Of a DNA stretch of 64,000 nt, positions 1-64,000 are shown one piece after another (the stretch's first letter is position 1; each line of letters starts with the position of its first letter). Where the stretch lies: contig CAIIXF020000001.1 of the NCBI GenBank assembly GCA_903813345.2, forward strand, positions 620,001-684,000. The letters run 5' to 3'. The translations under genes and the position numbers were made by a program. The stretch comes from Owenia fusiformis (Eukaryota). Below the pieces are notes generated by a model. That model was not told the DNA's origin, did not search any database, and saw nothing but the letters and a program-made list of their open reading frames with translations.

Positions 1-40
1 GCCACAACCGAACTACCATGATGTATTATATGCTCCAATA

Positions 41-1006
41 GTGAAACTTGATGGTACAAAGGATGATTCTTCAGTGCTGCTTGGTGATGGCTTTGAGAGA
101 CAGGCAGTCTACCTGAAGTCACAGAGACAACAGCCATCACTATTCCAGGATGATAAAACAGAAACTAAAGACAGAATTGTCCCACAAAAGTTTTCCCAAT
201 CGGTGCATATTCCGTATGTTTCATCACCCTACAATTGCATGCAATGGGGAGATTCAGACCTTGATGACACAGGATTGATGACAGACCAAGAATATGTGCT
301 GGACCAGGGTTATCGAATGCCATTGCTGAAAAAACCTAGAAATGATGATCGAAGTTACAGCGCTGATCTATATGGGCACCGAATTAGTGAGAGACCTTTG
401 ACTAACCAATATATCAGTGTGAGAAGCCTAGGTCACGGGTCATGCTCTGATGAAAAGCTACCTAAATCTGACAGAGAAATGAAAGCTAAGGGAAAGTTTA
501 TTGAACCCCAAAACGATGTTGATGTGGACGCTTGTGTGTCTTTCGCCAAGTCTGAGACACAGAATGAGGCACCATGTGTATCTCTCCAAGATGAAGCACT
601 CACAAAAGGCCATGAGAAGAGAATTGTGACTGAACCTGATACAGTGTTCCAAATTGTAGCTTTGAAAAAAACAGCTAATCTTCCAAGTAAGGAACCATTT
701 CAAGCCATGATGGATGATTTCAGAGCAGACATGCAAAGTTTGGTTACATCAGAAGTGGAGAAGTTGGAACAACAGTTGATGAAAAAGCTCATGAAAAAGA
801 CAGAGAAGGAACCCAAGAAGAACAAGAAGAGGCGGGTGTATTGCAAACTCTGTGACTGCAGGGAACACTCAGTCTTCAATTGTGAATTCAGGCACCCTAA
901 TTCACAGAAGCACGGATCTAAGGCTTGCTTCAGATGCGGGGAAGAAAACCACAGTGTGATGGACTGCCCCAAGGGCAGCCCCGAGCCAAAGGGCTCAGGA
1001 AACTAG
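41..1006 (+). CDS. Gag-like ORF of a Ty3/Gypsy LTR retrotransposon (5' end probably outside the window)
   Basis: Two C-terminal CX2CX4HX4C knuckles (CKLCDCREHSVFNC, CFRCGEENHSVMDC). Ends in ..GGA AAC TAG, resembling a Gypsy gag/pol -1 frameshift site. Followed by pol remnants. Confidence 0.8.
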   Translation: MKLDGTKDDSSVLLGDGFERQAVYLKSQRQQPSLFQDDKTETKDRIVPQKFSQSVHIPYVSSPYNCMQWGDSDLDDTGLMTDQEYVLDQGYRMPLLKKPRNDDRSYSADLYGHRISERPLTNQYISVRSLGHGSCSDEKLPKSDREMKAKGKFIEPQNDVDVDACVSFAKSETQNEAPCVSLQDEALTKGHEKRIVTEPDTVFQIVALKKTANLPSKEPFQAMMDDFRADMQSLVTSEVEKLEQQLMKKLMKKTEKEPKKNKKRRVYCKLCDCREHSVFNCEFRHPNSQKHGSKACFRCGEENHSVMDCPKGSPEPKGSGN

Positions 1007-3120
1007 ATGAGACTGATTCAGTGGGTCCAGAATCAGCCGAGACCTCTGTTGGACCCACTTAAATTGATGGCACAACCCGCAAAGGTCTTGCTGTGCATTT
1101 TAATATTTGGAAGTTCCTGATACCAGCTATTGTTGATAGTGAATCTGATGTGTATAATATTCCCACAAAGGCGAGATGGATGAATATATCAACAAAGGCC
1201 ATGTCTCAAACATAGAGATGACTGATGGAAGACCTGTTGAAGTGCATTGCATTGTGAAGTGTGAGTTTGGAATTAAAGATGCAAAAGTGAAACTTGATTG
1301 ATGGCTACAAATGTGTAATTTGCGAAAAAAGACATTACATTTAAGAAGCTGAATTTACAGTTGTGATGGATACACTGATGGAGACTTGACATTCATCCGG
1401 TTGGTTGAATAAATGAAATGGACTTATTACCCATGTGTGAATGAATAAAGACTAATTGTGAGGAGTGCATGTGAAAACTAATTGTTTGTAATTGAAATTA
1501 TTCATCATTGTTTTCTTCAACTGGAAATAGTAGATATGACACAGTATTCAGAACCGGCCGGACTGAAAACATGTCTACTTGAACAATCGTGCATTATTTT
1601 ATTGTAGCAAAATATTTTGATTAATATTAAGAATCTCAGTCTGTAACACTAGCTATTTTAATGACATATGGAGTCACAGAAAATGATGGTGATGCATTGT
1701 ATTTGTATATAGATGTTTTGATAAAGACTGGGAATAAAGATTGAGATGAGAGAATTAGATGATCAGTATGTTTTAATGTTACTTGATTGTCTTGATAAAT
1801 AACACAAGCGTTACATTTGGTAGAATGTTTTGGATGTATAGACTTCGAAGATATGACTATGAACCTAGAGTGTGATTTAGTGTAAACCCTCAACTGAGCC
1901 TGAGACCCAAGTGTCATGTTGTGATGAAACAAACAGTGAGAGTGTCGCCCATGTGTAAAGTAGAAGTCAAAGGTGAAGCACCAGGCAATCTACATGGAAA
2001 TGTCTAAGCAATTAAAATGGATGTGGACGCCAAGATCAGGGGAATATCAATCGGTAGATTTTTTTGGTACATGTAAATCCAAACTACTGGATTCTCGTGA
2101 GAATGATCAATTATGGTATCCAACCAACAATGCTGTATAAAGACCCATAGCTTTTGGTGAGCCGCTTTCCATAAATGAAAAGGAACTACCGAGACACGTT
2201 CAAGCGTCTGAACGTGAAGTCACAGATATTGGCGGTGTTTCAATCAACTAGAATGATATCCCGAACACACATTGTAGTGATGTTTGAAGTCAGAGTCTGA
2301 CCCCTTTGTTGACAAATGCCTGGCCAGGTCTAAACTTGATATTGAACTTGATATTGAATGACAAGATCCAATGTTGACCATGAATTTAACCTTAATGACG
2401 ACTCTGCGGATGATGTTGAGGAAGTGAAATCTGAATCTGAATTAAAAGAGGCAGATGACAAAGCACAAGAACATTCGAAGATACTTTTTGAGAACAGAGT
2501 GCAACTATTTTCTCCCGAAAAAGTGGAGTGTGTTAAACTGTTTTATTGATTGAAGTAAACCTATTTATTTGCCAATAACAAGACTTAGCAAAACGGATGC
2601 AACAGAGATGAAAATCAACACTGGCACTGGTGTTAGTTCTGAAGGACAAAAGCTTACGATTTGGTTTGGAGTTTCGAAAGTTGAATCACAAGACTGTCGG
2701 AGATTCTTACCCGCTGCCACGGTGTGATGAAATCGTTGACAGCCTTGCTGGATCTGAGTACTGGCAGGTACTTATGAGCCAGGATGATGCAGCCATGATT
2801 ATATGGGATAGTTTGAATTGTAGGTGATGCCATTTAAAGCCAGTATGATGTCAAAGCCAATCTGCAAAATGTTGATGATTAAGTTGTATGTTGTATGTTC
2901 CCATGAAAAGGTCAAACTCCTAAATTTGTAAAAAGATGGAACAGATCAAACAGATTTGCAACGTGTGTTGATGATTTCAAATCGGTGACAATCGGCGGGT
3001 AGTGAACGCGAATAAATTAAAGCGGTTCTGCAGCCAATCAGTTGATAAAAGTATTGTGCCACCAAACACAAACGAACACATGTTGATGTCAATGAACCCC
3101 CACAAGACCCTGTAATAATT
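1007..3120 (+). pseudogene. Heavily degraded Gypsy pol (protease, RT and integrase-tail remnants)
   Basis: IPAIVDSESDV at ~1120-1152 (decayed D-S-G protease motif). LRFGLEFRKLNHKTVGDSYPLPRCDEIVDSLAGSEY at 2630-2827 (RT N-terminal motif). RRVVNANKLKRF at 2993-3028 (integrase C-terminal-like). Many stops and deletions. Confidence 0.75.
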
Positions 3121-3309
3121 CAATCCCTGATGGGAAAGATAAACTTCTGAGGTCCAAGAGAAATTGAAGAATTCAAGATTGTACAAAAAGGAAGGTTAAA
3201 GCCCCTGATTGATCAATCTGAGTGATTTATATTCAAAGTTAGAAAGCTATGAATTTTATTAGATGTAAATGAGCCTACCCGGTGGTAACTTATCAATGTT
3301 TTTGCTTAC

Positions 3310-4656
3310 TTGCAGCAATGCCGTGTTGTCCTCAGAACAGATGAAAATGAAAACTACATCTTCTGCGACAAAAGATACAGAAACTGGCGTGCACTATACC
3401 TGCATGTAAGACAACACTATCTATCTCTCAAATGTACATACATATCCCCTGAAGGCCGTCCATGTATGTATTCCTGTGACAGAAGAAGCAAAACTTTGAT
3501 GGAAAAACATATGAAAATGCATGATGTACTTAAACAAAAAATGGTGGGTGAAACTAACCTCGATGAAAGCCTAACAGATATATTTACAGGAAATGTTAAC
3601 TTGTTAAGTGTTGACGATCAAGAAATATTCCTTGATGATTCCGAAGTGAACAGAATTCTTAATGAAGAAACTGATGTAAAAGTACCAAAACCTGAAGAGA
3701 AGCCAGTTAAGAAGGTAGCCAAGAGAAGTACACCACTACGGATAAAACTGAAGGAGAAACGGCGAAATAGGAAGCCAAAGCCAAAGGGATGGCAAAGAAA
3801 GGCACATGTCCCTAAAAGAAAGATATGTTCAAAGGAGTTTATTGATACCTCAAGTAGTGATGACACAGATGATGTCAAAGATGATAAATATGGGTATAAA
3901 AGTGATAACAAAGATGATGTCAAAGATGATAAATTTGGGTATAAAAGTGATGATACAGATGATGTCAAAGATGATAAATATGGATGTACAAGTGATGGCA
4001 CGGATAGTAGAACAGTAAAATTTGGTGGATTTGATGATCAAGTAGGGTCACAAGCAGAATGTGATATGAACAGAGAGGTAGGAGATATATGTACTGACAA
4101 ATGCGATGAAGCCTCAAATGATGATAAAGCAGATGAAGCAACGGTTGAGAGGACAGTGTATTTCGGGCACAAAGAAGTTGGACTCAGACTCAAAGAGGAG
4201 CATACTGAAAGTGAAAGATCTCCAGCTACATCTGAAAAAGGAGACTTTGCCATTATTCAGATACCCTCGGAGCGTGAGTTGTCTTTTGAGGAAGGGGGTA
4301 ATAATGCTGGGAAAAGTAGTAGCAAGATGACAAGTGACAAGATGAAAACGAAACATAGAGATGATCAATCTGACACAGTCCCTAAAAGCATTAAAGAAGC
4401 CCAAAGATCTATGAAGACACAGTATGAGGAGAGAGATTCATCGAGATCTCCAAGGATAAAAGTGAAAAAATCTCCACAATCTTCAAAGACACAAGTTGAG
4501 AGAGATGATCACCCAGTCTCACCAAAGAGAATTTGTGTATTCATTTCAAGCCCAGTTAGAGACAAAGAAGTCGGTCCAGACCCTCTCTCAGCAATAGCTG
4601 GTGGTCTGCTTTTATTAAACGACTATGGATCTTCAGAGACTAGTGAGGAGGACTAA
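3310..4656 (+). CDS. Intact ORF with two C2H2-like zinc fingers and an acidic/basic low-complexity tail, directly 3' of Gypsy pol
   Basis: 448-aa open frame containing C..CDKRYRNWRALYLHVRQH and CTYISPEGRPC..MEKHMKMH. No ATG at the start, but an acceptor-like tttttgcttacttgcag ends at 3315. Confidence 0.6.
   Translation: MQQCRVVLRTDENENYIFCDKRYRNWRALYLHVRQHYLSLKCTYISPEGRPCMYSCDRRSKTLMEKHMKMHDVLKQKMVGETNLDESLTDIFTGNVNLLSVDDQEIFLDDSEVNRILNEETDVKVPKPEEKPVKKVAKRSTPLRIKLKEKRRNRKPKPKGWQRKAHVPKRKICSKEFIDTSSSDDTDDVKDDKYGYKSDNKDDVKDDKFGYKSDDTDDVKDDKYGCTSDGTDSRTVKFGGFDDQVGSQAECDMNREVGDICTDKCDEASNDDKADEATVERTVYFGHKEVGLRLKEEHTESERSPATSEKGDFAIIQIPSERELSFEEGGNNAGKSSSKMTSDKMKTKHRDDQSDTVPKSIKEAQRSMKTQYEERDSSRSPRIKVKKSPQSSKTQVERDDHPVSPKRICVFISSPVRDKEVGPDPLSAIAGGLLLLNDYGSSETSEED
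3856..3996 (+). repeat. Three 45-bp in-frame tandem units (SDDTDDVKDDKYGYK)
   Basis: Visible in both DNA and translation. Confidence 0.85.
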
Positions 4657-7653
4657 TTACATTGATCTCAAAGGACATTCATTGTACTTAAACATACCAA
4701 AGGGACAATTTGCAGATACAGGATATGAAGTGATGGACTTGTTATTATTTCTAAGTTAAAGACTTAAAATCGTGATAGCATGATGGTATATGGTGCATAT
4801 GAGGCAGTAACATTTATATTTAGTGATCATTCTTCATCTAATGAGACGGAACATTGGTTGCTGAAAAAGGACAATTGGAATGTGCCATAAGGAGTCTTAG
4901 GGAAACATACTTGATCAAGTAATCCTGTATTAGTCATGGACAGTTGAGGAATAATTTATGATGTATATAAAAAGATACTCAAAAGTGACTCAGACGACAT
5001 TTTGTATTTGGGTGTATTTTGTATAGGATACTATTTTTGTATTGTGAAGAGTGAATATTACCTGCCAGGTAATTCTGATGTTTTGAACACTTTGTTCTAC
5101 TGTAAATATGTTTTTTTAGTCGTTTTATATTATGTTACACAACGTGAAACACTATTTTCTAAGCACTACTAAGAAAGAATACTTAATGTCTTATCCATAA
5201 GTAATAAGCACTACTAACTACTAATTCTCAGGAATAAAAAGTTCACACTTATCATACCTATTGAGAGATAAATATTGCTTATCCTCGGCCCAGGTACGTC
5301 TTATCCGTGTGTCATGTGACTACTGCGTTAATTAACTAAGTAAAGCATTTCAATTTAAGTGTAGTATGTTTGCATGCAGCAAGCATTTAATCATTTTTGA
5401 TTTTTGATTAAAAATAACTCCTTTGGATCAAATATTTAAATTCTACTAGAGTGCGTGGAGTGGAAACAAGTCTTCATTCAAGCACTAAATATCAAAAGGA
5501 AGATTTCAGGACCCCTTAACTTCACTCCCGGACTTTTCTATTCAACACCACCCATCCCTCTTCCCCAATTATCCCTAATGATCCCAGAATGTTCGTTTCT
5601 GTGCCCCCTGTCCATGGCCAGTAATTAATCTATGTGTATATTGTCTCCCTCCAAAAGGTAGGAAAAACCAGATGCAGACATAAACATTGACAAGGTGAGG
5701 GGATTTAAATATAAAAATAGTCTTGTTTTTGGCTCTGACTTAAATATCTTGACACTGTTTAACGAAGCCGGTTTAAGGAATGAGAGGCAGAAATAATTCC
5801 TAGATGATCTTTCTTTACTGTAATTAAGATGCTACTTAACCGCAATTTTAAAAGGGATTAAGTTATTTACCTTGTGATAATTTAATACTACTTATTGATT
5901 GGTTTGCCAAATATAATACCCCGTATAAGACCCTTGTCTCTGATTCTAAAACATCTGTATATTACCTGAGACTAACATAACATAAAAGTATATTAGTCTC
6001 AGATATTACATTATGTGAAACAATTCCAAAAAGTTTTGTCTTGAACTCAATCAAATAACAATATATTTCAACATGTAGAAATTATTTATTAACATAATGT
6101 CGGGCACTATAGGTTAACGGGTTTTCTGTTTTGCTCTTTTTGTGTCACGCTTGAATTGTGTGCTTTATTTATTTGGGATTTGAATTTGGAAAGGTGAATT
6201 CACGATCAATAAAGTTTATAATATCATTTATTAACCAATACATCGAGGCAAAGCCACCTTTCAAACACATCATCTATTATGCATGTCCATTTGTAGCAAT
6301 CACACGGCCCATACCACTAGGGGTATGTAGATGTTAATGAATGGGAATTTTTCATCTTTTTATTTTTATGTTTTCATTAAACAGCCAGAAAAAAAACTAT
6401 TTTTCATTTCCCAAGGAATTTAAAATGTATCTAATATATTATACAATCAGACAGACTGGCTATTCTAATCCGTTATGAAAGGCCATTTGTTTTTTTCCAC
6501 TACAGGATGTTTCTTCAGAAGTTAATTAATTGTTTATCTTAGTGTTTAGATGCATTGTCCCTTGACGCTTTCATGAAGTAAATGAGCTTTGTGATGGACT
6601 ACAATTGTATATTTTTACAGGAACAGTTATTTTTATCACCAAAGTAGAGCACTTGTTACATTATTTTCATTTTAGGTCTCTCTTATTAGTTGCATTGCAG
6701 AAGTCTAATATTATTCTCTCCGTGTGCCGAATGTTCTTATACCCGTAGCCAAGGGGTGGGGGTGGTTCAAGGAGTGCGAGAATTCGAATTGAATACAAAA
6801 TAAATACGTAACATATAAATATATAAGTACATAATGTCTAGCCAAGTCTTCTTGCATTTTCTGAACTTCAAATGCGCCTTTTGATGTGTGGTAACAAAAT
6901 ACTAAATAAATATTTATGTTACTCCAGCTTGTTTTCATATTAATTTGGCAATAAAACATGTATAAAGAGATAGCAAATTGTGCACAACCCCAATCCCTTC
7001 CCCGATCGGGTCGCGTTTACTATGCATGTTATAATGTATAAAAGTAATTTGTAATAAAGACAATAATGCCCCCCCCCTATTGCAACCATCTTCGTGCACT
7101 CGGCTCCCGTCGATGGACACAGTTAAGACCGAGCGTGCAATGTATTGCAACATTTTGTCAATTAATGGCATTGGCCCGGGGTATCAACACACATTTGATT
7201 GAAATAATTCAAACCAAAGTTCCAAATGAATAAAGAACGTGAAGGTTCTGTTTGACATTCGAACAAAAATTTATCCAGTCAAAAATAGATTTCTAATATT
7301 TGATCTTGATTAGATGTATTTATTGATCCTTAATTAAAACTACAGATGGTTCACTCAATTCCGAATAAACAAAAAATAAGCCTATACACGTTTACTTGGT
7401 TCTCATGATACTGCCTATAACCTATAATACTCATGTATCAAAACAAATATTAATTAATCCGTCTGTGTGATTGTTCCCTGACTCAAACTAAGCGAACCCC
7501 GATTTCAGTTCTAAATATTTCACTTGAAACGATTTAGCCAACATGATACAATATGACATTTGATTAATTATACATGTATAAAGCCAATTATTATCAAAAC
7601 CCATAAATGCTCACAATATAAATATAGTTTTATTGATGGCCATTAACAGATAT

Positions 7654-7935
7654 CAGGGGCGTAGCCAGCTTTCAGTCAGGGGGGGGGGGGTGCGATCGCC
7701 AAAAAGATTTCGGGTTTCAGTCGGGGGGGGGGGGGGGGTGCGATTGTGACATAATCGGGGGGTGCGATTATGACATAAACCAGACAAAAAATGATTTTTA
7801 TATTGAATTTTACAAAATTAGATGCAACTTCATTCCAAATTGAGCTAGAAGCTTCAAATAAAAAGCTTTATAGTTCTTTTTCTCCTCTTTCTCAGGGTCT
7901 TATTCGCAACCCTCCCCCCCCTGGCTAAGCCTATG
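7654..7935. mobile_element. MITE with CAGGGGCGTAGCCAG-type termini, copy 1
   Basis: Starts caggggcgtagccag + G run and ends C run + ctggctaagcctatg. Internal sequence is shared with 12052-12268. Confidence 0.75.
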
Positions 7936-7969
7936 GATATTTAGACAAGTTTCAAATAAATAACCTAGC

Positions 7970-8240
7970 ATCCAACCGCGCAAGCAACCAAGCAAGCAAG
8001 CAAACGACCATCAAAGCAAGCAGGAAACTAAGCAAGTAAAAAAACATGCAACTTACAAATAAAGCAAGCAAACAACCGACAAACCAACCAATCAAGTAAC
8101 TAATCAAACTCTAATCCTGCAAAGAAACCAAGGAAGCAACTAAGCAACAAAGAATGAATGCAAGCAAGTAAACGGTCAATCAAGCAATCAATCGTGCAAA
8201 TAAGCAAGCAAACAAACAATCTACCATCCAAGCAACTAAT
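7970..8240. repeat. Degenerate (CAAG/CAAA/CAAC)n microsatellite
   Basis: Repeated caagcaag/caaacaaa/caaccaac tetramers. Confidence 0.7.
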
Positions 8241-10529
8241 TAACATAATTCAATAAGATTAAAATTAAACCTTGGGCACATTTTCTCTACGGGGGTCGTA
8301 CGGCGGCCGGAGCTTCAAAAAACTAGATACACGTTGAAAGTTCCAAAGTGCAAAATGTAGCTCTGTGCTGAATTTTGGTTATGTTTAAGATGAAACTTTT
8401 CAGATCTGCTTCACTTAATGCATATCCCCAGGATTTCAAAATACGATACACATGTATGTATTACAATTGGAGACAAATTTCTAATACTTGTCCAATCAAT
8501 CAGTGATATCAATTTCATTGTTTTTATAACTGGGAATGTTTAACTTGATTACAGGAGATCGGCTAGGAATTGTTTTTCAGGCTGAGATTCGAAGAGGCAC
8601 TTTTAATTAACGCCTCCTGGCGACTTAAGAATTGACTAATATAGAGCTATCATATTGATTACATTTATCAATCACAGAAACGAAACACATTGGAGCATAC
8701 ATGAAGTTAAATAATTGGGGATGGGAGGGGGGTAGTGAACACACGGGATACTGAATTCTTCCTCTTAAACATAAACTTAAACGTCAGTGCTTGAATGAAG
8801 GCTTCCCCCGGGGCTTCCCTTTAACAGATTTAGGGAGTTTTACAACTAGTTTTACTGAAACTGAAGATTTTCAATTGACTTTGTTATAACATCTTATTAT
8901 AATACACTGGATATTATGTAAAAGTATTGATGTGTATTTCGTACTCCTGACAATCGAATTTCATATCAAACATTTGCAATATAGTTTTACAGTGGTATTA
9001 ATTACAGTGTTATTGCTTCAATAAATGCAACACAATTACCAGATTTTAGATTGGACTTTCTACACGATGATAAAATATTTTGGTGATATTCTTTTCGATA
9101 AAACCCAATCACAAATCTCATGGCATCGACTTTATTAATCATACATGTATCTGCACATGTGAAAATGATCTTGCATGTAGAAATTTCATTATATGTAACC
9201 CCCCACAGCTCCCTCCCGACCTGTAGGATTAAAATGGAATAAGTGATTGATCATTGATCTGATAAGCCACTTATATGCAAGATTATTAATTTTAAAAATA
9301 GACCAACTTGATATTGTTTAAAGTTAGTTTTAACATATTTTCCATCGATATACGGTAGCATAGAAATAAACATGTGACTGTTTCCAGGGGCTGTTTGGCA
9401 TTTTGAAGACAATCCTTTTGTTTCTTGTCACTTTTTAATGTGTTAATATTCAGCATTAAGTGTTAACGTTCGGAGGTTGGGATTTGGCGTTTGTTAAAAA
9501 TCGCAGGTCGTTCATTGCATCACTAGAAATATGTCGAGTCGGGGTTTGATTTTGCAAGTATAAGGGTATCATTTTCAGCAAAGATTATTATTTAAGACTT
9601 CATTATTTTTCTAATCCTCATTTATAATTACATGAACTTTAGATTAAACAAATGATCAAAGGATGGCTTTTTGCACCACTGTTGAATCGGGGAATGATTG
9701 TGCAGCAAATCTTGAGCATTCACCAACAAATGCGCGATTACCATTTTGTTTTACATGTAAATCATACTAGTTATTCAAGACCCTGTACAATCCACTTTAA
9801 CAACTGTCAGGAGGGCTTGTAACTCGATTTAATCATGCAGGGTATTTATTGAGAGGGGTTCCGGGGGATATTGGTTATATACCAAGGGCAATGTGTTAAG
9901 TTTGAAGAAAAGTTTAAGGTTCATTCAATAAAAAGAGATTATAACACATCAATTACACAATCACACCAATTCGTGTGATTTAGCTGGGAATGCCTTTTGT
10001 GAATATGTATATTGTGTGAAGGAAAAAAGATCGTCTGCGTCTAACAGTTAATTACAGTAGCAGATAGATACTTAACTGCAGGTGATCAAAGATGTCAAAT
10101 AATGGGAACCAAAAGTATAATCTCATGAAAGTTTAAACGCTTTAAATTACAATATCCAAATGCTTTTGCTTTAAACTATTGATTCGTGCTCTTGTGCTAA
10201 AATTTCACTATGTTGCCATTTGAAATAGGTAATTGGTATCTTCCGAATTTCCATATTTTCAAATAAGTCAGACGATGACTAAAGGAAAATAACTAGAATC
10301 AAACCCCCAAACTGGCCCCTGGCATTCTTAATGACTTGATTTCAAATATTAATATACAAGAAACAAACTGGAGACATAAATAAGATCGGGTACGGGAGAT
10401 GAGGGGTGAGTAAATGGGACATTGTATGCCCCCTCTGTAACAGACCTTCAATACAAACTTGTTTCAAATCCCGGGTTTCAAATCACACTAATAGTTTTAA
10501 AATGTAAAACTTAAGCAGTAGTGGAATCA

Positions 10530-11250
10530 ATTGGTGCAAGGCCCCCATAGGGACCTTGCGTTTTCATACTAAAGTTCGTTTTGGAGTTTTTTCTTATTGT
10601 TCTATGTATTTCAAGACATTTTAGAGACAGGGCCCTTTTTCTAAAGCCCTTTTTAGAAAAATAATTGAGATTACAGAGGATACCCATTATTACTGCTTTT
10701 TAACACAATGTTAACAGAAAATTCAAATTTCAAACTCCTTATCTCACTATAATTCACCAATGGAAAATGGAAGTTGAGCAACCAAACTTGGCACACAGTT
10801 GGACCCTAAGATAAGCTTTAATCTGAGAGGTTTGATCTTTTGTGAAATCATATATTTGCCTAGCAACCACATAGCAACCATCTAAAATAACATATTTTAA
10901 AATATATATCCACTGAATATATGCTAGGATGCTATAAGACCATTACAAAAAGTCTTCTTATCCTAAAATACAACAATTCAAACATATTTTCAAAAGTGAC
11001 ATCACCATGTTGCATAGCAACAACATGGCAACAGGTTACAATGCCTATTTTGACATTTGCACACTATATTCCTATTATGTACTCACTTGTACGCTTTTGG
11101 ATCCCTTCCACATTATTTCTTAACATACAGAAATTGTATTTAAGCATAAATGATGCAGCTATGCCTGACTATTTTCCCTAGCAACTTTGCAGTCAAAATG
11201 AATAGAATGACTTTGAAATTAGATTTTTTTTATAATTTTAGCTTTTACAC
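10530..11250. mobile_element. Probable non-autonomous rolling-circle (Helentron/HINE-like) element; boundaries approximate
   Basis: Terminal hairpin gcaaggcccccatagggaccttgc followed by a T-rich tract, plus internal tagcaac motifs. Family assignment is by resemblance only. Confidence 0.35.
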
Positions 11251-12051
11251 GGACATAATTATTGTATATTTCTACATGAACGTCGCCCCCCCCCCAAATT
11301 ACAGATATACAACTTTGGGTCGGAATGCTTTATTTTGCGCAGAGAGACAGGCCTGATGGTGCATCGGGGATGGTAACAATGTGGTTTATACATTCATTAA
11401 AACACTGCAATGTTTGTAGAATGAAAATATTAAGTCATGCATTGGTCAATATTGAATTTAAACTGGCGGGGATTTAACAAAACGCCAGATCGTTGATTGT
11501 CTTACTGGCTTGCTTGAAGATAATGCACAAATCAAATAGCATTGATTTCTTCTTAATCAGATGGATAAGCTTATTGTTTTCTCTAATTAAAAGGCGGCTT
11601 TAAGTTACTTTTACAGGATTTGCAAATTCGCAATCAGACTGGCTTATTTTAATCCGGTTTATTTGGTGTTTGATTTCGACTCTAACTGAAATAATTTATC
11701 ACAAATAATGGATAAGCAAACAGAGACCGGTTTAAAAATGAGAATAGAGGCAAAAATAACTCTATTCATAAACTGTAATTAAAACCCAGGAGCAATTCTA
11801 GACTGTTAGATAATCTTTTCTCTAATCAAGGTGATGTTGGTACACGTCCGCAGTTAAAAAACAAAGACTATATAGCAATTAATCCTTTTGTTATCATTAA
11901 ATGTTAGATTCTTATTATTTTTGTTGGACAATTTTAAAACTTCTGTCTCCGATTGTTATGCAGGCATGTGTATGAAAAAGAGAGTTTCGTCTTCTTATAG
12001 TTTATAACTAGACTCTGTACGCAGGGTAATAGTGCCCCTATTATCCATGTT

Positions 12052-12268
12052 CAGGGGCATAGCCAACTTTCAGTCAGGGGGGGGGTACGATCGCCAAGAA
12101 AAACAATCTCGGTTTTCAGTCGGGAGAGCGGTGCAATCGTGGCAAAAGCAGGCCAAAAGATGCAACTCCCTTCAAAATTGAGCTAGTAGCTTCTTTCTCT
12201 TCTTCTATTTCATTGTTCTATTTTATTGGTTATGCATCGCACCCCCCCCCCCCCTGGCTACGGCTATG
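12052..12268. mobile_element. MITE with CAGGGGC-TAGCCA termini, copy 2
   Basis: caggggcatagccaactttcagtcagggg ... ccccctggctacggctatg; aligns by eye with 7654-7935. Confidence 0.75.
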
Positions 12269-13900
12269 CCATTTGAGAGTCAAAAAGAGAGGCGACAAGA
12301 CAGTTAAACAAGTACTTCCAATAAATACTTTTACAGTTTTAATGTGTTTATCAACGACCCTACTAGTCAAATTAATGGAAACGAAAAATAAATGCTTTCA
12401 TTACGGAAAAAACCAGAAAACCGTAAAAATATCTACCTGATTCGCTAGAATAGTCACATTACTTCAGTGCAAACAATTGATATCTATAATATTTATTTCA
12501 TATTATTGATATCTTTCCCCTGACAATATGTTATCTCATGGTCCGTTAACATCATCAACAATGTGATTTACAACAAGAGATTAACCAACATTTCTTAATT
12601 AAAAAGTTGATATTTCTTGCTTTTTTAAAGCAAAAACACTATGACACAATAGCACCAAGGCAAAACCAAAACATGGTGTGGCAATAAAAGGCATACAAAA
12701 TGGCCATTAAAAGGACATAATATGGGAAATCTTGCCGTTTTGCAACCATTCCTAAAATCAGTAAAGCATACCAGACTGAGAAACGCCGGATTATGGACAA
12801 CTGGCTGATGTAATTATGAGCTTATCAAACATCACTTATTAAAAATATAAAAAATGGACAATAGAATTTTTGAATAAAACTATCAAATCAGTCATTGCTC
12901 AGCAAATACAAAATATAAAGGAATAATAAACAGAACGTGTTCGCACAAAGTTGAAAATACGGATCGGCAAGTCAACAAGTCTGACCGTTAAATAAACAAA
13001 CATAACTTATGTCTCCAATTGTTCGTCTGCTGGTCAGAACTTGGTATCCACTTCGGATAACCAATTTCTGAGAATACTGATGTCTTAAATAGATCAGACT
13101 TTTTGCATAAAGACGTCTTTAAATAAGAATTTTTAATCTGCAATTTCAATTAATATCGTAAACCACAACACCTTGCTGGCGTCTGGTAAATCTAAAAATT
13201 TGTTTTTCTTAAAATATTACATTTTTATTAATAGATTTATAAAGTGTAGCTTTCTTTTAAACGAATTGTCCTTATCTAGCTTTATGGATTATCACGCTTC
13301 TATTTAGCTAAACACATCGATACTTACTACTCGTTATCAGTCCAAAAACCAAGCATACACATGTAGCATATTCAAATAAATGTCAGAATGTAGGCCAAAA
13401 TATCACGCGCGTAGTTCTAAAGTTAACAACATATTAATGCAATAGAATAAGACACGATAATTAAAAAGATAAACCTCGGTATTCGGGCCTAAAAACAACG
13501 GATACGTGTATCAATACCTAGGGGTAAGCAGAAATAACCTTCCAAATAAGTGTATCAATAATCAAGGATAGCGACAACTAAGCACCGAGTAAGATGGTAA
13601 TAAGCAGTTTATTGCAAGTTATTAAACACGATTTTGTCTTGTGTTATTGTAATATGTTGTTCTCATGAGAATCTCCAAAGGATGAGTTCCTTTTTTGAAA
13701 AGGATGTTGATACTTTTATATACTTTGTAAGTTTTGCCATATATGCATTTTTGATATGGTGCTATAGACTTGTAGGTATTACGCATTATGAAACAGTTCA
13801 TGATAATTTGTGAAGTTAGTTTATAACGGTACATGATGTATTACAGTATAGGTATTTGTTATATAATTTTCAGTGAGGATTTGAGTAAATCCTACATTTT

Positions 13901-14655
13901 GAAGGGGGAGGTGTGACGATCCTGCTCGTCATTTTCTATATTTATATCATTTCTCCTTACCTGGTACCTTGATCTTGATTGTAGTTGAGAAAATCACGTA
14001 TAATTACTTTGTATTGAGCTTCAAATTCACGAAACTGTTTTGATTTTAAATTTGTTTACATTTTTCATGGAGGCCGCCATTTTGGATGGTCATGTGACTA
14101 GGAAATTATCTCATTTATATTTTTGATTTTCTGTCATATAAAGAGCACTTTTAAAACTTAACTGGAACGTAACATGTTCTTATGATGTTATCAATCATGT
14201 ATTTTGATGTTGCAAACATATTGTTATATGTTTAGACTTTGATGTATAAAAACGTTTTGTTTGAGTTTCGAGATTAACTTGTACACTCTGACATTGTGGA
14301 CAGCCATTGATAGTTTGGGAAATCAGCTGTTTTCGTAATCAAGAATCGTTTTGAAGCCTAGAGAATCGTTTTGAAGTCAAAGATGTGTTTCTAAAGAAGG
14401 CCAACATGCCCGGGATGACGACAAAGCTCTTTGAAAACTGGGTGAGATATATTAGTGTATAATTTTGGTGATTTCACTGGCTGTTTACAATATTATTTAG
14501 CCGTAATAATTTTGCTGATTCTGATCCCATCTTTGGATTGTCTTTCTATTCATGTAGACGGAATATAATTTAGTCATTTACGAATAAAGATAGTAAGTTA
14601 TTTTAGCAGTTTATATCTTTTTCTGTTGGATCATTGATGATCAGAGTGTGTCATA
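13901..14655 (+). mobile_element. Orphan 3' LTR with polypurine tract
   Basis: PPT gaagggggagg (13901-13911) immediately followed by TGTGACG (13912). AATAAA at ~14583. Ends gtgtcata, a decayed inverted copy of the start. Confidence 0.6.
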
Positions 14656-14682
14656 ACCAACCATTTACCTGAACTATTCTAC

Positions 14683-15280
14683 TTTGTCCACAATTGCTTC
14701 TGTCCACAATTGCTTCTGTCCACATTTGGGTTTGTACACAGTTGTAATTTGTCCACTTTACAATTCCCAACCCCCTAAATGGAAGACACAGCCTTACCTT
14801 GAAGACACAGTTCCTTTTAACAAGTGATGTATGACCTGATATAGCAATTATAATATCTGTCCCTCCCAAATCTGATTTTCACTCATACAAGAAGGAGTGC
14901 TGCCCAAATTTTTCTTAAGTTTGGACTTAGAATATTTTCCCCTCCCCAATCTGATTTCCACTCATACTAGGGGAAGTGCTGCCCAAATTTTCCTTCCCCA
15001 TGCTGGCCTAATATAACTCAAAACATATTTGTCCACAGCTGTCATTTGTCAACAATTGTACAATTACACTTTGTCCACAATTGTGAAATCATATTTGTCC
15101 ACAACTGTCATTTGTCCACAATTGTACAATTACACTTTGCCCACAATTGTGAAATCACTTTTGTCCACAGTTGTCATTTGTCCACAATTGTGCAATTACA
15201 CTTTGTCCACAATTGTGCAATTACACTTTGTCCACAATTGCGAAATCATACTTGTCCACAGTTGTCATTTGTCAACAATT
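14683..15280. repeat. ttgtccacaattg-based minisatellite blocks (14683-14760 and 15028-15280)
   Basis: Repeated ~20-24-bp units around tttgtccacaattg; explains the spurious ORFs at 15029 and 15046. Confidence 0.85.
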
Positions 15281-16844
15281 AATCACACAGTGAGTCTTCA
15301 CCCCTTCCATAGAGCCTTATAAATGAGAACAAGACGGTAAGTGACATATTCGGGGTTTTTGGTCCTAATAGAGCACGTTACCAATTCTATGATTTTTGTG
15401 GAAGCAGGACCAGAAACTTCACAGAACCAACGCAAAAATAATATATTTCCAACGAGTAATGCACTCTGTCTAATGACTACATTGAAAAGTTATGGTTAAT
15501 AAGAACTTAAAACTTGAAATGATAGAGATCATTATCCCATGTTGACACCCAAATAATACAAAGCGTCATATGTAGACGTCCATTCCGAAAAGAAATGTGG
15601 AACAAAAATCAAAATCGAAATAAGTAAATAAATGAATAAAAACAAAAAATCTTCGAAATATGTTGGAATTATTTTACAAAATGAAATATTTACTTCATTA
15701 CAAAAACTGATAAAAAAATTAAAAAAAGTATCATGATATTCACATGTACACCGATTTCAAAAGGCAAATTTAATTGTTTAACTTATATGTTGTTCAACTG
15801 TTTTTGTAAATTAGAAACGTAATAGCCTTGATCAAAGTAATGAAAAACATAAATCTGTACTTACAATTGCAAAATTGATTAACGGCAAACATGATAAAAG
15901 CAGTTAGAAAATGAGTATTCATGTGTACGTACAATTGTTTAAAATAGACGAACCCTAATTGCCCCCAAACAACACCTCCACCAATTATTCAGAAATCACG
16001 AAAATCATATAATCTGTTGTGACTTGACCATTTCTACATTAGCCTACATAGGTTTAGAGGTTACCAGGCTTTACAGTCGGATGTTTAAACAGACTACAAA
16101 ATCCATCAATTTTGGACCTGTTGTAAAATCATTTTGGTTAGGAAAACGATTGGACCGTGTGGACATGGGCAAGCACAAGTAAATGTATCAAAAAAAGGTA
16201 AGGCCAAACGCGTAAAGAAAAGCGGTCAAGAGGAAAACAGACCCCAATATCCCTAACCATTGTGTTATTTGTACATTGCATCAGTGTATAATTAGTTACT
16301 TAATTAACTGTATAATGTTTGCTCGCGCACCATTCAGGAACAACCACCACGATCAAGGAACAACAAAACAATTTGAAAAAGTAGACTTAGTAGATAAAGA
16401 ATTTGATGCAAAAAGGATACAATGGGTTGACATTTAACGATATTACTTCGGGACTCTACTTATAAATGTATTGCATGTATTAATACAAAGCTCTATAAAT
16501 TTGATATAGTCATGAGCGTTGGTAACGTAAATTATTGCCATTAAATCATAGTAATGGTATTGATTCATTAGCATATACAATAAAGTACATAAATTAATGA
16601 TAGAAGTTTGTGTCGGATGGAATGAATGTGTATCAGTAGTATAAAAATAGTTGAACTGTGTCCATGTCTCAAAACAATACATTCATCAAATCTGCTGATT
16701 GATGTGTCAGTGTTGTCTTCTGTCTATCTATATATCAAACAAACAACCAGATATTTTGTTTCCGAATCGATAAATAAAATAATAAATGCAAAAATAAGTA
16801 CAGCTTATAAGTACAACACAAGAGATGTACCTTTGCAGAAACAA

Positions 16845-17930
16845 GTATAGCACCAGAGGAACCAATAATGGGGTTACATTTACTGAACCGTATGCATCCA
16901 TAATGGGGTTTCAAATATAGCACCATATGCACCAATAATGGGGTTACAAATATAGCACCGTATGCACCAAAAATGAGGTCACATATACAGCACCAGAAAT
17001 AAACCAATAATGGAGTTACAAGTACAGTACCAGGAACCAAACCAATAATGGGATCACAAATACAGCACCAGGAATAAATCAATAATAATTGCATCATATG
17101 CACCAATAATGGGGTTAAAAATACAGCACCATATGCACCAATGACGGGGTTACAAATACAGCACCATATGCACCAATAATGGAGTTACAAGTACAGTACC
17201 AGCAGCACCGAAAATGAGGTTAGAAATACAGCACCAGTAATTAACCAATAATGGGATTACAAATATAGCATCATATGCACCGATAATAGGGTTACAAGTA
17301 CAGTACCAGATGCACCAAAAATTGAGGTCACATATACAGCATCAGAAATGAAACAAGAATGGGGTTACAAATACAGCACCATATGCACCAATAATGGGGT
17401 TACAAATATAGCACCATTTGCACCAATAATTGGGTTACAAATATAGCACCATATGCACCAATAATTGTTTTACAAATATAGCATTATGTGCATCAATAAT
17501 GGGGTAACAAGTGCAGTACCAGATGCACCAATAATGAGGTCACATATACAGCATCAGAAATGAACAAATAATGAGGTTACAAATACAACAGCTTATACAC
17601 CAATATCGGGGTTACAAATATAGCACTATATGCACCAATAATGGGATCACAAATACAGCACCAATAATGAACCAATAGTGGGGTTACAAATACAGCACCA
17701 TATGCATCAATGACGGGGTTACAAGGACAGCACCAGATAACCAAAAATGAGGTCACATATACAGCATCAGGAATGAATCAATAATAGGGTTACAAATATA
17801 GCACGATATGCACCAATAATGGGATCACAAATACAGCACCAGGAATGGACCAATAATTGGGTTACAATACAGCACCAGAAGTGCACCTATAATGCGGTCA
17901 AACGTACAGCACTAGATGCACCAATAATCA
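16845..17930. repeat. ~35-bp minisatellite (atacagcaccatatgcaccaataatggggttacaa)
   Basis: About 30 diverged tandem units. Confidence 0.9.
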
Positions 17931-19065
17931 TGTAGCAAGTTCAGAACCAAATGCACAAGTAATGAGATGACATAAATATGACTCTATTGTGTGATTACCT
18001 AGCGACCAAGCGGATTAGTACCGGAGGTTAAGCCATTGCCAGACCAACGGAACAGTAGGTAATGATACAATTTGAAACAAAAATACTCTCTCCTCTGTGT
18101 GGCAGCCGGGGGACCCCTTTGTATCAATTATCAATGATTATTTATGTTTGGCTATTTAAAAATATTCCTCAAATTTTTATATATTCCCAGTGTTGTAATT
18201 ATGGAAAGACATCAAGATTGCTCACAGGCTTTGAAGTGCTACTGCAATGAAAACGTCCGGTTCTGATTGTGTATATGTGGATTTCGGTGAACTGAATTGC
18301 AAACATACATCTACAGCACAGCACAGCATGTCTTCATACCACGTTGAAATATTATGTACATACATTCAATTGATGCGGAAACAAATCATCATATTTAAGT
18401 ATACTTTAACTATTCCAAATTAGGTTTATGCTTTTGATATCTAAGATAATGAAATAAAACAAATGAACTTTCAATAAATGTGAGAAGCTCTAAGAAATTG
18501 TAAAAGCACAACGTAATTCTATATAAAAATGCATGTAAATAAAAGCTCTATAACGACATGGTATTCGAAACAGTCCAAACAGTTTACAAGTGAAAACACA
18601 AAAAACATCTAAATGATAACTAGATATCAGAACATGCATACATGGATGAGCAAGACAGAAGCATACCGCATCAGATCGTATCTAAATCAATTTCTCGCAT
18701 GGTGAGACGTTCGTGGGTGACTTGTATATTTAACACTCTGTCACGGTAGACAAAGCACACATCCCGTGATTAAAGCCAAGATGCGCAGAATAGCTCAAGC
18801 GTGGATGCAACAAGAATAGTACACCAAGCAGATATGTACATGTACCAAGAATATATGAACCAAGCAAAAGATGCACCAAGCATGTTTGTAAGTCGTTCGC
18901 ATATTGTTGCTTCGGGAGTATCGTCATTGTGGCATTTCTAAACTTATTACATAAGTAAATCAAACGTTTGAAATTTTACGCCATCGCCTGAATCCAATAT
19001 CAATTTCTATGAATATGCGTATTGTGACTTATCAATGTTCAGTTTATTTTGTGTTTTATACTTAC

Positions 19066-19148
19066 AACTTTCAAACATCATGGGGCATTTCTGCTCATCT
19101 AGTGGATATTTTGCAAGATCCATTGGGCATGTAAGCGTGGCTGTAATT
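19066..19148 (-). CDS. Cys-loop ligand-gated ion channel, Cys-loop exon (83 nt)
   Basis: gtttcag|...|gtaagt boundaries. Translates (K)ITATLTCPMDLAKYPLDEQKCPMMFES, a C-x13-C Cys loop of glycine/GABA-A/GluCl type. Phase matches the previous exon. Confidence 0.95.
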
Positions 19149-20176
19149 CTGAAACATCAAAGATGAAATACTGAAAACATAACAACATAACACAAGATAA
19201 CATAAACAAACATATCAAACAAGCTTTGGCAGTATTCGAGCTAGGGATTCAAGTTACCCGGTTACAAGCATACACAATCATGTATCTTAATGTACTGCGT
19301 AACATCGATGCTTGAAATCTGATAAGTTCAAGTTAAAGCGATCGAAGGCGGTTGAATATTGTCGTTTCTATACCTATAACGGTAAACACTCGTACTTGTG
19401 TGATGTAACAGAAAAGAAGAATTTTATGGTTTATAATCACACTAACACGTGCCCGATGATCGGAAAAATTGGGCGGAGTGGGGGAGGGGGCAGGCAATAT
19501 CTGCAAGAACATTCAACAAATCTGGAAGATTTGTTTCTTAAAGAAAACGTTTACCATTGAATTGCTGGATGAATAGGTGCACGGTATGGTAAAATATGTT
19601 TGGTCTTCTAGGATTTTTCTAAACCGATGCGCTTCTATAAAGATATTAGATCTATTAGGTAAGGCGCAACGCCACCAACGTGCAAAAGTCAATGTTTTTG
19701 CTATAAATCAAGCAAAAATGATCTTGACGACCAGTAATGAATATTTGTAATTGACGTTATCATATCAAAATTAATGCCATTGCTGACTTTACAAAATGAC
19801 TTTTCATACGTTATATAAAGAACAATCGAAAATAATCAAAAGAGGATGGAGGAGGAGAGGGGGAGTAGATGTCTATAAGGTGAAACAAATTTAGATAATT
19901 CTTGTATTTGGGAAATGAACTCGGTAACTCTGTAAGAAACTGGATGTTACATCTCTGAAAAGTGCAAGATTTGGAGTTATGAAACATAAAGTCAAGTATC
20001 ATCTCTTATCATGTCTATCTATACGCATTTAGAAAAAATGATTATAACGTTTAAAGAAAGTATGCTAATTATCTGCGTGTGAGCTGAAATCATGTCCAGA
20101 GGATCGTCCTGAGAAATTCAGTATAAATGGAAATCCCCACTTCATTATATATTCTAGATTCTATATAGAAACTTAC

Positions 20177-20403
20177 TTTGAGGCATACCACACTCGTCCG
20201 TCTGGAAACAACCTTAGCAATCTGTTTGGTATTGTGACATAATGGTATTGAGCTTGTTTCTCATTGCGGAAGAAAACATCGGGTACCCAGATCTTCTCCC
20301 ACATTCCGTCTTCTAATTTTAACATACCTCTTGTTTTGTTTTTCTTGTCAGCGAGTCTTGGGTCGGTCCATTGTTGTCGTAAATATATATTGATGGAGTA
20401 ATC
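20177..20403 (-). CDS. Cys-loop ligand-gated ion channel, loop D/A/E exon (227 nt)
   Basis: ttttcag|...|gtaagt boundaries. Translates DYSINIYLRQQWTDPRL...EKIWVPDVFFRNEKQAQYHYVTIPNRLLRLFPDGRVWYAS, with the family WxDxRL and WxPDxFFxNEK motifs. Confidence 0.95.
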
Positions 20404-20875
20404 CTGAAAATTATTAATTTTGTCAAAATATATAAATTGAGTAATCCTGAAATGCTTAATGTCGTAAATATATGAACTGAGTAATCCTGAAATGATTAAT
20501 GTCGTAAATATATGAACTGAGTTATCCTGAAATGATTAATGTCGTAAATATATATGATCTGAGTAATCCTAAATGATTAATGTCGTCAATGTATATTAAC
20601 CCTTTGCCTCCCATAGTGTTTTGGGCAATGAATGAAGAAATCCTGAAATTATTAATGTCGTCGATATATGTCAATTGAGTAGTTCTAGAATGATTATTAT
20701 CGTCAATATATATGAATTGCGTAATGCTGAAATGATCAATGTCGTCAATATATATGAATTGAAGAATCCTGAAATGATTAATGTCGTCAATGTATATTAA
20801 TGAAGTAATCCTAAATGATTGATTGCATCAATAAATTTGAAGTGAGTAATGCTGAAAATCATCAATGCCGTAGAT
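20376..20875 (-). repeat. 40-bp tandem array derived from the acceptor and 5' end of exon 20403-20177
   Basis: Unit gtcgtaaatatatgaactgagtaatcctgaaatgattaat (starts at 20461, 20501, 20541) matches the real junction gtcgtaaatatatattgatggagtaatcctgaaaattattaat. About 11 units. Confidence 0.9.
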
Positions 20876-21153
20876 ATAGAGTTGAAATTTTGAGATGATC
20901 CATCATATAAAAATGACATCAATGATATTCATGTTGTCCAAAATTTATGATATCAGTAATGAATAAATGAGATAGTAATGAAAAATATTCTTTCAAAAAT
21001 ATCAAAGATCGATCCAAACAATATTACAACAATCATCAAAGACGAAAAGCGACTATTTGCACTAAACGTAGATTTTAAAAAGTCCCGCCATTTTATTATA
21101 TTATGTGAAATAAACATCCATTAGTGGACTTTCATTTTTTAATTTTCACTTAC

Positions 21154-21218
21154 CATTGTTTGTTCGCTGATTGCATAGAAACTATTGATGTATATGCCTA
21201 GTTCCACTACGGTTGGAC
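21154..21218 (-). CDS. Cys-loop ligand-gated ion channel, beta1-beta2 exon (65 nt)
   Basis: ttttgcttacag|...|gtaagt boundaries. Translates (G)PTVVELGIYINSFYAISEQTM, comparable to glycine receptor GPPVNVxCNIFINSFGSIAETTM. Phase-0 join to DYSINIYL. Confidence 0.93.
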
Positions 21219-23551
21219 CTGTAAGCAAAACATACTTCAGAACTTTTGACTTATAGAAACTATTGATGCATATGCCTCGTTCCACTACGGTTGGACCAGC
21301 AAGTAAACCACATATCAGAACGCTTGACTTATAGAAACTATTGATGCATATGCCGAGTTCCATTACGGTTGGAACTACAAGTATACCACACATCGGAACA
21401 CTTGACTTATAGAAACTATTGATGCATATGCCGAGTTCCATTACGGTTGGAACTACAAGTAAAACACACATCAGAACGCTTGACGTAAAGAAACTATTGT
21501 GGCATATGCCTAGTTCCATTACGGTTGGACCAGCAAGTAAACCACACATCAGAACGCTTGACTTATAGAAACTATTGATGCATATGCCTAGTTCCATTAC
21601 AGTTGGACCAGCAAGTAAACCACACATCAGAACGCTTGACGTAAAGAAACTATTGATGCATATGCCTAGTTCCATTACGGTTGGAACTGCAAGTAAACCA
21701 CACATTAGAACGCTTGACTTAAAGAATCTATTGATGCATATGCCTAGTTCCATTACAGTTGGACCAGCAAGTAAACCACACATCAGAACGCTTGACGTAA
21801 AGAAACTATTGAGGCATATGCCTAGTTCCATTACAGTTGGACCAGCAAGTAAACCACACATCAGAACGCTTGACGTAAAGAAACTATTGATGCATATGCC
21901 TAGTTCCATTACGGTTGGAACTGCAAGTAAACCACACATCAGAACGCTTGACTTAAAGAAACTATTGATGCATATGCCTAGTTCCATTACGGTTGGAACT
22001 GCAAGTAAACCACACATCAGAACGCTTGACGTAAAGAAACTATTGAGGCATATGCCTAGTTCCATTACGGTTGGACCAGCAAGTAAACCACACATCAGAA
22101 CGCTTGACTTAAAGAAACTATTGATGCATATGCCTAGTTCCATTACGGTTGGAACTGCAAGTAAACCACACATCAGAACGCTTGACTTAAAGAAACTATC
22201 GATACATATGCCTAGTTCCATTACGGTTGGAACTGCAAGTAAACCACACATCAGAACGCTTGACTTATAGAAACTATTGATGCATATGCCAAGTTCCATT
22301 ACGGTTGGACCAGCAAGTAAACCACACATCAGAACGCTTGACTTAAAGAAACTATTGAGGCATATGCCTACTAGTTCCATTACGGTTGGAACTGCAAGTA
22401 AACCACACATCAGAACACTTGACGTAAAGAAACTATTGAGGCATATGCCTAGTTCCATTACGGTTGGACCAGCAAGTAAACCACACATCAGAACGCTTGA
22501 CGTAAAGAAACTATTGATGCATATGCCTAGTTCCATTACGGTTGGAACTGCAAGTAAACAACACATCAGAACGCTTGACTTAAAGAAACTATCGATACAT
22601 ATGCCTAGTTCCATTACGGTTGGAACTGCAAGTTAACCACACATCAGAACGCTTGACTTATAGAAACTATTGATGCATATGCCAAGTTCCATTACGGTTG
22701 GACCAGCAAGTAAACCACACATCAGAACGCTTGACTTAAAGAAACTATTGATGCATATACCGAGTTCCATTACGGTTGGACCAGCAAGTAAACCACACAT
22801 CAGAACGCTTGACTTAAAGAAACTATTGATGCATATGCCTAGTTCCATCACGGTTGGAACTGCAAGTAAACCACACATCAGAACGCTTGACTTAAAGAAA
22901 CTATTGATGCATATACCGAGTTCCATTACGGTTGGACCAGCAAGTAAACCACACATCAGAACGCTTGACGTAAAGAAACTATTGAGGCATATGCCTAGTT
23001 CCATTACGGTTGGAACTGCAAGTAAACCATACATCAGAACGCTTGACTTAAAGAAACTATTGATGCATATGCCTAGTTCCATTACGGTTGGAACTGCAAG
23101 TAAACCACACATCAGAACGCTTGACTTAAAGAAACTATTGATGCATATGCCTAGTTCCATTACGGTTGGACCAGCAAGTAAACCACACATCAGAACGCTT
23201 GACTTAAAGAAACTATTGATGCATATGCCTAGTTCCATTACGGTTGGAACTGCAAGTAAACCACACATCAGAACGCTTGACTTAAAGAAACTATTGAGGC
23301 ATATGCCAAGTTCCATTACAGTTGGACCAGCAAGTAAACCACACATCAGAACGCTTGACTTAAAGGAACTATTGATACATATGCCTAGTTCCATTACAGT
23401 TGGACCAGCAAGTAAACCACACATCAGAACGCTTGACTTAAAGAAACTATTGATGCATATGCCTAGTTCCATTACGGTTGGAACTGCAAGTAAACCACAC
23501 ATCAGAACGCTTGACTTAAAGAAACTATTGAGGCATATGCCAAGTTCCACT
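21175..23551 (-). repeat. 78-bp tandem array (about 30 units) derived from the acceptor and first 44 nt of exon 21218-21154
   Basis: Minus-strand unit translates GPTVMELGICINSFFKSSVLMCGLLA and runs directly into the real exon GPTVVELGIYINSFY. Confidence 0.95.
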
Positions 23552-23939
23552 AATATAATAAACATGCCGGAAGATGGTGAGAAAATAGTTCACAATTACA
23601 AAAATGAAGGCATAGGCAGAACACGTACCAATTAAAAGTACCACTACAGCTTCGAAGAGGCTCACAGGCATCATGATACAAAATGTCTTTCATTTGTTCA
23701 TGAACATTTTTCACAAAATATTCGATCGTAATCATTAACTTAAAGCACCTAACGTAAAACAACCTATACGCGCTATAATAAACTATTTTGGCTCACACTG
23801 TATATGATACAGTATAATCAATTCCCTTGACCCATCCGGTATAAGAAATAATCTAATCGAAGGTCATTGGCATTGAAATCAAATACGTATAATGTAATAT
23901 GTATAAAATTAATGAGTGCAAGTACCAATATCAAATATC

Positions 23940-26551
23940 ACTTCATAAAAAGTAATATAAGATGGTTTCAAATGTGGTATTCGATGGTTTCGATTTTTCC
24001 GTTTTTTTAATTCTGCAAAGTGATTTTCTCAAAATTGTCATTTTTATCTGCTTGTTCAATGTTTGCTGGGTAATAATTTCCCAATTGATAAAGGAAATAT
24101 GCTATGCTTTTGAAATATATAGAGGTTATTTAATTGGAGGGATGGAGTATGAATTTTATTCCGAGGGAAAATATGATATTTTTTCTATTTTTTCAATTCA
24201 ATTCACTTCATTTCAAATGTTTCAAATACAGTAGTTGACATGAAAAGACACCCCGAGGGGTGTATAAGTTCCATGTTTAACATACAATATATCATTTATT
24301 AAATTAACAGTCAGGTTATATGGAAAAAATGACAAAGCATAAAATGCATCATAATAAAATACAAGTAATGAGAAGAAAGCATTTTTCAAAGAAGATCTAA
24401 TAATGACTTAGCAAATCAAACTTTAACTTTCGTTCAAATGATTTGATGTGTTTAGACTTTTTGAGATCAAGTGAAAGAGTATTGTAAAGTAATGGGCCAC
24501 TTGTTTCAATTGATTTTCTTCCAATTTCTGTTCTAAATTTTTTAACAGTTAAATTCTTATTAATTCTCGTGCCATGATTATGAATTGCTGTTCCTGGAAC
24601 AAATAAATGTTTGAACCTTTGAAAAGGAAATTCTGGTGATTCTGAAACAGTTTTCTGAACAAAGCTAGCGGTTTGTAGTCTATTGATGTCAAATATATTC
24701 AATATTTTCAGTTTTGAAAAGAGAGGTCCTGAAGGAGCTAGACGATCAGAATAGGTGATAACTCTCAAAAATTTATTTTGCAGAACAAATTTTGAATAAG
24801 AGTTTTTATAGCATTTCCCCATAAAATGTTACAATAGCTTAAGTAGGAATAAATCATGGAGTAATAGATAGTGGTCATTGTAGTTAAAGTCAGTCTATGC
24901 CTAGTCTTGTAGAGAAGTCCTATCAAGTTAGACATTTTTGTACAGATAGCATTTATGTGAGATGACAATTCAGCTTTGAATCAATAATGACACCTAGAAA
25001 ATTGATTTCTTTAACTTCTTCTATAGGTTGTTCATCAATTTTGAGAACAATATTGTTTTTATTAGGAACCTTCTTTTTATTAAATATCATATATATTGTT
25101 TGTTCTACATTAAGAGTTAATTTATTAGATTTCATCAAGTTAGAAACAGTTTTTAATTCAGCATTCATATCTGAGACTAGAGTTCCATAATTTATATTGA
25201 TATTAAATGTATGTCATTTATAAATATTTTAAACAAGAGGGGATCTATGACGGAACCTTGAGGGACACCATATTCAACTTTATTTTTACCGGATCTATAT
25301 TTAATATCTGTAGTTGTAAATTGATCAATCAAGACATTTTCTTAACAATTTATGTGACCATAATTCGATTTTCGAGATAACTTTTGAACCAGGAAAGAGC
25401 TGTTCCACGAATACCATAAAATTCAAGTTTTTGTAATAATATTTTGTGATACACTGTATCAAAAGCCTTAGTCAAAGCAATGAATATCCCAATGCTAGTT
25501 TCCCCGCTATCTAATGACCTGCGAATATTTTCAATGAAATTTAGAAGTGCCATATAAGTTGAGTGCTTCTTCCTGAAACCAAATTGTTGTAAATATAAAA
25601 TTTCATATTTTTCTAAAAATGTTGTCACTTTTACATGAACAATTTTTTCAAGCACTTAATAATAAAAAAATACACTGGGAATTGAAATTGGTCTATAGTT
25701 ATTGAATTTATCTGTAAGGCCTTTCTTATAAATTGGAATTACTCTAGCTATTTTTAATGCATCAGGAAATGTACCAGTAGTTATTGATAAATTGAAAATC
25801 TGAGTAAGAGAAGTTGACAAAGATTTGTTCAGTGTTTTCACTTCTCTGGGTTCTATATCATCTATAGATGCAGCAGAGTCTTTTAAAGATTTTGACATCA
25901 GTTTCAGTAATAGGTGTTAGAAATATTGAGTTATTATTTGTATTAGTTTTCTTTAAATTTACCATTGGATCTAGATTATTGTTTATCTTCTTAGCTATAT
26001 CGAGACCATCTGTGATTTGTCTATTTTCAAGATCAAATGCATCGTTGATATTAGATTGATTTTGATTTGGATATTGGCCAAGGAAAATATCAAATTGACC
26101 AAGGGCGATAGCCTGAGTGTCAATATGTTATTTTCCGAGGCCAATATCATATTTTCTCAAGGAAAAAATTCATATTTCATTACGACTTTCAATAACCTAT
26201 TTATTCTATAATAATTTTCTAAAACTTATTTATTTTTAATTTTTGTATGTCATCACCCAATGATTGTGACATAAAATGATACAATTTACCATGTTACATT
26301 TCCACCTTTTATTAACAAGTTTTAATTAAAAATATAAATGATTAATAGCACTGGAGAAATTACAGGGAATATATACGGGATTTTTGCTGATACGGGATCC
26401 AATACAGGATTTTGACTGATATCAATTTTATTCCCTGTTATTTTCCCGGGGAAAATATTATTTTGGAATAAATCAAATATATTCGTCACTCGTGGATTTC
26501 AATATCAACTCTGAAAATCATATTTTTCAAAACGATAGGATATTCCTATAA
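23940..26551 (+). mobile_element. Non-autonomous element related to 38007-38587, interrupted by the CR1/L2 LINE; left boundary approximate
   Basis: Shares tattcgatggtttcgattttt (~23978-23998) and the end taggatattcctataat (to 26551) with the 38.0-38.6 kb element. Confidence 0.5.
24190..26040 (-). mobile_element. 5'-truncated, degraded CR1/L2-group LINE (ORF2 RT fragments)
   Basis: Fragments FPDALKIARVIPIYKKG..NYRPIS, QFGFRKKHST..LTKAFDTVYH.ILLQKLEFYGIRG, GVPQGS and FLGVIIDSKL. Short aattg repeat tail near 24190-24210. Confidence 0.9.
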
Positions 26552-27275
26552 TATTTGAATTATCGTAAACTGCCATATGTAAAATGAAGAGTAATGGATT
26601 AGTGAATCCTATTATGTTATGGTAATATCATACTTCTACCGATCTGAATTGCATCCCATGTGCATACCACTGCTGACACAATTTATAAACGACCACCATA
26701 CAATTTGAATTCAAGATGAAATTCAATACAAGAAAAACACAGTGTTCAAATGCAAAAGGACTGAATTACAATTTATAAATTATATATTTACACATTATAG
26801 AGTGCAAAAAACGGATGAAGAAAAACAGAAAAGATTGATGAGTTGCAAAATAAGATATGTTTGCGAATTGGGTGAAATACGGTGAGTGAGTACAAACTAT
26901 GTTGAGATGGAGATAACAATGGTTGTTAATGAACGCTGTAAACGTACACATTTATATGCTGTTATATGTGTTCAGTAATTTTAAAGTATAATTTTCATTA
27001 GCGGCAATTTGCCATTCTTAACTTGGTCTAATCGAAATTAATCATTAAACATTATAACAAGATGTAAAACGACCGTTTTTTAAAAGATGACACTTTCGAA
27101 TATGTAGTAATATGGATACAATCATTTTAAGCAAAAAATGAATATTGAAATGTGAAAATCGATATGCTTTATCCTAGAGAGAGAGAATGGAAAACATGTG
27201 ATCATAACAGTGAACGCCTTGGTTGTGGTGAATAAGTCAATATACATAAATATGATGACGTTTTGGTACTCCAAC

Positions 27276-28775
27276 TAGTACCCCACACACTAATTAGTCA
27301 CAAACTTTAAAACTTGTTTTGAACACTTTTCCCTTATTGAATCATGATGAAATTTCACATGGACAAACTATAAACTTTTTCCAACACTCAGATTTTTTTG
27401 ATTTGCTTGAATTTAATTTTCAAATTTTTACAGTCATTTAAGATGAAGCACCAATTTCGCATTTTTTCACATTTTATGCTATATTTATGTATATTTGGCT
27501 TAATTCTTTGAGATGTACAAATTGAAACACTTGGATAAACTTTAACATCAACAACTTCTTAAGTAGTTTTCTACTTACTGTCATATATTACTTTACTGTC
27601 ATATGTATTTCACATTTTTAATAACTGGTGGATAGCATTATGAAGACAGTGGATCATGTCTTTGTGTAGATTCATATACGCTTTCCGGGCCACTGGAATA
27701 CATGGTGGGCATGTTTCTCATTTCAAACAGCGCATCATTGAGAGCAAGTAAACATTCCTCAAAGGATCGGGGGCCTACAATTGAGTGGCCATATTCATCA
27801 CAGGGGTTGCCAGGGGGATGCCACCGTGATACTTTTTGTGGGATGCTATTGTTGAAGAGCTCACAAGGATTAAGAAGATGGCCCTTTGGAGGTAGCATCA
27901 CTACGTTTACACCATTTCTTCTAATTTTACCCTGACTTCAGGATTGTAATGCTGTTTGCATGGATTCAGGGCCCTCCCTGAGCATCCTAATCTATCCCAA
28001 ACTAGGGTTGACCCCCTAGGTAGAAGCCGGTGAAGTCCTGGACCACCAAGATATCGATTCCTGGCTTCAGATGCAATTGCAAACTTCTTGACCACGAGTC
28101 ATCTGCATTCCTCTTTGTGAGAGATACCTTCACAAACTGCGACTGTGATATTACAGCTGAGCATGTAATCAGGATTTTGTTTACTTGCTCTCAATGACGC
28201 GCTGTTTGAAATGAGAAACAACCCTCATGCCTTTAAGGAATTCTACAAAAAGAGAGCTACTGGTAAAGATTTCAATAGACGCGTTGCAGGAAGTAAAGTG
28301 GCAAGACGGGTGAAAAACAGGAGAAACAGAGCCAAAGATGCCCGCCATGTATTCCAGTGGCCCGGAAAGCGTATATGAATCTACACAAAGACATGAACCA
28401 CTGTCTTCATAATGCTATCCACCAGTTATTAAAAATTTGAAATACATATGACAGTAATGTAATGTATGACAGTAAGTAGAAAACTACTTAAAAAGTTGTT
28501 GATGTTAAAGTTTATCCAAGTGTTTCAATTTGTACATCTCAAAGAATTAAGCCAAATATACATAAATATAGCATAAAATGTGAAAAAATGCGAAATTGGT
28601 GCTTCATCTTAAATGACTGTAAAAATTTGAAAATTAAAATTCAAGCAAATCAAAAAAATCTGAGTGTTGGAAAGTGTTTATAGTTTGTCCATGTGAAATT
28701 TCATCATGATTCAATAAGGGGAAAGTGTTCAAAACAAGATTTAAAGTTTGTGACTAATTAGTGTGTGGGGTACTA
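27276..28775. mobile_element. Foldback element built from two inverted 3' ends of an IS630/Tc1-like transposon
   Basis: Arms 27276-27754 and 28178-28775 are near-identical inverted repeats (tagtacccc...ggggtacta). Minus-strand remnant LVWD...VVMLPPKGHLLNPCE resembles the Tc1/IS630 LPPYSPDLNPIE motif. Confidence 0.75.
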
Positions 28776-30511
28776 TGTAAGAGAGCAGAACCTTTGATTT
28801 TCGTGGGATATTTCTGTTGAAATTTTTTTGACGTGAAGGTGAGATTTTTTGCTGTATTTCTCTGAAATTTTCGAAATCGACGGGCTGCGATTTGAGAAAT
28901 TCTAATTCAAACTGTCAATTTTACATGCATCTCTTCAATAGTACAAAAAGTAAGGAGAGTTCTACCACCAGTATTAATAGTAGTAATTCAATTTTAATGT
29001 ATATTTAACGAAAATAGTTATTGGCCACCTTTGTACCATTCCTATTGTATTGAATTAGTCAAGACAAAGAAGTATAAAAGCTCCACCACCATTCAGAAAC
29101 CACTACAACAATACAGAACCACAACATCCTTGCACATGGGACATTTCATTCACACTGTAGTCCGGGCTGTTAAGTGGGCTCGTGGGAAATTTTTGTTACA
29201 GCTTGGCAACATAGTGTACTTTATAGAGTTTGAGGTGCTGAATAAGAATTTTGATGTTGCCAAATCTGTAACATGAATGTTGTTGCTAGGGGCAACCATT
29301 TCCATAGCAACCACACATTTTACCTTGCAACGGGCCTAAAAATACAAAAGTTGTTGTAGATTTTTTTAGTTATAATCATTTTTGATAATATTTATTGTGA
29401 AGTAAAGGGAAGTAATAGGGGAATTTGTTATTCAACACAATTTGGTTAACAATTGATTTTTGAGCTATTGTGATGTCATAATAGCCCAAATTTTGTTATT
29501 TTTCCTAATTTACATATAATTCCACATTACAATTACTTTTTCTACCTCTTCAAAATACCGGAAGTAGGTAAGCCATTTGCTACATTTGTTATTTCTGATG
29601 TGCTCTTTCCAGCGATGGCTTTGGATTTGCATGAAAATAAAACAATCGTGTTCTAGGAATGATTGAAACTAGGGTGGTATCTGAAAAGAATGACGTTAAT
29701 CTACCCTAATGACAAACCTACTTTTCGAAATATTTTGATTCTATGTATTTGCGGCTATGTGCAAGAAATGTTTTCATTACTATTGCAATTTTTGTTTCAG
29801 AGTGGTTAATAAATATTTTATTGTGGTAAACAGGAGTTTCATGTTGCTGGGTATGATGTTGAGCACCATTGCTATGGAGACTATTTCCTTAGCAACCAGC
29901 CATGACCATGTCCTTTAAGCTTGATGTTGAGATTGAAAACTTTTACTAAAATAAAGTTATTGTTTACAATTTTTAAGGTACATGTTGACGATGATATCCA
30001 GTCAAACTAAAAAGTATAAGTAATGACAGCATCTCAATTTTTGTAATAAAACCCCATTATGATGTCATTATGGACCAGTACTTTGACAAACGCGCTTTCA
30101 TCAATTGGTTAATAAGTGGTTTTATAATGCTAAGTCATTTTGATCAACTGAATAAAACATGCCTGGATGAACAGCAGTATAATTAATAATTTATATTATT
30201 AATATGTTTAATCAGGATAGATGGTTGGATATTATGTATGTTAAGGTTTTAACTTGTATTATTGTTGCCTAGCAACCACATGACAACAGGAAAAATTAAA
30301 GAATAACATGGATGGAGTTTCATTAGTTGACTGGGCGATTGCTTAACATGATTCAGGAAGATTCCCATTGGAAAGACCATGTGACATCATGAATAGTGTG
30401 ATTGACAACCTGGAAAGACAGGTAAATTTAATGATGGGTTCAGGAAACAGGGCATGTAAGTCATGGCCGTGATGCCACAAACACAATGTTGATATTAGAG
30501 AATCAGTAGTT

Positions 30512-30584
30512 TGCTCTGTAGCTCAAGTGGCAGAGCACTCGGCGTGTAATTGGGACGTTGTGGATTCGATTCCCACCTAGATGG
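30512..30584 (+). pseudogene. tRNA-like sequence (Thr-UGU-like) inside the Academ element
   Basis: A box TAGCTCAAGTGG, D arm gctc/gagc, anticodon loop cgTGTaa, T arm gtggattcgattcccac, T6 run just downstream. Acceptor and anticodon stems pair poorly. Confidence 0.65.
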
Positions 30585-30762
30585 AGTGTTTTTTCACACC
30601 AGCCCTTAGCATAGGATTTAATCCTGTTTCAGATTTACTATATTTTTATTTGTTTACTTGTTTATTTTCAATTGTTTAATTTTAATTGTTCTCTCTTTAT
30701 TTGTGACATCATATAAGAAGAAATTTCAAAATAACTGAGCATGAAAATAAAAAAGATCAAAA

Positions 30763-30858
30763 ATGGAAACGTTTTGTCCCATTGCATGCAGCACTCCTAT
30801 TAAACCAAGGGGTAACAAGAGGAAAGCTTTAGCAGACATATCGAATTCAAATGATAAT
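30763..30858 (+). CDS. Possible first coding exon of the Academ transposase
   Basis: ATG, 32 open codons (METFCPIACSTPIKPRGNKRKALADISNSNDN) and a GTAAGT donor. The link to the downstream ORF cannot be shown. Confidence 0.4.
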
Positions 30859-31109
30859 GTAAGTATCTTTATAATTTTATAGTAATTCATTTGTCCATTT
30901 TCAAATTCATGATCTAATATACCAACAAAATCAGCACCATCAAAATCAGCATCATCAACAAAAGCAGGTTTTCTCCAACAACGTTACAGAATACGTGCTC
31001 CCATATGCCCATATTTCCTTATGTCACCCTTTTCTTCAAAGTATAAAGGCCCAATGCCAAAAGCTAGTATGTCTTTGCTGTATTTTTAATGACTTATTTT
31101 GATAATCTA

Positions 31110-31300
31110 GTGGGGAAAATCCCTTTGGGGTGGCCGAAGGCTATGCCCAAATTTTCTGTAATTTTAATTTTATTTCAAAAGTCTGCTTGGAAAATCCCTT
31201 AGTGTGGCCGAAGGCTATGCCCAAATTTTCTGTAATTTTAATTTTATTTCAAAAGTCCGCTTGGAAAATCCCTTAGTGTGGCTGAAGGCTATGCCAAATT
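31110..31300. repeat. ~70-bp tandem repeat, about 2.5 copies
   Basis: ggaaaatcccttagtgtggccgaaggctatgcccaaattttc recurs. Confidence 0.8.
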
Positions 31301-32299
31301 TTGCTCTATCTATAATGGTTTATTTTGATGTAATAAGAAGATCCATTCGGGTTTGCCTAAGGCTATATGTCAAATTTTTGTCTTATTGTTCATTTCAATT
31401 CTGTTTTGTATATTGTTATATTAGTCAATATTTAATTGTATGCCTACTGTTACGTTCGAAAATAACAGAAAGTAAAAACAGCAATTAAAATACGATAACA
31501 ATATATTTATATTTTGAAAACTAAATAATATAACAATAATATAAAGGAGGTTTAATACTTATGTGATGTCCAATCAATGATACGGCTTATTCTTGATGTC
31601 GATAAATGTCGTTGACGATACTTGAGAATGTTCCGGATCACGAAATGTTTCAATAATCGTTAATAGTTCTCCAATGTTTGTAATAATCCAATAATGTTTG
31701 TTGTAATCCTATAATGTTCGTATCCAATAATGTTTGATGATAATCCACAAATGTTTGATGATAATCCACAAATGTTTATGATAATCCACGAATATATATG
31801 ATAATCCGTATATAATGTTTGTTGTAATATATGTCCATATAAAGTCCTCAGGTTGTATGTTTGTAGTGTTATAAATGTTCCCACAGTAATTATCTGCTAA
31901 GAAGATGTCCTTTTGATAAACTTTGAAATTCTGCTTTATTTAGTTCCTTTTAGATGTCCAGTTATGATTACTTAATTATCTGCTACTGAGTCCACTTTGC
32001 AGTTTTATTTATAATGTGAAAGAATCATCTAGAAAGAATCTTCTGGAACTGAGACTACTTGTTGAGTTTTGATTGGACATCTCCAGTCACATGATTAAGT
32101 CTTAATGAATGGTTATATTTTCTAGAACTCTCTGGATGGTCAAGAGTTAATGAGTCATTCAGTTCAGTTCTGTTTACAAGATACAGTGTATAATGTCATT
32201 GTGACCTTGACCCAAGATCTCTAATAAAGATCAGTTACAGTATATACATATAGATAAACTAAACTTAATGTGAATATAATAGAACATAATACTGTAACA

Positions 32300-32308
32300 C
32301 CTCCCTCC
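32300..32308 (-). other. Polypurine tract of the Gmr1-like element
   Basis: cctccctcc (GGAGGGAGG on the minus strand) abutting the 3' LTR. Confidence 0.85.
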
Positions 32309-32966
32309 TTAAAAGAAAAGTTTTGAATACAATGAAAAACTTTTACAATAATATCTGGTGTAGCGAGGGTTACATTTTTTTTTTTAAAGATGAGGTTGAG
32401 ACTTACATAACATTTGTTTACAATAGTCTTTTTATGTGCAGTATGTTTACAAGTATATAATACTTTCTATCGTTACAGTGTGAGTACAATCTAATAACAT
32501 ATAATGTTCTTATAATGCCATACTACAATAATATCTACATCAGTTATGCATTAAGTCATAAATACAATACACGCAATAGATCATATAACTTGTACAATAG
32601 CATACATGTTTGAGTATGACAAACACTAAACTTGTACAATGTTTTAAATTATCACATGATCTTATATAAGTATTTCTAATAGTACAATCTTATATTATCA
32701 AGTAATCTTGTGACACTATTTAATGATCACCTATAATGCTCACATAATCTAGATACAATCTTATAGTTCATATAATATCAATTTCACTATTTAGGCAAAT
32801 GTTTTTATATACAGTATTGTTAAAATAAAGTGACAGTTATCACATATATACAATTTGCCTATCATATAATATAATCTTCATGAGTTAATCATTATAATTT
32901 ACAATATCTGACTCTTGAATAACATACATGTATAGTTGTCATTGACATACAAGTTTGGCCTACAAG

Positions 32967-35908
32967 CTAAGAGCACAAGCTCATGTTGAGTAAAGAAATT
33001 TTATCACGCTCAACATACTTTTTCATCATGTGTAGCTCTCTACACCTCACATGAGTAGTTTTATCAATGCCAATGAAATCATTCAGCACTGAGTCAGATT
33101 GTAAGTCAGATATAAGCTCCTTTGGTAGCCCAACTAATGTGAAATTGTTGATTTGTGATTTCACAATATACTTGGTTTTGCTATTTCTAAGCATGAGGAG
33201 TGATTTTATTGTTGGAAACCGTGTGGTCATAGATAAAATAGTGAGCAGATATTGACTATCAGATTTTGTTTTTGGTAATGGACCAACACAGTCAATAAGA
33301 ACCTTACTGAATGGTTCATCAAATGCAGGTATAAGTTGTAAAGGAGCAATTGAGATTTTCTGGTTAGGTTTCCCTACCATTTGACATGTGTAACAAGACC
33401 TACAATACTCTTGGACATCTTGTTTTAATTTGGGCCAAAAGAAATGATTGAGTATTTTATGGTATGTTTTAGTTACTCCTAAATGACCTGCCATGGGAGA
33501 ATCATGAGCTAGACTCAAGATTTCCTTATGATATGATTTGGGGACAACAATTTGATGTACAATTGCCCAATCGTCTTCAGGGGAAGCTTCAGGAGGTCTC
33601 CACTTTCGCATTAATATGCCATCCTTTTTGTAGAAACAAACAGGGACCTTGTCAGCTTCATCAATAGTAACAGATCTTTTATGAAGATCAATGAGTGATG
33701 GATCATGCTCTTGTTCATAAATTAACATGTGTTTAGAATGAGGATCATTTTTCAAAGAATCACTATCAGAAATAGAGGATGAAACCTCAGAACAAGGAGG
33801 AGATGAAACCTCATGAACACTAGCAGAAGAAGATGAAACTTCATCGGGACTAGCAAGAGCGGGCGAAACCGCATTAAAATAGTGATCCTGCTCAGAAGGT
33901 GATTCACCTCTGGCAATAGGCTTTTTCAATGAAGAATTTGCCTCAATAGATGACTGCTTGGCTTGAACAGAAGGCTGTTTCAATGAAGAATTTGCCTTTA
34001 AAATAGGATAAGGATCATCTTTAACAAGTGGTGAGTGACATTCATCATCAAACAAGGAGCTTAAAAACCCACTATCAAAGTCATCTCCCACAGACAAATC
34101 CCCGCTATTAGCTAACTTTTTAGCCATAGCCCTAGTAACAGCACAAGCAGGATATATATCAGAGTCCTCTTGGACAGAATCCTCAATAGAACAAGGCTGA
34201 TCAGAAACAATGGGGTCTAATGATACCTTACCCCCAGCTAAATCATTGCCTAAAAGCAATGCGACTCCTTCAACAGGAAGTTGTGGCCTAACACCAACAA
34301 TAACTGGCCCTTTGACTAACTCCGATGTGATATGAATACGATGGAGGGGAACTTTAGTAAATCCTAATTCAATGCCTTGCATCAAAATATGGGTACCTGT
34401 GAATGACTCCTCAGATAAAGGAAGGACACCTTCTAACAACAAGGTCTGAGATGCACCCGTGTCTCTAAGAATTTTAACTGGCTTTGAATTGGTATCATCA
34501 CTTGACAGTGACACAGATCCTTCCGACATGAAAGGCTTATAATCCTCCATAATATCACTATGAGTAGATTTCTCAGTATGAGTATATGAATCCCAAACAA
34601 TGGGCTTTCTTGAAATGGGAACAGTAGCACAACCATTTGAATGAGCAGAACCAGACATCTCTCTTCTATTCTTAATCCTATAGCATTCAGAAATAATGTG
34701 ACCAGGCTTTTTACAATAATTACAGGTGACATTTGATGTTGGACCTGACGATTTTGATTGATCTGATTTTGAGCTAGAACTCTGTGATGAATTAGACTGG
34801 TCTTTTGCTTTGTTTGATGTATTTGATGATGAGGACTGATTTGATTTTGTATCATATGAAGGTTTGTTACCTTGATAACCTCTAAAGTTAGGATTACCTT
34901 TGATAAAACTACCCTTATGAGTTAGAGCATAATCATCAGACAGGGTGGCAGCTTGACTTAAAGTTTCTACCTTGTGTTCATCTAAATAAGTTCTAATGTG
35001 ATATTGAACACAGTTTTTGAATTGTTCTATTAGCATAAGCTCTCTGAGCTTTTTGAACTCTTCAGATACATCTTTAGAGACAAGCCACCTGTCAAAAAGC
35101 TGCTCTTGCTCTCGAGCAAACTCAACATGGGTTTGGTCACTCTGTTTGTGGGCATTTCTAAATTTTTGTCTGTAAGCTTCTGGCACTAGTTCATAAGCTT
35201 TAAGAATCGCATTTTTAATAAGGTCATAATCAGAGCATACTTCTGCTGAGAGAGAGGCAAATATTTCACTTGCTTTACCAATGAATACACTCTGAAGCAT
35301 AACTGGCCATGCTGATTTAGGCCAATCGAGGCTTTGAGCGACTTTTCAAAATGCGTAAAGTATTTATCAACATTTTTCTCCTGAAATTTAGGTACAAATT
35401 TGAGAAATTTTGAAGCGTCAAATCTATTTTCAAAATGTTGATGCATAGTAGCATGTTCATCAGTTTTGGATTGAGCTTCTATTTCCAAACGTTTTAATTC
35501 AATTTCTCTTTGAATTTCTTGTTCTCTCATTTGTCTTTCATTTTCTCTTTTTTCTCTTTCATTTTGCATTTCTAACTCTTTTTCTCTTAATTCTTTTTCA
35601 TTTTGCAACTCTTTTTCTCTCCTTTCATTTTCAAGCTCTTTTTCTCTTATTTCAAGCTCTTTAAGCCTTATAGGATCTACAGGCTCAACATGCTGGACTG
35701 GCTCTACAATAAGCTTTAATGCTTCTTCTGGTAATATTTCTTCCGCTACCAAATATGGTACCAGAATATTTTTTATTGCACCTTTTCGGTATGAAGTTTT
35801 TACTGCCAAACCAACATGTTTTGCTAGTGCCAGAAGTTCAGTTTTCTTTAACTTGTCAAACTCCTCCAAAGAGGGCGCTTCTAAAAATGTCTCAACCTCA
35901 AAACTCAT
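32967..35908 (-). pseudogene. Gag-protease-integrase polyprotein, frameshifted at ~35345, with eroded integrase core and no RT/RNase H
   Basis: Coiled-coil N-terminus, YELVPEAYRQKFR capsid/SCAN-like region, CNYCKKPGHIISEC knuckle, ILRDTGAS protease, AH..GHLGVTKT..CRSCYTC integrase zinc domain, FSKVLIDCVGPLP. Adding one A restores FEKVAQSLDWPKSAWPVMLQ. Confidence 0.88.
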
Positions 35909-35990
35909 TTTTGATTAATTGCTGTCTTCACAATTTAGATATACAATTTTGGAATTTTGAATTTTATGAATTTTAGCTTGTTGTAGTTGT

Positions 35991-36008
35991 ATCCCGGACG
36001 AGCCCCCA
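35991..36008 (-). other. Primer binding site complementary to the tRNA-Pro 3' end
   Basis: TGGGGGCTCGTCCGGGAT, 5 nt inside the 5' LTR. Confidence 0.9.
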
Positions 36009-37323
36009 ATTTCTGTTACGTTCGAAAATAACAGAAAGTAAAAACAGCAATTAAAATACGATAACAATATATTTATATTTTGAAAACTAAATAATATAAC
36101 AATAATATAAAGGAGGTTTAATACTTATGTGATGTCCAATCAATGATACGGCTTATTCTTGATGTCGATAAATGTCGTTGACGATACTTGAGAATGTTCC
36201 GGATCACGAAATGTTTCAATAATCGTTAATAGTTCTCCAATGTTTGTAATAATCCAATAATGTTTGTTGTAATCCTATAATGTTCGTATCCAATAATGTT
36301 TGATGATAATCCACAAATGTTTGATGATAATCCACAAATGTTTATGATAATCCACGAATATATATGATAATCCGTATATAATGTTTGTTGTAATATATGT
36401 CCATATAAAGTCCTCAGGTTGTATGTTTGTAGTGTTATAAATGTTCCCACAGTAATTATCTGCTAAGAAGATGTCCTTTTGATAAACTTTGAAATTCTGC
36501 TTTATTTAGTTCCTTTTAGATGTCCAGTTATGATTACTTAATTATCTGCTACTGAGTCCACTTTGCAGTTTTATTTATAATGTGAAAGAATCATCTAGAA
36601 AGAATCTTCTGGAACTGAGACTACTTGTTGAGTTTTGATTGGACATCTCCAGTCACATGATTAAGTCTTAATGAATGGTTATATTTTCTAGAACTCTCTG
36701 GATGGTCAAGAGTTAATGAGTCATTCAGTTCAGTTCTGTTTACAAGATACAGTGTATAATGTCATTGTGACCTTGACCCAAGATCTCTAATAAAGATCAG
36801 TTACAGTATATACATATAGATAAACTAAACTTAATGTGAATATAATAGAACATAATACTGTAACACTACAATTGGCCATAATGGCCAAACTGTTCTTGTG
36901 CATTTTCTCTTCTCCAAAATTCAAAACACTGCAATTTCCTAAAGATTCCCTTTACCTGTTTAAAAGAAGGAATGTCGTCATATGAACTGATACACTGTGT
37001 GTTTCTTACATGTATATTACGTAGAGTGTCTGAAACACTTTAAAAATCTTGAAAATCTGTCAGATCTCTTATAATCTATGAACATTGAAATAATTCAAAT
37101 AAGAGTAAGAACCATGTTGATATATAATAATTTTCACCTTTCCTGCGATATTGCAATCTCATTAAAGTTTCATGCTAGTTTGTGCGATTTAATTTTTTTA
37201 GTTCAAATAAATAATTCTTACTTTTGATATTATTTTTAAGAGGTAAAAAAGTAATGTGCTCTTGGTATTCTGACTGAATGCTGAATGTGAAAAATGCCCC
37301 AACTGACCGCTACTATTTTTCTT

Positions 37324-37470
37324 TTATTAGACTCCAGATGCAAATCTGGAGTCTATTGTTTTTGCTACTTTTCTTATTAGACTCCAGATGAAGTCCGGAG
37401 TCTATTGTTTTTGCTTCTTTTCTTGTTATTAGACTCCAGATGAAGTCTGGAGTCTATTGTTTTTGCCAGT
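37324..37470. repeat. Three tandem hairpin units (tagactccagatgaagtctggagtcta), possibly the head of a Helentron-like element
   Basis: Palindromic unit repeated three times, each followed by ttgtttttgc. Confidence 0.7.
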
Positions 37471-37894
37471 ATTCTTATTATTAGAATGCCGGTTTCGAAG
37501 ACAGTCTACAATCTTGAGTCTTAACTTAGTTCACAATTTACCATTCTAGTTATTCTTAAACATAGCACGTTCTCTCAACAACCATAAGACATTCAGTAAA
37601 GACAATCATATGGTCGATTAAAGTACTATATCTAGTTCCTAGGAAATTTGTTCAATGTTTTATATAGGTCAATAACTAGGTCAAATCCAGTACTTTGTCA
37701 CTTATTAAATTTTCACGGTCATCCTTCTATATTTTCACTCCGGTTTTTTTCATTGTGTTCCTCATAAAAAAGTAACATAATGTAGATTTGTAGCCGATTT
37801 CGAGATATCAGTGTCTGAAAACGAGGTCCGAAAAAAGTACTACTTCCAGTTTATGAGCTATGATCAATGTAATAAATGTATCAAATCAAAAAAT

Positions 37895-38980
37895 CAAATC
37901 ATATAATATCATATCAATCATATTGATCATATCATATCAAATAATATCATATAACATATCATTATCATATTAAACCATATCATATAACATATTATATATC
38001 ATATTATTTATTATCCAATGGTTACAAGGATATATATCGAATATCAGGTGAAGATATATTTGATATGTGGATCAAGATATCATATTTTAGCAAAAAATCC
38101 CCAAACCATCGAATATCACTTCTCAAACCATCGAATATCACTTCTCAAAAAGTGATATTCGATGGTTTCAAAAGTGATATTCGATGGTTTCGATTTTTTC
38201 AATAATTCTTTGTCAAATTTTTTCTAAAATTTTTTTTTCAATATTTTCTCTAAAAAAAATTTCCTTCAAAATTTTTTTTCAATAATTTTTTCCTTCAAAA
38301 TTTTTGAAACCTTCAAAATCTTTTTTCAAAAATGATTTCCTTCAAATTTTTTTTTCAAAAACTTTTTTCGAAATCTTTTTAAAAAAAAGTTTTTTAACAT
38401 TTTTTTCGCTGGGTTAGGATTTCCCATGGGATAAACGGACAATCCTATGGTTTTTCAAAAATATCAATTATATCCACTCATGGATATCAATATCTTCACT
38501 CATTCGCTGCGCTCACTCGTAAAGATATCAATATCCACTCATGGATATAAATGATATTTTTTCAAAACCATAGGATATTCCTATAATATCATATATCATC
38601 ATATGATATGTCATATTATATATCATATCGTATATCATATCATATATCATATCGTATATCATATCGTACATCATACTGTATATCATATCTTATCCTATTA
38701 TATCATATCGATCATATCATATATCATATCATATAGCAAATCATATCATATCATATTAAATCATATCATATAACATATTATATATCATATCATTTAATAT
38801 CATATAACATCATTTGATATATCATATCGTATATCATATTGTATATCATATAATATATCATATCGTATATCATATCATATCAAATATCATATTGAATCAT
38901 ATCGTACATCATGCTGTATATCATATCATATATCATAGTATATCATATCGTATATCATATCATATCAAATATCATATTAA
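37895..38980. repeat. (ATCAT)n-type microsatellite interrupted by a non-autonomous element
   Basis: atcat/atatc repeats at 37895-38005 and 38588-38980. Confidence 0.85.
38007..38587 (+). mobile_element. Palindrome-rich non-autonomous element, possibly Crypton-type
   Basis: Internal inverted repeats (aaaccatcgaatatcactt/aagtgatattcgatggttt; cctatggtttttcaaaa/ttttcaaaaccatagg) and a cattcgctgcgctcactcg core. Family assignment is by resemblance. Confidence 0.5.
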
Positions 38981-39025
38981 ATCAATGATAAACTGTCAAA
39001 CCAAAGAGATAACGAGAACAAAAAT

Positions 39026-42000
39026 GTGTCATGGTGCCGTGGCTGCTATAGTGAAGTAGTGAACATCAATAAACTAAAAAGATTTGAAGACAAGTACAAC
39101 AAAAAACAAGAAAATCTAGCCAAAATATCAACCAGTCAACAGTCAGTGCCAGCACTTGAAACAAGTGCCAGTGTTTATCTGAGATCCTCAAATAAGACTA
39201 AAGCAGGGAGAGGAGAAGCATGTATTTTTTGCTCAAAATCTGGGAAAAAGTTAAGAAGGGCTGGTGAAGATGTCAGGAAATATTTGACAAAAATTGCTAA
39301 GTCAAATTCAGAATGGTCAGTGAGGCTACAGAGCACAAACATAGCATACCACCTTGCCTGTTATGTTCAACACCAAAGGTCAGTGTCCTCTCATAAAGGA
39401 GGCAAAGATGATGTCCAAAGAGCATTTTTGCAATCAGTACGAAGTAAACTTGACCAAAGTAGTTCATCTGAGAACAGCATTGACATGTCCTCAGTTGAGG
39501 AAATATATTCCGATGAAATTCGGAAACATGGAATTGATGATATTCAACAACCTCACAGAAAAACAATAAAACTCTTGCTCAAGGGGAGTTTCAAAGCAGC
39601 TTAATAAATCAGAATTGGTGGTCCTCCCAAATTCCAACACACTGGATACAATTAAAGAGACAGCAGACATAGTTCGCAGTGATATTTTACTATCGAGATC
39701 TGATTGGAAATTTCAAGGCTCACTGCAGCAAAACAACATTCCTCAATCACTAAGAAACCTTATCAGTCTACTCCTCTATGGTGATATTGGCAGTAGGGAA
39801 GGAAATGGTGCCTCTTCTGAAGTAATGGTGAAGACACTATGCAACCAAATCATATATTCAGTACAATCTCCAATACAGTCTAAAAATAAAGACTTGGTTA
39901 AACAAAGGCATCGGGTAGAAACTCCATTATCTGTAGCAATAGCAATGAGAATACATTTGACGACAAGGAGTAAAAAGCTAGTCAATTTTCTACATCTTGC
40001 AGGGATGGCATCAAGCTATTATCAAATAAACAGAATCGAAACCCAAATGTGTAATGCAGTGTTGAAAAGGATGACAGAGACAAATGGACTGTACATTCCA
40101 GCAGGTCTGGTGAAAGGCATCTCTGTCGTCATATCAGTTGACAACCTTGACTTTCAAGAAGATACATCAGATGGCAAAAACACATTGCATGCTACTGTTG
40201 TCAACATCTTCCAACAAGAAAATGATGGTGACTCCATACATGGACCTTTATCACTGGATAGTTCTGATGGAAAGGAATTGCCAATTCCAGAGATACTCAC
40301 TGAAATCAATACTGATTGTGAAGTCAGAGAAAAAACACCAGACAGATCCCCCAAATATACAGATCCATATGAACCAAAATATAACCCCAATGGCATTCCT
40401 TTAATGGAGAAGAAAGAAGATGTCAGCTGGGTAATTGGGAGATATCAAACAAGGACAGATGGAGAGCAGTGTATTCAGTCGTGGAATGGCTACAATTCAT
40501 TGATGAATGATGGAAAAGATTCACGTCCTCTCACAAAAAGTTTCATCCTTCCATTGATAAGGGCACCAGCACATAACCATTCCACACTTTTTCATGTGCT
40601 AAAACTGAGCCAAGACATAAACACATTTGTGGTTGACGATGAAGAAAGCAGGACAGTGGTTACCCTTGATATGGGATTGTATCCCAGTGCACTTAAAGTT
40701 CAACAAAACAACCCTGTCTTCAATAAGATCATAATCCGAATAGGTGAGATGCATACAGTAATTTGCACACTTAGGGCAATAGGTGCCTTCGTTGAAAACA
40801 GTGGTCTGGATGACGCATGGGTTCAGTCTGAATTGTATTCCTCAACGACTGTAAGACAGATCCTCGAAGGAAGACACATGAAAAGAGCAATCCATGCTCA
40901 CATTGTTACAAGTGAGGCTCTTCTGAATCTGATGATCGAAGCATTTGTCGAAATAGCTGGCAATATAAACATTGAGACTCTGCAAAATACAGCATCAAAG
41001 CTAAATATAGCTTGCCAGTCTGAGAATCCGCAGTCTGTTCAGTCATCAGCCAATGACTTAGAAAAATTCTGGAAGGACCAATTAGAATACAGTGTCAAAG
41101 AATTCGTAAAGGCAAGAGGGAATCTGATAGTGAAAGCAATGATGCAATATCTGAGGATGGTAGCAACCATGCTTGATTTCATCAGGGCCAGTCGAGAGGG
41201 GAACTGGGCTCTCCATCTATCTTCATTAGAACGCCTCTGCAACTATTTCTTTGCTATGGACAGGTTAAAATATGCCCAATTTGGGCCACTATATCTTCAA
41301 GAAATGAAACAGTTGAAAGGAACGCTGGTATGGAACCAGATGGAGCAAGGCAATTTCTGTGTGAAGAAAACAAAATTTGCATTTACCAGTCTAGGTGTAG
41401 ACCATGCACTAGAACAAGGTAATAAAGAGATCAAAAGTGTTGGAGGTGTGATCGGTATCACACAAAACCCCAAAACCCTCACTAAGCATTTTCTCATTGC
41501 TCCGGAGATGAAAATCCTGGCAAAAGAAGCAGACGAATTGCTTAGCGGTCACTCAGACACCTCAGATTCAAGTCCTTCACTGAAACACCATGATGTATCA
41601 TCGAGTATGACAAAAAACACAGAGAAGAACTTGATGAAACTTATAAATACCCTAAAGGAATATGGAAATCCTTTCAAGGAGGATAATGAAGCACTGACTA
41701 ATATAATGACTAAAGCCATCATAAATGAACCAATAGATGATATAACTGACATGAACCAACCTCTAGATCTTGATCCGGAAAAACAAGGTTGGAAGCTTGA
41801 GAATGACTGGTAGGTTATCCATCAATGTAACAATCTGAGAAGAGCAGATATATTATGACGAAATTGCTGCTAATGTTTTTTTTTATAAAACTTTGGCAAT
41901 CAATTGTTTGCATAATTTTGTTTACTAATGGAATTAAATAGCAATAATAAACCTGTATATTCCATATATTGTTTACAGTTATGCACCAGTAGTGACAAAC

Positions 42001-42189
42001 CTTAAGCCAGCACCAGATGCAGTGCTTGAACTCATCAAATGTGGATGTTCACCTGGCAAGTGCAAAGACAATAGATGCCAGTGCAGAAAAGTTGGATCCG
42101 GACTAGTTTGTACTGAACTATGTGGATGCTGTGGGGACTGTGAAAATACAGAAATATTGGGTGACATAAATGAAGAATCCAATGACTGA
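39026..42189 (+). pseudogene. Academ transposase: ORFs 39026-39604 and 39615-41809, intron 41810-41978, last exon 41979-42189
   Basis: Motifs SVDNLDF..DGKNTLH, VTLDMGLY, RIGEMH and DHALEQGNKEIKSVGGVIGIT. A GT-AG intron joins GWKLEND(C) to YAPVVTNLKPAPDAVLELIKCGC and a Cys-rich CXC-like end. Confidence 0.85.
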
Positions 42190-43994
42190 ATTTACATATA
42201 CAAATTTATTAAAGCCTTGCATATTATAACCCAATGATGGACTAAACCAACACTACTGCTGTGAAGAGGAGATGAAAAGTAATAAGACTATGAGGTGTAT
42301 ACATATGTATAGTGTATTTGAGTAATTTGGTAAAGAATTAAAACAATTGAAATATGAGATTACTTTACAATACCAGTATGAGAAATACAAAAGGCTAATA
42401 ATATGATGTCACAATAGCAAAAATCAGTAGTCAATAAAATGTTCTAACTTTCCATTAAACTTTAAAAATTACAATTAAAACTGAAAAAAGTTTTACCAAT
42501 GTCAGAATGAATTTCTATTTTTATGCCTCTTTCTGTGCTTACAGGTCTGGTTGCTATGGAAACCATTGCAACCAGAAACAGTTTTCCAATTACTGATGTG
42601 TCCATATCTGAATTTCTTAACCAAAGACATCATTGAAACAAATATAGTAAAATTAGCACAGTAACAAGCATTTACTTTGTTGAAATACAATTATTTTCAT
42701 GGGATGGAAAGGAAAACTAAAATGTGAATTTATGTGAATTTATTTGAGTTTGAAAAAGAGCCCAATTCGAGCTATCATGAGTCATGACATCACAATGGCG
42801 AACAATCGATTGTTTAAACGTAATTCCAAGTTTCCTTATTTTTCTTTAATTTCTAGTAATGAGCAGGAAAATGATAAAAACTCTACAATGTACTGCTTCC
42901 TCATGTATTTTATGTCTGTTTCTAAGCTAAAAGTACGATTTCTATGGACACTGTTGCCCCTAGCAACGACACTTAATTTACAGACTGCAACATCAACAAC
43001 TCCAACTAAATAAAATGCACAACTGCCAATTTGAAACAAAACTTGCATAAGATGAGGAAACATTTCAAATAAAAATATATCATAAATTAGTAATTCAAAA
43101 AATTGTGAATGTTATGTTATTTAGATCTATGAAATTGCACTATTGTAGTGGCCCCCTAGTTTCAATCACCCCTGGAACAGAATGGTTTTATTTTCATGTA
43201 GAGTCAGTGCCATAGCTGGAAAGAGCACATCAAAATTAACAAATGTCCCAGACATTTACCTACTTTCGGTATTTTGAAGAGGTAAAAAAGTAATTGTAAT
43301 GTGGAATTATATGTAAATTAGGAAAAATAACAAAATTTGGGCTATTATGACATCACAATAGCTCAAAAATCAATTGTTCACCAAATTGTGTTAAATGACA
43401 AATTCCCCTATTACTTCCCTTTACTTCACAATAAATATTATGAAAAATGATTATAATTAAAAATAATCTACAACAACTTTTGTATTTTTAGGCCCGTTGC
43501 AAGGTAAAATGTGTGGTTGCTATGGAAATGGTTGCCCCTAGCAACAACATTCATGTTACAGATTTGGCAACATCAAAATTCTTATTCAGCACCTCAAACT
43601 CTATAAAGTACACTATGTTGCCAAGCTGTAACAAAAATTTCCCACGAGACCACTTAACAGCCCGGACTACTGTGAGGCATTGCGATTCATGTTGAAATTG
43701 TCATGACTAATATATTATAACATCAAAATGTTGATTGTAAACGTTTTTCAAAGGGTCACACTCCGTTCGCAAAGGCTGCCATCAGAGTTAGTGAAACACA
43801 ATTATTCAGAATCATGGCCATCATGTGGAAATTATATCTTTCGATACATTGTTGAAACTTACCGAGCATAAAAAGGCCTACTGGCTTTTCATAAATAAGC
43901 GTCCCTAAAAATCAACTCGCTAACTAGTTTATGTAGCATGCCTTACAACGAATCGATTCTATAAGAATCCTAAAATGTCAAACTATGAGTTGTA

Positions 43995-44068
43995 TAGGGG
44001 ATGAGTAAGAGTTGTCCAGGGGATGAGTTGTCTAGGGTTGAGTTGTCCAGGGGATGAGTTGTCTATGG
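43995..44068. repeat. Short gggatgagttgtc(c/t)a tandem repeats
   Basis: Four to five ~17-bp units. Confidence 0.7.
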
Positions 44069-44287
44069 GATCATTTGTCTGGAAGCCACTTGAGCCGTCC
44101 ATATTGCATCACATAGATTAACTTCATATCCATCTATCTGTCCAAATGAGCATGATATATGAGGAAACGGCAGAAAACAGACACACATATAAACAAACAC
44201 ACATCGGACACACACGTATACAAGTCGGTATAAGTCGGTGGGGTCGATCTTTTTCGTAAATCCTAGGCACATACGCATGTAGGGAAA

Positions 44288-44992
44288 AGCTGATGACAGT
44301 GACACTACATACACGCACGTAAACACATATATTGTAATAGCTGATGACAATGACACTACACTACACACACGCACGTAAACACACATATTGTAATAGCTGA
44401 TGACAATGACACTACACTACACACACGCACGTAAACACACATATTGGAATAGCTGATGACAATGACACTACACTACACACACGCACGTAAACACACATAT
44501 TGTAATAGCTGATGACAATGACACTACACTACACGCACGTAAACACACATATTGTAATAGCTGATGACAATGACACTACATACACGCACGTAAACACACA
44601 TATTGTAATAGCTGATGACAGTGATACTACACACACGCACGTAAACACATATATTGTAACAGCTGATGACAATGACACTACACGCACGCACGTAAACACA
44701 TATATTGTAATAGCTGATGACAATGACACTACATACACGCACGTAAACACACATATTGTAATAGCTGATGACAGTGACACTACACACACGCACGTAAACA
44801 CATATATTGTAATAGCTGATGACAATGACACTACATACACGCACGTAAACACACATATTGTAATAGCTGATGACAGTAACACTACACACACGCACGTAAA
44901 CACATGTATTGTAATAGCTGATGACAGTGACACTACACACACGCACGTAAACACACATATTGTAATAGCTGATGACAATGACACTACACACA
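44288..44992. repeat. 51-56-bp minisatellite (gtaaacacacatattgtaatagctgatgacaatgacactacatacacgcac)
   Basis: About 13 units; source of the ORFs at 44512-45135. Confidence 0.92.
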
Positions 44993-45841
44993 CCATTAGT
45001 GTGCCCCATGGCAAGTAACAAACAGAAAACGGTAGACAAAAACAAACAAAAACAATTGGACAAACGGAACGTTGACAATTTTATACCTCTAAAGAAAGCT
45101 AAGGGATGCGTAAAAATGTGTTCAATGTTTAACATTCGGCATATTCTTTATTTGAGAATACTTCGTCTCACATTGCACATTGAAAATATCAAAGCACACG
45201 TTTTGTTTTCAACGATGAAATACACGACTTGCACCAAAATGAAAGTTGGGAAAATACATAGTATAGTGTGGTAAAAACATTGGGTAATTTAAAAATCGAT
45301 CGTTTTTTGTCAGATTACAATTTTTTACTTTTCAGCATGAATAGACGGTTGGGATCTGAAAACAACCTGATGCCAGAGCGGCATCCCTGGGCAACTCTCT
45401 ACAAAGCATTTTCCTTATTCCCTAAACAATCCACAGGGGTAGTTTCAAACACACAGTAAAGATTAACAAATTGAGATGTGCTGTTCAAATTAACTGTCTT
45501 GCAGTCTCTTATTTTTGATTATGAAATATGATTAATACGATTTATTATGTCATTATACAATGTACATTAAAAAATGATTCCTGTATTTCATAATGTACAT
45601 CTAATAATGAATAAATATGAATTTTATCTTGGGGGTATGGTTTTCTATAGAGAGTTGCCAAAAGGTGCTGTTCGGGTCTGTAAACCTTCTATTCATGCTG
45701 AAAACATCGATACAGCTTCCAACATTTTCCCAGAAGATATAGTTATGCTGTATGATCGTGGTTGGGTATATGAAAACCATGCGATCCTACCACATAGTTG
45801 TAACTCACAATTGATTTGGAATCCAAGCATATTATGATATA

Positions 45842-46443
45842 CAGGGCGCATCAAAACACAACAAGTAGATTAATCATTATAAAGCTACATTTCTCCTCTT
45901 TCCAAAGATATGACATTTATTTACTTAGGATCATGGTTGGCTGCAAAACCAGTGCATGGGCATAGGTCCTATTTGAAGAAGGTGTGGCAGTTGTGGCCTA
46001 CACAGTTAGTGCTCATACTATACTCATAATCATGAAAGATTACATCTCACACCCCTTCACATGACCATCATTTCTTTGCCCATTGAGGTTGCTTTATCTC
46101 TCCATGTAATTGAGAGCTTCTCGAGTCATCTGTGGGAATCAGATCAAACGAAGAACGACAACCAGCTGTTGGTGATTCTTTCTCGATGTGTTGCAGTCTT
46201 CCAATGGCAACAGACCCATGCACCGACTTTTGTAATGTCTAAAACCTGGTCCAAAACTTATTTTTGCCCACTTTGCAAAAGGAATGATTACTCAGCTAAG
46301 CATCATGTCATGTAAATAAGTGACATACATTTGAAAAGGGGAAAATGTGACTTCATTATACAGTCAATGAAAATGATGCAGTCATCACTGGTTTTACGGT
46401 TTAACGATTTATTTGCTCGTTGCGTAGTTTTTGATACGCACTG
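45842..46443. mobile_element. Tc1/mariner-type non-autonomous element
   Basis: TA|CAGGGCGCATCAAAA ... TTTTGATACGCACTG|TA. Internal EERHQAVG resembles a Tc1 transposase N-terminus. Confidence 0.7.
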
Positions 46444-46707
46444 TATTACAGATGGAAAGCATGATTAGTTTTGGGTACTTAGAAACCATACACAGTGCGA
46501 TATATAGATCAGCTCTAACATATGAATGATTGTTGGTATTTGGAAACATACATACCATGTATCCGAGTACCATCCTTTAAGATGTCCTCTTAACATGAAA
46601 CAAAAGAAATACTAGAGAGAGACTTTAATTGAATTAAGATGTATTTTTCTATATTGATGGAATGTGCAAAAGCGGCTGACAAACTTGCTTAACGGAAAGC
46701 TAAATCC

Positions 46708-47120
46708 TTATTTATTTCGTGCTGGTATAGTGATATATTTGTATATATTTACATGTATTACATACCTAGCGAAGCATTTGTATGGAAGTCAATGGGAAAG
46801 TTAGCGAGCTATATCCACCGATATTGCCCGATTACCCCGATATAGCCCGCTTACCTCGTTTTGATATTAGATTTATTTAATAACCATGATAATATCATGA
46901 CGTCACGTCATTGATACAAAGTAACCATGGGAACAAAGGCATGTAATACATCAGTTATGTCACTATGACGTGAAATATGCCTTCGTTCTTGCCCAAATAT
47001 AGAGCCTCCCAAGGTCGGCCTATATTGGGAGAACTCAGGCATATTTCACGTCATAGTGACATAACCTCTAAATATTTTATACCAAAATATGCCCTTTGGT
47101 GTCCTAGTATTTATCATAAT
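46708..47120. mobile_element. Small hairpin-containing non-autonomous element; boundaries approximate
   Basis: Perfect 29-bp inverted repeat, 46954-46982 versus 47037-47065. Confidence 0.5.
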
Positions 47121-47275
47121 GTAACTTTTGTAAATACTTTTCAGAGACAAAATAAATAAATTCGTTTAAAGAAAAGAGAAACATGTCAAAATGGGACAGA
47201 ACCCGGTGATATATCATCGATTTCTCAAACTAGGAGTGTTTTTGATTCACTAATTCTTGATAAGAATATGCAAGG

Positions 47276-48942
47276 AATATATAAGCACAAATGCCAAAGG
47301 GAAGGGTGACCAAAAACTTTAAAGAAACCCAACAAGAAAAGCAAACTGTAAGTGTAAATCTGTCATAAGAAAAGTAGACCCTATATATCCCAAAACCATA
47401 ATCTAACGTGAAAAGAAACAATGTCTAACATCCCCCTCCCCCCCCCCTCCAATCGAGAACCAATATTACAATCCAGGACCAGAACACCAAGGGACATTTC
47501 ATTCATACTGAAGTCATTACAATACATGTTGAAGAAAAATTGAAAAAATTGATAGCCAATACTCATAACATCAAAAATAGTTGTAGATACTAGTGCTCAT
47601 AAAAGATAGAGTATTCAGTCTCAAATGATGTGGGATAGATAAAATCCAGTCTCGAAGTCCATAGGCAATTCAAAGTTTGATTGATTGATTGTTTATGCAG
47701 TGTTTATCCAAGTTTAATCAACATGTACATAAACAATTAATCCAACAAATTTTTAAGCAAACGTGCCAAATGGAGTACGCCTGTCTAAAGGAAAACTAAC
47801 ACCAACAATCCCAAACAATATTCTAAAGTGAACGGAAAAGTATCATAATAGACACAGTCCGGGACCATAAAACCAAGGGACATTTCATTCATTGAAGTCA
47901 TTACAATACGTAAACATCCATCCGTAAAACAAACGCCATTAGCCATTGAACACAATATTTCACAATGGTCATTAGGAGATATCTATGGCTTATTTCGATC
48001 CATATTTATCAACTTTTAATGACTTAGCCGGAAACTTGAAACTTCAGAATTAGTGATTCGTGTTTCTAAGTGAAGCGGGCGTAGAAAGTTTTTAAATATT
48101 TTACATGTACAGCCTTGGCCTTAGAGTTTTATTACTTAGACTTAATGTCTTGATTTCAAATATTAATATATCATGCCCTGTTGCATCTAATACATAGAAT
48201 ATCACTATAAAAAATGAAGAAATTCATTATATCAGAATTGAAAACGGAACGAAATATTGTTACAGGACACAGAAAGAAAAATAAAACATTCAAGAATACA
48301 CCCTGTTAGAAATACAACCCCAAAAAGTCTAAAGATCTAAGACTTAAAACTGTATTTCCAAACTTCACGTGTATATTGGCAATGAACTCACAATTCTTTC
48401 ACTTGGCACCTTTTGAGGTGGATCCCGGCTATGGCATTAATGGTTGAGAAATAGGGATCGAAACCAGCCATAGTTTTCTCCTGATGACCATTGTGAATCG
48501 TTGTGTTTTACGGATTATGATGACGGCTTTGCGAACGGATGTTGACCCTTTGAATTGCCTATGGACTTCTAGACTGGATTTTATCTATCCCACATCATTT
48601 GAGACTGAATACTCTATCTTTACGAGTACTAGTATCTACAACTATTTTTGATGTTATGAGTATTGGCTATCAAATTTTTCACTTTTTCTTCAACATATAT
48701 TGTAATGATTTCAGTATGAATGAAATGTCCCTTGGTGTTCTGGTCCTGGATTGTGATATTGGTTCTCGATTGGAGGGGGGAGGGGGATGTTAGACATTGT
48801 TTCTTTTCACGTTAGATTATGGTTTTGGGATATATAGGGTCTACTTTTCTTATGACAGATTTACACTTACAGTTTGCTTTTCTTGTTGGGTTTCTTTAAA
48901 GTTTTTAGTTACCCTTCCCTTTGGCATTTGTGCTTATATATT
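47276..48942. repeat. Long inverted repeat with ~400-bp arms (47276-47675 and 48548-48942)
   Basis: Near-identical peptides appear on opposite strands in the ORF track. There is a further partial inner match (~47960-48000 vs ~48455-48500) and a third fragment at ~54950-55130. Confidence 0.9.
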
Positions 48943-49479
48943 TAACAATCACAAAGCCCATCATCAGCCAATGTCCCATATTTACATGCTTATCTTATAT
49001 TGATGCGTGGATATCTCACAAATTGCTATTGTGACTTTTGAAGCTATTGGTCAACAAGCTATACTATACCAACAGAAAATATGTTTGGATACTACTTTTC
49101 TAACTTAGGAAAGAATGAAAGAAGATTAGATCAAATCACGTAGCTTTGAATGACATTAAAGATATTTTTAATGCATTTAATAATACAAGGGGTGATCAAC
49201 AAACAACACAAATAGATCTCAGTTTGAAATAATAGAAGCTTGAACACTAAACTTGACACATTGTATTACCAAAAACACTCATAAATATTTCCAGAAAATG
49301 TCAGGCACAAACATTAATATATGCCAAAGTTATAGTGACCATAGTAACCTGTGGCATGGTTACCTGAAGCAGGTCTTAACTATTAAGCAACAATAAGGAT
49401 TTAGCACCCGGCAACCTAAGTCATGGGTACCTGAAGCACCTGAAATATACAATGTCACAATTTTTTTAATAATCATTTT

Positions 49480-49775
49480 TCATGCTCATAACTAATGCCC
49501 AGTTCGTGTTAAATAGTAACAGTTCCTTCAACCATATTCAACTGTTCTACTTCTTTAATCATCTCCACTGTGTGTCTTCTTCTTGGAGCACCTGTACGTG
49601 AAGCATCTCCAGCAGATCTTCTAGGTTTTTAGGAAATCGTTCTGTAATGTACCATCTGTAGACATTGTCGAGTCCATTTTCATCACCAAATGACTTCGTA
49701 AGCATCTCATACGTTTTTTTGCAGTGACATTTTATTCAAAATACAGCATTATATCAGTTCTCTCTGTCTTCTATG
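49480..49775 (-). pseudogene. Mariner transposase N-terminal (HTH) remnant
   Basis: Frameshifted TAKKTYEMLTKSFGDE..NVYRWY..RF / RSAGDASRTGAPRR..ELGISY, like Mos1-type HTH domains. Confidence 0.55.
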
Positions 49776-50319
49776 GAGATCTGAAGTTTCTAATTCAACC
49801 ATTTTTAGTATGGCTGACTTAACTTTGATTCCTCAATGCCTATGTCTTCTGTCAACCGATAGTTTGGTATCGTCATGTATAATGACAAACCTATTGTTGG
49901 GTGTGTATAATAACATCACAATCATAAGTAGATCATATCAACTAACATAAACTTTTCAGGATTGATTTACACTCAAATGACATCAAATCCGTATGACTTA
50001 ACGGTGTCTTTCAAACTCGTTTTGGACAGATGTTCAATACCTTATTGTTATGATTCACGACCTGCTTAAGGTGCCCATACCACGGGTTGCTATGGCAACC
50101 GTAACTCCGACATTTAAGTAATATTTGTGCCTCAGATTTTGGAAAAAATGATGAATGTTTGGTGATATGATGTATCAAATTTGCTGTTCTAACTTCAATT
50201 AGTTTCTGAGATCTATTTGCGTTATTTGTTGATCGTCCCATGTAATAACACGTCACAAACAATGAAACAAGACACACAGTGATAAATATCGCACTTTGAA
50301 GAGCAAACTGGCCACCATG

Positions 50320-51137
50320 CAATTTACCCAGCATGGCCAAAACCTAATCAGACCTTGGCACTAGTCTGCTCTTGCATCTGTAAACATTTCAAGTTGACAA
50401 GGTTAGCGGTTTTCCTGCAATTTTGATGACAAGAATTTATTTGTAGTCTTGAACTTTGGGAAAATTTAGATAACATTGTTTGTGACCTAATTTGATGACC
50501 TTCGATCTTGAAAATTTCACTTTTTCAGACCTCGATCAGTAGGTCTTTTGTAATTAAGCTGACCTAAATTTAAATCCACAATATCAATTTAGAAAATCAA
50601 CTTTTTGACCTTTTCAAGGTCACTGAAGGTGAACGAAAGGTCAAATCTGAAATGAAAGGACTTCCGAAAACGTGTAGATGTTTTTTTTTTAAATTGGTCA
50701 ATTTGGAGCAAGTTGAAAAATTCAAAATGGCCGCCAAATTGAAAAATTTCAAAATGGCCACCATGTGATTCAGCCAGCATACCCAAAACCTAATCAGATC
50801 TTGGCAATAGTCTGTTCTTGCATCTGTAAAAATTTCAAGTTGAACGGATAAGTGGTTTTCCTGGAATTTTGATGACAAGATTTGTTGAAAAATTCAAAAT
50901 AACCGCCACGTAGTTTACCCAGCATGCCCTTAACCTAATCAGATCTTGGTACTAGTCTGCTCTTGCATCTGTAAAAATTTCAAGTTGAACAGGTAAGCAG
51001 TTATCCTGGAAATTTGATGACAAGATTTGGTTTATGTGCCGCCCGCACGCCCGCACGCCCGCACGCCCGCCCGCCCGCCCGCCCGCCCAACAGCACAAGA
51101 CGACGACAATATAGCACTTTTTCAAAGTGCAATAAAA
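50320..51137. mobile_element. Helentron-associated (HINE/DINE-like) non-autonomous element; left boundary uncertain
   Basis: Three copies of a ~100-bp unit (cctaatcagatcttggc..gatgacaaga), a (GCCC)n microsatellite at 51040-51088, and a terminal hairpin gcactttttcaaagtgc followed by an A tract. Confidence 0.6.
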
Positions 51138-51219
51138 AGTAAAACTAAATGGTGAATTAAAGGTATCTGCCGAAAGAAGAGCATAATTCTATAGGAAAAT
51201 TCAGAAGATGTCGTAATAC

Positions 51220-51278
51220 CTGAAGACGGTGGCTCCCACTTATCGTAACCTTTTAGGAGATCCTTCATAACGTCAGCT
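51220..51278 (-). CDS. Probable N-terminal helix exon of the same Cys-loop channel (59 nt)
   Basis: ttatcattttag|...cag|gtatta boundaries. Translates ADVMKDLLKGYDKWEPPSS(G), matching the family LLxGYDxxxxP motif. Its phase-1 end fits the exon starting at 21218. Confidence 0.7.
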
Positions 51279-52704
51279 CTAAAATGATAACAACATATAT
51301 TACTTTTAATGGAATTTAATTATGTTTTAATATTATTATAATATGATTTTTTATAACTTAAATGATAAAATCAACTGAAAAATAGGAAACATTTTGTAAT
51401 ACAGCGTGTTGCAAATATGAGATTTATGAGAGGAAAATTCCATTCGTTTAAGCATCGAATTATATGGCGATCAAATTATAGAGTTTAATTCAAAAAACAG
51501 AAAAGACGTATCCAATGATACAATTGAAATATATCCAAATCATTAACCTGGTAATGTTCTTTTAAATTGGTTTCATAAAAACAATGTACCTTGTTTTCTT
51601 GTGATGTCTTATTGTGTGATTTTTTGCTTGAGTAAGCATGCCCATTTTGGCAGCCATTAAAAGGAGGACAACAGACGGCCCATGAATCTTCATTATGTGA
51701 ACCTCAGATCCAATGGAAGATACGGCGCTAGTATTCATTCATCAACTACCCTGGAAGAACAAAAAACACATCAGATCGAATGAAGAATACAGCGCCAGTA
51801 TTTATGCATACCCTAAAAGTACAGAAAGAACACATCAGATCATATACAAGAGTGCGTATCCATTTATCAAATACCCTAAAAACTCAGAAAGAACGAATCA
51901 ATCCAACTCACTATATAGATTTCTCATTTCGGTTGATATTTCTGGAAGAGTAAATTATCTTCTAATTTGGATATAAAATAAGATCAAAATAGCCGAGATT
52001 TTATCATTTAGTGATTCTGGTCATTCTCAAGATAGCAGTTGGATTTATCAGGTATGAGTGCTGTGTATTAAACCTCACGTGGCATACAAGGTGTTTGATA
52101 CAGATATATCGAAGACAGTAATGCACTTTATATATACATAGTTCATCAACCGATCAGTTGGTACGATCGGAGCAATACTTATAATTGCAAAACCTGCCAG
52201 GAACTTTGATATGACATAATTAATCAAACATATCTTTCCCTTATGGCATGATTCGACTCATGGTCTTTCGAACAAACAGTCACGTAGCTATTGATATAAT
52301 GCAGAACGTATCAACAACCCTTGACAGGTATACCCACACCCACATATGCTACTTATGTCATTAGTATTGTAATCATCCATTGATGATTTAAAAAAGATCA
52401 AAATATGTTTCTTCACAGATAAGAATATAGTAATTATAATTAACATGCCATCAGCAGGTACCTTAACTTCACAGGGATGTCAACGGTCTGAGAATATATT
52501 TTACACGAGCTGTAGCGCACAGATGAAGGTATATTTATAAATAAATGATAACGTCGATATTCCTGGCCTAGCTTTATCCGTTCATTGAGTTGAATCCGTC
52601 ACTTCGTGCAATAAACTAGTGTTATACTAGTTGAACTTATTATAACAACATGTTATTGTTTTTGTGCCACTTCGTTATCTATGCTGTTATTTCGTTTATT
52701 GGTA

Positions 52705-53183
52705 CCGGATTTTCTCGCATATACTCCCCCCTAAATTTAGGCCCATGGGCCAAAAATCGAATGTAGTACGCTTATACGCCCATGGGCCTATAAAAAATGA
52801 CTATTTATTGATTTTTTCAATAAATTTTGTCACTGGCAGATCGTTCTGTCGTTACTTTGTTTCAACATTAAGTTCAACGCTGTGCCGTAAGTGGCAGTGG
52901 TGGATCGTTCTGTTGTTACTTTGTTTCAACATTAAGTCCAAGGTTGTAGGTGACATTTCCTTTATAATTCTTACAAAACATGCGGTAGGACTACAACAGT
53001 AGGTACGATAGTCTTTGAGGAACCATTGTATTCATCAGCTCTTCTCACCTTTACGCCCACTGGGCCAAAAATCGAAAGTAGTACACTTATACGCCCATGG
53101 GCGAAAAATAAGAGGTAAGATAACAGACGAAATTACCCCTTCTTTCATTTATACGCCCAGGGCTTATATGCGAGAAAATCCGG
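52705..53183. mobile_element. pogo/Tc1-like MITE
   Basis: TA|CCGGATTTTCTCGCATATA ... TATATGCGAGAAAATCCGG|TA, with internal sub-terminal repeats. Confidence 0.8.
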
Positions 53184-53682
53184 TATATGTGCCACTTCGT
53201 CATCAATGCTGTTAATTCGCACATAACAGCTAAAAAGTATATACTCATCGTTTTCTGACATTTTGTTGTTATTCGATATTCTAAAAAGGGATTATGGACA
53301 ACTCAAACCCTGGTATTTTTAGGATTTTTATATCATATTATCAATTTATATTTGATTTTCAGAATACTTTCAAATGTTTTTGTTATTCGTTTGATCAGTT
53401 TTAACTTATAAAACATATATTAAATTAATAAAGAAGATTTCATCATTAGCATATTGTTGTTCATTATGTGTTCATGTAATATTATATGTTAATGTTTTTC
53501 AGAATATTGCTCTTGTTGCCACGATATAAGGGCAAATTCACGATAATTGATATTTTCAAATATAGTCAAATGCTGTTATTCTACCAAAAGCCCGAGCCAT
53601 GTGTGTTAGTATCAACGACAAATAATGTGTGCCATTCGTTTACTTGTGCTATATTCCTCTCTTGATTATGTATCAGCCTTAC

Positions 53683-53698
53683 CGAAACACGTCGGACC
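53683..53698 (-). CDS. Candidate 16-nt microexon of the channel gene, (x)SDVF(R)
   Basis: ttttcag|ggtccgacgtgtttcg|gtaagg. Its phase-2 end fits exon 51278 to give SDVFRADVMKDLL. Confidence 0.35.
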
Positions 53699-54949
53699 CT
53701 GAAAATGTTTGTCATGTGAATTTGATTAGATAGACCAATATACCATACCAGAATAAATATTTGTATTCTTCCCATTATATCTAACATTACTAGCACAAAA
53801 TTTATTGTGCTTTAATAATGTATCACTGCTTTGCTATATGAGCCAATTTTAGTCACACACTAGTTTACATTACGGCACTACTACACACAAATTCTGCCAT
53901 GTAATGTAATCGTATACATTCCTCAATTCGAATAGCAGCTTTTAATCAGAAAATATTCATTCATCTTCCTGATACTCTTCAAATATTAAACACGAATATA
54001 CAAACTTTGATTAGGCTAATCAAACAATGGCCTCGATTGTGACGTACTGTACGTGTATGGTAGCCATGAGTTATGATTTACCCTAAAACGAGGGTCATTA
54101 CCCAGTTTCATTACCAGAAGCAGTTTGTTTCTTTGCTTGTTTGTTTGTGTTGAACAAGTATTAACTTTTGTGTCATCGTTAGCAGCATGCATTCACGTAT
54201 ATCAATATACTAAATAAATATAAATTTAATGTTACCAAACAAGTTTTTTTCTTTGTCTATAACATGTTAGTTTCTACTAATGCCAAGACGCTTTCGTTTT
54301 CTACATCCGCAAAAAGCTATATATTTCTTCCTTTTGACGCCATAGTTAAATTGTGTTCTATGGTACCTACAAAGATATGTATATCAACAGGGTAGCAAGG
54401 ACACTCGATTTCAATTGTCAATGTTGTTTAAAATGTTGTCTAAAAAGTGAGGTGTCCTTCCACGGAGAGAAGGTAGTTCGATAATTGGACTTCTTTAATG
54501 GCCTGTCTATTTTATACAAAATAGCAAAATGAATACCAATGTTAATGCTACCAGGAGGAATTGGACCTGCAGGCCTTACTATTTATACATATTTTTCCTG
54601 TTTTGAAAACTTTCAATATGAGATGTATATTTCTTAGTTTCTCAAAATTGTCGTTGCGGATTTATCTATACATCGTTATTTCAATCACCGCCGTCATTTT
54701 TCAAACGAGTCACGTTGAAATATCAGAACGTCGTGCTATTCTCAATCTTGAAGAACTAAATGTGGCTGTCATTCACCATTTATTAAGCAGTAAAAAATAG
54801 TTTGCTACATTGGTGACAAAATGTTTCCTGTTGAATGTCGAGTCTTTAATCATACGAATGTAATTTTAGGCGATCTGTTTGAATGGGGTGAAATTATCTC
54901 TTATGCCAGAGAAGAAGTTTTGTGGGTAATTTTGATCGACACTTCCAGA

Positions 54950-55130
54950 GAATATGTAAGCACAAATTCCAAAAGGGAAGGGTGACTAAAAACGTTAAGG
55001 AAACAAGAAAAGCAAACTGTAAGTGTAAATCTGTCATAAGAAAAGTAGACCCTACATGTATATATCCCAAAACGATGATCTAACGTGAAAAGAAACAATG
55101 TCTAACATGCCCCTCCCCCTCCAATCGAGA
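54950..55130. repeat. Fragment of the repeat that forms the 47.3/48.9-kb inverted arms
   Basis: Shares aagcaaactgtaagtgtaaatctgtcataagaaaagtagaccct and flanking sequence. Confidence 0.85.
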
Positions 55131-57309
55131 GCTATTCTCTGGAAATACGTCCAGATAGCAAGATGTTAAAATATAAAGAAGATCAAGCAAACATTCCATG
55201 AGTACTAATAAATCCAAAATGGCATGTCGAAAATCCCCATACCGGACCTCTATAGTGTTTGTACCAGCTATCAGGTGATAGCATTTGTTAATCAGTCAAA
55301 CTAGCTTGTCTGTGTGTCATATCTACTTAATTTATCTAATTCTTACCAAATATCCCAAATCCATTCATTCTCAAAATTCATTGGAGGTGATATTGTTAGA
55401 ATAAATACGGGGAAAGGGGTTTTGCTTGGAAATGGATTAATAAGTAACTTTTACATTAATATTGGTTTTTGACATATGGTTTTCAGTTCAAAAATACACA
55501 CATAATATGAGGCCAATCTCTTACATATTCATAACACTAGCAGAAGATACCCTAAAGTGCCTAAAGTAAAGTTTTCAAATAATTTGAACAATCTATTGTT
55601 GAGAAATTACTTGTCAAATTGATTCCCATTATTAGTACAAACACTATGAAACTGTTGCTGAGAAAATACTTCAATTAAAATTCCCATCCATTCCCCACCT
55701 CCGCCCCACAGTTTTATATACCCTAGTTGTGTATAGAAATATAGTTTATAGTATTATGTACATCCGACACGAAATGCGTTTTGTTCAAGCAGTTCTAGGG
55801 AGCATCACAAATGACACATAAACCAACAAGTCAGGATTATACGTAACTATAAGCTATAAACTGTGTCTTCGTCCTAATAGCATTAGGAAGATTACATATG
55901 ACAAGACAGTCTCTGACTTCTTTGCAATCGGATAATTGGGTTTAGTGTGAGATATACTACTGCACATAAATATTTATCTTAATATCATGTAATATGCATT
56001 CATCTTCCTTTCTCTCATACATCAAAATGTTGTTAAACAAACTTGTATTAGACAAGTTAAACAGTGGTTCTTCTGACATTTATTTACACGAAGTAGCATG
56101 CAGTGTTAATGCCCTTCTTGTTGTGCCAAAATCTACGACCACCACTCAAATATTAATCTCTCGGGTAAATTGGGGACCAATATCAATAGTGAAATCATAT
56201 CTTCGAAGCTGTCAGTTGAAAAGTGATTGTGAGCGAATGCGAAATATTACAATTATATCAACAATATTACATGAGCGAGAGTGAGGTTCAAGTGTCTTGT
56301 TACAGTCAACTATACAACATATTTTATGAATAACTAATTTTAGATATATTGAATTTCTCTGGCTGTAAAAATAGTAAAACCTAAACAATATTTCAACTTG
56401 AGAGAAAATTAAACAAATTGTCACGTTGGAATTAAGGTGTAGTTATTTTGGGTAATGAGGATTAAATGTTGTAATCATCCTGCGACCTTCATTACGGACA
56501 AACCCCGTCAATTTAATGGAAAATCTTTGAAATAATCTTGAACATGTTATAATGAAAGCTTTAATAAAGGAATCGGCTTAAATTGGACTCGGAGGCCCGC
56601 GAATTATAATTTTTGAGCACGTTTCAATTGATATGGGCCAAACCTTTCAAAGACCCCCCCCCCCTTAGATTTTTTCATAAAATTCAGTATCGTCCGTCAG
56701 CTGGTCATGTCCATGGGCCTGCCTTAGTAAAATATGTATATGAGCAGATCTGAGCGGGTCTACTTATTGGTTACACCCCAGTCACATTTGTCGTACGAAG
56801 GGCGTGCGTCGACCGCAGATCAACTAAATCAGTGTATTTCTGCTGCGAGCGTAGGAAAACGTACTATGCTCGCCTTGCGGCCTCCGTACTGCGTCTCCAA
56901 TTTTTTACAGGCCGCAGGGTCGCCGTAGAAATTATAACTCGGAATTATAATATTTGTTCATTTCTGCGGTGCCCGTAGAAATCAACTGGCTAAACAAGAT
57001 TAAATCATTATTTGTCAATGTTTTACGAACACTTTTCATTTGATATTACATCCTAGCACTATGAATAAATTTTATAAAATAAATTATATATTTTTTATTG
57101 GGGACATGCAATGGCAGATCCCCGCCACTCCAACATACTTTATTTAATTTACTCCATCTTGGGAATATACAAAAACCATTGTGTCACCCACTCATTGTAT
57201 ATGTATATTGTATGGGTTTTGAGAATTGAAATAAACAAACAGAAGACATCTAGATGATATAATTTTTCAATAGGCCAGATGCGAGTAGAAATAATCTTGA
57301 TTTACGTCA

Positions 57310-58000
57310 TTGAATATTCTCTACGCTAGATCATTGTTTTAAATAACTAGACTTCGTTTTATTCTACGTTAGATCATTGCTTGAGATAATCCGGATTTGC
57401 TAGACTTTGTTTTATTCTACCTAAGATCATTTTTTGAGATAATTCGGATTTGCTAGACTTTGTTTTAATAATAATAATAATGATAAACTCATTAATGACA
57501 TTGCGCTACCCAACAACCATCCAGCGTTCTATCCGAGAGAAATTTGTGCTTCTGTATGCGGTCCTGCCTCGGAGTCATTTGAGATACATAACTTATAGCT
57601 CATCCTGAAATACATTCATAATAGTGATATCAGACTCGGGCATTAGCCTTGTACCTATATTTGCATAAACTTGCAGAAGATCTTGTAGTCTGAAATTTTT
57701 ATACTACTTTTGAAGATTGTAAATATGTTGTGACCTTATTTATGTTTCATGTTTATGTTTATTCTATTAATCTAAAAATGTAATTAGTTTATATGAAATC
57801 CGATTTGAAATCGGAAATAAAAGATACATACATACATAGTTTTATTTTACATTAGATCATTGTTTGAGATAATCCGGATTTGGTTGACATTGTTTTATTC
57901 TACGTTAGATGATTATTTAAGATGATTGGGATGTATAAGTCATTGTTTATATTTTACGTTGGATCATTGTTTGAGATGATTATAGGATTTGTAAGACTAT
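57310..58000. repeat. ~55-bp tandem repeat split by a ~370-bp insert ending aataaaagatacatacatac
   Basis: ttttattctacgttagatcattg..gagataatccggatttg units on both sides of 57470-57840. Confidence 0.6.
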
Positions 58001-58501
58001 TGTATATTTGTTTGATGTTGTATTTTTCTTCCTTATGCACAGTTCATTGGAGGTATATGTCTTTGATTGATACCGTTTGGCACCCTTGTCGTACTTGTAC
58101 TTACACAGTTTCAACCAACAAAATATACTATAATAAATCGATTAAAATAACTAGAAAATGACGAAATGGCGCGTTAATCAATTTGTTTCAATTTGTTGCC
58201 ATTTTCATAACAGCTCGCAATTAAGAGAAGTTGGCTAATTTCGATTAGTTCTACTTCAAACAACGGGAGATGTATTCAATCTACACGCTTCTTCACTTAA
58301 TACTCAGGACGATCGATTACAAAAATAGTTTGAATTAAGGATCTCTGAAGAGATCCCTACAGCGATGTGTCGTAAAAGAAAAATAAACATGCACATGTTT
58401 TAATTTCATTTCGAGCTGGCAAAATCATTCAGTATTATCTTGTCTCACGATTACTTTTGAGTTGTAGTATATTTTTTCATCAAACGATTATCTATATGTA
58501 A

Positions 58502-59121
58502 CACGCCTAACCATCGACAACGTACAGTGACAAAACATGATGTCGTACACTTTAGATGTGCGGTGTCACAATTAACTACTTTGAGACAAAAACTAGGATG
58601 TAGGTTTGATGTAGGTTTTAAAAAATTAATTTGAAGAATACATAAAGGATTCCATGTTTAATTGTTATGTGTATCCTCTTGGAAAGACTTTAAGCTCTCT
58701 GATTACGTAAAAAGATTCACAGGCAGTGCTCGATTTTTTCAGAGTAAATCTGCCCTCAAAATTTATCGGTTGGAAAATGTTGTTTTATCACATTTCCTTT
58801 GATCATTATTTCCCTCTCGTAGTAGAAAGGTATTACACTTATTGAACTTCTGCACCTTCCAGATATCGCATAAACGGGATTTCAAAAGTCATTTTGAACT
58901 AGCTTTAGCTCTATTGATCTCTCTATCAACTTCATAGATTATTAACATTCATCAAAGTATATCTTAACAGAACATTAACGTAAAAACACCAAATGATCAC
59001 GAGGTCAAAAGGTCAAACATACACCATAGTTTTTTTACAGATTAGTTATAATAGTGACATCCTACATTCAAAGTGTACGATGGTATATTTTGTCACTGTA
59101 CGTTGTCGATGGTTAGGCGTG
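58502..59121. mobile_element. MITE with ~70-bp terminal inverted repeats
   Basis: cacgcctaaccatcgacaacgtacagtgacaaaa ... ttttgtcactgtacgttgtcgatggttaggcgtg. Confidence 0.8.
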
Positions 59122-59907
59122 ATGTATGCGTCTACTTACAATACGAAAATATAGAAATGATATCAAAGGTTTTGATCATCTTAAAATAAAGGCTTATTTC
59201 TTGCATGCCCTGTCATACTAAGCTTGTGTTACGATATAGTCGGCATAGGCGCCAAAAGGAAAAAGTAGAAAAGTATTACACATCACGGTCGTCAAAGGAA
59301 AGCAAACTCGGTCATGTCAATTATGACATCATAATTTTAGGTTCACGTAAAGAGGTTACTGACTGTTGAAAATAGGCCTTCTTTTAATTAAGACAAACGT
59401 TTTGAATGTGAATCATTCTCTTATCAAAATGCAATATTAATGTTCGATGTCCTTTGGGAAATTAAATGTTACAAGCATTCAGAAATCACTTACCAATCGT
59501 AAAATATCGTTTACTATAGCCCACCAGGTAGTGATGAATTATTAATTAATTATATAAGCTTCCATCAATGAACGAATATATTACATAACGTAGTTAAATC
59601 CTAATATTTCCTTTGGTAAGTTATCTGAAGATCTCTAATATTGAATTTCATACTTGAATAGATTGTAAGTGATTGTGCAATCGTAAAATAATATCAAGAA
59701 TGTCCTTGAACGTTTTCATCTTTTGATGTTAATCGTATATCCGCCTTGTGTAGTGTAAATGAAGGTCAGGAATACTTCAATTCATGTATTGTACAAGGGG
59801 AATGCTTCTGAGAACATGCCTTTTGTGGGAAGTGCAATTTTAATTTGTAGAACGCATGTACTTGTATCATTTAGAGAGTCTGATTCAAGTAATATTGTGT
59901 ACAATTG

Positions 59908-60570
59908 GAGAGTTTGTTCTCAGTCTGATTTGAACAATGTTTTATACTATCAGAGAGTCTTATACAAGCAATACTTCTATACTATTAGAGCGTTTATTTT
60001 CAGTCTGATTTGAAAAATGTTTTATACTATCAGAGAGTCTTATTCAAGCAATACTTCCATACTATTAGAGAGTTAGTTCTCAGTCTGATTTGAACAATGT
60101 TTTATACTATCAGAGAATCTTATACAAGCAATACTTACATACTATTAGAGTTTATTCTCAGTCTGATTTGAACAATGTTTTATACTATCAGAGAGTCGTA
60201 TTCCACCAATACTTCCATACTATTAGAGTTTATTCTCAGTCTGATTCGAACAATCAATGAATGTTTTATACTATCAGAGAGTCTAATTCAAGCAATACTT
60301 CCATACTATTAGAGAGTTTGTTCTCAGTCTGATTTGAACAATGTTTTATACTATCAGAGACTCGTATTCCACCAATACTTCCATACTATTAGAGAGTTTA
60401 TTCTCAGTCTGATTCGAACAATCAATGAATGTTTTATACTATCAGAGAGTCTAATTCGAGCAATACTTCCATACTATTAGAGAGTTAGTTCTCAGTCTGA
60501 TTGGAACAATGTTTTATACTATCAGAGAGTTTTATCCAAGCAATACTTCCATACTATTAGAGAGTTTGTT
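59908..60570. repeat. 80-bp minisatellite, about 8 units
   Basis: cagtctgatt recurs at 59921, 60001, 60081 and onward. Confidence 0.92.
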
Positions 60571-60767
60571 TCAAGCAATGTACATGTAAAATTAGTTATA
60601 CTAGCCTAAAGTGCAGTGTCTGATTCAGGCAAGGCTGGTACCCCCGGGGCTGGTACATATTGCAAGGTCTAATGAATGAAAATACATGCAAATGTTACTG
60701 ATCATTCAATCATCTAAATATATTGCTAATTGTTCGGTCATCATTGCTTAATCAACAAATTAGTTAC

Positions 60768-63460
60768 TTTTTTTAAATTTATTTCTATCATTCATTAGCA
60801 TACAAATCAATATTTCAAAATGAAATATTTCAAAAACTTTAAATACATTTTCTCAATCAACAATGTTTCTAACATATTTTTCATATTCAAACATTACAGA
60901 TATATTTTTTCTCTCATTCTTTGAAAACTTAAAGTCATGTATTGTTTTCTTTATTACAAGTGACTTGTATAATAACTTTTTATCTAATATTCCCATCCCT
61001 ATTTTTTCATTATCATTCAAAGCTACATCTTTCCAAATATCTTTAATTGCATTACAATATATAAAAAAGTGTTCAATATTATCAACTTCGTTACATAGTT
61101 TACATAAATCAGATTGTTCTATGTTATATTTTTTAATAAACCACCATGTGGATATATACCATGGAAAATTTTCCATTGGATACTAAAAGACCAGTGTCTG
61201 ACGTACATTTAAATAGCTGATTCCAAATGTCTGAACCAATAGTCAAACCATTAAATTGTACATCACACTGCCTTTCTTTTACAAGCTTATTCCTGGTTTT
61301 CTGTGATGTTAATTTTTCAATTTCTATCCCTCGAAATACTAGTGTTTCACTGGGTTTTATATTACCATACATATGAATTTGATTTAAACAAGCTCTAAAA
61401 TGTTATATTGCATTAAAGTTTCAGCATTTTTCCTATTAATTCAGAAATTACCTCATATGCTTTTAAGTGTCCATTCACAACAACATCTGATATGTAGATT
61501 AAACCCTTTTCTATCCACTTGTGAAAGTACAAGGGATATCTACTTAATACAATATTTCTGTTATTCCATATTATAGATTCATCTGTATAATTGCTATTCT
61601 CAAGCCATGTAAATAATAATTTTTTATAGAAAATGCTCAAATGAGCGATACCTTTCAACTGATCAGCACTTATATTGCTGTTGAAAACACTAAACTTTTT
61701 ACCTAATTTTCCATACATATACTCTGGTATAGCTCTCCAGTGGCCATCGCCATTCTCTGTTAATCTTTTAATCCATTGAATCATGTATGCAATTTGTAAA
61801 TCTTTACAGTTAATCATTTTTAAACCACCACAATCATAGCCTTGTACTAAAATATCTCTTTTTACTTTATCAGGCACCTTTTTAAGGTCTTCCTCTTTGA
61901 ATTTTCCTTTTGCCCATATGAACTTGAACATCATGGTGTTAATTCTATTTAACAATTTATCTGGTAAAATAAATGATTGCATTAAATACGAAAATTGAGA
62001 TAGCAAAAGTGATTTAACAATGACAATTTTACCCATAACAGATAAACTTCTGCCATTCCATGATTTCATGATATTTTCACACTTGATACATTTTGGTTCA
62101 AAATTAACATTATTTTCAACAACACTTGTTGAAGGACTAAAGGTAATTCCTAAAATCTGTATACAATTTTCTAGATATATTTTCCATTTAATTTCACCAG
62201 GATTGTCCTTTCGATTTTTCCACTTAGCTAGCCACAAAGCTTCGGTCTTTTTAACATTTAATTTTAAACTCGACACATCATAAAAAGCTTTAAAAACATG
62301 TATTGTATTATGAAAAGATTGATGATCATGTAAAAATAAAGAGGTATCATCTGCAAATTGCAGTATCTTTGTTTGATCGGCACACCCTTGAATTTTAATA
62401 CCTTTTATGTTTTTTCTTGTCGAACCTTACAAGACAGTAGATCACAAGCTATTATAAATGTCAGTGGAGATAATGGGCAGCCCTGCCGAATGCCACGGTG
62501 CAGATTAATGTCTCCAATTACCCATCCATTATTTAAAATGTGGTTATGGCCATTTTTATTAATAACATCAACCCATTTGATAAATGATGGTCCAAAACCA
62601 AAGTACTCTAATGAATGCAACATGAATTCCTTAGATATCGAATCATACGCTTTTTCATAATCTATTGTTAGCATTATCCCTTGCACATTATTACTGTCAA
62701 TATATACAATCAAATCATCCACCGCCCTTAAAATTGTAGCAGCACTTCTACCTTTAATGTAACCACTCTGGTCTTCATGAATAATTGTTTTAATTACAGT
62801 TTTCAATCTATTAGCTAATATTTTCGTTGCAATCTTATAATCTACATTGGTCAGTGTCAAGGGACGCCAATTCTTTAACTCATCTCGAGGTAAGTTTTTT
62901 GGGAATTAATACCATTAAGCCAGTTTTCTGTGAAGGAGATAGTTCTCCTTTAACAAAGCCTTCATTTAAAGATTCTAGTACACTATTTCCTATTTTAACA
63001 AAGAACATTTCATAAAATGCAGCTGTTATTCCATCTAACCCTGGGCTGGATTCATTTTTCATACCTTTAATTGCTGCTATACATTCATCTTTTGTTATTA
63101 AACCTTCACACTTGTTTTTGTTTTCATTGCTCAGTTTTGGAATTTCGACCCCATTTAAGAAGTCATCAAGAGTTGCTTTCCTGTATTGTATTTTCTTTGC
63201 ATAGAGATCACTGTAAAATCTATTAATTTCAGTTGCAATTTGTTTGTTATCACTTACTTTTAAGCCTCCATTAAGTTTCAAAGAATAAATGTGTTTTTAT
63301 TGGCTTTTGCCTTTTCTAAAGACAGAAAACATTTTGTGCTTTTTTCTCCTTTTTCGGACCATTGTGCCTTTGACCGTATTTGTGCACCCTTTGCTTCAGT
63401 CAGTGATAACATTTCATATTGCATTTTACATTCATTTACCTTTTGATTATCTAGCTAATA
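60768..63460 (-). mobile_element. 5'-truncated L1/Tx1-clade LINE with frameshifted ORF2
   Basis: SPGLDG..FY, TLTNVDYKIATKILANRL, DYEKAYD, GIRQGCPLSP, QFADD and C-terminal CKLC..IEHFFIYC. AATAAA and a short poly(A) at 60768-60785. Confidence 0.92.
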
Positions 63461-64000
63461 TCTTACATCTTACTGTAATTTATACCAGATTTAGAGGCTC
63501 TCGGAAGTAAAATCTAAATATATTGCTAATTGTTCGGTCATCATTGCTTAATCAATAAATTAGTTACATCTTACTGTAATTTAGAGGCTCTCGGAAATTA
63601 CAATGTTCGAATTGAAAAATAAATGGCGTGCCGAACAGTTGAGCAGTACCTTCTATAATAAAATGCTATTAGGACATGCGACCCTTCGTGTTATCATTTA
63701 AAGTGATGCATAAACAAAGTGATTATCAACATCATCATCGTTAGTTTGACACTTCTAGTTGATTACGAAAACAATAACGAGTCAGCGTTGACCAAAAATT
63801 AACTTAACAATACATACATAACGATGTATTCGAAACGAAACGAAAGTTGCCAATTGTGCAAAGTGCGATTGACAGAATCAATTATAGTGCTACGATTTCT
63901 AAAGAGACTTTGTACGATTATACCCTTCTCTGCGCGCATGGTAGTACGACTAGTAAATGGGGACACCAATATTTTCTTTAGTAAAATGGGACGCCCATAT

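Follow-up and report, generated by a model that had tools for sequence, protein, structure and literature searches.

The two tandem arrays described here lie in a single minus-strand gene for a glycine-receptor-like Cys-loop channel, within a 64,000-nucleotide stretch of Owenia fusiformis DNA (the window). Tandem repeats are common in this stretch, with 28 repeat loci making up 13.3% of the sequence. The gene product shows 100% identity to annotated O. fusiformis proteins. Exons were placed by tblastn with the annotated 473-aa protein P0004, which maps to five minus-strand exons, and exact exon ends were read off the sequence (Table 1). An intron of about 30 kb (intron 2) separates E2 from E3, and the E3 donor, GTAAGT, begins at 21153. 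The annotated proteins P0002-P0004 are continuous over E2-E3-E4 and use the exon-adjacent acceptors. The gene also contains a duplicated alternative exon pair; one member is present in P0002, the other in P0003, and both are present in P0004.

Table 1. Exons and junction-spanning arrays of the channel gene, in window coordinates
Feature	Position	Strand	Description	Basis
Exon 2 (E2)	51220..51278	-	59 bp; donor GT 51219-51218	tblastn with P0004 plus sequence
78-bp decoy array	21255..23549	-	29 full decoys; at the upstream edge, a partial unit of 30 nt	
Authentic 78-bp unit	21177..21254	-	acceptor AG 21220-21219	
Exon 3 (E3)	21154..21218	-	65 bp; enters in phase 1; encodes (G)PTVVELGIYINSFYAISEQTM	
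40-43-bp decoy array	20404..20857	-	10 decoys; final ~60% of intron 3	
Exon 4 (E4)	20177..20403	-	227 bp; begins DYSINIYLRQQWTDPRL	
Exon 5 (E5)	19066..19148	-	83 bp; without a junction array	

The larger array occupies the junction of intron 2 and exon 3. TRF reported it as 30.4 copies of a 78-bp unit at 21177-23549 with 93% matches, each unit corresponding to the final 36 nt of intron 2 and the initial 42 nt of E3. With the real one counted, full units number 30, and one of them (22347-22427) is 81 bp long owing to a 3-bp insertion. The upstream end of the array, at 23549, falls in the middle of an exon-like part. At the acceptor position, 13 decoys read cag/TTCC and two read tag/TTCC (AG retained in 15/29), and the other 14 read ctg/GTCC and have lost the AG. 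The form cag/GTCC occurs in the authentic unit only and is absent from all decoys. Agreement with the 78-bp consensus is 72-78 of 78 positions for the decoys, five units being identical, and 67 of 78 for the authentic unit. The array has undergone concerted evolution from which the boundary unit is excluded. Of the 11 positions at which the real unit departs from the consensus, eight fall in the 36-nt intron part; this counts against the reading favoured below, as the acceptor region of the real unit may itself have been altered by selection. No higher-order repeat structure was found in the array, where mean identity is 72.9-74.3 of 78 at lags 1-12. In their exon-like part, decoys read PTVMELGICINSF and the real exon 3 reads PTVVELGIYINSF; the paralogue P0010 reads LGIYINSF, in agreement with the real exon and unlike the decoys. 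Judged by these residues, altered relative to both the exon and P0010, and by the loss of AG in nearly half of the units, the decoys appear to be under relaxed constraint. All decoys are in frame with exon 3 and contain one stop only, in the unit at 22584-22661. Arrays of this kind can lead gene prediction astray, since the 78-bp array, joined to exon 3, forms an open frame of 497 codons. Of 8000 candidates of 259-826 aa that were scored, none was a protein relative of this frame at E <= 0.001.

A second array is found at the next acceptor downstream, at the junction of intron 3 and exon 4. TRF described it as 11.8 copies of a 42-bp unit at 20375-20857 with 74% matches. The unit, 40-43 bp long, corresponds to about 13 nt of intron 3 followed by the initial 27-29 nt of E4. 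The original prediction gave a 40-bp unit. The units closest to the exon, of 40, 40 and 43 bp, bear this out; the TRF consensus is 42 bp. The true E4 acceptor AG is at 20405-20404, and all 10 decoys have kept the AG. Their first exon-like bases lie at 20851, 20810, 20768, 20726, 20684, 20642, 20568, 20526, 20486 and 20446, and an unrelated insertion of about 32 bp interrupts the array at about 20596-20627.

TRF, exon mapping and junction probes agree on the anatomy that had been proposed: two arrays with different unit sequences, each unit containing an intron end, the acceptor and the start of the adjoining exon. As had also been proposed, the intact exon is the final unit in both arrays, and only there does the exon extend past the unit. 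When junctions were probed against 300 nt of the adjoining intron, the E3 and E4 acceptors, and only these, beat 500 of 500 shuffles. At the remaining seven junctions in the window (five donors and two acceptors), 65-478 of 500 shuffles equalled the observed score. A two-copy look-alike at the E5 acceptor was considered as a third junction duplication and rejected as intron background, since its score was equalled by 149 of 5000 shuffles and also matched by 361 of 3000 random 33-mers from the adjacent intron.

The reading that we favour, with a probability of roughly 0.7, is that these are two independent minisatellites of the type called 'mirages' in amphioxus, which began as tolerated slippage duplications and later grew and became homogenised through unequal exchange. 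The steps of duplication, silent tolerance and expansion are ones that we infer, starting from the observed anatomy, decay pattern and degree of homogenisation. A short segment over a 3' splice site, 78 bp at intron 2/exon 3 and about 42 bp at intron 3/exon 4, would have been tandemly duplicated, most likely through replication slippage or microhomology-mediated repair. The extra copy would remain fully intronic as long as the spliceosome uses the acceptor adjoining the complete exon. Because that acceptor is still used, the duplication would be nearly silent and would escape purifying selection; a duplication confined to the exon would not. From two copies onward, unequal sister-chromatid or allelic exchange, together with more slippage, could make the array grow and homogenise. 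The edge unit carrying the real junction would be kept apart by coding and splicing constraint, and the decoys would be free to decay, as is suggested by the changes to conserved residues in their exon part and by the 78-bp units without an AG. One clean duplication would not leave the upstream start of the 78-bp array partway through an exon-like part, which counts against the simplest form of this history; at least one further event, such as an edge deletion, has to be assumed. The origins of the two arrays appear to be independent; their units are unrelated, their apparent ages differ (93% versus 74% matches), and an insertion is present in the 42-bp array.

The original prediction read the shared geometry as the sign of a special process that recurs at splice junctions. 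In this alternative, exon-intron boundaries are hot spots for minisatellite birth, and the causes could be breaks or template switching tied to co-transcriptional splicing or R-loops, or repair via splicing intermediates. The arrays do sit on the acceptors of consecutive exons, and under a null of uniform founder-unit placement inside this gene, two junction-spanning arrays were seen where 0.18 are expected (0.08 for acceptors alone). The corresponding probabilities, 0.0145 for all junctions and 0.0031 for acceptors alone, are post hoc, as the window was picked for this feature. Several amphioxus genes carry mirages, and in the available text their authors call the mechanism unclear and the phenomenon possibly general (PMC3087553). 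Four reads of another DNA run (X24) also show a different register at the E3 junction, of 52 bp, the letters between not being known. The geometry itself, however, is unavoidable under tandem duplication. Copies lie solely upstream, with the intact exon last, because the tandem duplicate straddles the acceptor, and any duplication that includes an acceptor yields this layout. A rough extrapolation from the tandem-repeat density of the window, 505.8 Mb, 26,966 genes and an assumed number of about eight introns per gene suggests that chance alone would produce, over the whole genome, founder duplications across junctions in the thousands and some tens of pairs at adjacent acceptors. The other junctions in the window are silent (0/5 donors, and nothing at two further acceptors). 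The splicing- or R-loop-linked mechanism that had been suggested gained no support here, as no mechanism-specific signature was found and hairpin energies were ordinary (z -0.4 to -1.5). We regard a junction-targeted process in this gene as unlikely, and the broader idea that minisatellites arise preferentially at splice junctions in the slowly evolving genomes of some marine invertebrates as equally doubtful. If it were true, annelid arrays and amphioxus mirages would go back to a common process, tied to transcription or splicing, that could in addition promote the lengthening, sliding and gain of introns. Its footprints would then be the two arrays on consecutive acceptors and the possibly different register in a second individual. 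A functional role for the arrays seems very unlikely. As decoy acceptors with polypyrimidine tracts, they might serve as binding sites for U2AF or other factors, delay or control the splicing of the 65-bp exon 3 past its 30-kb intron, or set dosage through nonsense-mediated decay. Each AG that was kept, in either array, follows a pyrimidine-rich stretch. Apart from one stop in its 29 units, the 78-bp array is open in the frame of exon 3, and in its AG-keeping units the AG lies within a perfect 7-bp stem (-9.8 versus -7.4 kcal/mol at the real site). Against this, the exon supplies 14 of the 26 codons, which makes an open frame unremarkable, the fold z-scores are ordinary, about half of the 78-bp decoys are without an AG and none has the authentic cag/G, and the 42-bp array is in decay, as seen in its 74% matches and its insertion. 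RNA reads within the arrays number zero at a very low depth: in three RNA runs over 18900-24100, exons E3-E5 have a depth of 0.3-0.5 and the array bins have none, which is too few reads to speak for or against use of the decoys, and no splice joint reached the listing threshold at this exon depth. Pseudo-sites are reported as silent in the available text on amphioxus and human F7 (PMC3087553, PMC3902484, PMC1557585). Nothing in the present data supports the suggested decoy or regulatory function.

It is most improbable that the arrays or their copy numbers are products of mis-assembly from long noisy reads. There is a precedent for such an error in the amphioxus BflGb6 mirage, which, according to the available text, was aberrantly assembled in the draft genome (PMC3087553). 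The Owenia units, however, carry structured, non-random variants, among them two types of acceptor and a set of five identical units, and the arrays are 0.5 and 2.4 kb long, far below the read N50 reported for this species. The published O. fusiformis assembly is described as built from PacBio reads with an N50 of 25-30 kb (PMC9977687, available text). The DNA-type runs X1-X3 contain 0.34-0.59 of the sampled words of the stretch, and in the independent run X24 the four reads carry a 'goes back 52' joint at the E3 junction, a sign of tandem repetition there. Reads of this run are mostly 90-95% alike and are piled on a dispersed repeat at 19422-19943, and its depth is zero over unique intron sequence and the arrays, which makes it uninformative on copy number in the genome that the window comes from. 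The arrays are also hardly likely to be worn whole-exon tandem duplications akin to the mutually exclusive exon pair downstream in the same gene. Such a duplicated pair does exist in this gene, and there is a likeness between TAAGTCAAAA, with which the 78-bp unit begins, and TAAGTGAAAA, the exon 3 donor region. The likeness is not significant, being matched by 214 and 512 of 2000 shuffles, and the idea that the unit represents a whole exon with its donor was rejected on this ground. Furthermore, the final 23 nt of exon 3 are missing from the units, as is the greater part of exon 4, and no unit has a usable GT donor at the homologous place.

Under the mirage reading preferred here, the closest counterparts of the arrays are those of amphioxus, and within the literature searched the term is used for amphioxus only. 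According to the available text of the two reports (PMC3087553, PMC3902484), mirages are tandem duplications resembling minisatellites, with a unit that lies across an exon-intron boundary. They were described in Adh3, the globin genes BflGb6 and BflGb9, TnC (troponin C) and PGBD5, occur at both 5' and 3' boundaries and leave splicing undisturbed; many but not all units keep AG or GT. The Adh3 mirage has units of 10-72 bp (PMC3087553) and shows length polymorphism and somatic instability (PMC3087553, PMC3902484). BflGb6 has undergone concerted evolution with boundary units excluded (PMC3087553), and in the available text its design is the acceptor-side one seen here, an intron 3' end with an exon 5' part. 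The Owenia arrays share several of these properties. Their 78-bp and 42-bp units are within the size range of 10-160 bp reported for mirages, the last unit of each array carries the real junction of an exon that is expressed, the splice dinucleotide is kept by many but not all units (15/29 and 10/10), and the 78-bp array, like BflGb6, evolves in concert with its boundary unit outside. The differences are that the Owenia case is in Annelida, not Cephalochordata, that its decoys number 29 and 10 as against the 3-6 given for BflGb6 in the available text, and that, unlike amphioxus mirages, two different arrays occupy consecutive acceptors. The mirage phenomenon thereby appears to extend beyond cephalochordates.

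Similar structures are known at human exon-intron boundaries. The available text of one report (PMC1557585) lists VNTRs in F7 (IVS7, 37-bp unit), IFI6/6-16 (intron 2), CBS (IVS13), LMNB2 and PDGF (intron 4), with 5-25 copies of units of 37-100 bp. There, a terminal monomer has the authentic junction, and the authentic exon-adjacent site is usually the sole one used. The human VNTRs are donor-side, with the authentic junction in the first monomer and pseudo 5' sites after it, whereas the Owenia arrays are acceptor-side, with the authentic junction in the last monomer and pseudo 3' sites. In Owenia the first monomer does not lie over a donor, and the arrangement is a mirror image of the F7 type, not the same one. 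The 5'-to-3' scanning rule derived for F7 leaves, by itself, the choice of the last of many acceptors in Owenia unexplained. With 29 and 10 near-copies directly upstream of authentic acceptors, and both rows of decoys in neighbouring introns of one neuronal gene, the locus lends itself to studying, in a natural setting, how a 3' splice site is selected. In a chromosome-scale genome, it also makes concrete the choice between chance with a selection filter and junction-biased mutation.

Tandem repeats over exon-intron boundaries have further been described as either spliced out or a source of new introns (PMC2812944, available text), and Ebner et al. tie mirages to the Rogers-type gain of introns by tandem duplication (PMC3087553, available text). 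Unlike Rogers-type gain, the Owenia arrays appear only to extend existing introns, with no new intron or exon formed. The studies of De Grassi and Ciccarelli (2009) and of Gao and Lynch (2009) reportedly belong, with the Rogers model, to this body of work on internal repeats at such boundaries and on tandem duplication as a route to intron gain. The original prediction had put the locus forward as a candidate for an undescribed system; the recurrence of this kind of structure is borne out, but amphioxus mirages and human donor-side VNTRs precede it. The Owenia arrays are a fresh example of a described kind of structure rather than a new system.

Both arrays are carried by a glycine-receptor-like Cys-loop channel gene on the minus strand. 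Translated, the large exon adjoining the 42-bp array gives 75 residues with 100% identity to three annotated Owenia fusiformis proteins (427, 428 and 473 aa) and 60-69% identity to glycine-receptor-like subunits from other spiralians. P0004, an annotated protein of this gene, contains the Neur_chan_LBD and Neur_chan_memb domains, and exons E1-E5 were placed by tblastn of P0004 and direct sequence reading. Its residues beyond 194 had no tblastn match in the window, which places the remainder of the gene past the window start. Also located there is a pair of alternative exons duplicated in tandem (GNTMETLHYKWL... versus GNTLDAVNFKWL...); among P0002, P0003 and P0004, the isoforms of 427 and 428 aa contain one member each and the 473-aa model contains both, a pattern shared by the paralogue P0010/P0012.

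Exons, arrays and other elements in the window
Feature	Position	Strand	Description	Basis
E1	51738-51589	minus		tblastn of P0004, sequence reading
E2	51278-51220	minus		tblastn of P0004, sequence reading
E3	21218-21154	minus	65 bp	tblastn of P0004, sequence reading
E4	20403-20177	minus	227 bp	tblastn of P0004, sequence reading
E5	19148-19066	minus		tblastn of P0004, sequence reading
78-bp array	21177-23549		30.4 copies, 93% matches	Tandem Repeats Finder
42-bp array	20375-20857		consensus 42 bp, 11.8 copies, 74% matches	Tandem Repeats Finder
Open frame, intron 5	3289-4656	plus	455 aa
35-bp array, intron 5	16841-17966		~31 units
Dispersed repeat, intron 4	19422-19943
20-bp array	31673-31828		7.8 copies	Tandem Repeats Finder
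20-bp array	36239-36394		7.8 copies	Tandem Repeats Finder
Integrase/SCAN ORF, intron 2	32967-35345
51-bp array, intron 2	44288-44993		13.5 copies, 93% matches
Probable LINE-type element	61413-63296	minus

The original prediction held that two consecutive exons each carry a tandem array of their own acceptor junction, and Tandem Repeats Finder confirmed both. Read on the minus strand, the 78-bp unit consists of the last 36 nt of intron 2 and the first 42 nt of exon 3. The array comprises a 30-nt partial unit at its upstream edge (23549), 29 full decoys (intronic copies of the junction) and the authentic unit (21254-21177), the only one followed by the remainder of the exon (ATGCAATCAGCGAACAAACAATG, then GTAAGT). 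This unit alone has cag/GTCC at the acceptor position; the decoys have cag/TTCC (13), tag/TTCC (2) or ctg/GTCC (14), the last having lost the AG. Agreement with the array consensus is 72-78 of 78 positions for the decoys, five of which are mutually identical, and 67 for the authentic unit, with 8 of its 11 differences in the intron part. One decoy is 81 bp long, and the array has no higher-order periodicity. With a unit of 26 codons, the array keeps the frame of exon 3; its 29 units contain one stop, and from 22632 a 497-codon open frame extends through the array into the exon. Decoys have PTVMELGICINSF where exon 3 has PTVVELGIYINSF. Since the paralogue P0010 (LGIYINSF at the corresponding site) agrees with the real exon, the decoys have drifted at conserved residues. 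In the cag/TTCC units, for example 23442-23519, the G-to-T change directly following the AG gives a perfect 7-bp stem (AGTTCCA...TGGAACT) enclosing the decoy AG. The local fold is -9.8 kcal/mol at these decoys versus -7.4 at the real site, and whole-unit z-scores are ordinary.

The unit of the 42-bp array joins ~13 nt of intron 3 (ttaatcatttcag) to the first 27-29 nt of exon 4 (GATTACTC...TTACGACA). Ten decoys, all of which keep the AG (10/10), precede the authentic junction. Their spacing near the exon is uneven (40, 40 and 43 bp), so that frames vary and stops are expected in most decoys. The array occupies ~60% of the 750-bp intron 3, and it contains an unrelated insertion of ~32 bp (~20596-20627). 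This insertion and the lower identity show that, compared with the 78-bp array, it is either older or less homogenised. As the unit sequences of the two arrays are also unrelated, these are two separate events, in agreement with the independence proposed originally.

Other repeats and elements are present in the window. The ~30-kb intron 2 contains transposon remains, and its two 20-bp arrays, which have identical Tandem Repeats Finder statistics and lie 4566 bp apart, bracket 32967-35914 with a 792-aa ORF (integrase zinc-binding and SCAN domains); this pair of arrays probably represents the LTRs of a retroelement. The 51-bp array is open in several frames and unrelated to any exon of the channel gene. 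A third large array, in intron 5, shows higher-order periodicity at 107, 285 and 320 bp, adjoins no exon in the window and has no tblastn match to P0004. The same intron contains, on the opposite strand, the 455-aa open frame, which has a 45-bp coding repeat (3856-4005, DDVKDDKYGYKSD...) and no Pfam match. Upstream of the gene, broken reverse-transcriptase ORFs (RVT_1, E = 3.6e-24 for 62405-62905) probably belong to a LINE-type element.

Junction probes at the E3 and E4 acceptors scored above all 500 shuffles, which leaves no doubt about the similarity. The remaining seven junctions of the window (two acceptors, five donors) are unremarkable, the observed score being reached by 65-478 of 500 shuffles. 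A look-alike pair at the E5 acceptor falls within the intron background and was rejected as a junction array. The window holds 28 tandem-repeat loci (13.3% of bases). When the founder unit of each array is placed uniformly across the gene span, 0.18 junction-spanning arrays are expected over nine junctions (P = 0.0145 for two or more) and 0.08 acceptor-spanning arrays over four acceptors (P = 0.0031), in a test that is post hoc, the window having been selected for this very feature. A rough extrapolation from the window's repeat density, 505.8 Mb and 26,966 genes as given for the genome in PMC9977687, and an assumed ~8 introns per gene sets the chance of a junction being spanned at ~1.5%. Across the genome, spanning duplications would then number in the thousands and pairs at adjacent acceptors in the tens without any special process. 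On this estimate, the window alone does not separate chance from a mutational process biased to junctions, which we consider unlikely. Selection also acts as a filter: wholly exonic arrays are removed and wholly intronic ones go unnoticed, so that the arrays visibly involving exons are those straddling junctions. The predicted polarity, with copies upstream only and the intact exon as last unit, holds for both arrays. Its reading as a pointer to a special process does not, because any tandem duplication of an intron end plus exon start (I E') necessarily gives (I E')(I E') and then the rest of the exon. All copies but the last lie upstream, the last alone is contiguous with the rest, and the geometry is therefore not an independent clue.

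The best-supported account, to which we assign a probability of about 0.7, is that independent acceptor-straddling duplications were tolerated, expanded and homogenised while their decoys decayed. Two short tandem duplications would have arisen independently across the acceptors, and may have been tolerated because the exon-adjacent acceptor stayed in use, as annotation and precedent suggest. Unequal exchange and slippage would have expanded and homogenised the arrays, as the pattern of unit identity supports. The decoys decay freely, as shown by their loss of AGs and their changes at conserved residues. A decoy or regulatory function appears somewhat less likely even than junction bias. That the arrays are remains of whole-exon duplications is very improbable, the only hint being a donor-like start of the unit that is not significant.

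An assembly artefact is just as improbable. Reads from three raw RNA runs and one raw DNA run of the same species label (X24) were placed on 18900-24100. RNA depth was 0.3-0.5 on E5, E4 and E3 and zero in every array bin, with no joint at the listing threshold, a depth too low to speak for or against use of the decoys. X24 is diverged from the window: 1255 of 1610 placed reads were 90-95% alike, nearly all on the dispersed repeat of intron 4. Its depth was zero on unique intron sequence and arrays, 1.5 on E4 and 1.8 on the E3 junction bin, where a synonymous change at 21208 is present in 6 of 6 reads. Four reads show a backward joint from 21234 to 21183 (back 52). The E3 junction is thus tandemly repeated in this individual also, which counts against an artefact; the register there is 52 bp, or else 78 bp as in the window with a middle part that has diverged. 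The published assembly of the species used PacBio reads of N50 25-30 kb (PMC9977687), a length that readily bridges arrays of 0.5 and 2.4 kb. The dispersed repeat itself reaches an X24 depth of ~300 (both directions summed) and has reads from all three RNA runs. Its reads, mostly 90-95% alike and with loose ends at either side, give it the look of a mobile element that is transcribed and present in many copies.

The original suggestion of a recurring type of structure stands, but not that of an undescribed system, as amphioxus mirages (minisatellites spanning an exon-intron boundary) and human boundary repeats have already been described. The name goes back to a study of Adh3 by Canestro et al. 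2002, with units of 10-72 bp and somatic instability (via PMC3087553). Ebner et al. 2010 described concerted evolution of amphioxus mirage arrays, boundaries excluded, and cited further cases in other amphioxus genes (PMC3087553); Pavelitz et al. 2013 added PGBD5 and troponin C (PMC3902484). Borensztajn et al. (PMC1557585) listed F7 IVS7 (37 bp, 5-9 copies), IFI6/6-16 (25 pseudo-sites), CBS IVS13 (15-20 copies), LMNB2 (100 bp, 10-15 copies) and PDGF intron 4 (81 bp, 16-18 copies). Unlike the arrays described here, these are all donor-side, and the authentic site is usually the sole one used. For human segmental duplications, De Grassi and Ciccarelli 2009 reported 27 cases in which internal tandem repeats at exon-intron boundaries had modified an intron (PMC2812944). 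A full-text literature search, largely outside subscription journals, returned no report of an annelid mirage, the relevant matches being amphioxus only. The Owenia fusiformis structure is of an already described kind, notable for its high copy number and for two arrays at consecutive acceptors, and it is apparently the first outside cephalochordates under the mirage description.
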